From contig CM060731.1 of NCBI GenBank assembly GCA_030704615.1, forward strand, positions 5,580,001-5,644,000: 64,000 bases of DNA, read 5' to 3'. The DNA comes from Takakia lepidozioides (Eukaryota > Plantae > Bryophyta). A program made the position numbers and the translations under genes. Positions 1 through 64,000 of the stretch are shown piece after piece (within the stretch, counting starts at the first letter, position 1; every line of letters starts with the position of its first letter). The notes beneath the pieces were generated by a model. That model ran no database searches. It was not told where the DNA came from and saw only the letters and a list, made by a program, of their open reading frames with translations.

Positions 1-123
1 CCCACCACTCCCCCTCCTGTCTCTATCCACTCGCTTGTATGGCCGTGGCAAGTATCCTTCAATATCCCTCAATCAATCCTTCAAGAGCTCTTCAACATTG
101 TCTACCAAAGCTCCTCGAAGGGT

Positions 124-240
124 CCTCCAAGGACCCCAAAGATCCTCAAAACACTCCTCCAAGGACCCCAAAGATCATCCAAATACTCCTCCAAGGGCCC
201 TCAAATATCTTCCAAACAATCCTCCAAAGGCCCTTAAATT
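124..240. repeat. Tandem repeat, ~32-33 bp unit x3.5
   Basis: Units of CCTCCAAGGACCCCAAAGATC(C/A)TC..AA.ACT repeated head-to-tail. Confidence 0.85.
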
Positions 241-261
241 TCAGTAAGTCCTTTCACTGTT

Positions 262-655
262 GATACCTTAATAGAGGTATAGTCTGAGGTTGCTAGGGTC
301 CCTTATGTTGATGATACCTTTACAGAGGTATAGTCCGAAAATGAGGGTTCTGTTTGGTATACTAATAGAGGTATAGTCTGAGCTGATTAGGGTCCACATA
401 TGGTGATACCTCAATAGAGGTATAGTAACAGGGACAAGCTCCTGTTTGGTATACTAACAGAGGTATAGTCTGAGCTGATTAGGGTTCACATATGGTGATA
501 CCTCAATAGAGGTATAGTAAAATGGACAAGCTCCTGTTTGGTATACTAACAGAGGTATAGTCTCACATTAGGGTTCACATAAGGTGATACCTCAACAGAG
601 GTATAGTCAAAGGGACAAGCTCTTGTTTGGTATACTAACAGAGGTATAGTCTGAG
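262..655. repeat. Tandem array with a ~92 bp dimeric unit (9 AGAGGTATAGT cores)
   Basis: AGAGGTATAGT recurs at alternating ~43 and ~46-51 bp spacing; alternate subunits carry the hairpin ATACCTC-AA(T/C)A-GAGGTAT. Confidence 0.9.
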
Positions 656-659
656 CATA

Positions 660-2300
660 CACTACTAGGGTTTGTAATGAAGAGCTAGAATGCAAGTCCT
701 TAACTTCTATGCTTCTACTCAAGCAAAAATATGGTCTCTAGGTGGTCATAAGAGGCATCTTGTTGCTCCCTTCTACCCCAATGTGCAACCAAGAGTGGTC
801 CAACTCAACTTGCAAGTCATTGTCCACCAAATCAATCCCCCTTCTAGTCCTTGGGATTTGATTGCAAACTACCATATCTCCATTGCCGATCAATCATGCA
901 TTTGTCTCATCATCACTTGACAATTGCTCCAAATCAACACAAATTATCTCAATGTGTAGGAGCAATGCTTGTCACTTACAATAATGCTCCCAAGCAATCC
1001 GCCTTGGATCCCACTCTCACGCCATATGCCTCATTTGGGGTCTTGCACCAATCCATCATCCATGTGCTCCCCGTGGTCATTTGAATGCATGTTTCATGAC
1101 CTCTTGGCCTATGTGTTGCTCTCCTTCATCATAACATGAATCAACACCTCTCCACTTCACACACAAATGGATCTCAAAGGCCTTCACCTCTTGCTAGTTC
1201 AAGAGCTCCCCTTCTCAAACTTGAACTTACAAACTCAAGCGAGCATGCTCCACACATGCACCACTTGCTTGGTCAACTATTCACCACAAAGCTCGCACTA
1301 CCAAGAGCATGAATAGCCAAGTATTGCCTCCCCCTCTTGTCACATTACATAGTTAGGGTGAAGCTATGCATACATTGAATGATGATTTCCCTTCAAGGAT
1401 TTCCCACCACATGTTCTCCAAGCCCTTCCAATGGCACCCTAAGCTTGGCTCCACACCACCATGATTGGAAGATTTCTTCACATGCTCCCTTTCAAAACCT
1501 CTTGAGCTTCTTAGTGCTCTCCAAGTGCTTGCCCTTGTTGTCTTCAAGCCCAAGCATATATAGCTCCTTGGCTTCTCTTCCACAACATCCACACTTTGAA
1601 CTTGCTTAACCCTAGCTTGATAGTGAAATGAGCACTAACAAGCCTTTAGTCACTCTCCACAAGCCATGGCGCACACCATCGACTCCATAATGCATACAAA
1701 GGATTCTCAAACCCTAGAATCCATGCTTCCACACACACAAGACTTCCTCCTTACAATCTTTGCAAAATCTTGTGACTCAAGAGCTTTCTTCTCAAGCTCT
1801 CCAACTCCTTGGTGCATGCAATACTCGAGCACCTTTCCTTGCAACCCCTTGCAAGCCTTGTGATACAAGAGCTAAATTCTTCTAGCTCTCAACCTCTTTA
1901 AAATACAAGTGCAAAACTAATCCTTACACTCCGCACTCACAAGCATAAGGTGATCTTCTTGTAGTAATAATGGAAGTGAACACACAATGGAAACACTCCA
2001 CTCATGAATCCACTCAATCACATAAACTAAGTCAAGCCAAGGGCACCTTTGCTAAAGGAATCCACCCTACAAAGCCCTCACCACACTCCCTCTCAATACC
2101 TAGAGCTATGGAGGTGGGAGAGGCTCATGGAGGCTCAACTACAAGAAGATGAGCCTCCTCAACACTCACAAGGGGAAAACCTATCTCCATGTCTCAAGTG
2201 AGGCTCGACACCTCACTTGGCATGTGAGACCAAATGAAGTCCCAACACACAAAATATAAATATAAATATCTAAAATGTCCTAGTTAACTAGAAGTAGGTA
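660..2300 (-). mobile_element. Degenerate LTR-retrotransposon-like internal region and start of 5' LTR
   Basis: Minus strand reads ...GGGACTTCA-TT-TGGTCTCACATGCCAAG (~2216-2243), resembling an LTR CA end plus a degenerate tRNA-Met PBS (TGGTATCAGAGCC). Downstream sequence is stop-riddled, purine-rich and gag-like. No clear pol motifs seen. Confidence 0.4.
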
Positions 2301-2309
2301 ATTCTAGAT

Positions 2310-2840
2310 AACCATGACTAAAACCATGACATTTCTCCTCTATATTGATTTCAAAAATGCTTTCGGATCCCTAGACCACCCCCGCCTGTTGGCCATAATG
2401 GCGGACCTATGATACCCTATAGATGTTATTCAATTTATTGGCAACATTTACACCAATAGTACCACCGAATACTCCGGATCATACTATGGCTCCACCCCCC
2501 CTATCCCTATACTATGCGGTACCATTCAAGGGGACACACTGAGCCCCTACCTCTTTATCATCTTCCTTGAACCCTTGTTACGTTGGCTTGCCCGGGGTAA
2601 CCTTGGATACCAATACAAAACATCTTCTAGCGAAATTTTCGCAGCAGCTTACGCTGACGACCTTGCTATTCTTGCACACAAACCCCAACATCTCAACCGA
2701 TAGGAAACAAACTATCTCGCTTCAACCAGTGGGCGGGTATGGAGCTAAACCTCCGCAAATGCGCGGTCACTGCTGCCACACATCAAAGTAAATTCACAAA
2801 ATCCACGATGCCATCACACTGTAATCTCCACATACATTAC
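2310..2840 (+). pseudogene. LINE reverse transcriptase fragment (domains 3-6)
   Basis: Translation FLLYIDFKNAFGSLDHPRLLAIMADL*YP...GTIQGDTLSPYLFIIFLEPLLRWL...AAYADDLAIL; in-frame stop and frameshift. Confidence 0.9.
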
Positions 2841-4111
2841 CACTACTACGTTTAGGGGGGGTTACCGACGCCATGACCCTGGGCGCGCCGGATGCGCTGA
2901 CCCCCCTGTGACTGCAGCGTTGCACAGGCGCCCGGCTCGGGACTTGTGACGTCGGGGCGTCGTAACGCCTGTGCTCGGACGACGTTGTGGCATCTTGCGA
3001 TGTCATGCCGTCGCCGGAAAGGGGCCTGACCCCATTCCCCCGCCAACACACTGGGGGGGTTGCGACGCCCTCGGGATACTGCGACGGCGGGGAATCGCAA
3101 TGCCTGAAAAAAAAAAAAAAAAAAAAAAAAAATCCGTTTTTTTTTTTTTTTTTTTTCCTTGCGATTCCCCGCCGTCGCAGGAGCCCGCGGCCGTCGCAAA
3201 TGCGTTGCTGGGGCTGGGGCTGCGGCGCTACGATTCCCCGGCGTCCTGGGGGCGTCGCGGAAAATTGATTTTGGGAGTAGATTGTAGAGCATAATGGGCT
3301 TGGCATCCTCAGACTATAGCCATTGTCCAACAATAAGTTGCAATGCAGTTTTGCAAAACTTAGGCCATTGATAGATATTTGTTCTTGAAGAACTCTGGGG
3401 ACAAGTCTCGGTGCAAGTTCCAGCTGTGAGAGTTCCTGTAGAGTACGCATAATCTGCAACATAATGATATGATTGAGATAGTGGTAGTCACTAGGAGCTA
3501 ACTCTTGATATGTATATATATACTTGGACTGCTTTTGTGATACATAGATGTATTGTAGATTTGTTGGTTAGTGTGCAGTGTTTTAGAAATGTTATAATGT
3601 GGATATATGTGGTTCAAATATGCATTGTCTACTATATGTAGAACAATGCATGAACTGCCATTGGACAAAACCGGAGTCAATGGTCAACGCTGAGTCAATG
3701 GTCAACTAGTTTTTGAAATTCAAAATTCAAATTCAAATTCAAATTCAAAATTTTTCCCATCTAAATTCAAATGTATCCCCCTACTGTGATGTCTGGGGGT
3801 TGCATTTACGACCCCCGGACATCCCTAACGCGACGTCGCAGTTTTTTTTTTTATAAATTTTATGCCCGGGCGTCGCAAGTCGCGCCGGCGCCGCGACTAG
3901 GGGGTCCCGAGGGGTTTGCGATTCCCCGACGACGCTAATTAGCGACGTTCCGGGAGTGACGTCGTTGCGACGTTTGTGTGACTTCCTGACGTCGCAAAAT
4001 GCCCCCGGCGCGCCGTAGAGTAATTCCGTCGCTAATCGCGGCGGTTGGAGGTCGCTGGGGCATCGCTAAACCCCCCCCCCCCCCCCTCCCCCCCTCTAAA
4101 ACGTAGTAGTG
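2841..4111. mobile_element. Non-autonomous CACTA (EnSpm) DNA transposon
   Basis: TIRs CACTACTACGTTT... / ...AAACGTAGTAGTG; 3-bp TSD TAC (2838-2840 / 4112-4114); many TGCGACG/CGTCGCA subterminal repeats; removing it restores the LINE ORF (..HIHY-QQKPFPFLG..). Confidence 0.95.
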
Positions 4112-5239
4112 TACCAACAAAAACCCTTTCCTTTCCTAGGCCCGGATGAACCCTATACTTATCTAGGCATACAACTGGTTCCTTCTCACACTTGGCATAT
4201 ACAAAAAAGCACCACACTTTCCAAATTAGCCAACAAAAGCACAACCCTACTCAAATCCCCGGTCTCCATCCGCCCCAAACTAGCTATAATCCAAAAAGTC
4301 CTAACTCCACAAGTCCAATACGCCTTTCACGCAGCTCCCTTCTCCCTTCCTGACATCAAACAACTCGACAAAAAGATTATCCAACTCATCAAACGAATCT
4401 GTGGACTACCCACTAGCACCCCGAATGTCCTCACTGAGCTTCCCCAAGATAGCTATGGAATCGGATCTAGCCCTCTAATTATTTCATATGCCCGCACCCT
4501 AGGCTCTCAACTTCAAGAAGCCCTCAACAACCCTTGTCGCCTAGGGCTAATTTTTAGAGGGCTCCTTAAACACCTGACCGCTAAATATAATGGATTATAC
4601 TCCCTCCCCACCCTCCATCCCCAATCCTGCCTCCACTCCCCAACCGCCCGTACACTGTTTATCCTACGTCAAATGAAGATTCGCATACAAACTGACTTAC
4701 TAGGCTACCCAAACACTACTTCACTACTTGAACGTGTCTGGCTCACCAGCCCATTTCTCCCACAAGTTGAAACCTCACACCCACGACAAAAGCAACTCAT
4801 CCTTGCCTACTTCAAAGCTCGTCATATTCTAACCTCACCCAACTCACCACAACCACCGGTGTTCGGCTATTAACTCCCAGTCAATTTACCTTGAAACACT
4901 CCCGTGCTACTATCAAAACATGTAGATACCTGATATACCTTCGCTCCCTCTTCTGTCATCCAACTGCCTCTTGTACTCTTAACTGTGACTTCCCGTGCCC
5001 ACTCTTCCCACATAACCAACAAGACCTCCTCCCTGAGTTTAGATCAGCCCCAGCTAACTCAATACTCCAGTGGATCAAAGCCTCTCATCACTCTCATGGG
5101 CGTCCCCCTCCAGACACCCCCCTGTCTCCTCCCCCCCCACAATCCCGTTACTCCTCAATGTCAACTCACCCCCTCTAGCTCCCCACTCCCCACTTCCCCG
5201 CTTAACCTGAGCCTACACAACTCTGACCACCCCGAGGCC

Positions 5240-5440
5240 TTCATTATTGAGGCTACTCTGGGCATCAAAACCCAAACCTCCCTTGACGCATTTGGGGCCA
5301 CCTGTATCGATACATACTACTTATGTAAATGGGCGGGTTTCCCTATAGAAGACAACACTTGGCAAATCGAAGAAGATCTCTTCGGGACCCATGATGACTG
5401 CGATCCTGCCCACAACCGTAACCTCCTCACCAATTTCTAC
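5240..5440 (+). other. Chromodomain within the LINE ORF
   Basis: FIIEATLG...YYLCKWAGFPIEDNTWQIEEDL...LLTNF matches the chromodomain consensus; aromatic cage residues F/W/F present. Confidence 0.8.
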
Positions 5441-5639
5441 AAATCTACTAACACCAAATACCTAGCGCACACCCACAAACAACATGCCTCCCAACCCCAA
5501 CCGATGGACGTCCGATACATTCGCAACCCCCTAGTCGCCCCAAAAATCCTTATACAAACCTATGAGTGTAACCCTGACAAAGATATTGACCAAGTCTCCC
5601 CCATCATATGCCCTAAGTCGGATAACATCCAACATCTAC

Positions 5640-6043
5640 ACAATGGCCACTTCGCTGGGTCTATCTTGCATGTTAGGCTCGCCTGGCTCTGGACCCGATA
5701 TACCGCCTCCACCACCCACACTAGCCAGCTACAACGCCCTAGGCAAGACTTTGCCACTGAGGTATGTTGGCTGGTTGATAGGTATCTACACGACACCCCC
5801 ACCAAAAAACCTCACACCCCCAACAAACTAGCCCAAGCCTATACCCATTGCGCCATCCCCCCAGAAATCCTTAGGTTTCTCATCACCTCATTCCAGATTA
5901 CCCATTCATATTACTCAAGCCCGCTCACTTGTCCCCTTGAGCTCTTTTCCTACGACAACCCACACGTTCGAAACTGTGTATTTGGAGCCCTAGGCTCCGC
6001 GACTCAACATACTTGGTCAGGCGGTGGCCTTGCCCATCACTAA
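5640..6043 (+). other. PCIF1/CAPAM-like adenine methyltransferase domain remnant within the LINE ORF
   Basis: RLAWLWTRY..FATEVCWLVDRY..AIPPEILRFLITSFQITHSYYSSPLTC..VFGALG..WSGGGLAHH parallels the PCIF1 motifs as recalled (LW.LY..F...V..LL.RY..LP..VF..L...F.V..E.FASPLN..FGS.G..G..EANPPF). Confidence 0.65.
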
Positions 6044-6285
6044 CCCTAATTCTGCTAGTCCAAGCTATCCCCAACACCCCCTTACCCTACGACTTCCCCA
6101 CTCGCCTCAATCATCTCCTAGCCGATACCCACAACATATTAATCACCACCTACCCGTCCCCACCTTCACATAGCCTCTCCGCCAGTCCCACCCCTAGGCC
6201 AATATTTAACAAATTATCGGCCAAGACACCCCCCGCCCCACTACCATACACAATATAACCACATACGACCCCCCCCCCAGTTCAC

Positions 6286-6939
6286 TTGGGACTTACTTCC
6301 CCCAAATACCCCCCTCTCCATTCACACTACACAAACGGCTCCCAATCAGGCTCCCATGCCGGATATGGCCTCTACCATGCCGCCACTAACACAGGGACTG
6401 CCCACCGACTCCCGGGGCCTGCAACCATACTCCGTGCCGAACTTATGGCTATTTTTGAAGCTCTCTCACACTTAAATGTCTTCCCACCACCATACTACAT
6501 TTTTACGGACAGCCTCAACTCCCTCTTTTTACTTCGTAACCACCTCGCTTGTCCCTCCTCCCACCACCATCACCCTGATCGTAACCTTACTTCCGCAATT
6601 ATCAAACTTGCTATTTCCATCGACAAACCTATTAATTTTCTCAAAGTTCGTTCACACACTGGTATCACTGGCAATGAGGAGGCTAACCTCCTCGCCCAGC
6701 TGGGGGCTTCCAAACCCTCAGTAGAACCTTCAACCGACCCCATTCATATTGCTCATGCACACCCTTTTTGGCTAATTCACCCAGTACTCGACCCCCCGGA
6801 ACCTAGGCCAATTCGGAACCTTCTCAAGACCCTGACCAAAGAAGCCAACAAACAAGCTTCAGCTTCTCTTAGCCACACCAAACTTCATATCCAAAAATGG
6901 ACCCTTTCCAATGTTGTCCAACCACTTCTGGCACACTAA
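6286..6939 (+). pseudogene. LINE ribonuclease H domain
   Basis: YT(N)GS, AELMAI, FTDS, KVRSHTGITGNEEA(N) motifs; catalytic D to N changes. Confidence 0.9.
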
Positions 6940-6990
6940 AGCTGCTTCTGATGCACAAATCCGACAAACACTTAAAGATACGCCCAGTAC

Positions 6991-7812
6991 ATGGCTCATC
7001 AGCGGAAACACACCTTCTGGCTAACCCTATTCCCATCCCCACACTGCCCACTTTGCTCCTATATTCACGCAACACGCGATACATGGCCCCGTCTTCTTAA
7101 CGAATGTCCCCACCCCGCCATCCACGAGCTCTGTATCGCCCGACATAACCACGCTGTTTGGCATATCCATAAACTCCTATTACGCTGCAATGAAACTAGG
7201 TGGTTTACGCTCATCAATGCTGGCATATACCAAGGTCGGTCCCCGGACCATACTGTACCTACATGGCTACTTCCTTGTCTCTGTCAACCTCACACATCAT
7301 GTGCATGCCCGGCCAGACTATGCCCAAATATCCTCCTAGTACAGGGTCTTCCCATTAACGCTCCCCCACCCACTGTCCCTTCCCCAACCATTACCATACA
7401 TTTCATAGAATTTACTTATTACCACGACCGCTTCCCCAGCTCCTCCATCCTCGAAAAACGCCAAAAATATGCTCCACTCATCCTTGCTATCCGCCAGCGG
7501 GGATGGGCCGTAGGCCCACTCACCGTCATCATTGCCGGCACCAGAGGGGGGATACATAATGCTAGCATCTCTGCACTTCAAAACAACTTTAAACTCCCCA
7601 CCATTTCTATCCATAAAAGCTTCAAAGCTATACACCTCACTGCGCTCCGATCCCTCACAGCTATCATCACCAATAAGCGACAACTCGAATCCAACCCCTC
7701 TTCGGTATCCCAGGGTACCCCCGGGTACCCTAGGTACCTAGATACCACTACTCCCTGGCTACCCGGTGTCCCCTGGACACCTGTTAATTTCTTCTATAGG
7801 GCCCACCTCTGA
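6991..7812 (+). pseudogene. LINE C-terminal zinc knuckle + restriction-like endonuclease (RLE)
   Basis: CPLC...ECPHP..ARHN.., RLCPNILLV (PD motif as PN), IHFIEFTY, EKRQKYAPL, GW.V..IIAGTRG. Confidence 0.8.
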
Positions 7813-10112
7813 AAGGGGGCAATAGCCGTAAGGCGAAGTGGCTCTTAGTTACGCCGGTTTAGGCCAGAGTCCTCTCTCTCTATATATATATATGTATGCT
7901 TACCATGTTAGCAACAAGTGAATGTTTACTTGTGCAATTTTTGTTAGTATCCTAAAACTCATTATGACGTTGTGAATATAAATTTTGGTATTTAATGTTG
8001 AATGTAAGTGTAGAGTGTGGAATCAAAGAGACATAACCGACTGTGGAGGAAAAGAGCAAGGTATCCTTTGATAAAACCGGGCTGTATAACCTTTCTAATA
8101 AGATGTTGAGATAACCACCTTCGCCTCATAACCTCATGTGCCATGCTGCCAAAGACCCGTAACCGCAGGTTCTCAGAAAAATCCATAATGGTAAAGAACC
8201 ACCTCCTCAGGATCTTTCAAATGCCTCGGAACCGACTGTTCTTTGTTTACATAAATAACCGCCCAACAGTGGTGCCAACACCCCTCGCTCCAACCCGCCC
8301 ACCACCCAGCGGGACTCACACTTTGCCAAGTGAGAGGCTCAATTGGTCCAGGCCTTGGACAACGAGGCAGACCTTCTGCCCGATTGCTTTCGAACCCTAT
8401 GCATAAAAGCAACCATCCATGCTAGTCGGCCATGCTCCACCGACGTCGCTAACTTGGCCGGGAGGGCCGGGACATGGAAGTTGGCCCTAATAACCTGACT
8501 CACCCTCCGATTTTCAGGTCACCAAGGGTTTGACAACTTTTTTTATGTCCCATTGTCCTGCACCAGTCGCGGACCCGCTAACACGTGGAGACCGGTACAT
8601 AGCGGGATGAGCTCTGTTCCACACCCACTAGGGCACCTGTTGTCACGTCCTGGTGACCTGCTCGCCAAACCCCACCTCACCTCACAAGGAGGGGTCCATT
8701 TCCCTAACCCCTACAGGTGAGGTCCAGTTAGGCTAACTTAATGGGGTACATGTCCTTAGCAGACGTTTGTGCTCACCCCCCTAAAATATACTAAGCAGCA
8801 TTGAGATTAATTTACCCTTTATAATTACCCCTGGTAGTACCCACAGTAAAGGATAAAGGATAAAGTTTCTTTAATGTCGTTTAGAGTATAAAAACAAGGC
8901 AACCTTACCCTCGTGGTATATGATGTGGCACCCTGAAAGTAACTCTCTTCAAAAAATAATATATACCCTTACCCAGAGGGTAACAAGTTTCGAATAAAAA
9001 TGATACCCTTATTACCTTGTAAGTTTGTCTCTAGACCCTTACCGAGGGTAAGCAAAATCAATATACACTCCCAACAGTCGCCCGTTGTTTTGTTGTTGTA
9101 AGATATTGCAGAGATATTGTCTATTTTCACCTGCTGCAAGTTTCGATACCATGTAAGTTCCATTTTCCATGCTCTTGGCTATGCTCTTGGCTAGGAATAG
9201 TGGCCGGGAATTCTAATGCTTCAGTCTTAAGATGCAAATCTGTATAAAAACAATTCAAGCCTAATTCACGACAGTACTTCCAGCACCCGAATACAGTGAC
9301 GGTTTTTGGTGTCACTTACAAACCCAAGGTGGGACCATTCAAGAGTCCCTTTTTTCTTCTGTCTGCTCCAGGAGACCTTCTAGAAAATCACCGTCCCTTA
9401 ACTTTAATCTATGTTCATTTTATGCCGAGATTGTCTTGACTCAACATATGAGTACTTATTCCAAAACGAACTCAGGTCGAAGTCTACCAACTCTGCGCTG
9501 GAAACATATCTTTCACCTACAGAGCCTTTCACTCTGCACACCATGAAAGCGGTTTGAGTGTTAGGACTAAATAAGCCAACACAGACCTGTGCGCCCTCCC
9601 ATTCCCCCCCCATTATATATATCCTCCATTGCTAATCGCTGTTGCCAGCTGAAGATATGCAGGTTCCAGTAAACACCAAGTGGGTTAACTTAAAGACCCA
9701 TGGAAGATACTTTATGCTAATCTGGAAAACCACGGAAGTATCCCAAGCGCGAGAGAGAGACAAGTCAGTGAATGAAACTGCAAAAGAGAGAGAGAGAGAG
9801 CGTCCAGCATTTGAAAGATCGACCGTTGGTCGCCGTTACGTCCTTACTCTGGAACACCGACAGTTTTGGGCGTTTCCCATCCACTTTCATCTCCAACATT
9901 CGTTTATTTGTCGACTCATCCATGACGGGGTGTTGGATGAAACGCATCCACACCCTCCTACTGGAACTTGTGGTAGGTAATATCGCCGCCGAAATGCTCC
10001 AATTATGAATTAATGTCAACAAGCATGAATATAAATATCTTCCTTTCATTATACGGACGTGGATTTGGATTCGTACCACGGCTTAAGCAGAATATAGCGA
10101 GTAATAATAGTC

Positions 10113-10182
10113 CACGTGGCTGGAAAAGGTCATCTCGAACAAACTCACCGCTGTGTGGAAAGTTGTGGCGTGCAGACGTGGC
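10113..10182 (+). promoter_or_regulatory. G-box/ABRE-like motifs upstream of EAF7
   Basis: CCACGTGGC at ~10112 and GACGTGGC at ~10175, just before a CT-rich leader. Confidence 0.3.
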
Positions 10183-10737
10183 AAGGCAGCCCGCGCTGGC
10201 TGGTCGTCTCTCTCGCTTAAAACCCCGCCTCCCGCGCCCTCGTCGCTAGCAGGGCTCGGAGGCAAGCGCTCCTCGCGCCACACGCACGCCTCTCTGCATC
10301 TGCGTGCTCTACGCCTCTCTCTCGCTCTCCATGTGTTCCGTTTTGTTGCTCCCTCTCAGAAGCGTGTGTGTGGGTCTTCGGTGTTTTCTCTCTCGCAGCG
10401 TGTAAATCTTCCTCATACACGTCGTTCCAGTCGGGAAATTGTGAATCTCTAGAGGAGCCTTTTCCCTCGCTTTAAGCTGCGCATAAACGTTCAGTCTGAT
10501 CCATTGGCAAAATCTTGCTTCCCCTCCCTGTCTCTCAGACGCAAGTCCATGCATCCACAGGACACTTGACTCTTCTCTCGCTGGCGCCTACTTAGGCTCG
10601 ATCGACTCTCCACCGCCAGACTTGTCATTCTGTCGTCGAGCTTTGAATGGTATTTCCGCAAGCATCAATCTCGAGGTCTTTTCTTTCCGTGTGTAGATCT
10701 CACTTCAGGCAAATATCTGCGGGGTCGAGATCTGGCC

Positions 10738-13149
10738 ATGGCACCAAAGAGGAAGGTGAAAGGAGGGGAGAAAGGTTCGGCTACCATGACACCTCCTAGT
10801 GCGCGTTCCTCTCAAAGGTCCCCAGAGCCCCCCGCCCCGAACTCGTCGTCCTCGTCCCTGCAAACGGTAATCAGTTGCTCCTTATTACTTTCACTGTGCT
10901 TACATCTAGACGGTTTTATTTCCTCTCATGTTGTCACTGTCACTCGCCGATTTGCTTTGATTGAAACTTGGGTTTTTTTTTTTTTTTTGGGAAGGGGACT
11001 GAGGCCCTGCACGAACTTTATTTATAATTACATATTCTGGGTTTACATATTCTCTCTGTCTTTGTCGGTAAATTGTTTTTCATGACAATTTTGGAGTTTT
11101 TTTTTCTCTGAGTATAAATTTTCTTCGTTCTTTTATATTTGTGTCATAACAATCCAAACTAAAAGATACGGTTATGCGTATTCTGACAATAGGTACAGGA
11201 AAACTATAGGACCGAACAGTTTATTTTAAGTTGTAGCGTACGTTATTATATATTATTTTTATTTTACTGGGGAAGTGCTATTTTTTCCTTAAATATTGTT
11301 TTTCATCTTTTAGTGTTTGTTGATAAAATTGTTCTTTTGATGGAAACCTGAGCAACCGCTACGGGCCCCTGGGGAAAATAACTTAAACCCCCTTTCGCAT
11401 GAGCCCACTGAACCCCAGACCGAAACTACAGGGAATTGAACGCCGAACCGAGACTGATGGTTTCCTTCACACCTAATTGCTGAACTAGGCCGGAGAACTA
11501 TGCATATTTTGGGTACCAAGTAAAGTGTGGAGTATGGTTTTCCATCGAACTATCGCCTTAGAATGCAAGGTTATACGGACCTGCTGAGTCACCATAAGAT
11601 TAGATTAGTTAGTTAACAGGCGGATCAATTAGCAGCCGTATGAGCGGATGCTGGAGAATTTCAAGAATATATGATCGTTTGAGTTAATTGGATTCTATAC
11701 AGGAAGCTGAGCAGATGGAGCTGGAGTTCGAATTGCAAAATGCATTAGTGACCTACCCCCATTGGCGTCTTTCAGGTGCTTTTCAGTTCAACAGGCACAT
11801 TTGTCCGATAAGTTTCGAGTATTTTATGATAGATAAAAAGATAGAAGAAGAAGAAGGAAGACTGTGTCCGGAGCCGGCGAAGTAAGAAAAGAGTCGCTTC
11901 GCCTCCTTTCATGGGTGGGCTCTAAAATGTAACTTAACTACATACTGCCTGTGAGGGGAGATTAAGGGACAGAGCTCGTAGATTATGACTAATGGTGGAA
12001 TTGGATGGAGCAGGAATGCACCGACATTTCATCGTGTTTGGCCTCATGGATTATCTAGAGCGGAGGTTTGTTGTCTCACATTCCCTGACGGACATTGGGC
12101 CCGAGTCGCCTAATATCAAGTGTAATGGCAAGCCTGTACTGGTACTGGAGTTTCAGAGTATTTTCAAAATTTTAAGGTCTCTCAGATTATCTTTCTTGTT
12201 GATTGATGGTGACTGTGAACCACAATACAGTGTGTAAGGTTTTTGGACAAGTTTACGGATTTTTTTTGTTGCTAAGTCTATGGGGAGATGCTGCAGGATG
12301 AACCGACATTTTACTTCGGATGAAGTCCTTCAGCTCTTGGACCGCAGTTATAACCTCGACCATCTGGTAAATAAACGTTTCCCACATCCCACCCAGCCAT
12401 TTTTCAAGTACGGCAGTGAAAACAAAACTCCTCACAGAAATTGCAACAATTCCATTTGGTTCTGATTTTGGTCTTAGTTGCCAGCTTGTAGACGCAGTAC
12501 ATTATCAGATTCCTGAGGCTATTTAGCTATCTGATTTGTAGATTCCAAGCCATGAGGTTAGTCCAACCTCTTCCTCTCTGCTCCATCTCAATGGAGCATC
12601 TCAAATCTATCATTTGTTTTTGCTTTGGCAGATTTTTGCTTTTTTGCTTTTGAAAAAGGGAAAATGATACAAAGTTGACCTATGCAAGAACTCCTATGGA
12701 ACAGCTAATTGTCCTTTTTAACCAGCTTTCTTCTCTTGGTTGCCTTGATTCATGTGACCCCTTTGGTGTACTGCTACTCATTTGTCACCTCCTTATCATT
12801 CTACTCTAAAGCAGTACTTAGGGTATGGCAAGCCAAAGTTCGCAACGGCAACAATATCAGAACAATGACAACAGTCAGTTCTGCCATACATGATGTTCCA
12901 CAGGCCAACAGCTTGTTTATCACTCTATTATTCAAACCAAAAGGCAGATCCTGCCCCAGAATGTCCTCATGCTGTTCTCTGTTGTGGTTCACCTAAATGG
13001 CATCTAGCTGATGGAATCGATTTTGTCTCTTACATGCCAAGTTCACATTTGGCTGGCAGACTCTGGACCGGCTGGAAGTAGAGTTGCTCAATCAGCAAAG
13101 AGAGTTCAGTTTGCCTCGAGATATTTTTCTACCAACTGACAATGACTAA
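10738..13149 (+). CDS. EAF7: Chromatin modification-related protein EAF7 / MRG-binding protein (NuA4 subunit), 5 exons
   Basis: GT-AG exons ~10738-10866, 11703-11775, 12014-12065, 12297-12366, 13060-13149 splice to ..EAEQMELEFELQNALVTYPHWRLSGMHRHFIVFGLMDYLERRMNRHFTSDEVLQLLDRSYNLDHL..FSLPRDIF..*, which matches the plant EAF7/MRGBP (CT20) family. Confidence 0.88.
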
Positions 13150-14603
13150 GTTGAGAAAGTTCTCATGAATTGGTACCCCAGGAGTAGTTTCATGGTGCAC
13201 AACAATTTTTAACACCAAGGTAAGATGAGGTGTGTCACTCGTATAAACGCTGTTCTGTTTCACAGTTTATTACACCTGGTGGCTGCAGATGTGTTTCAGA
13301 AATCTCTTCTTGGCTGTGCACAAAAGTTGAGGTTGTTAGAAGATAATTTGGCACAGTACTGGTGAGAACCACGTTTATTGAAATGTGGGTATATTTCTCA
13401 GTTTTCAGTGTTCTTTTTTTTCTCTGCTGTGACCATGACCACAATGTGTGATTAGCGGTATCTTATGCCAACTATCTGTTTTTGTTGCTGCAGAGTAGCT
13501 GCTTTCTTGGGAGCAGCCGTGATAGAGCCAGAAGATGTAGCTTCGACACATGGCTCTCTAGTATGTAGGAGGTGACCTGGCTTTATTTCTCAATGAGCTA
13601 GAAGGAAACGACTCCAGATTAAAGTTCATAGAACGTTAGGGTAGGATCAACCATTTTACACAAAATAACCCCACCTGGGCAGGCATTCATGGTATATTAT
13701 TTTATCCTCTATTTTCAGTGTATATGCACTTTTTCAACTAAGGCCAGTCATGGATGAAAGGAGTGGTCTAATGTCATTCGTTACAGACTCGCGCACTATT
13801 CTTGCTGAGTGACTCGTAGTTTGCATGGGAAGAGAAGAATAGGAGCGTGACGGCTGTGTGAACGTTCTCGTCAACGTCGCAGTTCTCGTCAACGTCGCAT
13901 CGTTTACTGTGGACCTTGGCAATGGAAGAGCGGTTCTTCTACAGAGCGGGGGGGTCCAGGAGCACAGCGAAGGGCGTTGAGGAGCGCTTGTTCTTTTGCT
14001 CGTTTCCCACAAACGGGGCCCAGTCATGCACAAGTAAAAGAATGTGTTTTCGCAGCCTGAGGACTCACAGGAGAACCTGCCATGGATCTGACCCACGATT
14101 CTTGGATATTCCCAAGAGCAAACCTGGCCCAAAGAGGTTAGGAGGCTTGACGTCAATTCAGCGTCAGCAGTTCAACCGCAGCTGTTCGTTGAAGTGGAAG
14201 ATTACACTGAGTGAGAAACGTTCTGTTGACAATCGCTTACAACAAGCAGAAGCAGATTGGGTGAGTTGTGATTTAAAGCTTTTGAATTTTTATCGAAGTA
14301 GGAGTGAATGGCTGTTGCATCCCTGCAGCATAGCATAGTGTTTCAGTTTGCAATGAAATTGAAATTTGTTCTGATTGATTTTTGTTCTTGGGAAACAAGG
14401 CTCGACGCTCTGGATCCACTACGTCCGAAGTCGGGCTCGACGAACGACACATCGACAAGGTAGAGTGGATCAATCAAAGAGTCCTCACCCTCAAGAAGAA
14501 ACCATGTAGCAATTATTCTGAGGATCAAAGGCTTTGTGGAAAAAGTTACGGAGAGAAGGGCACAACTCAAAGAAGAATATGGTGATCCCTCATGGCTGAT
14601 AGA

Positions 14604-14822
14604 CGATGATACCATGGACAGTGAAGGACCTCGTGGAGAGGGGTATGATTCTGAATGTCGAAAGTGTCGAATATGAGAGCCTGGAGTCACCTACTGAGGA
14701 AGAGAGGAAAAACGATGATACAGTGGAGACAGTGAAGGACCTCGTGGAGAGGGGTATGATTCCGAATGTCGAAAGTATCGAAAAGGAGAGCCTGGAGTCA
14801 CCTACTGAGGAAGAGAGGAAAA
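14604..14822 (+). repeat. ~110-bp tandem duplication in an orphan ORF
   Basis: Two copies of GATGATAC..ACAGTGAAGGACCTCGTGGAGAGGGGTATGATT...GAGGAAGAGAGGAAAA. Confidence 0.85.
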
Positions 14823-15589
14823 GGAAGAGAGGAGAGAAACTAGAGGCGCATGATATGCAAGGGGAAAATATGGCAAAGGAAACTTCATGGGGCAAAAAGC
14901 ATCGCAGTCTAGCATGTAGTATACTTTGAATACTTTAGGGGGATTACACAGAAGCAACGGAGCTTCGGTCCCAGAGAATTTCAAGGCAAAGTGAAAGACA
15001 CCATCTTTTGGCGAGTATTATTAATAGAAAGTGACGAGGGAAGCAGTGTTCCCCAATGATACTCCAAATGTCACCTCAAGTGGATGCCGCGGGCTACCTA
15101 CATGTAAATTTGCTAAAGCGTGTTCTAATCACTGCATCTTCTCTTGAGCTTGTTGGGCTGAGCCTGGTGGACTTGGCAACATTCACAATACGTCCGAATT
15201 GGGACGAGTTTGGAATTTGGTATAATCTACCAAAGCTTTTCTTTGAAGGTGTGTGGGATCCACCACTAGTTATTTCTGGAGTGTGAAGTCGGCGTCGGTT
15301 TGCACTCGCTGCTTGTCAAACCTGCCCGGACTGTGTCCGCGATAATCTTGCATCTGTGCTCTCTCCCAGCTACCAGGATCCTCTTTCAGAATCTGTGAAG
15401 CCTGCCAACTGAGCCGCTCCCAATCTGGGATTACCCACAGATTCCTGTATGCTATGCCTGGTGAGCTTACCCAGTCCTCTGTGTGTGTGTGTTTGGTATG
15501 TGAGCGCGCGCGCGCACAAGAGAGAGAGATCGTAGAACAGGGGGGATGCAAAGGGGGAGCAGTCCAAGTGGAGGAAAAGCAGGTATGGC

Positions 15590-18500
15590 TTAGAATTTGA
15601 TGCACTCCAGAGGCTCGCCAGTGATTTCATCAACCCTTACTATCATGGTTCTGTTGCAAGAAATGACATCTTGCCCGAGCTTGGCCCCCGCAGACTTGAG
15701 ACCTTTCATAGTGGTGGGCTGGTTGAAGAGATTGAGCACTGGCAGTTTTGACGCAGGTGGTAATTTCTTCTGCGGTAAAAGCAAGTGGAAATCCTCCTGC
15801 AACCATGCATTTCGTTTGAGAATGAAAATCCGTAAAGCAGCACCAGTGAGAACCGCAACCTCAGACTTTTGGACCCTTTCTTCAACTCGTAAGTACTCAT
15901 GACTTGCGTCCCCCGATCCTGGCAACAAAGTGAACCTCTTTCCCCAGCGCACTCACACAAGGATCTGTACAAAAGAGCTGCGTTTTGTGAAGAGGATCAC
16001 TTTCCTACTTACATCCTGAGCGGCACCACCCATGAAGGCTCCCTAAAGGCTCTCTGTTTCGTTCTCTATCCTCATTCCATAATGGGTGGAATTTCGGGAC
16101 TCCCTTCGGTCGGACAAGTGCTTAAAATCCATGGTATGAACTATTCTCGTGTATCATAGTTAGCATAGGAAACCGGAGGACAAGCCCGAGTTAGTTTTTT
16201 TCAAGTGGGAGCTGGTTAAAGAAAGAGACCTGCAGAAGCGGGACCTCAAAGTCCTCCTTCTTGTGTTTGACAATGTTGTCAGCTGCGTTAATGTGCGCGC
16301 CCGGTTCCATGTGGTTGGTAGAGAAGCTGGTTTGGTCGGGGAAGTTGGGGTACAGGGTGACATAGCCCCGTAGATACATCACATCTATCAAAAATTTCTT
16401 CCAGGATGCCTGCCAGTGCTCAATCAGAGGTAAGTCCATTGCTTTCACAACAGGTGAACTGACAAGCTAGATACTCTGCTTCTGAAAATCTATCTACTCT
16501 ATCACCTGTTCAACAAAAATGTGAAGAGATGATTTAACAGTCACTTCTCCTGCAGGAATCTATGATTTATCACAGATCTAAATTGCAAAACTTGTTACTG
16601 GAACGGATCACCTCCCTCTAAACAGACACATCACAGAGGCAACGAACAGCATAATCATAACAAAAGAATGCTGAATGCCACTGACCTGCCACCCATTTGT
16701 CCGCGAGCGAGGGATCTGTACAGGGTTAGCTTTGGCATCCTCAGTGTAACGCATGCCCATGTATTTGTAGAACTCACGCCACCGTTGCGGGAAGAAGAGG
16801 GCTCCCCAGCTGCAGGGCAGCTGATGTAGATATGGCGTATTGGGGTGCACCATTTTGAAGAAATCAGTTGCATTCCAACGGGGCCTTTCCTTCACAACTT
16901 CAATCACTCTGGGAGTGTACAGAGCTATGGCGTTAAGCTCTGGCAAGTGCACAGTGGGATCATAATGGTAGGCCAGTAATGCATACTTTAGCCACATGTA
17001 GTAGAAGGGAGACACCTCGATGTCATCTTCCAACAACAGCCCAAAGTCATCGTCTGATGCTGGGTACCTGCAATGTGCTGGTAATTAGTGTATGAGATTC
17101 AAAAGGGAGGATCAACTCGTCTACTACCAGCGCTGGAAAACATTAGACCTGGGGCAGCTCAATATTATGTGAACTCAAAAATTTGGAGAATGGAGTAGAT
17201 GGTATGGAGATTTCAAGGTAAACTTGGATTGTCACGCAGTGAAGGTATAGGTACAGGAGCTACACTGGAACTTTGCAATGCACAAGACACAGAGCAGGGA
17301 GACAGAGAGAGAATCCACCTACAAACTCCAAAGGCAAGTTTGAGCGAAATGTGGAGAAAGTGATGGTAATAAAAGTGCTCAAAAGAGAAAAGTACCAGCT
17401 CTCGCTGACCGCTCTTATGAGACCTCCCTGGATGATTCGTCGGCGTACTATCTTGGGGCCGTGTGGCCATTCGAATTCATTGATGACGCGGAGAGTTTCG
17501 GCATCAACCTTGCTGTCCATGTTGAAGGAGATGGCGATGACATCTCCCAAGTAGTGTGCATCCACCAGCGATTTTAACAGGCGGTGGAGAGATCCAGCCC
17601 GATTTTGGGTGATGATGTTGATAGAGATTCTCATCTTGTTCCAAACTGCTTCACCGAACGCCTAAAGTCAGTACAACGCACCACAGGCTTGGTCCATTTA
17701 TCTGGTGGCCAGTTTAAATGAATCTAGCCTTCGCAGATTACTGTACAACATTAGTCCCAACAATGTACTCACACTGAAAGATAACATGCTGAGAAGGGCA
17801 GAGGGAGGATTGTGAGAAGTGAGGAGAAGGGGTGGCCTTACCGCGCAAGGCAGCGGACTTGACATCCGACATCCAGAGGGCATATGGAATGGCTGATTGT
17901 GGAAGGTGCACTAGCGTGGCATTGCCAGGAGTCACGGCCAGGGTTAGCCCCTCGCGCACATTGGCAGCCAGATCATTCACTGTGATTACAAGGGCAGGAG
18001 AGTGAATCCGCATCAATCCGCGCATTGCCACAAATACTTCCTGAATGATGGAGGAGTCCACATTGCCTTTGGCCACAGACCCAACCTGGCAACGCAACAC
18101 AGTGTTCAAACTAAGACTTGCGGTATGTACATGTCCAGAGTCCCAGCCAGTTCAAAGATTTTCATCGAACTACCCCTTTCTTCCTTTCTTACCTCCAAAT
18201 CAAAGATCTTGAATCGGCGGTCGTGGCAGGAAGCAGCAATCCAGCCCAGAATAGCAGCAGCTTCCTCGCAAGGACAGTGTGTGCCCCCACTCACAACCAC
18301 AAACGCTTTCTTCCCAGGTGTGCTCCGAAATTTGAGAATGAGAGGGGCGAGGGCTTTGACCTCATCCAGCGAGTGGGCATAGAATAGAACATCGGATTGC
18401 TGGGGATACATGGTGGCCCACTGTGTCACATAGCCCCTTGACATTGTCCTCCACCATTGGTCATCACGAATCTGAAAGAGGAAAGGATGTCTTTGAATAG

Positions 18501-21109
18501 TCAGTCATTACTCTCAACTGTAACTTGCTTTACAATTATACAGCTGCCTGAGCGCTACGGACATTGACCCGGCCATCAACCCTTTTGGAGTTAGGAGAGA
18601 CGTAATTGTTATAATATCGGTGCATCTCCACCTTCACCCTGGTGCCAATCACGCAACCAGAAAGATACTGCAGGTGCCCATGACCCGATGTCCAGAGAAG
18701 GGTGTAGAACTTAAGGACAGAGGGAGGGCACCGAGCTACTACGAGAACAGCAGCCGTGGAGAGAAAGGGAATTGTACGAGTTCTTGGACTGGTTCCAAAT
18801 TTCCCACAATGTTCACACAACGCACATGTGAAAGAAACTGGGAGTGGCGGGTAGGGGCAAAGGGCATATTTGACCTGAACAATGTCTTTGTGAATGACGG
18901 TGGTCTCAGAGACATAAGCGAGTCGGTGCTCGCTATCGCCCCATGTGTCTTTGTCGTTGAGGTCTACTGGCAAGACAAACGAGGCTGCGTCCCGGTACTT
19001 TTGCAGCTGGTAACTACCCTCCGAGATATATCCACACACAGACACTCTCATCAGAAACTTTCAACCAGTGTATAACCGGAGAATGAAGAGCTTCTTAGAT
19101 CACAGAACCTTAGCACCTTAGAAGAGAAGCCATATTTGGTCGAAGAAAGAAAGTGAAAGTTTAAATTATGCGATGAGACAATTCCAGACCAATTCTCCCT
19201 CCTACCTTTCACAGTCCTTACGCACAGCAATTCGAGCTCACCTGAGATGGAGATCCTCTCCTGTGGCGAATGTGAAGGGAGTTTCAATGAACAGGGTTTT
19301 GACGAGGTGAGTGGGAAGAAACCAGGAACTTGACAAAAAGTCCACCTGCACTATTCGGTCCACCACTATATTGTATGCAGGATCTGGTATGTAGATTCCT
19401 GCCTCTTTGGATCCAAATTTACGATAGCTGGGAAAGCTGAAGTCCTTTTGCCTGAATGGGAGAATACGTCCAATGCTTCCTAATACAGAGTTGCGGTACT
19501 TGTCAGTGCCGGCCACATGAGTGAGAATTTGAAGCATGCGCCTCCCAGGTATCATGTCGTCATCCAGCATGTATACATAGTCGGCACCCTCTGCCTACAT
19601 ACTCAAAACAATCGTACATCGAAATGTTGTTAGTATGGAATACTTCCTGAAGATTCAAGAAGTAACGGTGAGCATTGAACTGGATCTTTGAAAATCTGCA
19701 AAACAGTTTTGCTACACATGTATGACAGGTACTACCCTCGCCCAATTCAGGTGTTGCAGGGCATCAAACAATCCACTGTCCAGATCTATGAAAAGCTATA
19801 CATGTCCATCGTGAGTAATGCAACAGATACCTGCAATGCCATCTGAAACCTTCCGTAATATTTGAAGTCGTAGACTGATCCAACAAAAGTAATCCGGGTA
19901 TCGTTGTACGCCTCAACAATTGCACGTAAATGATCCTCCTGTGCGCTCCCAAATGCAAGCACCCACACATTGTGGAAAGGCAGAGTCTGTTGGAGAAGTG
20001 CGTCCAGCTGGGCACACAAAGTTTTCCTTTGAAAATGGTTGAGGATTACTGTAACCTTTGCCTGATCGGACGTCGACGGCAAGTTCATCAGCTCATCGAG
20101 GGTCTCGCATCCCCGCCTGCGTTGTTGAAACACCATCACCTCTCTGCATGCAGTGTTGCAACGAACTGCATCAACATATGACGAAAGACAGTAGACAGGT
20201 GCAGTCTATATACATGTACATAGATATACCGAGAGATATACTTCATACGTGATTGTAGCAGGTAGAACCATGGGTCTTAGACAAATTGTTCCTTCAGCCG
20301 CTATATTGTGTTAACTTTAGTTCAGTGCAGGTTTTAAGCGGTAACCCAACCTGATCGTGGCTCATCGTTCCTCCCATGGAAACTGGCTTTGAGGTTCCCC
20401 TGTGCAACTAACAACCCAAGACAGTCCTGAGGACTAGACTCCAGGATACAGAGTGGTCAGAATCCTTCCTTAAATGAAACTGGATATGAGACCTTACCGC
20501 AACCAACCAAACTTGTGACCTCAGGAATTACTCCGCATGTGCACATGCACACACAGTTTGAAATAAAATGCAAGTGCTATTAGTAAGCAGAACCGGAGAG
20601 TTGCCCCTGCAATGCAGTGGTAATTGAGACCTGATCCCAGCTGTAGGTCTCCAGATAGAGTAAGAGGTGATGCTGACACACCTGTAGAGACTGGTCTTGA
20701 GGTCTATCATTCTGGTATCGTTGGATTTCTTCTGGTTGAAGTCTATCTCTTCCTTTTCACACAGAGCGCCCTTCGAGAGCACGAACACCGGCTGGACCGT
20801 ATGCTGAGATTGTGACATGAAAACTTTCCATTGCTTTGCGATTTGAGAGGCCCAGGACGTATCAGGTCCTGTCATTAGATCAATTGTGGGACTCATAAAG
20901 TACAGCAGAAATGTGGCATATAGTGCAAACGCAAACTGTAGGCAAGTCAGACCTGCAGCCAGGTGCATGTTCTTACTGCCCTTTCCTCGCGACCCTTTAA
21001 TTATATAATCCTTGAAGAATGCCTCCGCCTGGGAGTCACCACTCGATCTCATTGTGGCAGACATACTATCCCCAACTCTCGCTGCACCTGGAGACCGACC
21101 ACCCTTCAT
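15590..21109 (-). CDS. Glycosyltransferase family 2 protein (At5g60700-like), ~10 exons
   Basis: Exons ~21109-20682, 20143-19832, 19594-19241, 19008-18874, 18472-18193, 18085-17842, 17645-17395, 17067-16686, 16409-16230, 15796-15590. N-terminal TM helix, VTVILNHFQRKTLCAQL, LDDDMIPG, RISINIITQNR, LLLEDDIEVSP, QLPCSWGA, STNHMEPG. Confidence 0.92.
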
Positions 21110-24039
21110 GAAAAACACTCAAAGATCTGCCCCACCTCTCCTCCCCCTGCACTGCTTCCACATCTCCTCCCTCCCCCGCCCCTCCCTCCCCTCCTCTCTC
21201 TCCTTCCTCTCTCTCTCCCCTCTCTTCTGTTTCATCAAAGATGTACCTTCAGGACTCCCAGATCTGTAAACAAGCCTCAGATCTGACCCCCCATCTCTTA
21301 ATTGGCCCTTCTCTTCTCTTCTCTTCTCTTCACTCTCCTCTACTCTCTTGTCTAGTCTCGTCTCCCTCTCTCTCGCAGAATCAAGCAGCTGCTTTTGTCG
21401 GTGCTTCGCACGTACACTTCTTGTCTTTGCAAATCGCACGCGCAGCTGCCACCGGTTGCCTCGACCCCGAGCCTTAGCCTCGGAAAAACCCTAGCCAGAT
21501 CTTTCCACGCCGCTCTGGCGTTCAAATCCACAACCGCAAGCGTTCCACGAGTGTTTGCTCACGTTTGCGCTATGACACGTCGGAACGGGCATGTGGCTCC
21601 AACATTCATTGCTCCCGATGCTTTTATTTGGCCCCGATATTAAGTCCAGAATTTGTGTTGAAAGCCCACAGAATGAAGAAAAACTTTAAAAAATTAACAA
21701 TTGTATGATTTTAATGATCCGTGAATGTTGAGGGGAGGGGGCATGATTGGTACGTTGTGCGCTAAAGTAAGGGTCCCCAGGAATGGGGGGGTCGACCAGT
21801 ACCGCGACTTTATTTGTTTGGTCTACGCGCCGAGGAACCGTCGTGCGGTCGTCCGCGGCAACGACGTGTGAAGTCGTGGCCACGCGAGCACGTCTCTCGT
21901 CGCCCGTGCGGCACACCGCGCAGTCTGATAGCTGCCCCGGCAAGAACGGCCCGCGCTGACCAGCGTTAGGCAGCCCTGCGTTCTTGTCGCCTTGCCATGC
22001 GCGCTCTGTCGTCTCCTTCTCATCTGCGCTGGGGCTCAAGGATGCCTGCTGTCTGCAGTCCCATCGCAGCCCGGAGCACTAGAAAGTGACGGCTTGGGAG
22101 TGAATCAGGCAGCGCTGGAGAACTTATGCAGGGAATGTAGTGTGGTAGGAGTTTCTGATGTCGCAGAAAAATCTGAAGGAGCTGATTGAGTAGGAGAAGG
22201 GGGTGCTCATGCTCCAGTTCCTCACCCTCCCGTCAACCAAAATAGCTGCTTTTGCTTGTGTAGGTTGAGACGGTTCTGGGTCTGTAGGACTGGTGACCAT
22301 AGATCTATGTTTTAGTAACTGGCTTGTGCAGGTTGTTGTCACTCTCGAGTTGTCGGTCGAGTTTCCTAACTCCTTGCCGAGCTTTCTGTATTTGAATGGT
22401 CGCAGAAAGAATACAGTCAAACCTGGATAAATGTTACCTCTTTTTTCTGTTATATCATCCTAAATGTTATGGTTTTCTTACTCTGTAAAAATATACACTA
22501 AGAATGACAAGAAGAGTGTTATTTGTTATTTGTTATTGAATACCTACTCTCCTCTTTGTTAAGACCCCTCTGTAATTGTTACGTTCAATAAAATAATAAA
22601 AATAAAATAAATATGGTACTAGTATTCAAATTCAAATTCATTCTGGAAATGGGCATTTGAACTATTGAAATGGCCATGAGAACCCTAACCGCCGTCTGTT
22701 AGGGTTTGGGGGGCCTCCAAGGAACTTGAGAACCTCCTAGTAGGGTATTGCGAATGTTTACGGGAACAGAGAACAGTAGGTAACACTTCAGTGCTACTGA
22801 GATACTATGATCATACGTTTGAAGAAGAGAGGAAGCATTCGATGCTACCATTGTACATGTCGGCAATGTCTTGTTATGAGATGGATCGAGAATCCAACAA
22901 GAAGCTATGTTTGTAGATTAAATGTGAGGTTCCACATTGGTCTAGATTTTGCCGTGAGGCCAAAAGGTTGAATTGCAAGTGTTTGAATAGATTTAGAATC
23001 CTCCTTGTTTGGTTATGTAGTTGTAGATTTAAACTCGGTGAAGTATCAAATCTTGAGAGCAACGAGGAGGTCGACGTCAACACTGATGAGAGCAGCGATG
23101 AGATTGAGTTTGATAGTGGACATTACGGACATAGTGGATATAGAGACATTACGTCATATTTTCTGCCCTCTCTCTAGATGTTATCTTGCATCTGAAGGAC
23201 CTGTTTTAATAATGTTAAATTTCTAGTTATTATGTTATGAAATTTCAACCTGTTTTTACTGTTATTTGATATAACTGCCTAATTATAGAGTTCCTACTCT
23301 TGGAGCATAACAATTATCCAGGTTTGCCTGCACAGTGGGTGCGAGGGTTTAAGGTTTATACTGCCTAAGGAGATCCTGTTGGTTTTATTAAGTTTTTCCA
23401 CGTGCATTGCTGCCATATCGAATGTAAGGGTGGCCGGTACTGGGATAGACTGGGGGTCAGAGCGCGGTGGAAAGCTTGTGATTAATACTGAGATAGCTGT
23501 GCGTGTGGGTGTGAGAAAGAGAGAGCTCAATCGTAAACGTGAAAGTGCTAATGATGGAAGAAAATTCAGCACGCCCATCTGGGCTAACCAGTTGGGTGGC
23601 TCACATCAGAAAGCTTTGTGCCTCTTAAGTCGAGAGAAAACGCTCTCGGATTTTCCTGCAGGTACAACTAAGAAGGGGTTTCTTTTGAGGCTAAGAGCCT
23701 TGCCCTCTTTAGGAAGAGCGCATTGTAAGACCAATAAAGCCCCTCACGTTGTTTCGGGGTCATTTTGGAACTCCTAGTAGATAATTGCCCACTACCATGA
23801 CTGGACTGCAATTCCGAAAAATGTATACCTATCATCATGATCATGATCATCATGTTCTTGGTCTAGGAGGGAGGTCCTAGCTCAAAGCTCATGAGAAGTT
23901 TGTTTGAGTACCAAAGTAGAGTAACTCAGCGTAGTTCAGCCACATTACACAGTGCTACAATGGAAGTAGTTTAAGCAATGCTTATAAGTCCATCATAGCA
24001 TATCAGTATCTTTTGTGTAGACATTTCAGCTATCACTTC

Positions 24040-24885
24040 TCCCATGCGATAGGGCAGGGAGAGGGTGTGCACATCCTTGAATTTTGTTTTTGAAATATGC
24101 AAGGGTGGTGTCGGCAAGACAGCTCTATTAAAGGTCTACGTACAGAAGGGGCACTCGGTCATTTGAAGTAAAGAGGTACAAGAGCTGGTAGGAGCTGGTC
24201 GAAGGGCTATCGCCAGGCGCATAATCCTCTTTTCAAGTCATTCATGCTATCCTGTCTGGCAATTTGTGTACATATTTGCATTCTACCGTGAGGAGAGCGG
24301 ATTTTAATTGCAAACCTATGTGTCATGCAGACAAAGCTGTAATCTCCCCCATATATTAATATGAAGAAATAATCTTCTTGACAACATACATATACAATAA
24401 GGGAAAGAATTAATGATCATGCACATCAAGTGCTTGACAAAGTCGCGGTGGTCTGGATGATGCACGATATGCTTAGAATGGCCGGTGTGGTAGGGAAGCA
24501 CTCTTACAATTTCAACTGCATCAGGAAGGCTTGAAAGCCGGAAATCTTGCAGTATCACCCTTCATTTTTCTTATGTCTGCATGCACTCACGTGGGTCTAA
24601 TCCATGAGGACCATCACTTCTTTAATTCCCTGAGTCGTTATCATAGCCTCACATATACAATGGAACATTTTTGCTGCACAGATGGACCTTCTTGTTGCAT
24701 GAGGAATTCCTGGTGATTTGTGAAGAGGTAGCTGATGGGCAGTTATAAAGGGAAAGCATCCTTAAGCCACAGATACAATCCCCTTATGGGCAGCTATCAA
24801 ACATCTATGCTGCAGCTGGCTGGTGTGATGAGAAACCAGATGTAAGAAATTTGATGGAGGACAGAGGTGTCGAAAAGTCCACCAA
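24040..24885 (+). pseudogene. PLS/E-class pentatricopeptide repeat (RNA-editing factor type) pseudogene
   Basis: GQGEGVH..VGKTALLKVYVQKG; FIFLMSACTHVGLIHEDHHFFNSLSRYHSLTYTMEHFCC; E-motif LSNIYAAAGWCDEKPDVRNLMEDRGVEK; many stops and frameshifts. Confidence 0.75.
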
Positions 24886-25699
24886 GTTCAATAATCAGGT
24901 ACATTTGTTCCGTGTTTTAGACATGCAAGCAAATGGAGGCACACTCGCTTTGTATTGCAAGATGTGGAGGAGCAAAGGCAAAAAATTCTTTGCTACCACA
25001 GTCAGCAACCAGTGAGAAACCTTCCATTGCATTTGGGCTCATCGCCCCAACCCTGGGACATCTACCCCCATCGTCAATTTTGGGCGTGTTGAGAGGCACT
25101 GCCACCAAGTTCTTTGTTTGGCAAGCGTTTCCGTTACCAAAAAAAAAAAAAAAAAAAAAAATCCAAAAACAAAGGGCCATGTGGTTTTGGCTAAAATAAT
25201 CTTAACAAAGCTCTCAAAGCTTCCTCCTCCTTTTTTGAGATAAATAATAAAGATAGATGGATGCCGGACCACTTCTAAGCTTAGTAGGAATAACAAGCCA
25301 ATGATTGTTAGTTGTATGTAGCAATAAAGTCAGAGTCAAATTTAGAATAACTTTTGACTGTTTTAATTTAGTAAGCAAGTGCTTCACATGGACTGGTTTA
25401 GCTAATAAAGTATGAATCAAATTTAGGAATGATGAATTACTAAAAACATTAATGTTATTAATATAGTATTTAGTAATATCAATTTAGTTGATACGGATTG
25501 GTCAATTAATTCTAAAGTAACTAAAAAGATGATTAAAAGATAAAAACTAAACGAGTAAAATTATCCAAGTATATGACATAAGAATGTAGAGCATTGTTTT
25601 TAACATCGATCTTTTCTTGTTGTTGTCTTGTTGTTATGTTCAATTTTTTTGAGATTGCAGGGGGATAGGAAATGTAAAAATTATGGGTTCATTTGAAAA

Positions 25700-28180
25700 T
25701 ATAACAAGTACATCTAACAAAAGAAAATGGATTCATGAACCGTGCATTCCATTATTGAATGGTCAATACAATGAAGAATTGGGTACTCTTAGGCTAGAAT
25801 ATGAATTTCCAAGAACTGTCCAGAGGTTGTTGTAGTCCAAGGTGTCATAAGAAACATTGCATATTAAATATTATGCATTGTCAAAAAAACATTAAATGAT
25901 AGTACTATCAGCGAGGATTACCAGAAAAAGTCAGAAGGGAGTGTAGCATGTTTTTAGAACGTGTATTATTAAAAGTCATAAGTTATATGAGGGATGTGTT
26001 TCTTTATCACAAAATAGATATCCGTTTTGTTTACCTTTCTTAGCCATCTTCCTTTGTGTCCTACCAAGAGTTTTTTAAAGATGTTTATTGGCTCCTCTTT
26101 ATTCTAAAGAAGAGACTACGCAATCGCTAAGTCCCTGTTGTGCCTTCCCAAGGTGCCACCTCAACTCCTTTGCTGAAAACTGCTTCATGTGCCTCCAAGG
26201 TAATATCTCACTTATTGAACAATTTATGAAGAATAAATTGATGAATTCTCAAGTTTATTATGGATGAAAGTAGATTTTACTATTTACAAAAGAGGAGCCA
26301 TACGCGACTAGCGGTTTATTAGTTAGTGATGTACCAGTCAACTCTATAAGTGAATTTCGAAATGTTGTCTCTTACGCTTTGTCTCATATCTCTTCATTAA
26401 GATGTAGAGAGAGAAGACTCCGGCCAGCAAAGGACCAACATAACTAAGAGCCACTTCACCTTGCAGCTACTGCCCCTTCATTAAGATGTAAATTATATAA
26501 TAATGAAATGTATAATTACTAAAAGATCTACTGGTATGGTTGGGTTAGTCAGGAGGCTACGGAGCGATATAGATATTTATATAGTATATAGTATTGTTCC
26601 CAAAGATGGCAAAAGTGTTCTTCCATACTGGTTACATATATTGAGACAAAAGATACGTGGAAGGCTTATATGTCAAAAGCATTTTGACCACCATTTTGCG
26701 TTTGATGAAAATGTTATTTGGTGTGAAGATTCTCATGTAAATGTGTTCGAAGATTTTGGAGAAAATGAGGTACATTTAATATACTTGCGAAATATGTTGG
26801 AGCGATAGATGTTCGTGTCTTAAAATTTGCTTATTTTCTCTTAGCACCTTATAGAGGACAGAGTGGATCAAATACAATACGGGGGCTAGTGAGTTAAAAA
26901 GTCATGGGTATACATTTTCTGCTAATATAGGTGCAAGGTTTGATAGATATACAAGTTGCTGAATATCAAGCATAGAAGAGGTGTCATTTCGTGATGTAGG
27001 CAAAACAATTGCAAGTAATATTTGGAAAGAAATTCAAAAAATATATCCGTTGTTTATTCCCAAATTGTTTTAGGCTCAAATTCGATTCGTACTCCAGTTT
27101 CAAACTAGGGGTTAATTTTACTAAACAACAATCTGGGAATAAACATCGGATATTTCTTTTGAATTCCTCTCCAAATATTACTTACAATTGTACTGCTTAA
27201 ATTACGAAATGACACTTCTTATGTGCTTCAAATCCGACAACTTGTATATCTATCAGTGCTTCCATCCGTATTAGTTGAGCACATGTACCCATGACTTTTC
27301 GACTCACTAGGCGTCTTGTATTTGATCCACTCCGTCTTCTGTAAGGTGCTAAGAGAAAATATGAACGCATTTCAAATTGTAAAACACGAACATCTATCGC
27401 TTCCAACATATTTCGCAAGTATATTAAGTGTACCCCCTTTTCTTCAAAATCTTTGATCTTTCACGTGAGAATCTTCACACCATATAGCATTTTTATCCAA
27501 CGCCACAATAAATGACGTCGTGGTCAGATATGGTTTTGAAATATAAGCCTTCAACATATCTTTTGTCTCAATATGTAATCACTATGGAAGAACACCTTTT
27601 CCATCTTTAGGAAGACTACTATATACTACATGAATGTCCTCAGTAGTCATAGCTTCCTAACTAATCCAACCACACCAGTAAATCCTTTAGTAATTATACA
27701 TTTCACAACTATATAATCTACATGTTTTTGAAGATATTTCTGAGACAAAGCGTGAGAGACAACATTTCAAAATTCACTTGTAGAGTTGACTGGTTCATCA
27801 TTAATTAATAAACATATTAAGTAAATTCTTGTGTGGGACTCAAAGGAAGATGGCCATAGAGAGAAGGGAAATAAAACGGACAACTGTTTTCTTATAGAGA
27901 AACCGGTCTCTCACATCTATTTCTCCATAAGAATACACGTTCTAAAGACACACTCCTTTCTGACTTTTGGAAAACCTCGCTGATGGTACTATCACTTAAT
28001 GTTTTTGACAAGATATAACATTTAATATGCAATGTTTCTTGTGACACCTTGGATTATAACAATATGCAGTTCCTAGAATTCTTATTCTAGCCTAGTAGTT
28101 CCCCGTTCTTCAATGTATTGACCAATCAATAATGAAATGCACGAATCCACTCTTTTTTGTTTTAGATGTACTTTATAACA
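25700..28180. repeat. Long inverted repeat (foldback): arms ~1.37 kb and ~1.06 kb, spacer ~50 bp
   Basis: Left arm ~25700-27070 is the reverse complement of ~27122-28180. Examples: AAGTACATCTAA/TTAGATGTACTT at the outer ends and TGTTTATTCCCA.ATTG/CAAT.TGGGAATAAACA at the centre. Diverged, with insertions in the left arm. Confidence 0.9.
26407..26475 (-). mobile_element. 69-bp 5'-truncated copy of the Dualen-like LINE 3' end with a 15-bp TSD
   Basis: Reverse complement GGGCAGTAGCTGCAAGGTGAAGTGGCTCTTAGTTA...GGCCGGAGTCTTCTCTCTC matches 7816-7880. TSD CTTCATTAAGATGTA at 26392-26406 and 26476-26490. Empty site in the other foldback arm. Confidence 0.9.
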
Positions 28181-28813
28181 TAGGGACGTGGGAGGGGGAG
28201 AACACGCCATAGTGCAACAAAGTTTGGTCACAGCCTATAACCGTGTACTGTAACTTAAGTAGTAGGGCTTGGTGGCTTTCTTGCTGTTTATCCAGGGGAT
28301 GATGGTCTTGTGTCTTGTTTGGTGAAGCCATCCACTCTTTATCAGAAAGTGTGAACGAATGTGTCCACCTTCCAAACAGAAGGGAGTGAAGTGGGCACTG
28401 GGCACCATAAGTTGCAGTTGCTTGAGCAGAGTCTTCCTTCTTTTTTGAGTGTGGACAATGGTGTAAAGAAAGTCTGCAACCTTGAGGATACTATTCTCCA
28501 TGAAAAAGAATACCCTTCATGCATACAGTAATGTTGTTCACTTTGTGTTTGTCTTTTCTTCACTCCTTGCAAGTTTGTAACTATCGCAGTTGTGCTTGAT
28601 CACTGCTCGTTCCCTCTCAGAAGTTCATTCCATGATCATCGGAAATTTCGGCAGGCTTCAACAACAGAGGCTACTAGAAAAGGGTTTTATTTGGGAGGGG
28701 AGGATTGGCCGAGTTTGTTGTCCTGTTGCCCTCATCTCGAACTATTCTCTTCCTGTGAAGCTACTATGTCGGAACAAACCTTCTGGCATCATCGCACGCG
28801 ATGAAATGAAACA

Positions 28814-31800
28814 ATGAAGTTCACAACGAGTGTGGGATGGGGGGAGCATGGCAAGGGGCCCGCCTGCCATTTGCTGGAAATTTGTCAAGCTCGGCTTCTG
28901 CTAGAGTGCCCTCTGGACCTGTCTGCTCTGTCACTATTCCTTCCCACCTTCTTGCCCACGCACAGGGGCAGCCCAGCGCCCTCCCCTTGTCTCAAATCTA
29001 GTGTCAAAAATGCAGGGATCATATCACATTTATCTGGGCACCGAAGGAAAGAGGAGTTGGTGGGCGATGGCGAACGGGGCCCGTCTTCATCAACCAAACG
29101 CCAGTGCGTGACAAAACTCGCACAGGGGTCTGAAAAATCTGGAGGAAAGAGCGGTGTGCTAAGTCCTCCATTCCGAGAATTGGGAGGTCACGTGCTGATT
29201 GATGGAGAGCCGTGGTACAGGACTGCGGAGCTGGGGCTTGTGGATGTGGCACTTTTGGATGCCGTCATTATCTCCAATCCGACAGGAATGCTAGGCTTAC
29301 CATTCCTCACTCGGAACCCAGATTTTTCTGCCAAGGTGACATTCTTCTAGTTTTGTGATTGTTTAGAAAAGGAGGAAATGAGATGGAATCGCTGCCTGAC
29401 TACGCCTGCCGATTGGAATGACCACTTGAGGAACCTAATTGTGCAGATTTTGACCATAACCCATTTAAAACTCTGGCATACAGATTTATGTGACGGAGGC
29501 AACGGCCAAGATTGGGCAGCTGATGATGGAGGAGCTGGTGGCCATGCATGCAGAGTTTGTCCAAATCTATGGAAGGCCCAGAGCTGTACCTTCTTGGTTG
29601 GACCTCTCTGTGCTTACCACATTGCCGGAAGCTGTGAGAAACCGACTTGTTGGTAAAAGTGGAGCTGGCAGAGCAAATTGGCATCCCCTCTACAGGTTGT
29701 TAATACATACTCCTTGGTTTCCTTCCTTTCGCTTTTTGCTTCCTACCAATTTCAAAATAACACATGGACTGGTGGGTTGGGTGGGGAACATGTGAACAGC
29801 AAAGCAGACATCAGACATTGCATGACAAAGGTGCATTGCCTGCGATATGGTGAACAGGTCAACATGGATGGTTGTTTGCAAATCAGGCCCTCAAGCTCTG
29901 GACTGGGCATCGGAGCTTCCAACTGGTCTATCTTAGGGGCCAGGCGAAATGTTGCCTACGTAGCTGCATCTCTATCAACCCCAAACCATGCGATGGCATT
30001 GGATATTTCTGCACTTAAAGGATGTCAAACACTTCTCTTTTGTGATGTTGAAGCTTCAGATGAATCATCAGCAACCACTGAAGTAAAAGTAGGCATGGAA
30101 GGCAGAGAGATTGAGGCTAAGGCTGGAGAAATTTTGCGAGGAGAGGGTGGAGCACAAGGATCTGAGAATCCTGTGCCAGCTAGGCAGTCATCCACTGGTT
30201 CGGCCGGTTCCCAAAGACTGACAACAGCAACCAGCGGGGGGTCATCTTCAAATCCACTCCGTGCAGGGCCATCAAGTGGCAGTGTCGTGGTGGCCCAGAA
30301 GCCTCCCTCAGTGAGTGGGGCTCCCTCAGTGATGTCAAGTGAGAAAGGAGGGAAGGGGTCCAGCAGTGAAGGAGGGGGTGCTATGCGGCCAGATACAGCA
30401 AGTCCAGATGTGAGAACCGAGGTGGCATCACTATGCAAAGCAGCAGTTGAGACCACTAAGAGGGGTGGCTCTGTGCTGATCCCAGTGAGTCCCTTTGGAG
30501 TTCTGCTGGAACTTCTGGAGGAGATGGCTGTGCATCTAGGTTCTGCCAATCTGGCGTATGTTCCTCTTTTCCTCTAATATTCGCTCTTTAGCATGTGCTG
30601 TCTTTAGACGCTAATCACTTGATGTTTTGTGCTTTGATGAGTAGCATACGACTTTAAATCAGTTGGATTTAGGTTAGGAATCATGGTGTATTCAGGTTTG
30701 GTGTGGAATTTTTCCTGATACTCTCTTCTGTGTCCTGCCCCCACCTGCCCCCTCCCCTTTCCTAACCTTAATACTGAGGTGAGCAGGCACATTCCGATGC
30801 TCTATATATCCCCTGGGGCTGAGGAGATGTTGGCATATGGCAATACTGTTCCTGAGTGGCTTTGCCTATCTCGACAAGATAAGGTGAGATCAGCTGAAGT
30901 CGCCCTCTCCTGAAACCTAGTATTTTGTATCTTGACAACGCCTTCATAATAATCAATCTATTTTCAGCCTTTGATTCGGAGTGTGATAGAAAAGAACAGA
31001 GTACTGGTGAACAGATGTGTTGGAGGGGAGACCAAGGGGAAGTTACTGGACTTCGCTTGCTGTAGCCTTGTGGCCATAGACCACTGGATGGAGCAGAAAG
31101 TTTGGGAGGGAGCAGGGAAAGGGAAGAGAGCAAGATAGTACTGAGTTGGCAGGGCAGCTGTATGCAGGGGAGCCTCTGTTTGGTTACGTGGACCTGATCC
31201 GGGAGGAACGATTGTGCTATTTTCCAGCACTCTATTCTCCAGACCTGCTGTAAGCTGATTTGCTCTCCTGCATTGCTAAAAATCTGGAGGATTGAAAAAG
31301 AAAATCAGCCGCAACTCTGAATGCTCGCTAAATACTATCCATGCCTTCAATACCTCAGGAAGTACATATGGAGGGGATCTTTTCATCAGGGAATTTGCAC
31401 CTTCTGGTTGCAGTCGCTAGGTGTTAGGCAAGCAGTACTTTTCTTCTGTATTCTGTCCTGCTATGTACGGGCTTCAAGCCCTCCTTTAGGCCCTAAATGG
31501 ACGGGATGAGATGCTGTACCTCCCCTGAATCTATTTCTTTCAGACAAAATCCATCCATCGATCTACATGATGCTCAGGGTAAGACTCTGGGTTATACTCT
31601 TATTCCTGTCGAGCTTAGACCACTATTGCTTGGACAGGCACTAGTTTCTGGAGCACTTATTACCCTTTTGACTGATTGCTTAGCTAATAGCTTTTAATTT
31701 TGTGGAATCATGGTCCCTTTGGCAGGAGTACATGGCAAGAGCCTTGTATAGTGTTTGCAGCACACAGCAGTTTGCGGATTGGACCGGCAGTGCAGCTTCT

Positions 31801-33049
31801 CAATCGCTGGTCCCACAACTCCCTCTGCTTGCTCATCCTCACCGAGGTTCTCTACAGAGACATCTGGCAACCTACGTTACGTGTGCCTTCACTAGTTTCG
31901 TATGTCAGTTCAGTATGTCTCATTCCTGCATTGATGGTGAAAATAAACTGCTTTAACCCTCTGATCTAATGTTGATGGGCTTTGTTCTTGTCACAGTCGA
32001 ACCTTGACAGGCAACTTTCTCTCGCACCATTTCAGCCACTGGCAATTCAAGTCCTGGAGCTGCCTGTCCACTCAAGGCTGAGGTCAGCATCCACTGTACT
32101 CTCTCTGTATCAGTAGTTCTTGGTTTGTTCTACTTTGTCGTCCCATGAGCCTGCCCATGGCCGTGTGTTGACGGTATAAGCTTTCCTCTTTCTTTCTTTC
32201 TTTCTCTCTTTCACATTTGGCTTCTGTTGACAACTTACGGCCGAATTGCTGTGCCTGCTACATTGACAGCCCAAAGGAAGCGGCATCTATCATACAAGAA
32301 TTGGAGTCAAGAGTCACCTTGGTGAGTCCCAAAACAGGTGTTTTTCTTTTGTTCTTCATCTGCTCTTCTTACACTAGATTATCACTTCTGGGCTCTCAGC
32401 GGTGCTTGCTCCTCTTCAAGATGTTGCAGATACTAACTTCACTGTTATGAACTTGTCACCACAACAGGTACCAGAGTTCCTCCTAAGCAGACTGGAAGCA
32501 ACGCATGACACAAATACAGATATAAAGTCTAGACTCACTTATAGGATGGGTCAGGTCCTTCGAGTGCCTAACTTCGAGAACGAGTTGGAAGTTGACATGT
32601 CAGCAGAACTAGCACTCCAAGTTCAACCGAAACCTGTAAAGCCAAGCAAGGTGGCAGCAGCTTTTCTCCACGCAGACCTGTGTATTAAGGATGGGCTATG
32701 GTCACTGGAAGTCCCGAGTCCTGTCAAGTTTCCAGGGGATCCATTACTAGGGTTACACAGCTATCACTGGGGCCAAGTAAATGTGGACGCCCTGTTGACA
32801 GCATTAAAAGATCGGGGTCTGTTTGATGTATATCTGCGAGAGCCTGCAAGCAGGGATTCCTCTGTGGAAATTGACGACTGTGTGGCAGAAAAGGTGCAAA
32901 CTGAGGTGAAGAGCACTGTAGTAGAAATTCTCAATCCTTCTCATGCCTGGATAGAGGTTCGACCAAATGGTAGCCACATCAAAGCTGAGGAACCCTCTCT
33001 CCGGCGGCTTGTTGCGGAAGCAGTCAAAAGTGTTTTGCATGGGCTTTAA
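28814..33049 (+). CDS. INTS9: Integrator complex subunit 9 (metallo-beta-lactamase/beta-CASP fold), ~9 exons
   Basis: Exons ~28814-29335, 29483-29694, 29799-30555, 30788-30882, 31158-31249, 31726-31846, 31997-32082, 32270-32320, 32468-33049. Motifs LLECPLDLSAL, DAVIISNPTGMLGLPFLT, IYVTEAT, SSGLGIGASNW, GGSVLIP, WQEPCIVF..HSSLRIGP. Confidence 0.9.
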
Positions 33050-34491
33050 GTGATTCATATACACCTACTATCCAACCATCTGCCCTCAACTCTTTGTGAA
33101 TTATGTGCACCAGTTTTTCACCTGCCAAAAATCCTCACATTTTACTGCTCTCAGAAGGTATATACTCTGAACATATCTAAATGCAAAAGACAGGGGGACA
33201 AGTATCTAAACTGGCAAGCTGTAACACAAGAACTTGGAAATGAACTGCTCCACATATGTTATGGTTTTCGAGTTTAGTTGTCTATAAGTAACCTGCAGGG
33301 TACAGTCTCCCACTAGTGTCAAAGAAAGTTTACATTAAAGAGATTTTATCCATTCTTCGACTTTCCAAGCTTTAATCTCTACTCTGGATGGAGTTTGGTG
33401 GCTGAGACTCCTTTTAGAGCTGATTGTCTAAATCAATAGATCCCAATCCTACCTGATGCATAACACTTTCTTTGGCAGCTTTTTGTGAAGATTAGTCAGA
33501 GGGAGACAAAACAAGGAAGAGTTCCAATGCCTAAGTAAGACCCAAAGGAATACCAAATGTACACGAGATAGATTGTCTACACAACTATCTTGTCCCTGTA
33601 ACCAAATACATCCTCCTGCATAATCAATGTTGATACCCTACAAATTCACTAAACCCTACAAAGGCCAGGACTCAAGGTCAAAAGCATCATAAGATTGGAC
33701 AGATATGGGTAAAATGGAAAGTCAACAGATGTGAGTACACCAAATGAGGACAATTCTGGAGGAGCAGACCAGTTCCTTAGGTGAGGGCATCAGATGTTCA
33801 ATACCTCTTTAGACTAGAAAGGACAAATTTGTACATTTCAACAGGATTGCCCGTGGACATTTCTTGAATACAGTACATGCTCAGTCTTCACTTGAAAGAA
33901 ACTTGACTGCGGTTGTTGATCAAGGCCCAATAACCAATAATACATCAAGTAAGAAAGTGGAACTCTGAACATTTGTTATTATACAACCGGGTGTCCTACC
34001 ATGAGAAAGCCCAAACACCCCCTTCATACCACACATTCTGTCTGCAGGCCAAACATCCTGCCAATGAATGTGTTTTTTCTCAAGACTCTTCTATGTCTGC
34101 ACCCTAGTGTTTCATCTAATCAAGCCCCCATCCCATTATCAGTTGGGGGCATACCTGTTGCTGTGAGTAGATTGTCCCAAGAAGCCCTCAAAATCTTTGT
34201 GGCTCCCTTTTACTCCCTCTAAACAACAATTCTACCAAACTTTGCTAGTTCATGACTTCTATACAGGCCTTTACCATGGCCTATCCCACTGCTTTTGGCA
34301 AACTTACCATCCTGCGAGCCAATACTTGTACAGGGGCCTCAAACCCAAACATTGTTTTCCACTCTTTCTTTGCTCAAAACCCCATCCTTGCTTCACACCC
34401 TTTTGTCCATTTTAGTGATGCAGAGAAGCAGACAGCTGGTTTCCTTGATCCATCTCACTTCTCCACCTTTACCGACTAACAATGCATCTGA

Positions 34492-37400
34492 TCACCATGC
34501 TTCAACCCGTTCATTATGGTGGTCGATTGTGTTTACCATGCGACCATTCTTGACCTTTGCTTTGTTGCTGCGCTTAGATGGGAGCAACAGACGGTGGGCA
34601 TACTGGTCATAATCCACTTTGGCATCTTCCCGCTGCACAGAACTGTGACGTTCATGACCATTGAGGAGCACACCCCCATAGTCATTGTCTGGCTCGTCAG
34701 CATCAGGAGTTTCTGGACCCAAGGGTGCTGGTCCATGCTCCAAGAGTGCCTCTTGACGGCCCTTCAGTGTGCGGAGGATAAGAGTTTTGAGAAGGTTCAT
34801 GACTTGAACAGCATGCATCAGAGCTGTCAGTGGGTCGGCCATCTGGAGCAACAAATTAGCACAATGAGGCAAAAGATAGTATGGCAGGGTTTCTTAAGGA
34901 AGCATCCCCAAGATTCGAGATGACAACATCTCAAAAGATCGGAAAGCTAGACACATGATGTCCAAGGGCTGGAAGAGACCAAGAAAACTAGAACCATCAA
35001 AAGCAAAGGATGGAGTGAAAAGGACTGGAAGCTAGACCCTATGAAAGGACGGGTGCCAAAGGACTGGAAGAGGACAAGCAACCAAGAAAACTAGAAGCCA
35101 GAGGCATTTTGATACATCCCTGTTGTTGGAGACACGGCCAAGAGGCTTCAGAGAAATTTCCATAAAAATCGCATCAGACACAGAGATGGGAAGTTGATAC
35201 CAAGGTAGGTGATGGCTGCAAAAACCTACCTGAGTCATATTGGGAGCAAAGACCATGGCAATGTTACGAGAATTCATCTTGTTAGTGACCTCCTCCTGCA
35301 CGACATCAGCCATCAAATTGACAGCCCAGTCTAGCAATGCAGCTTGTGTGGGAGGCAGCAGCTTCACGAGAGCCACACTCTCCTCCTCTGTGTGGCATGA
35401 CAAGACCTGCTCTGGGGTCAATGCATCCAATATTCCTTGAGGAAGCTCCCGAAACCATGCCTGCAGAAAATCCCATATCAACCATGTTGGTTCAGCCTAC
35501 TTTAGAATTTTAGACTTGGAGTACCATGTGCCTGAACTAAGGGTGTGAATTTATTGGCTCTGTCCTGCAAGGGATAGAGGCATTGTGGAGACATCTTGCC
35601 TAGGGGGAGAACTAGGCTTATCCATTAATGGAGGGTTGATGGGCATGATTCATGAAGCCATGGAAAAAGTATAAAACAAGGGATAGAGGCATTGTGGAGA
35701 TATCTTTCCTAGGGGGAGAACTAGGCTTATCCATCAAGCCTAGTCTATGGAGGGTTGATGGGCATGATTCATGAAGCCGTGGAGAAAGTATAAAACAACA
35801 ACCCCAAAATCACCGAAGGAAAGAGCAAGGACAGAGCCTCTTGTGGCGGAGCCGCTTGTTATTTTCCCTCTTTGCTCTCATTGACTGCATCAAAGAGCAC
35901 AAAACACTAACCTTGATGAGGCCAGCAAGGCAGTGGAGGTCAATATCTAAGGGCACAATGCCCTTGTTGAGTTGGTCCCTCACATGTTCTTCATGGCTGT
36001 TTTCTGCATTAATCCTGAAGATGCCCTCAACCTGCAAAAGTGCACAGTTCCTCAGGTAAGATTTTATGCTGCAACTTTTCTCCAACTCCAAACGCAAACA
36101 ACCAGGGGACAACAGCAGCTATTGTCCCTGCTTAGGCACCCGCAGTCAATTCAAGGGAAAGGGATATTAAAGTGAACCTTCAAGCCTCCTTGGTAATAGA
36201 GTCGCTCCTGCATAAGAAGAAGGATGGTGGGGACACTATTGCCTCTGGCATCGTACGCGCATTGCATCGACTCTGCCGACACTCCAAACACACTTTGACT
36301 GCCATACCATGCATGCACATGAACTATATTAGATTTATCATTCTGTTGCATCAAGAATGCAGCAAATAAACTCTCGATTGCACAAAAGACAATTATGACC
36401 TTCTTTTTGCAACAGATCGCCACTTCCATGAGCCTCATACTTATTGATAGCTCCAAAAGTGTTCAGCCCCAATCTACCAGGTTAGACATGACCTTAGAAC
36501 AGGGGACTACACCCTTACGTGAAAGAAACGAAAAGTTAGAGGAAGGTAGAAGACAAGGCTCTTCAAGGGGATCAAAGGGGAGCTACTACCTTGCACATAA
36601 TTATAAGAGTAGCCTAGCTTATAGAAACTGTACACCAACACGTGTTCCATGCTCCAAAGGTAGTAATAGACAGGTGTGATGGTGTCTGTATTCAACGCAG
36701 AGATACATGTATAGCTAGAAGAGCAAGGGGAAGGAGAATGTACACTGGGCACTGGGCATCCTCACATGGCTATATAGAATATACTTGGATGCACTCCATA
36801 TTGGAGCTCTCCCTTCTTTTGGATTGTCATGCACAATGACAGAAAATATCTTGCTGAAACCAACCAAACTACAGAAGCATTTGACAGAAAATTCATATCT
36901 TGCACTTTAACCCCTCACAATCAAACTATTAAGGAAACTAAGGAAACAGGCTTTCTCAGCACGACCACTGGCGCTCTTGCTGTCCCGGTGGCACTGTTCC
37001 ATGCTCTCATGCACAAGACACTGTAGACCTAATTTTCCTAGTCGTAGCGAAGAGGCAAGACAGAAGAAATGGAGGGGAGAAAACCTGGCACTGGGCACCC
37101 GCCGTGGAATCTCAACCTCAAATTCTTCAGGTAGGCCAAGAAAACCATTGTAACGATCGAAAGTGACATGGGCAACGTGCTGGACATCAGTCGGCCAGCC
37201 AATATCCATTGTGTTCTCCTCCTGCGCTGCATGGCAAGAAGCCACTAATGAGCGCCTTACTGTAGCCAATAAGAGCGCCACCATCGAAAGCTGAGCCCTT
37301 TCCCTCTCTTGCTCGTCGCTATGCCGGTATGATCCCGGCTCGCCCCACCTTCCGCGGGTGATTCGGTACTCAGGACCGGCTGTGCTCTCACACGCTTCAT

Positions 37401-37593
37401 CTTCAAAAAGCTGCCCCCGTAAGCAATCTCCATTAGCTCCTGGAATATGGATGAGGGGAGAGGCTGGGTTCCCGCTGTAGCCCTCTGTATCCGTGTCCGA
37501 AATGTAGTTCAAGGAGCTGATAAATTCTTCAGACTCGTTATTCTCCGGTGCGTAATGGCCCGAATGCCTTGTTGTTGGGAGAACTGAAGTCAT
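34492..37593 (-). CDS. ROPGAP: Rho/ROP GTPase-activating protein with CRIB motif (RopGAP), 5 exons
   Basis: CRIB MDIGWPTDVQHVAHVTFDRYNGFLGLP; GAP motifs GNSVPTILLLMQ, VEGIFRINAEN, KAWFRELP, NKMNSRNIAMVFAPNMTQMADPLTALMHAVQVMN; C-terminal ERVEAW. Exons ~37593-37085, 36298-36178, 36030-35913, 35460-35230, 34842-34492. An in-frame upstream ATG at 37740 is an alternative start. Confidence 0.93.
35568..35798. repeat. ~110-120 bp tandem duplication in a RopGAP intron
   Basis: Two near-identical copies of CAAGGGATAGAGGCATTGTGGAGA...AAAGTATAAAA. Confidence 0.85.
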
Positions 37594-40500
37594 GTTTGCC
37601 TCTGTTCGTGTGGAAAAGAAGGGTCTGGCCAGCTCCGGATTGCAGTGGGTGCGGTCCTCCACTCCACTACTACGTGTGTGAGTCTGACGTTGGGTCTTCA
37701 ATCTGCCCAGATTTTCTCGCGGTGCACATTCCTTCGTCATCTCATGGGTGAGTCTGTAACAATCAGACAATCCACCAATCAACTCCTATTCAGAGCCCAA
37801 CAATCTGCGATCGTCTTGCCAAGACACACTCCTCTCAGCTCATATCCCACCCCTGAACCACAGAAAAGTGAGCTGTTTTAAAGCCAGGAGAGAGCACCCA
37901 TTATTTTCAGAAGCATACAGAGGTCAAAATTGAACTGCTCTCCTCTACTCTTCAAGGCCTTTGGTGCTTAGGAGTAGGACCTTAAAACGACCACAGGACG
38001 GACCACAGGACTCACCAAGTGTGGTCGTACATCGCTTGCTGAAAGTAGTCAGACACTCTGTTTCCAACAGGATCGTCAACATGAACCCACAAACTGGGAT
38101 GAGACAGCTCTCGACCTAACAGTGACTGAGCAAATAGTCCAAGCTTGAAAACGCTCCACAGTCTGCCCTCTGCCCTCCTCAAGTACCTGCATGGAATATA
38201 CACTCCTGCCCTGCACTGTTCCTCTGAGGGCCCACACTTCCCCAAAGAATAACACATTAAATATACACTCCATCCACCACACTGTCCCTTTACTACTACT
38301 AGTACTAGGTTTCTTTATTTTTTTTCTCTTTTTTATTATTTTTCAAAAGGACCATAGTATGGAGGGAGACAAAACTAGGTTTAGCATAAGACCTATTTAG
38401 GGGCCTGATCTGTGAGCTGTCGCTCCCAGGTGTCTCCCTTTTCTTTAAATTTGTTTTTAAAGAAGACCTCTGTTTTTTTGGGATGCTGTTATTTTCATTG
38501 ATTAACTTAGCTATTTGTTTTTAAGGGATGAGGAATCTTGATGGCACCCTAAATTTACATCTCTACTGCTGACTTGGTAAGAGTGCTTTGAAAACAAATT
38601 CTTCACTTAACCAAGTATAGCAGCCAATGGACCAAGCTTTTGTGTCCATAAAAAATGATATCCATAGAGGGCAAACATCCGGCCGCATTGTTCTTCCTAG
38701 AGCAGCCCGGCAATTACCACGCACACACTAATGTTGAAGGTGCACCCACGAAAGAGGACTCCTCCCGAGGCCGCACCATGATTTATTGATTAGCATGCAT
38801 ATCGACCAAGTTGAAAATTGCAATGCCAGCCATGGAAGCGGCGCTCAAAAGCAGGTGTTCAAGTCTGAAGAGTTGGTTCTTTGAAGTTTGGTGAATTGTT
38901 GCATGGTGGTTGTTCTTAACGGTCAAAAATCACAAGGCCGGCCGCCGGCCATGGAAGCAGCACTCAACAGCCGATGTTTAGTCTGAGTGCCACCCAGTGA
39001 TTTTGGGCTCCGATCCTGCTACCTTCTTGATCTCTTCCTTTCCTGTGCAGTGTCCATGATCCTTATGGCGAAGTCACTTTGAGTCTCTTTTGTGAGCTGT
39101 TGCTTTTGGGTATTTTCCGGGTTATTAACTTTTCTTTTAATGTCGATATCCTGCTGGTTCAAAACCCTCCCAACCCATTGAAATTTATATGCCCTAATTG
39201 TTATAAAACTCTTGCTCACTTCCACTTTACAGAGGATAAATGTTAATTCATGACTACCAGAATTATGGCGGTTTCATTTTTTAACAGGGAAGGAAAAAAG
39301 AAGGGAAACCCACTTATGTTTTTTTCCTGGATGTCAAAGCAATAAAATTTATTTAATATTGCCTAGTGGCAATAATGACTTTGATAGAGAATTAGATCAG
39401 TGGAAAAAGACAAAAGGACCTGAGAAGGCATGCCAAATTTGAAACACTCCCTGGCTATTTCCAGCCTTTTTTAGAAAGTTTTATTTACCTGTTTATGTGC
39501 TCTCTTTTGTAACTTAAGGGAGACTTTGCATCATGTTCAAGTCAATGGAAAAAAATGTTTGGTCAAAGAACCTTACACCATGTCAAGGCTCCCATTGTGC
39601 CTTGTTCAGAAAAGCTAAGTTCCTTCATTCACCATGGACAGAGATAGCACAATGCTGATCATTCACTGTATCTCTGTCCATGGTGAATGAAGGAACTTAG
39701 CTTTTCTGCCCCTTGTTTTCTGCAAGCAGCCCAATTCCCATGAATCCATCCCCTCTCTGCAGTAAATCCACAGCACCCACCAATGTAATGAAAGCAGAGT
39801 ATGGGCACACGTGATGACAGCTTCCAGCCGCCATAGCAACCAAGCACAGCCTTTACTGCACCCCACTCTGCAGGTGTTGCTTCCCACTAGAGGGACGTGG
39901 GCTGCAGATGGAGGCGCATCGACATGAAGACTGAACCTAAGTACTCAAGTGGAGCACAGGATGAAGAAAAAAACAAGTCCAGGCTGCCTGACGTCTCTCA
40001 TATGAGTGACCATGAAAAGCAAACATTATTATCACTGCCCATGGGATCATCTTATGTGAGTGAAGAGACTGTGTCGATGGAAGTTCCAAAGCTTATGCAT
40101 GGCGCCAATTTGTGAGGCACATGAGGTCAGCGAGACGAAAGAGCTGGACAAAGCCCATCAAAGTTGTCGATGTGCAGATGCAAAGCAGGAAGAGCAGGTT
40201 TGACTCTATTTTAGTAGGACTGCCACCAGCATGAATGACATACAACCTACCTACCTACCTTCCTTGTTCCCAAACTAGCGACATATCATTGCCAGTCTGG
40301 CTCCTCACCAAAAAGTTCCATTAAAGTGGAGGGATACCCGCCTACTTAATACTTACATGGGTATTACATTGGGTTCAACAGAGAGGCCTGGTGGCAGGAT
40401 AGGGGCGGAAGGGGCACTAGCTCCAGTGCCATTTGTCAATCTTGCAACTTCATCTGAGTAACTCTACAGTACCTTACAAGTAGTGAGAAGCCCAGTTTCC

Positions 40501-41331
40501 TATGATATGAAGAGTAATGCGATTAACAGGGATTAGGAAATGCTTCTTATCATGTGAGGATTGTCACATGGGTACCATATAATTCCATATGGACACATGC
40601 AGAGCAAACTATATACCTGTGAATTTGTCGCACCAAGGATAAGTTGAGGGAGGTGAACACTTGACCCATTGTTCTAGTGAATTTAGAAGGTCAAAAATGA
40701 CCCACAGAATGACATAGAACCCATTGTCATTCTATGGAATGAGATCTAACCCACCTTCTAGCCCAAATTTTTAAAATGGGGCTGGCACATTCTTTTCAGT
40801 TTTTGTGCTTTCTTTAGATTTATGTGGGCCCTTGATTGGCGACGGGACTAGGTTGACGCCACCTTGTGAGAATGTACCAAAGCTTAAATTGAAGTTATGG
40901 ACACCCAGAGGAAGCTGTAGTGGGTGAATGTGTAAATATCCAAATGTAGTCAAGGTTTTGACTGATACAAAAGCGGCAAAGAATAAAGGAGCATAAATGC
41001 CACATGAACCATGATCACATCAATGTCAATCCTTTTGTATCCCCCCACCTAAAACACGTCTCCCGAAGGAGGAGCTCGCAGTTCATAGGAATGTTGTTCC
41101 ATTTGATGATGAATCGTATATCGTCAACACGCTACCTAGTGATCTCTCCGCGGATGGTCCAAGTATTCTCTGACCAACTGAACTTGATTATTGCTAACTT
41201 TTATTGCAGAAAAGATGAATTTTTTGGTATAATTTCCACCCCACCTAGTGAACCTCTTATATCAACAAGTGAGTGTGGGGGAAAAGGGGAGATTGAAGGA
41301 TGGATAACCCATACTTGAGGAGCCTGCAATG

Positions 41332-41607
41332 CAGCCATTCTTTTAGTGGCGAATAATCGCCAAATTTCGACCTCAAAAAATAAAATCGAATATTCTGTCG
41401 CAAATCCACTGTTTTTTCATGGATGAAATCGCCAAATTTCTCCAAATACAAAATAAATTATGGATGAATTCGCCAAATATGGATGATATATATGGATGAT
41501 GGCACATATGTGGATGAATTATAGTGGATGAACAGAATAAATGGCTATTTCCTGCAAAACTCTGTAGCCACTCGTGCTATTTTCCAAATTTCTTAAGAAA
41601 AACACTG
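41332..41607. mobile_element. hAT-type MITE
   Basis: 8-bp TSD CTGCAATG (41324-41331 / 41608-41615), CAG...CTG termini, internal ATCGCCAAAT and TGGATGA repeats. Confidence 0.7.
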
Positions 41608-44108
41608 CTGCAATGATAGAGACTGAATTGTTCGGTAGAGGGTAATATTAATCATGGACGAAACGACGAAACGTCAGAAGTCAGAACTCAAGTACCAAGG
41701 TCCGAGACTTATGTACTCTAAGTTTTCGAACGCATGAACTCGGTACATATCAGTCCTTGAACGAAGAGCGTAGGTAACGTTACGCACGACCCAAATCGTG
41801 CAATCGTGTGCACCTTGTTTGGTCGGCCATTGCCGGTCACCTGCTCCAACCAACGGGGAGAACCGGCAGCCAGTTACATGCTAGCCGACTGATTTCGAGG
41901 ATTTCCGAGTGAAAATTGAAACCTCGGAAGTTTACCGGGTATGTTCACATAGGAAATTGACTATTGCAGTTACCATTAAGGGGAAGCAACCGACTCCCCA
42001 ACCCACTTAGCCGGTTGGTTCTCAGAATGAGGGGCCATTGGCTGGTTCAACTGAAATTATTTGCCGGACGCTGACCTGCTCTCTCCCGATTCACGAGGTA
42101 TCACCTACTCTAACCCTACTCATTTTCATATTTCTTCTGGGTGACCAGTGAAACGAAACGGATAGAAGTTGGAACTCTATAATTCCTCTTGTCACATCTG
42201 CTGCCCAGATTCGAACATCTTCGCTTGGTAGCAAAACTTAAGTGATGTTCCCTATACAATCAGGATACACTATCACTCTTGCATTTCATTCAAAGAACAG
42301 CCCAGGGCGTAAAATATAGTCACTTGTGCTTGAACCATATATACAGATGGGGATGCCCAATGCCCATTCAATTCTGACTCCTTCATGATTCTCTCACTAT
42401 GGAGCAACAAACGCTCCAATAGTCATGTGCGAAATATTAGGTGGACCCCCCTACACTTCAATAAGTGGAAACTAGATAATTCATTCCACCCATAACTACT
42501 GTGAATGATAGATCCGTTAGCTTCCCAGTCCTTTATGAATGAGGGCCGTAATTATATCCCGAGGGACAAGGAAACAACAAAGCAATATAATATCAACCCA
42601 ACTTAACTTCCATTCATCAAAAGTATGTAGCAGCAATCAGAGTCTCACGGAGACTGACAACTTCTTTGGGAAAACAGGGCTTCAATGCGACAACAGGAGC
42701 TCTGGGGCAATATCTCACTAAAGCCTATATTGGTCGACTGGTATAAATGTTTTAACTGGATCAAAGAGTGGGGCTCCTCCTATTGGCCTGCGCAGATGTT
42801 GAGTAGCAAATAGCTGACAAGCATTACTTACCAAACACGTCAGTGTTATGGTGTCGAGTGTCGACCGGATTGAGTGGAGGTTCCATTCATGACCAAATCC
42901 CATTCCATAAAACCCATCTAACAAATTCTAGTGCAATCTCTTACAAATCTTTCCAAGCTGGATAGGCTTACTTGGTGCAGCTTATTTATATAGTGCACAC
43001 TGGAATCTGACTGGCTACAAGATCAGCGGGACTTCACTTGTCAAGCTCCTTCTGTACTAGCCTAGTTCCAGTTCACTTCATTCACTACATTGAATTTACT
43101 CAAAGCGGATCAACGTCAACTTAAGAATACTAGGTCAAGGTCATTCTCTTCAGCAAAACCAGTGAAGGCCTTTCAATCCCAGGCTAATTTGGATCTCATC
43201 ACACTGAGCATTAGATCGGTCAGTGAGACCTTAGATCATCCACGTGCCTTGTTTATTCTAACTATTTCGAGTGACCACCCTATTCACCCAAAACTGTGAG
43301 TGTTTTAAACTTCAGGCTAATTTTGAAGCCAAATAGACTCAGAAACAGACTGGGATCTGGCTGGCAAGCTCAATACAATTACCCCCTTCACTCATTCATG
43401 TGCAATGCCAAGCTTTGAGGTGATTATAATCCCCACACCTATTCCGGGTTTGCTTCAATACCATGCCTCGCCACTGTCTTCAAATATAGCCAACCCACCT
43501 TCCAAGCCCCCAGCTTTAGCACCATGCCAGCCTTTCCTAGCTCATTGCCGCCAACATAGCCATCCTCTTCCCCCCATTGTCAATGCAGAAGGTGGCAGAT
43601 ACGGTATGGTCGGAATCCAGACATGATTCCAGTCTCTTTTTGCGAAGAAGCGGGAAGAATTTATGCAGTAATGCTTAATAAGAGCTCTGAGTTAAGAGGA
43701 AACTACATAGTACCGTAGTCTCTAGTTGGTGAATCCCCAGAAATGGGCAAGCATTTGCTGGCCACAAGCTGCCCCACTACCATTGTCATCGTCATTACTT
43801 CCTCATAATGTATTGCCCCTCTTTAGCCGCAGCTAACCACAGCAGTTGATGAATATTTTGGTACACTTCTTAGAAAACCTGGAGTTCAGGCATTTGCACC
43901 AGGCCAGTTCCTCCAAAATTCAAATCCAATTATTAATCCTCTCACATGTTATTGAATTTGTGTGGGTAGGTATCTGATCAGTTCATTATTTGATTGACCA
44001 TATAGTTTTTTTGTGTGTGCTGTTTGGAGAATCCCAAAATTGCACTCATGGGAGGGAAAGCTCCCTTGTTTTACTTTTTTTTTAAGTGAAACACCCTATT
44101 AATCTAAA

Positions 44109-44962
44109 CTAGGGTAGCCTGTGCCGTTGGCCCAAGTGTCCAATGTCATCTAAGCCCAAGTGCAATCTCCTATGTATCCAAAGGCATCTCCCATGTGCGT
44201 CTCTCATGTCGAGCCCATCTAAGCTTAGTGTGCAATCCCCAATGTATCCAAGTGCGTCTCCAGAGGCGAGGCCCAAATGCAACCTCTAGGGTAGCATCTG
44301 CCCGTTGGCCCAAGTGTCGAGTGTCATCTAAGCCCCCAAGTGTAAGATCTTCTATGTATCCTAGTGCATATCCTATGTCGAGGCCCAAGTGCGACCTCTA
44401 GTGTAGTCGTTGGCCCAGTGTGAAGAATTTGAAAATCTAAGACCAAGTGCAAGTTCCTATGTATCTCGTATGTCGAGGCCCAAATGCGACCTCTAGGGTA
44501 ACCCCAAGTGTCAAGTGTCATCTAAGTCCCACTGCAATCCCCTATGTATCCAAGTGTGTCTCCTATGTCGAGGCCCAAATGCGACCTCTAGGGTAGCCTG
44601 TGCCGTTGGCCCAAGTGTCCAATGTCATTTAAGTAAGTTTTTTTTTCCACAGAGCCTACGACCAGATTTGAACCGGAGACCTTTCCCTTGATATCTCTCT
44701 CGTCGAGGCTCCAACCATTGTCCCATGAATGCCCACTTTGCCATTTTTGCTATTTTTTGTGAATTCCCATCGACCAAAAGCACTTGGAATTCGACATCTC
44801 CCACACCGCAGGTCCAAAAGTCGTGAGACCAAACCCGTGCACCCCTCCTCGTCGAGGGCTTTCCAACGGTACCAAGCACCAGGGCTGGGGCCTTGCGGTT
44901 TGGGACATCTCAATGTGACAAAACAAAACAAAACAAAACAAACGTCTTGCTTCATAGATAGA
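44109..44962 (-). mobile_element. Non-autonomous Helitron with tandemly reiterated 3' ends
   Basis: Minus strand begins A|TC (44963|44962) and ends CTAG|T (44109), preceded by a degenerate GC hairpin (GCCTGTGCCGTTGGCCC). The ~100-bp end unit is repeated ~5 times. Confidence 0.7.
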
Positions 44963-45287
44963 TGAGAGCCTTAAGACATATATGACTCAATTTTCAAAGA
45001 CTTTACCTATTTTGATATACTTTTTAGTAAGACTATTATAAGTTAAGCAGATATAAATAATTTTGCTACATACATCCACTTGCGCCCTTCCGAGTCATTT
45101 TTTCCATGAATGAGGTTGATTTTTTTATTCCTTTTTAAATGGAAACATTTGGGAACGACACCTCACAAATCAGGCCCTTTAATTATAGTGAGTGGAGAAA
45201 ATAACCTCTTTCAAAGTAACCTCGCCATGAGGCGCCAAGCATAATGCTCAGCTAAGGGAAGGGGGAGAAGAACACACCACAGCAACA

Positions 45288-45357
45288 ATGCAGCAGGATT
45301 TGAACCCAGAATTACCTAGGTGGCACTCAGTGCACTATCCAACTGAGCTACTGACTG
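45288..45357 (-). pseudogene. tRNA-derived sequence (SINE head or tRNA-Gly(GCC)-like pseudogene)
   Basis: A-box TAGCTCAGTTGG and B-box GGTTCAAATCC with TGCCAC between; anticodon and acceptor stems degenerate. Confidence 0.55.
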
Positions 45358-45441
45358 GTGGTAAAGCGATATCCCAGTTCCACATGAGTGGATGAGCTGA
45401 ATTTATTTTTTTCTTTTTTTGAGAATTTATGCCCTCTCCCA

Positions 45442-45988
45442 TGTGAAGCACGATTCCGGCGCTATGGGTTTATTCTACTTCCTCTACCGGGTTTAGCTTT
45501 ATCAGGGGAATGTAGTCAGTAGACGGACCAGGCAGAGAAGACGGAATCTCACGAAGAGGACGCAACAGACTCAAACATCCACACAGTGTTCATGCGAGCA
45601 CTTGAGCGCACCGTCACTCAGTATTCGTACAAACGTGAGAGCAAAACCACCACCCTTACTACCACGGGAGTGTAGTTTAAATAGCATTAGGCCATAATCT
45701 AATCCTTGTGCCGCATGGCACTTACACACAGGCCAGCCAGATGTTGTTCAAGCCTGACCATAGAAAGAAGCCACATCATCCAGTTCCATCCTAATCTAAT
45801 CCTAAACTAGCTGTTAGAGTAAGACAACATATAATAAAGCCGTAAGCTGCTGCCAGCTCATCCTCATGCATTAGGTAGAAGTTCATCCAGACTACATCTT
45901 AACTCCGTCCATCCCTTTTACATCATGCGCTCATCCTCCCTCCATTCATCTAAGGCAAAAAATAGGTGAGGGGGAATCCCATCTTCAC
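45442..45988 (-). mobile_element. Solo LTR related to the adjacent Gypsy LTRs
   Basis: TGTGAAG...CTTCACA termini and 4-bp TSD CCCA. Its reverse complement shares AACAGCTAGTTTAGGATTAG, ACATCTGG, ATTAGATTA and CCGGAATC with the 46227/57866 LTRs. Confidence 0.8.
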
Positions 45989-46226
45989 ACCCATCCACCA
46001 AAATTTGGACCATTTCTCAATATTTGCATGGCAGCCTTGCCAATCTTCTCTGCATCGTTCCCATTATCAGAAATGACCTGGAATTTGCTCCGAACATATT
46101 ATAAACATGCTGGTTATAGACCCTTAATTACAGACTGACTTTTTTAAAGTTACCTTGCTTCAGTGCTTCATTTTTTCATTTCTCCAAATAGCTTAGGAGG
46201 CCACATGTAGGTTCTATCTAGCACTA

Positions 46227-46747
46227 TGTGAAGTCTGGATTCCTACCACCTGTTTTTTGGATTGGATGGACAGAGTATGACTACGTTTGGATGAACTGTT
46301 GATGGGGATGAAGACCGGATGTGGCGGGGCTGACCGTTACGTAAGATCAGCTGGCGCAGCTGGGTCCCAATAAATTAGGGTTGTCTGTAGTTAACAACTA
46401 GTTTAGGATTAGGATAGATGAGCTGGCATCTTTGAGTGGTCTTGCTAGGAAGACATCTGGATGACCAATGTAAAGAGCCCATGTGGTTCAGATTAGATTA
46501 CGTTTCTAATACTACTTAAGCCTATGATTAGAGGCAAAGAAGGTGGTGGATTTGATCTCAAGTGGTCTACGGTGTACTTATGTTGCAACTTGAGTGTGCA
46601 TGATCTACTGGATAAAAGTGTCTTGGCAAGTGTGAACGTTTGTGTCAGATTCCATCCTATCTAGCAAGTCCCTGTCCTACTGTGCTACAATCCCCTTGTT
46701 GGTAATTCCCGGACAGAAAGGGGAATATATCCCCGGCCCCGGAATCT
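46227..46747 (+). repeat. 5' LTR
   Basis: Starts TGTGAAG; colinear with 57866-58387; followed directly by the PBS. Confidence 0.9.
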
Positions 46748-46936
46748 TGGTGGAGATGGGGGGCATTGTAATTCGTTGTTGTTGACGGATGAACCTAATC
46801 ATTTTTGGGTAACTGTTTTTGGCAAAGAGGAATAAGGTATTGTAGCCAGGCGCAATGGTGGCGCTCTCTGCTCTTCGTTTTTGCCAAATCGTTGCTAACT
46901 TGTGCAAGCTCACGAAGCGTGTGTGTGCAGCAAGCC

Positions 46937-48245
46937 ATGGCATCTCCTTCTAGCTCTCAGCCTTCTATTCCAGAGGTTACACCTGAGCTAAACTTTGAAC
47001 TGACGTTTTTACACGAATTGCAAGCTCGCCTAAGCGAAGACATCTGCAAGTACGCGCCTTTTGATGCAAGTGCGCCTTGGACGCGGGAGGAGATAGTGCT
47101 TGATACGCCCTCTGATTATTGGGTTGCTCAGTTTGAGGCAAAGGCAGCATAGGAGGCTGCGAAGGTGGTTACAACGGCGGCCCAGAAACGTAAACAGAAA
47201 CGGAAGCTCGATCAAGCTCTTCAAGGGGCTTGGGCGGGGAAGCTTCTACAGGAATTGCATGCGGAAGATATTGCCCAAAGAATTCCATTTTCTGTGCTCA
47301 AAGAGCGCATGCGAGCTGGTGAATTGTTTAGTTGGGCAGAGGTTGGAGTTCCCAAGTTCACTGTTTCTCGAGAGATTGGTCGTGACCTCGAGAGTTTCTC
47401 ATTTCCCTACAAACCTAGTCTTTTGAGGCTGTGGGAGTTCATCAAAGGCGGAAGTGCGATTGTGTTTGCGAATCTCCACTCAGTTGGCGCTGCTGCTCCC
47501 GACCCTATCTGAGAAGAGGTCGTGGTTGGTGTGCTCGCACAGCGCTTTCCTCATTGTGCTACAGACATTGTCATCTTTCCTGGAAAAAGCTTCAAATATG
47601 AATGCATAGGGCTTAGCCAACGGAAGCTGTTGAGTACTCGTGCCACACTTTGATTGTCAAGGAGAGTGTTGTTCGCACAGTGGTGAAGGTCTCTTTTTGG
47701 CTCAAATGCGATCGAGAAGTTGGGGGGAAGCTGTCTACCTTCTACCCAAACACAAATACATCAACAGCCACTATGTGGCCAACTGGGAAGATTACATGCT
47801 GAAACCTCTGTCTTTGAAAAATTGAAGATTGCACTCACCTCGGCCCCTGTGCTCGCCTACCCTGACTTTACCAAAACCTTCCTTTTTCAAACTAATGCCA
47901 GTGATCTTGCCATATCTGCAGTGCTTAGCCAAGTCATTGATGGGACCTTGAACATGCAGTTGCCTACGCTTCTCGCCGATTAAATAAACATGAACGTAAC
48001 TATTCAATTACAGACAAAGAAGCTTGGCTTGCTGTTGAGTTTGGTGTAAAGTATTTTCGTCAGTATCTATATGGCTATCCCTTTGTCATTGAAACTCATC
48101 ATTTTCCATTAAAAGCCTTATTAACCCCTCGTGAACTAACCCGGCGTTTGGCAAGATGGGCCCTGATTTTGCAGGCCTATGATTTTAAGATCTCTTATAA
48201 ACGAGGAAAGAATAACATCAATGCAGATGCCCTTACCCGTGGGGA
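46937..48245 (+). pseudogene. Gypsy ORF1-like region running in frame into RT-connection/RNase H
   Basis: FEKLKIALTSAPVLAYPDFTKTFLFQTNASDLAISAVLSQ, ERNYSITDKE, RLARWALILQAYDFKISYKRGKNNINADALTR; internal stops. Confidence 0.85.
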
Positions 48246-49108
48246 GACCAAGCCTGCAGCCCCTTACGCCAGCTTGGATGATTTACTTCTTGTCTCTCCA
48301 CCTTCCTCGCAACCTCTTCATGCTCCTCCTGTCACTGACCCCATGGCCTTGTGACACCTTTTGGATTTTCCCTATGTCCTTGTTGACTTACTTGATGCTT
48401 GGGACCTAGCTCAGTTTGATGTTCATTAATTTCTTGCTACGGTACTTAGTGTGATTGGCAGTTTGGCAAATCTGCAATTAGGTTTGACTCTGGTCCTTCC
48501 CTATGCCTTGTTCATTTTTCTCTAGCTTCTGCCATGCCTTGTTTATCCAGACCAAGGGACTGAGCAGTGCTTATAACTTCATAGGCAGCCACTGAAAGGA
48601 TGACAGGATTAATGAAGGGAAGAAAACGGGGGCGGCCACTTTCCATTTCACGGACGTGACTTCCACGTGAGCGTGAGCGCGAGCGCGTACGCTCACGCGA
48701 TGGTGACGTGGCGTGAGCGCAGGCTCACACCAATTGATGTGGCGTGAGCGTGAGGCCGACATATCCTTATCCTGCTGACGTGGCAGTCGTCTGAATGACG
48801 TGACATTTGGACAACTTGCCAGATGTCATGTCATCAGAAACATATAGCACCTATAGCCGAGGGGCCTATAGCCGTGGCATTCATTCATCCAAAACACCAA
48901 AAATAAAAATGCAGGAACGACTTGTGAAAGCATTTGCATCCATTCCATTTATTTTCGAACGACTACACACAAGAAAGAAATGGCACACATTGCACAACAT
49001 AATTGGAGGTTGCACTGGCACCAAATATACGAAGGGACATCAAGTTCACATTTCAATTCTTGTAAAATCCAGTAATGGAAATTGCAGATGACCAAAGTGA
49101 AGAGGATG

Positions 49109-50372
49109 TTATGTGCTCCTATCCCGCTGCATAAGTGTATTCACCTCGTTGAAACTCATGGTGGCCTGGTGAATGAAGATGTCGCGTCTGGGATCACAAA
49201 CCATTCTGTTCAAGAAGATAAAATACAGATTCTTGCAGGGTATAAATTTTCCTGTCTTTCCCAAACTTTTTGTAAGCATGCCAACAAAATCAGGACAGTT
49301 GCAGTTGTGGAAGTTTGAAACTGTGATGTCGTACAATCAGTCATGCATAGCGGATGTGGAGGTCATCATAGTGTAAATTCGTCTATACCCGGGATGTGAA
49401 ACTTCCGTAGTGCCTGTAACACGACCTTGAAGCATTCGAGCGGATTCCACCTTGCCGAAGTGTTCGGCAGTCGGAGGGAAACGACGAACCAACTTCCCAT
49501 TTTGTTTTGTTGGCCATGCATCAGCGTTGGGTGGTGGCACTCGAGAACTTACTGAAGTAGAAGCACATGCATGTATAGAGGGGGCTCGCTGAAGGGAGAA
49601 GCCTGCCTCCTCCAACATGGCAATCTCCTGAGTTGTGAGATGTGTCCCCACCTTCACAGGCCAAATGCTTGGTGGAGGAGGCTCCATGATCACCGATGGT
49701 CACACAGTCCCACGCACGCACCTACCACAGTCGTCAAGGCAGAACCAGAATTAGTGGTTCTTTGCCTCTGCTTGCCCGTAAGGCTGGAAAAAACCAGTGA
49801 AGGTCGGAGCCGGAGTGCGGACCTTGCCTCTGGAGATGGAGGGCTTGCACTTCTCACGATTGGTGGCTCTGATTGCCGTGCACTTCACTCGAGACCCAGC
49901 ACTGGTGCATTCTATGTGCCAGACTTCGTCAGGGCACATGGATTCCACCACATTGGGGAGGACGTTCGACTCCTGCACCCCATTGCATTGACAGTGGGAG
50001 ATGCCTGGGTCTGGCTTTGTAAGAAGTTTCTCCGCACTGGACATTCCGGAAACAAATCTCTGATGCAATGGAACACGCGGAGTGGAGAAGTAGTCCCTGT
50101 CCGGCCTGTGCAAGTCCGCATCCGAACCAGGATGGGTGTTCAATTTCCGTTTACAAGAGCCGAATCTCTCCTCGCCCTCCAGATGCGGAACTCTGGACAC
50201 CAGAGGAGCTCCCTCCACACACATGTTGACAGCCTTGGCTATCTTGTTGAGATCCCCCGATCTTCTTGTAGCTTGCAACATCAACTCAGACTTGTCGGGA
50301 CCATTGCCACCAACGCCACCCCGCAAGAACTCCCGGTATCCTGTTTGTTGCTGTAGAGCTCGTATTTGATCA
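49109..50372 (-). pseudogene. SWIM zinc-finger protein (transposase C-terminal half or accessory protein)
   Basis: One frame with stops: QIRALQQQTGYREFLRGGVGGNGPDKSEL..PHLEGEERFGSCKRKL..FWFC..WPVKVGTHLT..CNCPDF...FIPCK(N)LYFIF (SWIM CxC..CxH with H changed to N). Confidence 0.75.
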
Positions 50373-51971
50373 ACTTCCCGTCGATACCGTAAACATCTCT
50401 TTCGAGGAAGACAGTGCCAATCTGGTACTCGAAACGTGTTGCTAGGAGATGTTTCTCCGCAATTGCAAAACCATCGTCATCGGCATCCTTCAAGAAATGG
50501 ACAGGTTTCTCGACAGAGTAAAACTCCGCTTCAGAGGAACCCATGCTGGTGCACGAGAAATTTTGAGCCACTGGAAGCCTCAAAGTGCATAGTCCCATGA
50601 CTTGTGTGTGGATTCTTGTTACAAACGACAGTGGGGATTACATTTCTACGTCGTTAGAGTTCGCACCGATACTAACGAGGCCATTCTGTCATCGTCTTCT
50701 ATGTCCCAAACCGTTAATATGGAAGGTTGAGCCTAAACCCAGATATTTGAAAAGCTGACATATCGTTAAAGAGTCTTCCAAAAACAGTTGTTAAGCAGTT
50801 ATGTGCCTGTACCGACCCAAGTGAAAAGATGGCGGAGACGAAAGTATTGGAATCCAATGTCATCCCAACTTGTTGAGGCACGTGGAACCCGACAATGCAA
50901 TATTGAGTGCAGGGTTGCAGAAAATTCGGCGGAGAACCAATGATACGTGGCATGTTGTGCCACATATGAAGATTTCGAACCGGGAAAAACCGGCAAAAGC
51001 TAGCCTAATAACTCATCCATCCAAATTGAATCTATCACCAAGCAATAGTACTACTAATGGCCATACCTAACTAGTTCAAGACGGCGGCCACTGCCGAAAA
51101 GACAAATGTGCCTTTGCGAGGTGGACACGTATGCCGTGAACACATGCATAACGAGATCGAGGCCCCGGCTGGTACTAATCGCACGACGTCTCGCAGCCTA
51201 GTAGTTCGTGATTTTCAAACTGGAGAGTAGCAGGAGACTGAGTTCCCAGCAAGAGAGTGGAAGGCGTAGAAGATAGTCTTCCTTTTCCACTTCAGCGAGA
51301 GACAAGAAGAAGGCGAGAGAGAGAATGAGAGGTCGCAAGCTCAACATGACGCTGAAGGAGATAACAGAGGAGAGCACGGCCCTAGAAACAGAGCACATGG
51401 CGGAGGAGGACCAGCCACGCGGAGAAGCTGGTGAACGAGGGGAGGAAACAACAACATAGGGCGACCCTGACGACATGGACACAGAGGAGCCCGACACCCT
51501 TTTGAGGAAAGGGAAGAAGGCTGTGCAGATGGGGAGGACGGCTGCTGTTGTAGCTCAAGCAGAGGCATCTGGGAGTGCTCCTCCTAAAGGACCGAAGGTG
51601 ATTCTCTCCTTTCTCTTGATTGTTGGCAGTGGAGAAGGCATGAAAATTGCGTTCAACACCCACGCAGTTTTTATGCCATCTTTACTTCTGTTTTCTGTGT
51701 CATCATTCTGTGTTAGCATTGTCGGATTTGTATGAGGGCTCATAGAAGTGTAGACGACAAAGAAAACAGGGTGCTCTCAATTCAGACATGTCCTTTTGCT
51801 GGACCTTTTATTCTGCACATAGTTGTCCACATTTTCTGAACCGCAGAGACCGAAGGATGAGAGAAGGGCAATGCGAGCATCCCCAAAAATTGCTTGTTCT
51901 CACACTGTCACACCCTGCGCACTTCTCTCACTGTATTATCAAGGGAGGTGAATGAAGGGGAGAAAGAGAAC

Positions 51972-52770
51972 CCCCTCAAAATTGAGTGCGTTGACGCACG
52001 CAATTTCTAAGGGTTCTCTCAATGCCATTCTCTCATCCTTCGGTCTCTGCTTTCCCTAATCTATGAAGAAAGGTCCGAGAAGTCTGAGCAGTGAGAGACG
52101 TCTTTCAAACTTCAAAAATTGAATGCGTTTACGGAGCTCTTTTATGAGTGAAGAAATTGGGTGCGTTGACGCACTCAGTTCTAGGCAGGAAAGGAGGGAG
52201 ATCCCAAATATATATATATATATTGGGATAAGTTATACGGGGAAATAAACTCAAACCACCACGGTGGTAATGACAAGAAATTCTGGTTGGCCCTTCAACA
52301 TCTGTACAAGCCGAAAAATTGTCAGCAAGTACAAGCACTGAGGACCCCTGTGGTGACTTCAACGGCTGACATTGTCAACACCTTTGAAACCCACTACAGT
52401 ACACTTGGCAGAAATTCTAGTTCTAGCAGCGAGGGGTTTTTTGAAGAATGGAATGACACAGTAGAAAGAACTGTGTCTATGATTCAAGACAGCCCTGATG
52501 AACTGGAGTATATTTCAAGGGTTATAATGCTCCCATTAGTTCCTCTGAGATTGCGGAAGCAATTGAGCATCTAAACAGATACAAAGCTGGTGGCCCTGAT
52601 GGCATTGTCAATGAGCTTATCAAGCATGGTGGTGACCCTATAATAGAGGCCCTTGTTCTTCTCTTTAACCTTATACGGAGGACTGAAATTACCCCCTTTC
52701 GCTGGCGGCAGGGGGTCATTGTCAATTTATATAAGAAAGGTGACAGAGAAGAGCCGGGTAACTATCGGGG

Positions 52771-52810
<40 letters not shown>

Positions 52811-53293
52811 CACTTGTGGCCCTCCAAAATTGAGTGCGTTGACGCACACAGTTTCAGAGGGCCACAAACGCCGCTGTGGTTCGTCCCCCTTGAGTCATGC
52901 TTTTGGTTTTGGAGGGTAGTTCATGTTTGCTGCTTGTCTAGACACGCTTACTTCCATTGGGCAAATCAAAACCCTTCACAACTGAGTGCGTTGACGCGCT
53001 CAATTTCAGAGGGTCTGGTACCTGATGTTTTGTCTGTCCTTCCATTGAGATTAGCTTCCGGTTTTGGGGTGGGGGGGGGATTCCTCTTTTGGTGACTGTA
53101 TGGACATGCCTGTTGGCAGCCAAGAATGGTGGAACGGTGTCAACAGCTTATACTTGACGAAGGGGGACTGTTCGGGACAAATGGTAATCCTCCACTCCGA
53201 TAAAGGGTAGCCTTCTTCTCTTGTCTGCTTCATTTCATTTTTCTGTTCACCCATCCAGAATTGAGTACATCAACGCACTCAATTTTGAAGGGG
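51972..53293. mobile_element. TIR element (MITE-like) with palindromic GTGCGTTGACGCAC repeats
   Basis: ~35-bp TIR CCCC(T)TCAAAATTGAGTGCGTTGA at both ends; motif repeated internally at ~52160, 52830, 52985. Confidence 0.65.
52223..52774 (+). mobile_element. Internal LINE RT fragment (APE-type clade) flanked by (TA)n
   Basis: EIAEAIEHLNRYKAGGPDGIVNELIKHGG..LFNLI..WRQGVIVNLYKKGDREEPGNYRGI; TA microsatellites at 52209-52222 and 52775-52808. Confidence 0.85.
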
Positions 53294-53364
53294 TGAAGTT
53301 GCACTGTTCTTTTGCCCTTGTGTGTGCATTCGCTCATTTATGCTTCATGTTGTCTTCAATGCAG

Positions 53365-53880
53365 ACCCGCCTTTTTGAAGCCATCTGTCTCGTCAGGGTG
53401 CACCCTTCTTCGACTCTTGCTGCAGTGAAGGAGTTCAGGCTTCATGGGAGAGGTTGTTTCATGAACAATTACGTGGATTCGAATGTCTGTTTGAGAAAGT
53501 CGAATGGAACACCATGGAGAGGGGCCAAGGAGAAGAGTCCAACTTTATTCAAACTGTTATTGAGACACGTTCCCATCCGGGGGCGTGCATCATCGACCTG
53601 ACTCTTGGAACAAGTTTGACATCTCTCCTTCTGTGGTCTTTTTTCCCTTAATACACAATTTGTAACATCTTAGTAACACAACTGTGTCTTGCAGGAGCTT
53701 TGTACCATGCTTGCAAGATAGCGGGCCGGCATTTGTTGGGTATGGAAGGGGATGCAGCCATTTTTACTGAGCCTCCAAGAGTTGCAAGGGCCAATGCCTG
53801 CCGCCAAAGTGCAGGAGGCTGTAGTGCATGTCGATATCAATGAGGGAGACGACAATGACCTCGACGACGATTTCACGTGA
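53365..53880 (+). pseudogene. Beta-class N4C/N6A DNA methyltransferase-like C-terminal domain (2 exons, frameshifted)
   Basis: With one frameshift and an intron at ~53614-53694: PWRGAKEKS.NFIQTVIETRSHPGACIIDLTLGT|xALYHACKIAGRHLLGMEGDAAIF, compared with the N6_N4_Mtase pattern K...L...I...S.PG..VLD.F.GSG....A...GR...G.E.D. Confidence 0.7.
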
Positions 53881-55119
53881 GTAAGTTTGTTTTGCGTTCG
53901 CTTCCCAGTTATAGCATGTGCCCCCCCCACCCCTATGCCTTTCACATTAGCTAATGCAATACATGTAATTTGGGTGGCAGGATATTGGAAGCTATTCCTT
54001 TGCACGACGTCTCTGTTCATGCTCAGCCTCATATGCTCAAGGGCAACACACAAATGCCTAACATTGGTTATGGGTCAAACAAGAAGACAAAGCATGTGCT
54101 GCCTAGTGGTTTCGTCAATTTTTGGTGCACAATGTGAAAGACCTAGAACTCCTCCTCATGCACAACCGGTAGCCAAATTCATCTTCTAATATGTTGTTAC
54201 AACTAATGGGTATGCTTACAACTAATGAATAAGCTTGAAAATTTCAGTGCTCAGATTGTACCTCACTGGCAAGGCGACTAGGTCGCATTTTTAGTCCAGT
54301 GCCAGTTTAAGGTGGTGATCTGGTGTGTTGCAGGAAGTATGGTGCTGAAATGGCTCACAATGTATCGACATTGAAGAGGAAAACAAAAGTGGAGCATGCT
54401 GCACAGTGGAATGTTGCAGTAACCAATGGGAGAAAATAAAAAAATCAAAGATTTGTCTCACATCTACTGTGTTGTCTTATTCTACGTTACTTTCATCAGT
54501 CTACCTTTCCCCAAATGGCAGACATCATGGATTAAATCTTATCATGTGCTTCATGAGGGATTTTCTCCAATTTGTGATGTTTGTGCAAACGACATTGATT
54601 GTTGTGCTTGGTTTAGATAAATGTTAGAATGACATCCTCATTCAACATTCATCCACTCTCATACATCCACATTCATCCACAATTTTTCATCCATATTCAT
54701 CCATATTCGGAGCGTGCTGACTCTCATTCATCCTCATTAATTCATCCACAACCATTCTTCTATATTCAGTCTCTGCAAACACAGTCATTCAACAACATTC
54801 AGTATAAGCTCTCTTCTGCATTTTGCCTCGTCGCCCACATATGGTTCCCTATGTGCCGAATGCGCAAGTCCGCGGCTATAGGCACCCTTCTGCCTATTCG
54901 GTCCACGGTTATAGGTCCGTATCTATGGAAATGACGTGGCTTCACGTGACGTGGCGTCAACCACGCTGGCAAGGTCTGCTGACGTGGTGTCAGACCCGTG
55001 AGCCAACGTGACAATAATTGATGACATGGCGTGAGCCTGGCACATGCTCACGCTCACACAGAAGCATCCCCCCCATTTCACCTCCTCTAACCGCTGTTGT
55101 GTGGCCATAAAGGTTATAA

Positions 55120-56400
55120 ACATGGATGACCCACTCTACGATGTTCTCCTCCAAAGGTGCAAAGTCGGTACCCACTTAAGTGGCATATCCAAGCTACTGA
55201 TGAGGCAAGTAAACTATCACATATCTACCCACTGGGAAAGTGAAGGGCGTATACTCAAAGTTGATGCTTTGGAAGGCCTATCTATTGTGGAAGTCCCTCC
55301 TAGGTCCGTTGTTCCTACCTTGCTTGAGGTGTATCATGCATCTTCCTTTGCTGGTTATTTGGGGGTTACAAAAACAGTCAAGAGACTACAAAAGCAATAC
55401 CACTGGAAGGGCTTAGTAAAGGATATATCAGCTTTCATTGCCAGATGCGTACCATGTCATGCCAAAACCATACTGCCTAGAACCGAAGCTCCACTGCCTT
55501 TACAGCCAATCCGTGTTCTAGAGCCTTTTGCAAGGGTTGGCTTAGATCTAGTTGGACCCCTCAAACCTACATCCAAGGGCCATGCATACAATGTTGTAGC
55601 TACGGATTACCTGACGAAATGGGTTGAGCTTCGACCTCTAGTTGCTAAAGACAGTGATGAAGTGGTGCAATTATTCTTTGATAAGGTGATTCTTCACCAT
55701 GGGTGCCCTCTTGAGATCCTCACGGATCAAGGTATCGAATTCTACAATCAACTCATGGAGATTGTTTTGTTTAATTTAAATACTAAGCATGTTGTGACTG
55801 CTCCCTACAACCCCCAATGCAATGGCTTGACCGAGCACTTTAACCAAACCATGTGTAGGATGCTGGAGAAAAATGGGACCCTTATCGATGAGTGGAACAT
55901 TGTCATTCCTATTTTTTTGTTTGCCTACCGTACTTCCATTCATGCTAGTACCAAGATATATCTCCATTTGAGTTATTATATGGTAGAAAATGTCGTAGCC
56001 CTTTGCATAATTCCTGGCTGCAAATTTCTGCTACAGAGCCTGAAAACTGGAAAGAATTTATGCTCTCCATGGATGCCAAACGGCATCAATTGCATGAAAC
56101 TGCTAAGTCTAATATTCGTTTAGCTCAAGCCTCCCAGGCCAAGCATTACAATTGCAAGGTAGTGTATTCCGAATCATTCAAAGTTGGGCAATCTGTTTGT
56201 GTGCGACTTCAGGCTGGTAGGCAGATTTCTAAGGCTAAGAGAAGAATTGATGGGCCCTATCTTATTCGTGAGATCTTGCCAGATAAGAAGTATGTACTGC
56301 TCCCTCAACATGCATCTACTCCCAATCTTGCTAGCTCAGTTCATGTTTCTTTGTTGGTGTCATGTACTCTCACCTTTGGCTTGATTTGTCTGAACGTTGA
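55120..56400 (+). pseudogene. Gypsy integrase
   Basis: H..SFAGYLG..C..C zinc-binding region, GLDLVGPL, ATDYLTKWVE, ILTDQG.EF, TAPYNPQCNGLTE, GPY motif; frameshift at ~55950. Confidence 0.92.
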
Positions 56401-56475
56401 GAACAGGCAGGTGATCTACACACCTTCCCAAATTTCTCTTTCTTGTGCGCAGGCTGTAGATTCAGAGCCTTAGAT

Positions 56476-57630
56476 CACTACAGCAAATAGCAGAGGTTTG
56501 TGACGTCAGCCGTACCCCCACGCCCCGCGCGGCGCTGAGACCGCGACGCCAAGCCCGCGACATTTTTTTGCGACGCCCCGGTGTTGCAATCCCCCGCTAC
56601 GACACCATTGCGACGCCCAATCGTCGCAAGGTGCCATGAAGGGGGAAAGAGGGCCCTCGCTGCGACGGATTTTTTTTCTTGCGATGCCCCGGCGTCGCAA
56701 ATCCAATAAATAAATAAATAAAAATTGGATGTTGCGACGCCGAGCGTCATTGAGGGCGCCCCAACGCCTCTGCGACGTCAGGGCGTCGCAACAACATCAC
56801 CACAGTGGGAGTTTGTTTTTTTTTTTTTTTTGGGCTTTGCGGCTTTCAACTTCACAAAAGCGTCGTTGGGGGCGCCCCGTGCTGGGGCGCCCAACGCTGC
56901 GACGCCAGGGGGTCGCCACAGGGGGTCGCAATGGTGTTGTAGTCAGCTTAGGTCATCACAAGGACGTCGCTTGGGGCACCTGGCGGTGGGGGGTTGCAAC
57001 AATGGCGACGACGCTGGGGCTGGGGTTAGGGTTAGGCACTAAGGCTGTGGAGGTTGCAACTCCCTGACGTCACAAGAGGGACTCCCTTAGAAGGAACTTG
57101 AAGGAAATCTTCATGTATATATATATATATATATTGCTTTTGTGATACATAGATGTAGCGTAGGTGTGTTGGTTAGTCTGTAGTGTCTTAGAAATGTTAT
57201 AACGTGGAGGTCTTAAGTTCAAGTATGCATTGTATGATATATGTAGAACAATGAACATATCGCCATTAGACAGAACCGGAGTCAATGGTCAACAAGTTTT
57301 TGAAATTCAAATTTTCCCGCCTAAATTCAAATGTACCCCTTCTTGACGTCGCATTTTGCGACCCCCGGACGGTGCTAATTCTGCATTGCAGAATAGGGGT
57401 TTTTTTTTTTTTGACGTCCGGGCGTCGCAAATCACGGTTTCGCCTATTTGCGACCCCCATTGGTCGTAAATTTGCGACGTTTTTTTGGCGACACCTTTGC
57501 AATGGGGCTTGCGACGTCCGGGCGTCGCAAATTTGGTTTTCCCCTCTGCCCAAAAAAGGTTGTTTTATGACGCCGTGGCGTGGCTGCAGTATGGCCGCGG
57601 TGTTGAAAATCCCCCCCTTTTCTTGTAGTG
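56476..57630. mobile_element. Non-autonomous CACTA element, related to 2841-4111
   Basis: CACTACA...TGTAGTG termini, 3-bp TSD GAT, TGCGACG subterminal repeats; 57110-57370 is homologous to 3505-3820. Confidence 0.93.
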
Positions 57631-57865
57631 GATAGACATCTCTTTTTCTTTCGTGATAGCATTGGCATCACCTTGTAACATATTTGGGGTTTTTCTAATC
57701 TTTTGTCCTTCGCCCACCTTACAGGGCAAGGTTTTGTTCACTTGGTTCGTTCATCCTTTGCATGATCGGGTGCCTAGTTTTGTCTAGTTTTTGCTATAGT
57801 TCCCTTCCTGTTATTTCTCAGCTCGCAGGAGCTCGCTTGTTTACTGGGGCAGCATGCCGCACATA

Positions 57866-58395
57866 TGTGAAGCCTCGATTCCTACCACCTGTTTTTTGGA
57901 TTGGATGGATAGAATATGACTGTGTTTGGATGAACTGTTGTTGTGGATGAAGACCGGATGTGGCGGGGCTGACCGTTACGTAAGATCAGCTGGCGCAGTT
58001 GGGTCTCATTAAATTAGGGTTGTCTGTAATTAACAGCTAGTTTAGGATTAGGATAGATGAATTGACGTCTTTGAGTGGTCTTGCTAGGAAGACATCTGGA
58101 TGACCAATGTAAAGAGCCCATGTCGTTCGTATTAGATTACGTTTCTAATACTACTTAAGCATGTGATCAGAGGCAAAGAGGGTGGTGGATTTGATCTCAA
58201 GTGGTCTACGGTGTACTTGTGTTGCAACTTGAGTGTGCATGATCTGCTGGATGAAAGTGTCTTGGCAAGTGTGAACGGTTGTGTCAGATTCCATCCTATC
58301 TAACAAGTCCCTGTCCTACTGCGCTACAACCCTCTTGTTGGTAATTCCCGGATAGAAAGGGGAATATATCCCCAGCCCCGGAATCTTGCCTCCCA
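57866..58395 (+). repeat. 3' LTR
   Basis: TGTGAAG...GGAATCTTGCCTCCCA, followed by ACCA. Confidence 0.88.
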
Positions 58396-59686
58396 ACCAC
58401 GTGGTGAGAATAACAAGATGGCAGAGTTAGGAAAGTGGTTATATAACAGCCTGCTATTCAACAATTAGCACTTTCTCCCAGGTTTTTCGATTTCTTACCC
58501 CTACATAATTCCTTTCTACAAGTAGCTGGCCCATTTTCCAGGTCGAAATCAAGCAATTTTTTGCTAGAAAAACAATGATGATAACATTGCCTTACTTAAA
58601 TACATAACAACGAAGGAAGGGCATACTTGGAATGTGCCCAACTATTGTAATTATTTGACCAATATCCATTCCCTTGTGGCAAACAGTCGATTGAGGTGAA
58701 TTCCCTTTGAAATAAGACAAACAAATGCATAGAATATATGCACGCCCTGACCTGTTATAATTATACATGGATTGTGAAATGATTAACATAATGTGAGAGA
58801 AAGAAAAATGCAAGATAAACCTCTTGCTCCAACTCTTCAAATCAAAAACTCATTAACCCTCAAGCGCCCACGAGGTCGAAAATGTGCCTCCTCGGTTGGC
58901 AGCAACCCAACCGCGTGAGGCCACTCTCACAGTCGTTGTTCATAGGCTCATACTTGGGCTCTATTTTGGGAGTGCAAGCTCATGATTAGCGAATCGAAAG
59001 TCCAATATTTTGACAGATGTTCCAAATAAGACCCTATTCATGTGGACCAATTATACATGTATGACCCTATTTACATTGATTTGTTAGCAATGGAACAATT
59101 GTACAAAACAGGGCTGGGCCGGTGCTAAGTCACTTGTGCATTGGCCTAAGGGTCTGGGGTTCAAACCCCTGTCATCCGTCTCTCTACTTGAATATATGAT
59201 GTGACCCCATATTTTGTCCCCTTGAAGAGTTTTACTTGGTTGGATATGAACACGAGGTCTATCCTATTACTCTTCCTAGTGATGGAGAAGATGAAGATAC
59301 CCCTCACATCAATGAATGAGTCTCTAGATGCATGCTCGTATTTACATATTATTGTGTTTTCAATCCTAAGCTTTCGTGTCTCACGAGTGATTACGGAAGA
59401 TTCCATGGGTTTCGAAATCTTTTGAAGTACACATGGAACAACCATAATATGATCACTGATGCTAGTTCACTAATAAATTATTTATTTAAAATAAAATGCA
59501 ATCAAAGATTTTTTTTTTTTAAATTGCCATTCTTTCCTGTAAGTATGCGTGGACAAATTGCAAAAGTAATTCCGATTGAACTCTTCTTCTTAATGATGAT
59601 AAGACAATATGAGTAAGGTTGTTCAACGCTTGTGTCTTTTTACACTGGATACGAAGAAATTAGAATTGGATACCCTAATATGGTGG

Positions 59687-62567
59687 TTACTCTTGAAGCT
59701 TGATAAACATATGTTTAAGAAGTCGAGCTTCTTGAGAGACAGTAGGGGTTCCTAAGCTAGTGGCCGATCCACAAAATGGTTCAGACATGCCATTGTAGAA
59801 GGCCGCATTATTGGTAACATTGGCAACTTGTGTGGTAATGCTCTTGCCGTGCAATTCTGCTGCATCCAAAAACTCGTCGATGTCTGCAAATGTTGCATCT
59901 TTTAGCTGCATTTAATACAATGTCCAAGAATCATGAAGTGAAGATTGTCAACCATCCATTGTAAACTTGACAAAAGTACTTTGTAGGATATGAAGATGTT
60001 TGTAGTTCCACAAATATATAAGCCCAATATTTTTACCATCAGTTGATCCAAGGGTCATGTTGACATTGGAAGAGGCTTGTGTGCATTGAGGCAATATCTT
60101 ACCACAATCATTTGCTTAGCAAGGTTGTCGATAAGAGCCAGAAAACAACGTTTGGCATAGAACCAAGTGTCAGTCTCAATCTTTTTGTCATAAGGTTCCA
60201 AACTTTTGATAATGCGGCTAATTCCAAACTCAAAATTTTGTTTGGCACAATAGAGCGTGCCTATCACCAAATTCACAATGCACAAGTGCAAGTTCTGCTT
60301 TGTTGGATCCTGCCCCACCATTCTCCATCATACCACCATGCCTAAAAATCTATATAATCCACAATTTTCAAATTCTCCATTTTGAAGGTCAATTAAAATA
60401 GTCATAAATATATGAATAATGGTGTATAGATGTGTAATGGTGTGCTAAGTCATTTCCAATCTTATCATCGTTTTAATCCAATAGCCAACACTTGCAGTCA
60501 ATCTATAGCTAGTTGATCTATAACAATAGAACTAGGTTTAAAACATATGGGATGGTTTAATGACACATTAATGAAATAGATATCAAACTCACATCATACT
60601 GAGCTCTTTCTTCTTCCTTTTCAATTTTACGCATTAGATCTTCAGCCTCTTCGTTCTGCACATAACAAATTACTATCCGATAAGGAGTGTGTACAAATTG
60701 CCACTCGAACACCACATATGTTAAAATAAAGAATTGTGGGAAATTAGATACGGTGAGCTAATTCATATCTAGCTTCGATGGAGGAGTCATATTATAGAAT
60801 ACGATGGAGATAGTAAAAAAAATGTATTCATGAGGCTTGCTTGAAATCCACCGTATGTCAATTCCTAAGAGTGTAGGTTTGGGCTGAACACATAAGTTAC
60901 CTCTACCAATTTAACCGTTAAACCCTCAAAGAAAAGAATAGATAATGAACTAAAGACGATGATGAGTACCCGACTGGTCATGATGTATGAAACGCAAAGA
61001 TTGGCTAGTACAATAGCTGTCACCGTGAGTACACGATCGCCCACTTTTTTCAAAATTGGCTCATAGTAATGGATGGCCTCTTTGTACCTGTTATCCTGCA
61101 GCCTTATCTCATTGTCCATACCAATAAACATATTGATGGCCACAACATAAGAAAAATAAAACTTAGAATCTGGATCATGCGAGTTTTGATGACACCAGTG
61201 GGGTCCATGAAAGTTCATATGGACTGAATATTAATAAGAAATTTGACAAATTGTCGACACATATTATTAGTGGATGAGTTTGACTTTCCGCTTGGCATAT
61301 TGATACTTGTGCAAACAATCAATCTAAAAGGTCACATCATTTAGTTTAGACATAAAAACTAAAAGAGTAAGGTGGATCATTGAGCCCAATGTGGGCGGTA
61401 AGCCTGCGAAAAATAGCTGAAAATGTGCGTAATAGGGTGGGGAAGACAAGAATAGTGAGGCAGAGCCGAGGGGTGGTGGTACAGAGGGTGCATAGCGAGA
61501 GAGAAGCGAGCTGGAGAGCTATGGTGGCGGACATCTCTAATGTCGGTAACCTTGACTAGGGTGGCAGGGCCGCCAAAGGAGGTCAGGGTGAGGACTAAGA
61601 TGAGAAGGAAATTTAGCGGAGGTCCTAAATTAGTAGGTAGCAGAGAGGATAGCCGAGAGGCACTTAGGAGGGCGGCGCTCCGCCCTCCCATCGCGAAAAA
61701 ACATTCAAAGGTTTATATGACCCCCAACCCCTGCCTAATTATTACTACTTCCAAAATAATGTTGAATGTATGGGCGCACTAAGGCTTAAGAAAGCATAGA
61801 AAGAACGTGTCTCAAGTACTTATATATCAGGTTTTATTGTTTTCATTGTTTAGACCATCTCCTTGTAAAACCAAACAAACCTGCATAAAGAAGGTGTGTG
61901 CGACATTCAATTTCCACAAATCATGTTCAGAACATAGGTCAGCTGATTGGTGGAAGATGCGTTCCACCTGCATATAATTCTCCTTGTCCCACCATATCTT
62001 GGCCATGGCCATTAACACAGGAATGTAGCTCTGGTTTCCTCACAAAAGTGCACCCCCCATCACAATGAACCACATATCAATCAAGCACATGTAAGGTATT
62101 ATTACATAGACTTGGTGGCTATAATTTGGCTTGAATATTACCTCTAAAATGCTTAAGCAATTGTTTTACTTATATCTCTTGATACATTGGATATCTTTCC
62201 ACTCTCAAGGAATGATGATTAGAGGACATACTTGCCAAATTTTCATAGCTTTTCGAGGAAGTGGTGGACGTAGCTTTTTAGTTTCACTTTTTATAACATG
62301 ATGTGAAAGAAAAAAAAATGCATCTTATTTGCAGTTGGAACCACTTAGGGTAAGATTCTATTTATGATTGAGGGCTTATAGTACAAACTATAGCAACCAA
62401 CGATAGACCAGTTGAGGTCTACCTCAAGCGCTGCCTCATATTGAGAAACCGCATTTTTATGTGTTTCTTGCTCTCGAGAAATGCGAGCATCCTGAATATG
62501 TTTAGTCAAACGTCGCAACACTTCCCCATGTCGATTTGTCAAACCATTAAACTTTTGGTATGCTTCC
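59687..62567 (-). CDS. IFT70: Intraflagellar transport protein 70 / TTC30 (fleer), 3' six exons; 5' part lies beyond the window
   Basis: Exons ~62567-62423, 62030-61882, 61096-60970, 60655-60593, 60309-60103, 59906-59687. YIPVLMAMAKIWWDKENY, WKLNVAHTFFMQ, AIVLANLCVSYIMTS.NEEAE.LMRKIEKEEE, HLCIVNLVIGTLYCAK.NFEFGISRIIKSLEPY, DTWFYAKRCFL. Confidence 0.93.
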
Positions 62568-63229
62568 TGGACCAAATTTACAGATTGTTACTTCATGAAA
62601 ACTTCCATATCTTATGTGCAAGAGCAAAGCTCAAAAAATAAAATAAAAATGTGGATGCATTGCCAAAGCAAGCGTAAATTATGGTGTCACTTGACCCTAA
62701 AGGGCTATTACCTTTTCAGTGCAAGGTGGACTTCTTTGCGCATCAACATGTGGTTTAAACGCACAACCACTAGTAAAGCCGTTTATGCCCTTACCACTGG
62801 TCTAAATGTTGGTTATCAACAAATCTCTCAATAAGGCATTGAACCTTTACTTCTCTCTATCATTGTCCTCTTTTGTTATCAAGGTGTTGGAGGCTCCATT
62901 TTTTGTTATCTCCCCTTCCTCCCTCCCCTTAATAAGCTATTTGAGCTTTCCTTGGACATTTTAAAGTTTTCTATGTCTTTCTCATTTTTTTTCACGTGTT
63001 GTTTCAGATTGGATGCAAAATTGTTGGTCACATGGCCACTTATACGACCAAACTTATAAACACGTTGTTTTTATTTTTTAATTTGGATGTGTGCATACAT
63101 ATATAAGCATGTGAACAACTTTACACATTATAGACAGTGCCATCTAATTTACGAGTAATAAAATATAACTAATAAAGTTGCATATAGATTTTTAAAAAAA
63201 TGTGTTTCCATTTATACCTACCCAAATAC

Positions 63230-64000
63230 AAATCATGTGCTGTTGGCCCAAGTGTCAAGTGTCATCTACCAAGTGCAATCTCCTATGTATGCAAGTGGGT
63301 CTCCTATGTCGAGGCCCAAGTGCGACCTCTAGGGTGGCCTTGGCCGTTGGCCCAAGTGTCCCAAGTGTCAACTAAGTGCAATCCCTTATGTATCCAAGTG
63401 AGTCTCCTATGTCGAGGCCCATCTAAGCCCAATGTGCAATCTCCTATGTATATCCAATCATTATTGATATATCCCGTCTCTAGAGTAGCATGTGCCATGG
63501 GCCCAAGTATCAAGGGAAAGGTCTCCGGTTCAAATCTGGTCATAGGCTATGTGGAAAAAAATGCATTTGGACGCGGTTTGGGAGATCTCAACGACGCTAC
63601 AAAACAAACAAAACAAAACAAAACAAACGTCTCGCTTCGTATATTAACTAGGGTAGCATGTGCCATTGGCCCAAGTGTCAAGTGTCATCTAAGCCCAAGT
63701 GCAATCTCCTATGTATGCAAGTGTGTCTCCTATATCGAGGCCCAGGTGCGACCTCTAGGGTAGCCTCTGCCGTTGGCCCAAGGGTCCAATGTCATTTAAG
63801 TCCAAGTGCAATCTTCCATGTATCCAAGTGCGTCTCCTATGCCGAGGCCCAAATCTGTCAAGGCTCCAAGGATTCCCACTTTGCAATTTTTCGGGAATTT
63901 CCAGCGACCAAAAGTACTTGAAATTCCAAATCTCCCACATGAAGGGCCAATCACTGCTCCAAGAAAGCCCACTTTGTTATTTTTCGCGAATTTCCAGCGA
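63230..64000 (-). mobile_element. Helitron-end tandem array in an IFT70 intron (same family as 44109-44962)
   Basis: Repeated CTAGGGTAGC.TGTGCC.TTGGCCCAAGTGTC units plus the GCGGTTTGGGAGATCTCAAC..AAAACAAAAC segment. Confidence 0.75.

Follow-up and report, generated by a model that had tools for sequence, protein, structure and literature searches.

A probable decayed copy of a Mutator-like transposon from a family that travels with a ParB-like/amino-methyltransferase-like gene

A C-terminal SWIM zinc finger is common, if not universal, in Mutator-like elements (MULEs). Zisupton elements generate target site duplications (TSDs) of 8 bp, and those of Plavaka/EnSpm elements are 2 to 3 bp long and accompany CACTA termini. 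Mutator TSDs range from 8 to 11 bp (PMC6446971). Accessory genes of the ParB-methyltransferase kind were described in algal transposons in 2025, the cases being Sola1-1_Ec32 of Ectocarpus (PMC12477816) and, in Plavaka and Mutator elements of red algae, PAG2/PAG3 (bioRxiv 10.1101/2025.02.11.637652), and the algal accessory protein was proposed to bind and modify its own element (PMC12477816; bioRxiv 10.1101/2025.02.11.637652). Here, we place in this context an insertion within a 64-kb stretch of DNA (the window), which an earlier note had described as an unclassified, TTATAA-bounded DNA transposon pairing a SWIM protein with a methyltransferase. Positions 48652 to 55072 of the window (6421 bp) very probably comprise a non-autonomous, decayed, and internally deleted copy of a MULE, a cut-and-paste DNA transposon.

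The two ends of this element are each abutted by one copy of a perfect 9-bp direct repeat, CCATTTCAC (48643–48651 and 55073–55081, both on the plus strand), which occurs exactly twice in the window on either strand, in both cases flanking the element. The 27-nt terminal inverted repeats (TIRs; left, 48652–48678, plus strand; right, 55046–55072, minus strand, beginning GGGGGATGCTTCTGTGTGAGC) match in register and without gaps at 19 of 27 positions, and the score of these termini is equalled by just 4 of 3000 random pairs of 40-mers. The right terminus is identical, again in register, to that of the relative family L015/L016 at 17 of 21 bases, a level reached by 0 of 200,000 random 21-mers. The motif GTGAGCGTGAGC lies at an offset of 15 nt from both termini, exactly in register, within subterminal zones that extend over 48652–48880 on the plus strand (with GACGTGGC, GTGAGC, and CCTATAGCCG motifs) and over 54866–55072 on the minus strand. 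The CpG-rich, mirrored subterminal motifs pointed out previously are real and nonrandom, with four matches to a TGACGTGGCGTGAGC-like motif versus 0.02 expected, CCTATAGCCGYGG found twice on the plus strand at the left and twice on the minus strand at the right, and GTGAGCGTGAGC at both sides. The terminal consensus GGGGRATGC...GTGAGC, combined with a TSD of 9 to 10 bp, offers a handle for retrieving every copy of the family and fixing its ends.

The minus-strand gene is a transposase interrupted by a single internal deletion. Its C-terminal part (49110–50365) contains three in-frame stops and shares 74% DNA identity with positions 7373 to 8613 of the relative L001 and 66% protein identity with P0001. 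The SWIM-like motif reported earlier is present at 49214–49333 on the minus strand as a degenerate CxC...C finger in which CKH has become CKN (PF04434, E 0.15); in P0001, the same model scores 21.2 bits, above the 19.6 cut-off. An N-terminal remnant of the same transposase follows at 50366–50547 on the minus strand, with 50% identity over 62 residues to L001 5154–5339. The junction at 50365–50366 (minus strand) is defined by alignment to L001, in which 49110–50365 corresponds to 8613–7373 and 50366–50481 to 5335–5220; about 2.0 kb encoding a GCM/WRKY-like zinc finger and the DDE core is gone, and loose read ends at 50362 and 50372 indicate full-length copies that continue across the deletion point. 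What had been taken for two divergent genes losing their 5' ends near 50372 is, by this alignment, instead a deletion within one minus-strand gene, and the catalytic core, noted as not visible in this copy, is indeed missing. When the window transposase piece was searched against a metagenome collection, in which the source organism seems not to be represented, no relative emerged.

The ParB-like/amino-methyltransferase-like gene of the family survives on the plus strand as a broken remnant. A putative first exon encoding an acidic N terminus (51326–51597, plus strand) has an in-frame stop at 51457 and no homology was found for it. The amino-methyltransferase-like remnant spans 53364–53880 on the plus strand, and the methyltransferase-like stretch of the earlier note is present within it at 53364–53768. 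A DPPF motif (53364–53375) is followed by TGA, and the remnant has a deletion after 53466 and a frameshift; motif I (IIDLTLGT) lies at 53589–53612 and the last exon at 53691–53877, with its stop codon at 53878–53880. Motif IV (DPPF) precedes motif I in one frame, the permuted order of beta-class (PF01555) enzymes. The last exon is 58% identical to that of L006 and 42% identical to that of L015; matches to the plus-strand gene occur only in these two and are confined to this exon, and tblastx of the gene against L001, L004, and L005 yielded nothing. The ParB part is absent from the window copy, as is part of the methyltransferase domain. Searches of PDB sequences and of a large protein collection with the window methyltransferase exon found nothing, and across all open pieces of both genes Pfam returned just the weak SWIM match and L32e (see below).

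Palindromes accompany this gene. Five 26-bp copies of the AATTGAGTGCGTTGACGCACTCAATT type start at 51980, 52155, 52828, 52980, and 53259 (overall 51980–53284); the motif scan gives six matches at these five sites versus 0 expected, 51980 matching on both strands, and a sixth, degenerate copy at 52116 lies outside the scan matches. The palindromes of L001 have the same GCGTTGACGC core, and family-specific palindromes are found in and around the second gene of the full-length relatives. A LINE-like reverse transcriptase fragment is nested at 52224–52775 (plus strand) between (TA)n tracts; it is very high-copy, with a summed contig depth of ≈1000 times single-copy, and Pfam is silent on it. The element also holds a fragment of a ribosomal protein L32 gene (54033–54439, plus strand) in two exon pieces with one frameshift and an intron at 54167–54331 (PF01655, E values of 1e-8, 7e-4, and 5e-5; profile positions 32–108). 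This is evidence of host gene capture, and an intron-containing fragment inside the TIRs of a non-autonomous MULE is the arrangement that characterizes Pack-MULEs.

Such a capture raises the question of whether the methyltransferase-like stretch is likewise a piece of a host gene in a Pack-type chimera, with no lasting link to the transposase, particularly as the remnant is broken up and has no match in direct searches. The relatives make this very unlikely. Full-length relatives harbor two divergent genes, a transposase and a spliced gene that joins ParB-like and beta-class amino-methyltransferase-like domains. The ParB-like exon is arranged head-to-head with the transposase in five relative families (L001, L004, L005, L006, and L015/L016), and methyltransferase-type motifs or exons follow it downstream in the same gene in four (L005, L006, L015/L017, and L016/L018); the sequence examined for L001 and L004 contains just the ParB-like exon. 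In L015 and L016, the transposase and second gene lie inside a single TIR/TSD-bounded unit: the two copies are 95.6% alike, the similarity stops at defined ends, and perfect TSDs of 10 bp, AGAGAGTTGT and CTCCAAGCCA, flank these ends. L006 extends past the ends of the sequence examined, and its 1.4-kb inverted arms are no simple TIRs, since they repeat the 3' half of the second gene in part and in inverted orientation; L004 is a truncated element that lacks usable termini, and P0002 and P0013 are represented by short contigs only, or by no DNA. We rejected a purely Pack-type element of captured fragments because the transposase and second gene are linked in the relatives. The proposal that a SWIM protein and a methyltransferase-like gene belong to one element family is borne out in all relative families with enough sequence; of the further idea that the family carries its own epigenetic writer, the linkage of the gene to the family stands, and what the window copy retains is a pseudogene fragment.

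The assignment of the second gene draws on its individual exons, since the gene was searched and folded exon by exon and not as a spliced model. The ParB-like exon of the relatives encodes VWDGNHR or VCDGNQR, to be set against the DGxHR-type motif expected of a ParB fold, but Pfam and PDB sequence searches with it were negative. At the family level, the motif I exon matches PF01555 below threshold. Every one of the top 50 Foldseek matches to the motif IV exon model is a SAM methyltransferase, with METTL3/14, MTA1, and M1.HpyAVI among them; a language-model search with this exon was uninformative (0.78), and PDB profile searches with it and with the ParB exon were negative. The catalytic motif reads DPPF in the window copy and NPPF in L005, versus a conserved DIPEN in a sister clade, a split that tells which subfamilies to test for activity. 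The family is present at tens of copy-equivalents in the sequencing runs of the source organism.

In the full-length relatives, the N-terminal region of the transposase is followed by a GCM/WRKY-like zinc finger, then by a DDE core (pattern D...D...CxxH...E) and a long C-terminal region that closes with the SWIM finger. The best solved structural match to the core is the IS256-family ISCth4 transposase (PDB 6xgx, 6xg8) and its nearest predicted-structure neighbors are PF10551 MULE clusters; PF10551 and PF00872 themselves match none of the 51 family members, nor single ORFs, at E values up to 1. The structural matches lend independent support to a placement of the family with IS256/Mutator. As to whether a DDE or a tyrosine-recombinase enzyme is involved, a DDE core of the IS256/Mutator type is found in the relatives and is missing from the window copy. 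The label "unclassified" gives way before a set of Mutator hallmarks, namely 9- and 10-bp TSDs, conserved TIR termini, an IS256/MULE-like DDE core, and a SWIM finger. Membership in the CACTA-related KDZ/Zisupton/Plavaka group is extremely unlikely, given TSDs of 9 to 10 bp rather than 2 to 3 bp (CACTA/Plavaka) or 8 bp (Zisupton), termini that begin GGGG/GAG and not CACTA, no match to the Pfam KDZ model, and top structural matches to IS256 and MULE proteins. This holds even though SWIM-like fingers also occur in that group, as do ParB and methylase accessory genes in its red-algal members, and even though the transposase here is a long protein in which unusually many residues separate the catalytic Glu from the SWIM finger; according to the Bostrychia preprint, such elements have been mislabelled as MULEs on account of shared accessory genes (bioRxiv 10.1101/2025.02.11.637652).

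The reading as a new or unclassified TIR superfamily that ends at TTATAA (TSD of 6, 4, or 2 bp) and carries a SWIM protein and a methyltransferase is exceedingly improbable and largely refuted: TTATAA does occur at 48571–48576 and 55114–55119, the adjoining bases pair as an inverted repeat (C at 48577, G at 55113), and Pfam does not recognize the transposase, but the terminal repeat beyond the palindromic hexamer is at chance level (772 of 3000 random 40-mer pairs reach the score of the "weak TIRs"), these ends put the subterminal motifs out of register (96 versus 60 nt, compared with 15 versus 15 from the inner ends), a perfect 9-bp TSD and a terminus conserved across families lie inside the pair, the relatives have 10-bp TSDs, and the DDE core folds like IS256/MULE transposases. 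The statement that a MULE TSD length was not seen was wrong, since the 9-bp TSD is present, and the left TTATAA lies 76 bp outside the true terminus. Nor do the ends of the MULE abut a duplicated target of the piggyBac/Kolobok (TTAA), Tc1/mariner (TA), or PIF/Harbinger (TWA) type. The insertion into a Gypsy element is real, the surrounding Ty3/Gypsy element having LTRs at 46221–46749 and 57859–58388 that are 93.4% alike; when its flanks are joined in silico across the insertion, every reading frame is still broken. The outer left segment (48577–48642) has no other copy in the window, no terminal repeat above chance, and no open frame; together with the outer right segment (55082–55113), it represents either Gypsy spacer or a small insertion of ≈107 bp, itself with a terminal repeat at chance level, that was later split by the Mutator element. 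The TTATAA pair is likewise part either of the host Gypsy spacer or of this small older insertion hit by the MULE. Among the sequencing-read rows examined, which covered one junction, there was no empty insertion site, no terminus of a second copy, and no loose read end at 55072–55119. The failure of the claim to a new TTATAA-targeting superfamily spares the record a spurious new class.

Under the MULE assignment, the window copy inserted with a 9-bp target duplication, lost its zinc finger and DDE core in the single 2.0-kb internal deletion, was stripped of the ParB part and of some of the methyltransferase domain, and acquired stop codons and the LINE fragment. It would be mobile only via transposase supplied in trans, which we infer would recognize the TIRs and the subterminal GACGTGGC/GTGAGC/CCTATAGCCG motifs. 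In intact members, the ParB-like domain may bind the element's own palindromes and so bring the methyltransferase-like domain to element DNA, which it might thereby mark or shield from host silencing. It is possible, if rather unlikely, that the DNA methyltransferase of intact (D/N)PPF members is active on N6-adenine or N4-cytosine and, guided by ParB, marks their own palindromes. If so, a transposon-borne amino-methylation writer would be active in a land-plant lineage, paralleling the accessory proteins reported from algae in 2025, and the palindromes, which vary in concert with the ParB-like domain, would constitute a parS-like addressing system.

The element is an unremarkable, decayed representative of a kind that is interesting but already known, and not a novel transposon type, because the real ends sit within the TTATAA pair and are flanked by the usual 9-bp Mutator duplication. 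What remains is one more decayed MULE copy, from a Pfam-invisible family accompanied by a ParB-like/methyltransferase-like gene with palindromes to match. Like other MULEs (MuDR, Jittery, VANDAL, and the domesticated FAR1/FHY3), the family has TSDs within the 8- to 11-bp range (PMC6446971), TIRs with subterminal repeats, a D..D..CxxH..E DDE core of IS256-like fold, a C-terminal SWIM finger, an N-terminal zinc-finger DNA-binding region, a second divergent gene (as in mudrB of MuDR and VANC of VANDAL), and captured host gene fragments (as in Pack-MULEs). Unlike them, it is too divergent for detection by PF10551, PF00872, or PF03108, has ≈370 residues between the catalytic Glu and the SWIM finger, and carries a second gene that is ParB-like and amino-methyltransferase-like, with palindrome arrays. 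Relative to Pack-MULEs, the window copy is similarly a non-autonomous derivative with an intron-containing host gene fragment (ribosomal protein L32), but it keeps remnants of both of its own genes and the captured piece is only ≈400 bp. ISCth4 of the IS256 family (PDB 6xgx, 6xg8) is a prokaryotic insertion sequence with 7 to 10% sequence identity and lacks a SWIM finger, introns, and a second gene. The algal elements, by description, share an opposite-strand gene in which a methylase domain of the PF01555 type (N6A/N4C) is combined with a ParB-like one, beside arrays of inverted repeats, whereas here the host genome is land-plant-like and a MULE is the carrier. Red-algal genes pair ParB with a 2OG oxygenase and the methylase with SET, whereas in Ectocarpus, ParB and methylase are found in one gene, as they are here.

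The window's element, at 48652-55072, is decayed and non-autonomous, has an ordinary 9-bp target-site duplication (TSD) and belongs to a Mutator-like (MULE) family with a ParB-like/methyltransferase-like companion gene. The earlier note, partly right in observation and in interpretation, had drawn its ends at a pair of TTATAA hexamers, and these do occur at both places (48571-48576 and 55114-55119). The weak terminal inverted repeats (TIRs) described there rest on the hexamer itself, since it is its own reverse complement; the inner 40 bases agree at the level of chance, their score being equalled by 772 of 3000 random 40-mer pairs drawn from the window. At the inner ends, an ungapped comparison of 48652-48678 with the reverse-complemented 55046-55072 gives 19 matches in 27 positions, a score reached by 4 of 3000 random pairs, and the motif GTGAGCGTGAGC begins at offset 15 from each terminus. 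Abutting these ends is a perfect 9-bp direct repeat, CCATTTCAC (48643-48651 and 55073-55081), which has no other occurrence in the 64-kb window, both strands considered; a TSD of MULE length, reported earlier as not seen, is thus present. A TSD of 8-11 bp is a hallmark of Mutator elements (PMC6446971). CCTATAGCCGYGG occurs at distances of 198 and 213 nt from the left inner end and of 157 and 190 nt from the right one; the mirrored subterminal motifs noted earlier are real, and their symmetry is better about the inner ends than about the TTATAA ends.

Relatives of the element also inform its termini. L015 and L016, two contigs from one assembly that fall into one 90% cluster, carry copies that are 95.6% alike over the element, with a similarity that breaks off sharply on each side. 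Each copy is flanked by a perfect 10-bp target duplication (AGAGAGTTGT on both sides in L015, CTCCAAGCCA on both sides in L016), and the termini read GGGGAATGCTATTATGTGAGC..., with heptamer repeats of the GTGAGC type after them. Counting from the first base, the window's element shares 17 of 21 positions of its right terminus (GGGGGATGCTTCTGTGTGAGC...) with this terminus, a score that none of 200,000 random 21-mers from the window attains. This match fixes the right end at 55072, or at 55071 (with a 10-bp TSD containing one mismatch), because a run of C makes the boundary ambiguous. The family terminal consensus is GGGGRATGCTNNTNTGTGAGC.

The surrounding DNA is eukaryotic and plant-like, and the element sits in a Ty3/Gypsy retrotransposon with ≈530-bp LTRs (46221-46749 and 57859-58388; 93.4% identical), where the reading frames on both sides of the insertion are RNase H-like and integrase-like. 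Between the TTATAA hexamers and the MULE TSD lie 66 bp on the left and 32 bp on the right, in which no frame is open. We somewhat favor the reading that these outer pieces are Gypsy spacer and that the hexamer pair is coincidental; a less probable but substantial alternative is a small MITE-like insertion of ≈107 bp, later hit by the MULE. A second copy of the outer pieces was not found within the 64-kb window, the Gypsy frames are still broken either way after in silico removal of the MULE, and contigs at one insertion junction revealed no empty site among the matches listed. The pol region of the host Gypsy is itself interrupted by stops and frameshifts, independent of the insertion. A 189-bp repeat, 81% identical, links 57105-57293, next to the inner edge of the Gypsy 3′ LTR, with 3500-3688 in a LINE region near the start of the window.

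Where the earlier note saw two divergent genes with 5′ ends lost near 50372, there is instead one minus-strand transposase gene with same-strand matches on both sides to L001, a 9-kb contig. A search of 1.8 billion proteins with the open C-terminal part of the gene (minus strand, 49754-50476) returned 176 relatives, the closest of which, P0001 (66% identity), is encoded on L001; for the L001 ORF with the DDE core, at least 224 relatives were found. At the DNA level, 49110-50365 aligns to L001 8613-7373 with 74% identity and 50366-50481 aligns to L001 5335-5220 with 70% identity; the protein alignments to L001, over 62 N-terminal residues (50547-50362) and ≈420 C-terminal residues, lie on a single strand. 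The 2.0 kb absent from the window copy corresponds to L001 5336-7372, which encodes a Cys/His-rich GCM/WRKY-like region and the DDE core. The catalytic core, described earlier as not visible in this copy, is accordingly deleted here and was found in the relative. Contigs from the source organism's runs read on beyond 50362 and 50372, and one of these enters the part of the transposase that lies ahead of the junction in P0001; the genome therefore contains full-length copies. Three in-frame stops interrupt the window remnant, and the histidine of its SWIM finger is replaced (CKH to CKN).

Pfam recognized no family in the DDE core, whether single ORFs or each of the 51 aligned members were searched, and the L001 core was therefore folded from the 51-member alignment (mean pLDDT 69; 80-98 over residues 160-370). 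The top Foldseek match of this predicted core in the PDB is the IS256-family ISCth4 transposase (probability 0.99-1.0, E 6e-4). The nearest ESM Atlas models are PF10551 MULE clusters or SWIM-type proteins that share no Pfam family (TM 0.39-0.58), and a language-model search gave MULE clusters at 0.95. D192, D258, C287 and H290 are nearly invariant in the core alignment and, together with the CNLAE motif that opens the downstream exon, make up the D..D..CxxH..E pattern known as the Mutator signature. We file the family as Mutator-like on the basis of the 9-10 bp TSD, the TIRs, the SWIM finger and the core evidence, in the face of the negative Pfam result.

The relatives L001, L004, L005, L006 and L015-L018 harbor a second, spliced gene directed away from the transposase, with exons that include a conserved 135-residue block containing VWDGNHR or VCDGNQR. 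This block looks ParB/Srx-like; sequence searches with the ParB-like exon gave no support for a ParB assignment. Downstream in the same gene, L005, L006 and L015-L018 contain methyltransferase-type motifs: a β-strand plus DIPEN or DIPK (NPPF in L005), PWRGxREKxP, PGDIVLDxxxSTG and GRHxVxxExDxxIF. The linkage of SWIM and methyltransferase parts proposed earlier recurs in these relatives; the sequence obtained for L001 and L004 shows the ParB-like exon alone of the second gene. With the gene searched and folded exon by exon rather than as a joined spliced protein, PF01555 was the sole Pfam family matched by a relative's motif I exon (sub-threshold, E 0.036), and the best 50 Foldseek matches of a low-confidence motif IV exon model (pLDDT 58) are all SAM methyltransferases, among them the adenine-N6 enzymes METTL3/14, MTA1 and M1.HpyAVI (E 3e-3 to 3e-2). 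Together these matches lend moderate support to a methyltransferase domain.

In the window, the tail alone of this plus-strand gene survives, and no ParB motif remains. HVVFNADPPF (53364) is directly followed by TGA; a deletion after 53466 removes sequence that other genomic copies have; a frameshift precedes IIDLTLGT (53589); and an intron leads to the last exon (53691-53877), with identities of 58% to L006 and of 42% to L015. Motif IV reads DIPEN in 17 of 19 sequences in an alignment of relatives of L017 9772-10206, which includes L006 with DIPK; outside the DIPEN clade it is DPPF in the window's element (53364) and NPPF in L005 (about 13-30). Judged from these residues, one motif IV clade could lack catalytic activity or have a different chemistry. 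L006 also contains inverted arms, about 83% alike (950-2394 versus 14700-15887, and 445-516 versus 21799-21870), which correspond to the 3′ half of the ParB/methyltransferase-like gene and its inverted duplicate on the far side of the transposase, with a Copia element inserted in the right arm; they may represent very long TIRs that extend over coding sequence, or else a second copy nested in the first.

The stretch 51980-53284 contains five palindromes of 26 bp (AATTGAGTGCGTTGACGCACTCAATT type), where none is expected, with one more, degenerate copy at 52116. L001 has at least 10 sites of TCAACCTTGCGTTGACGCAAGGTTGA, which share the core GCGTTGACGC with the window's element; its palindromes lie at 893-3919 and, in a second array downstream of the transposase, at 8800-9055. 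Palindromes in L017 are of the GGGTTCGGCGCCGAACTC type (3195-4699) and L006 carries others, so each family has its own palindrome, an arrangement that would be compatible with ParB/parS-like pairing, short of proof. Around the first palindrome is a 54-nt inverted repeat (51843-52050; 83% complementary, 100 nt between arms), which resembles a MITE or a long hairpin.

The element also carries a piece of genomic DNA from a ribosomal protein L32 gene (54033-54439); three segments of it cover Pfam positions 32-108, broken by one frameshift and one intron. Its summed contig depth, a rough guide, is ≈60x single-copy, like the rest of the element, and the fragment probably rides in many element copies. 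Highest in depth in the stretch (≈1000 copy-equivalents from summed contigs) is a LINE-like reverse transcriptase fragment (GPDG...NYRGI; 52224-52775, within 52208-52809) flanked by two (TA)n tracts. Single-copy contig joints skip 372, 914, 1263 and 335 bp, evidence that this genome contains further deletion derivatives. A run of degenerate direct repeats of the CATTCATCCA type (54646-54802; six copies of a 31-nt unit, 65-100% alike) separates the L32 fragment from the right subterminal motifs.

We found no literature on such ParB-methyltransferase transposons in bryophytes or other land plants. In Ectocarpus, a 1104-aa protein harbors ParB-like and N4C/N6A DNA methyltransferase domains (2025 Genome Biology, PMC12477816). 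In Bostrychia, PF01555-SET and ParB-2OG accessory genes have adjacent inverted-repeat arrays and are found in Plavaka, Mutator, Zisupton and Fanzor elements, and the authors warn that accessory genes shared in this way lead to mislabelling between MULE and Plavaka (2025 preprint, bioRxiv 10.1101/2025.02.11.637652).
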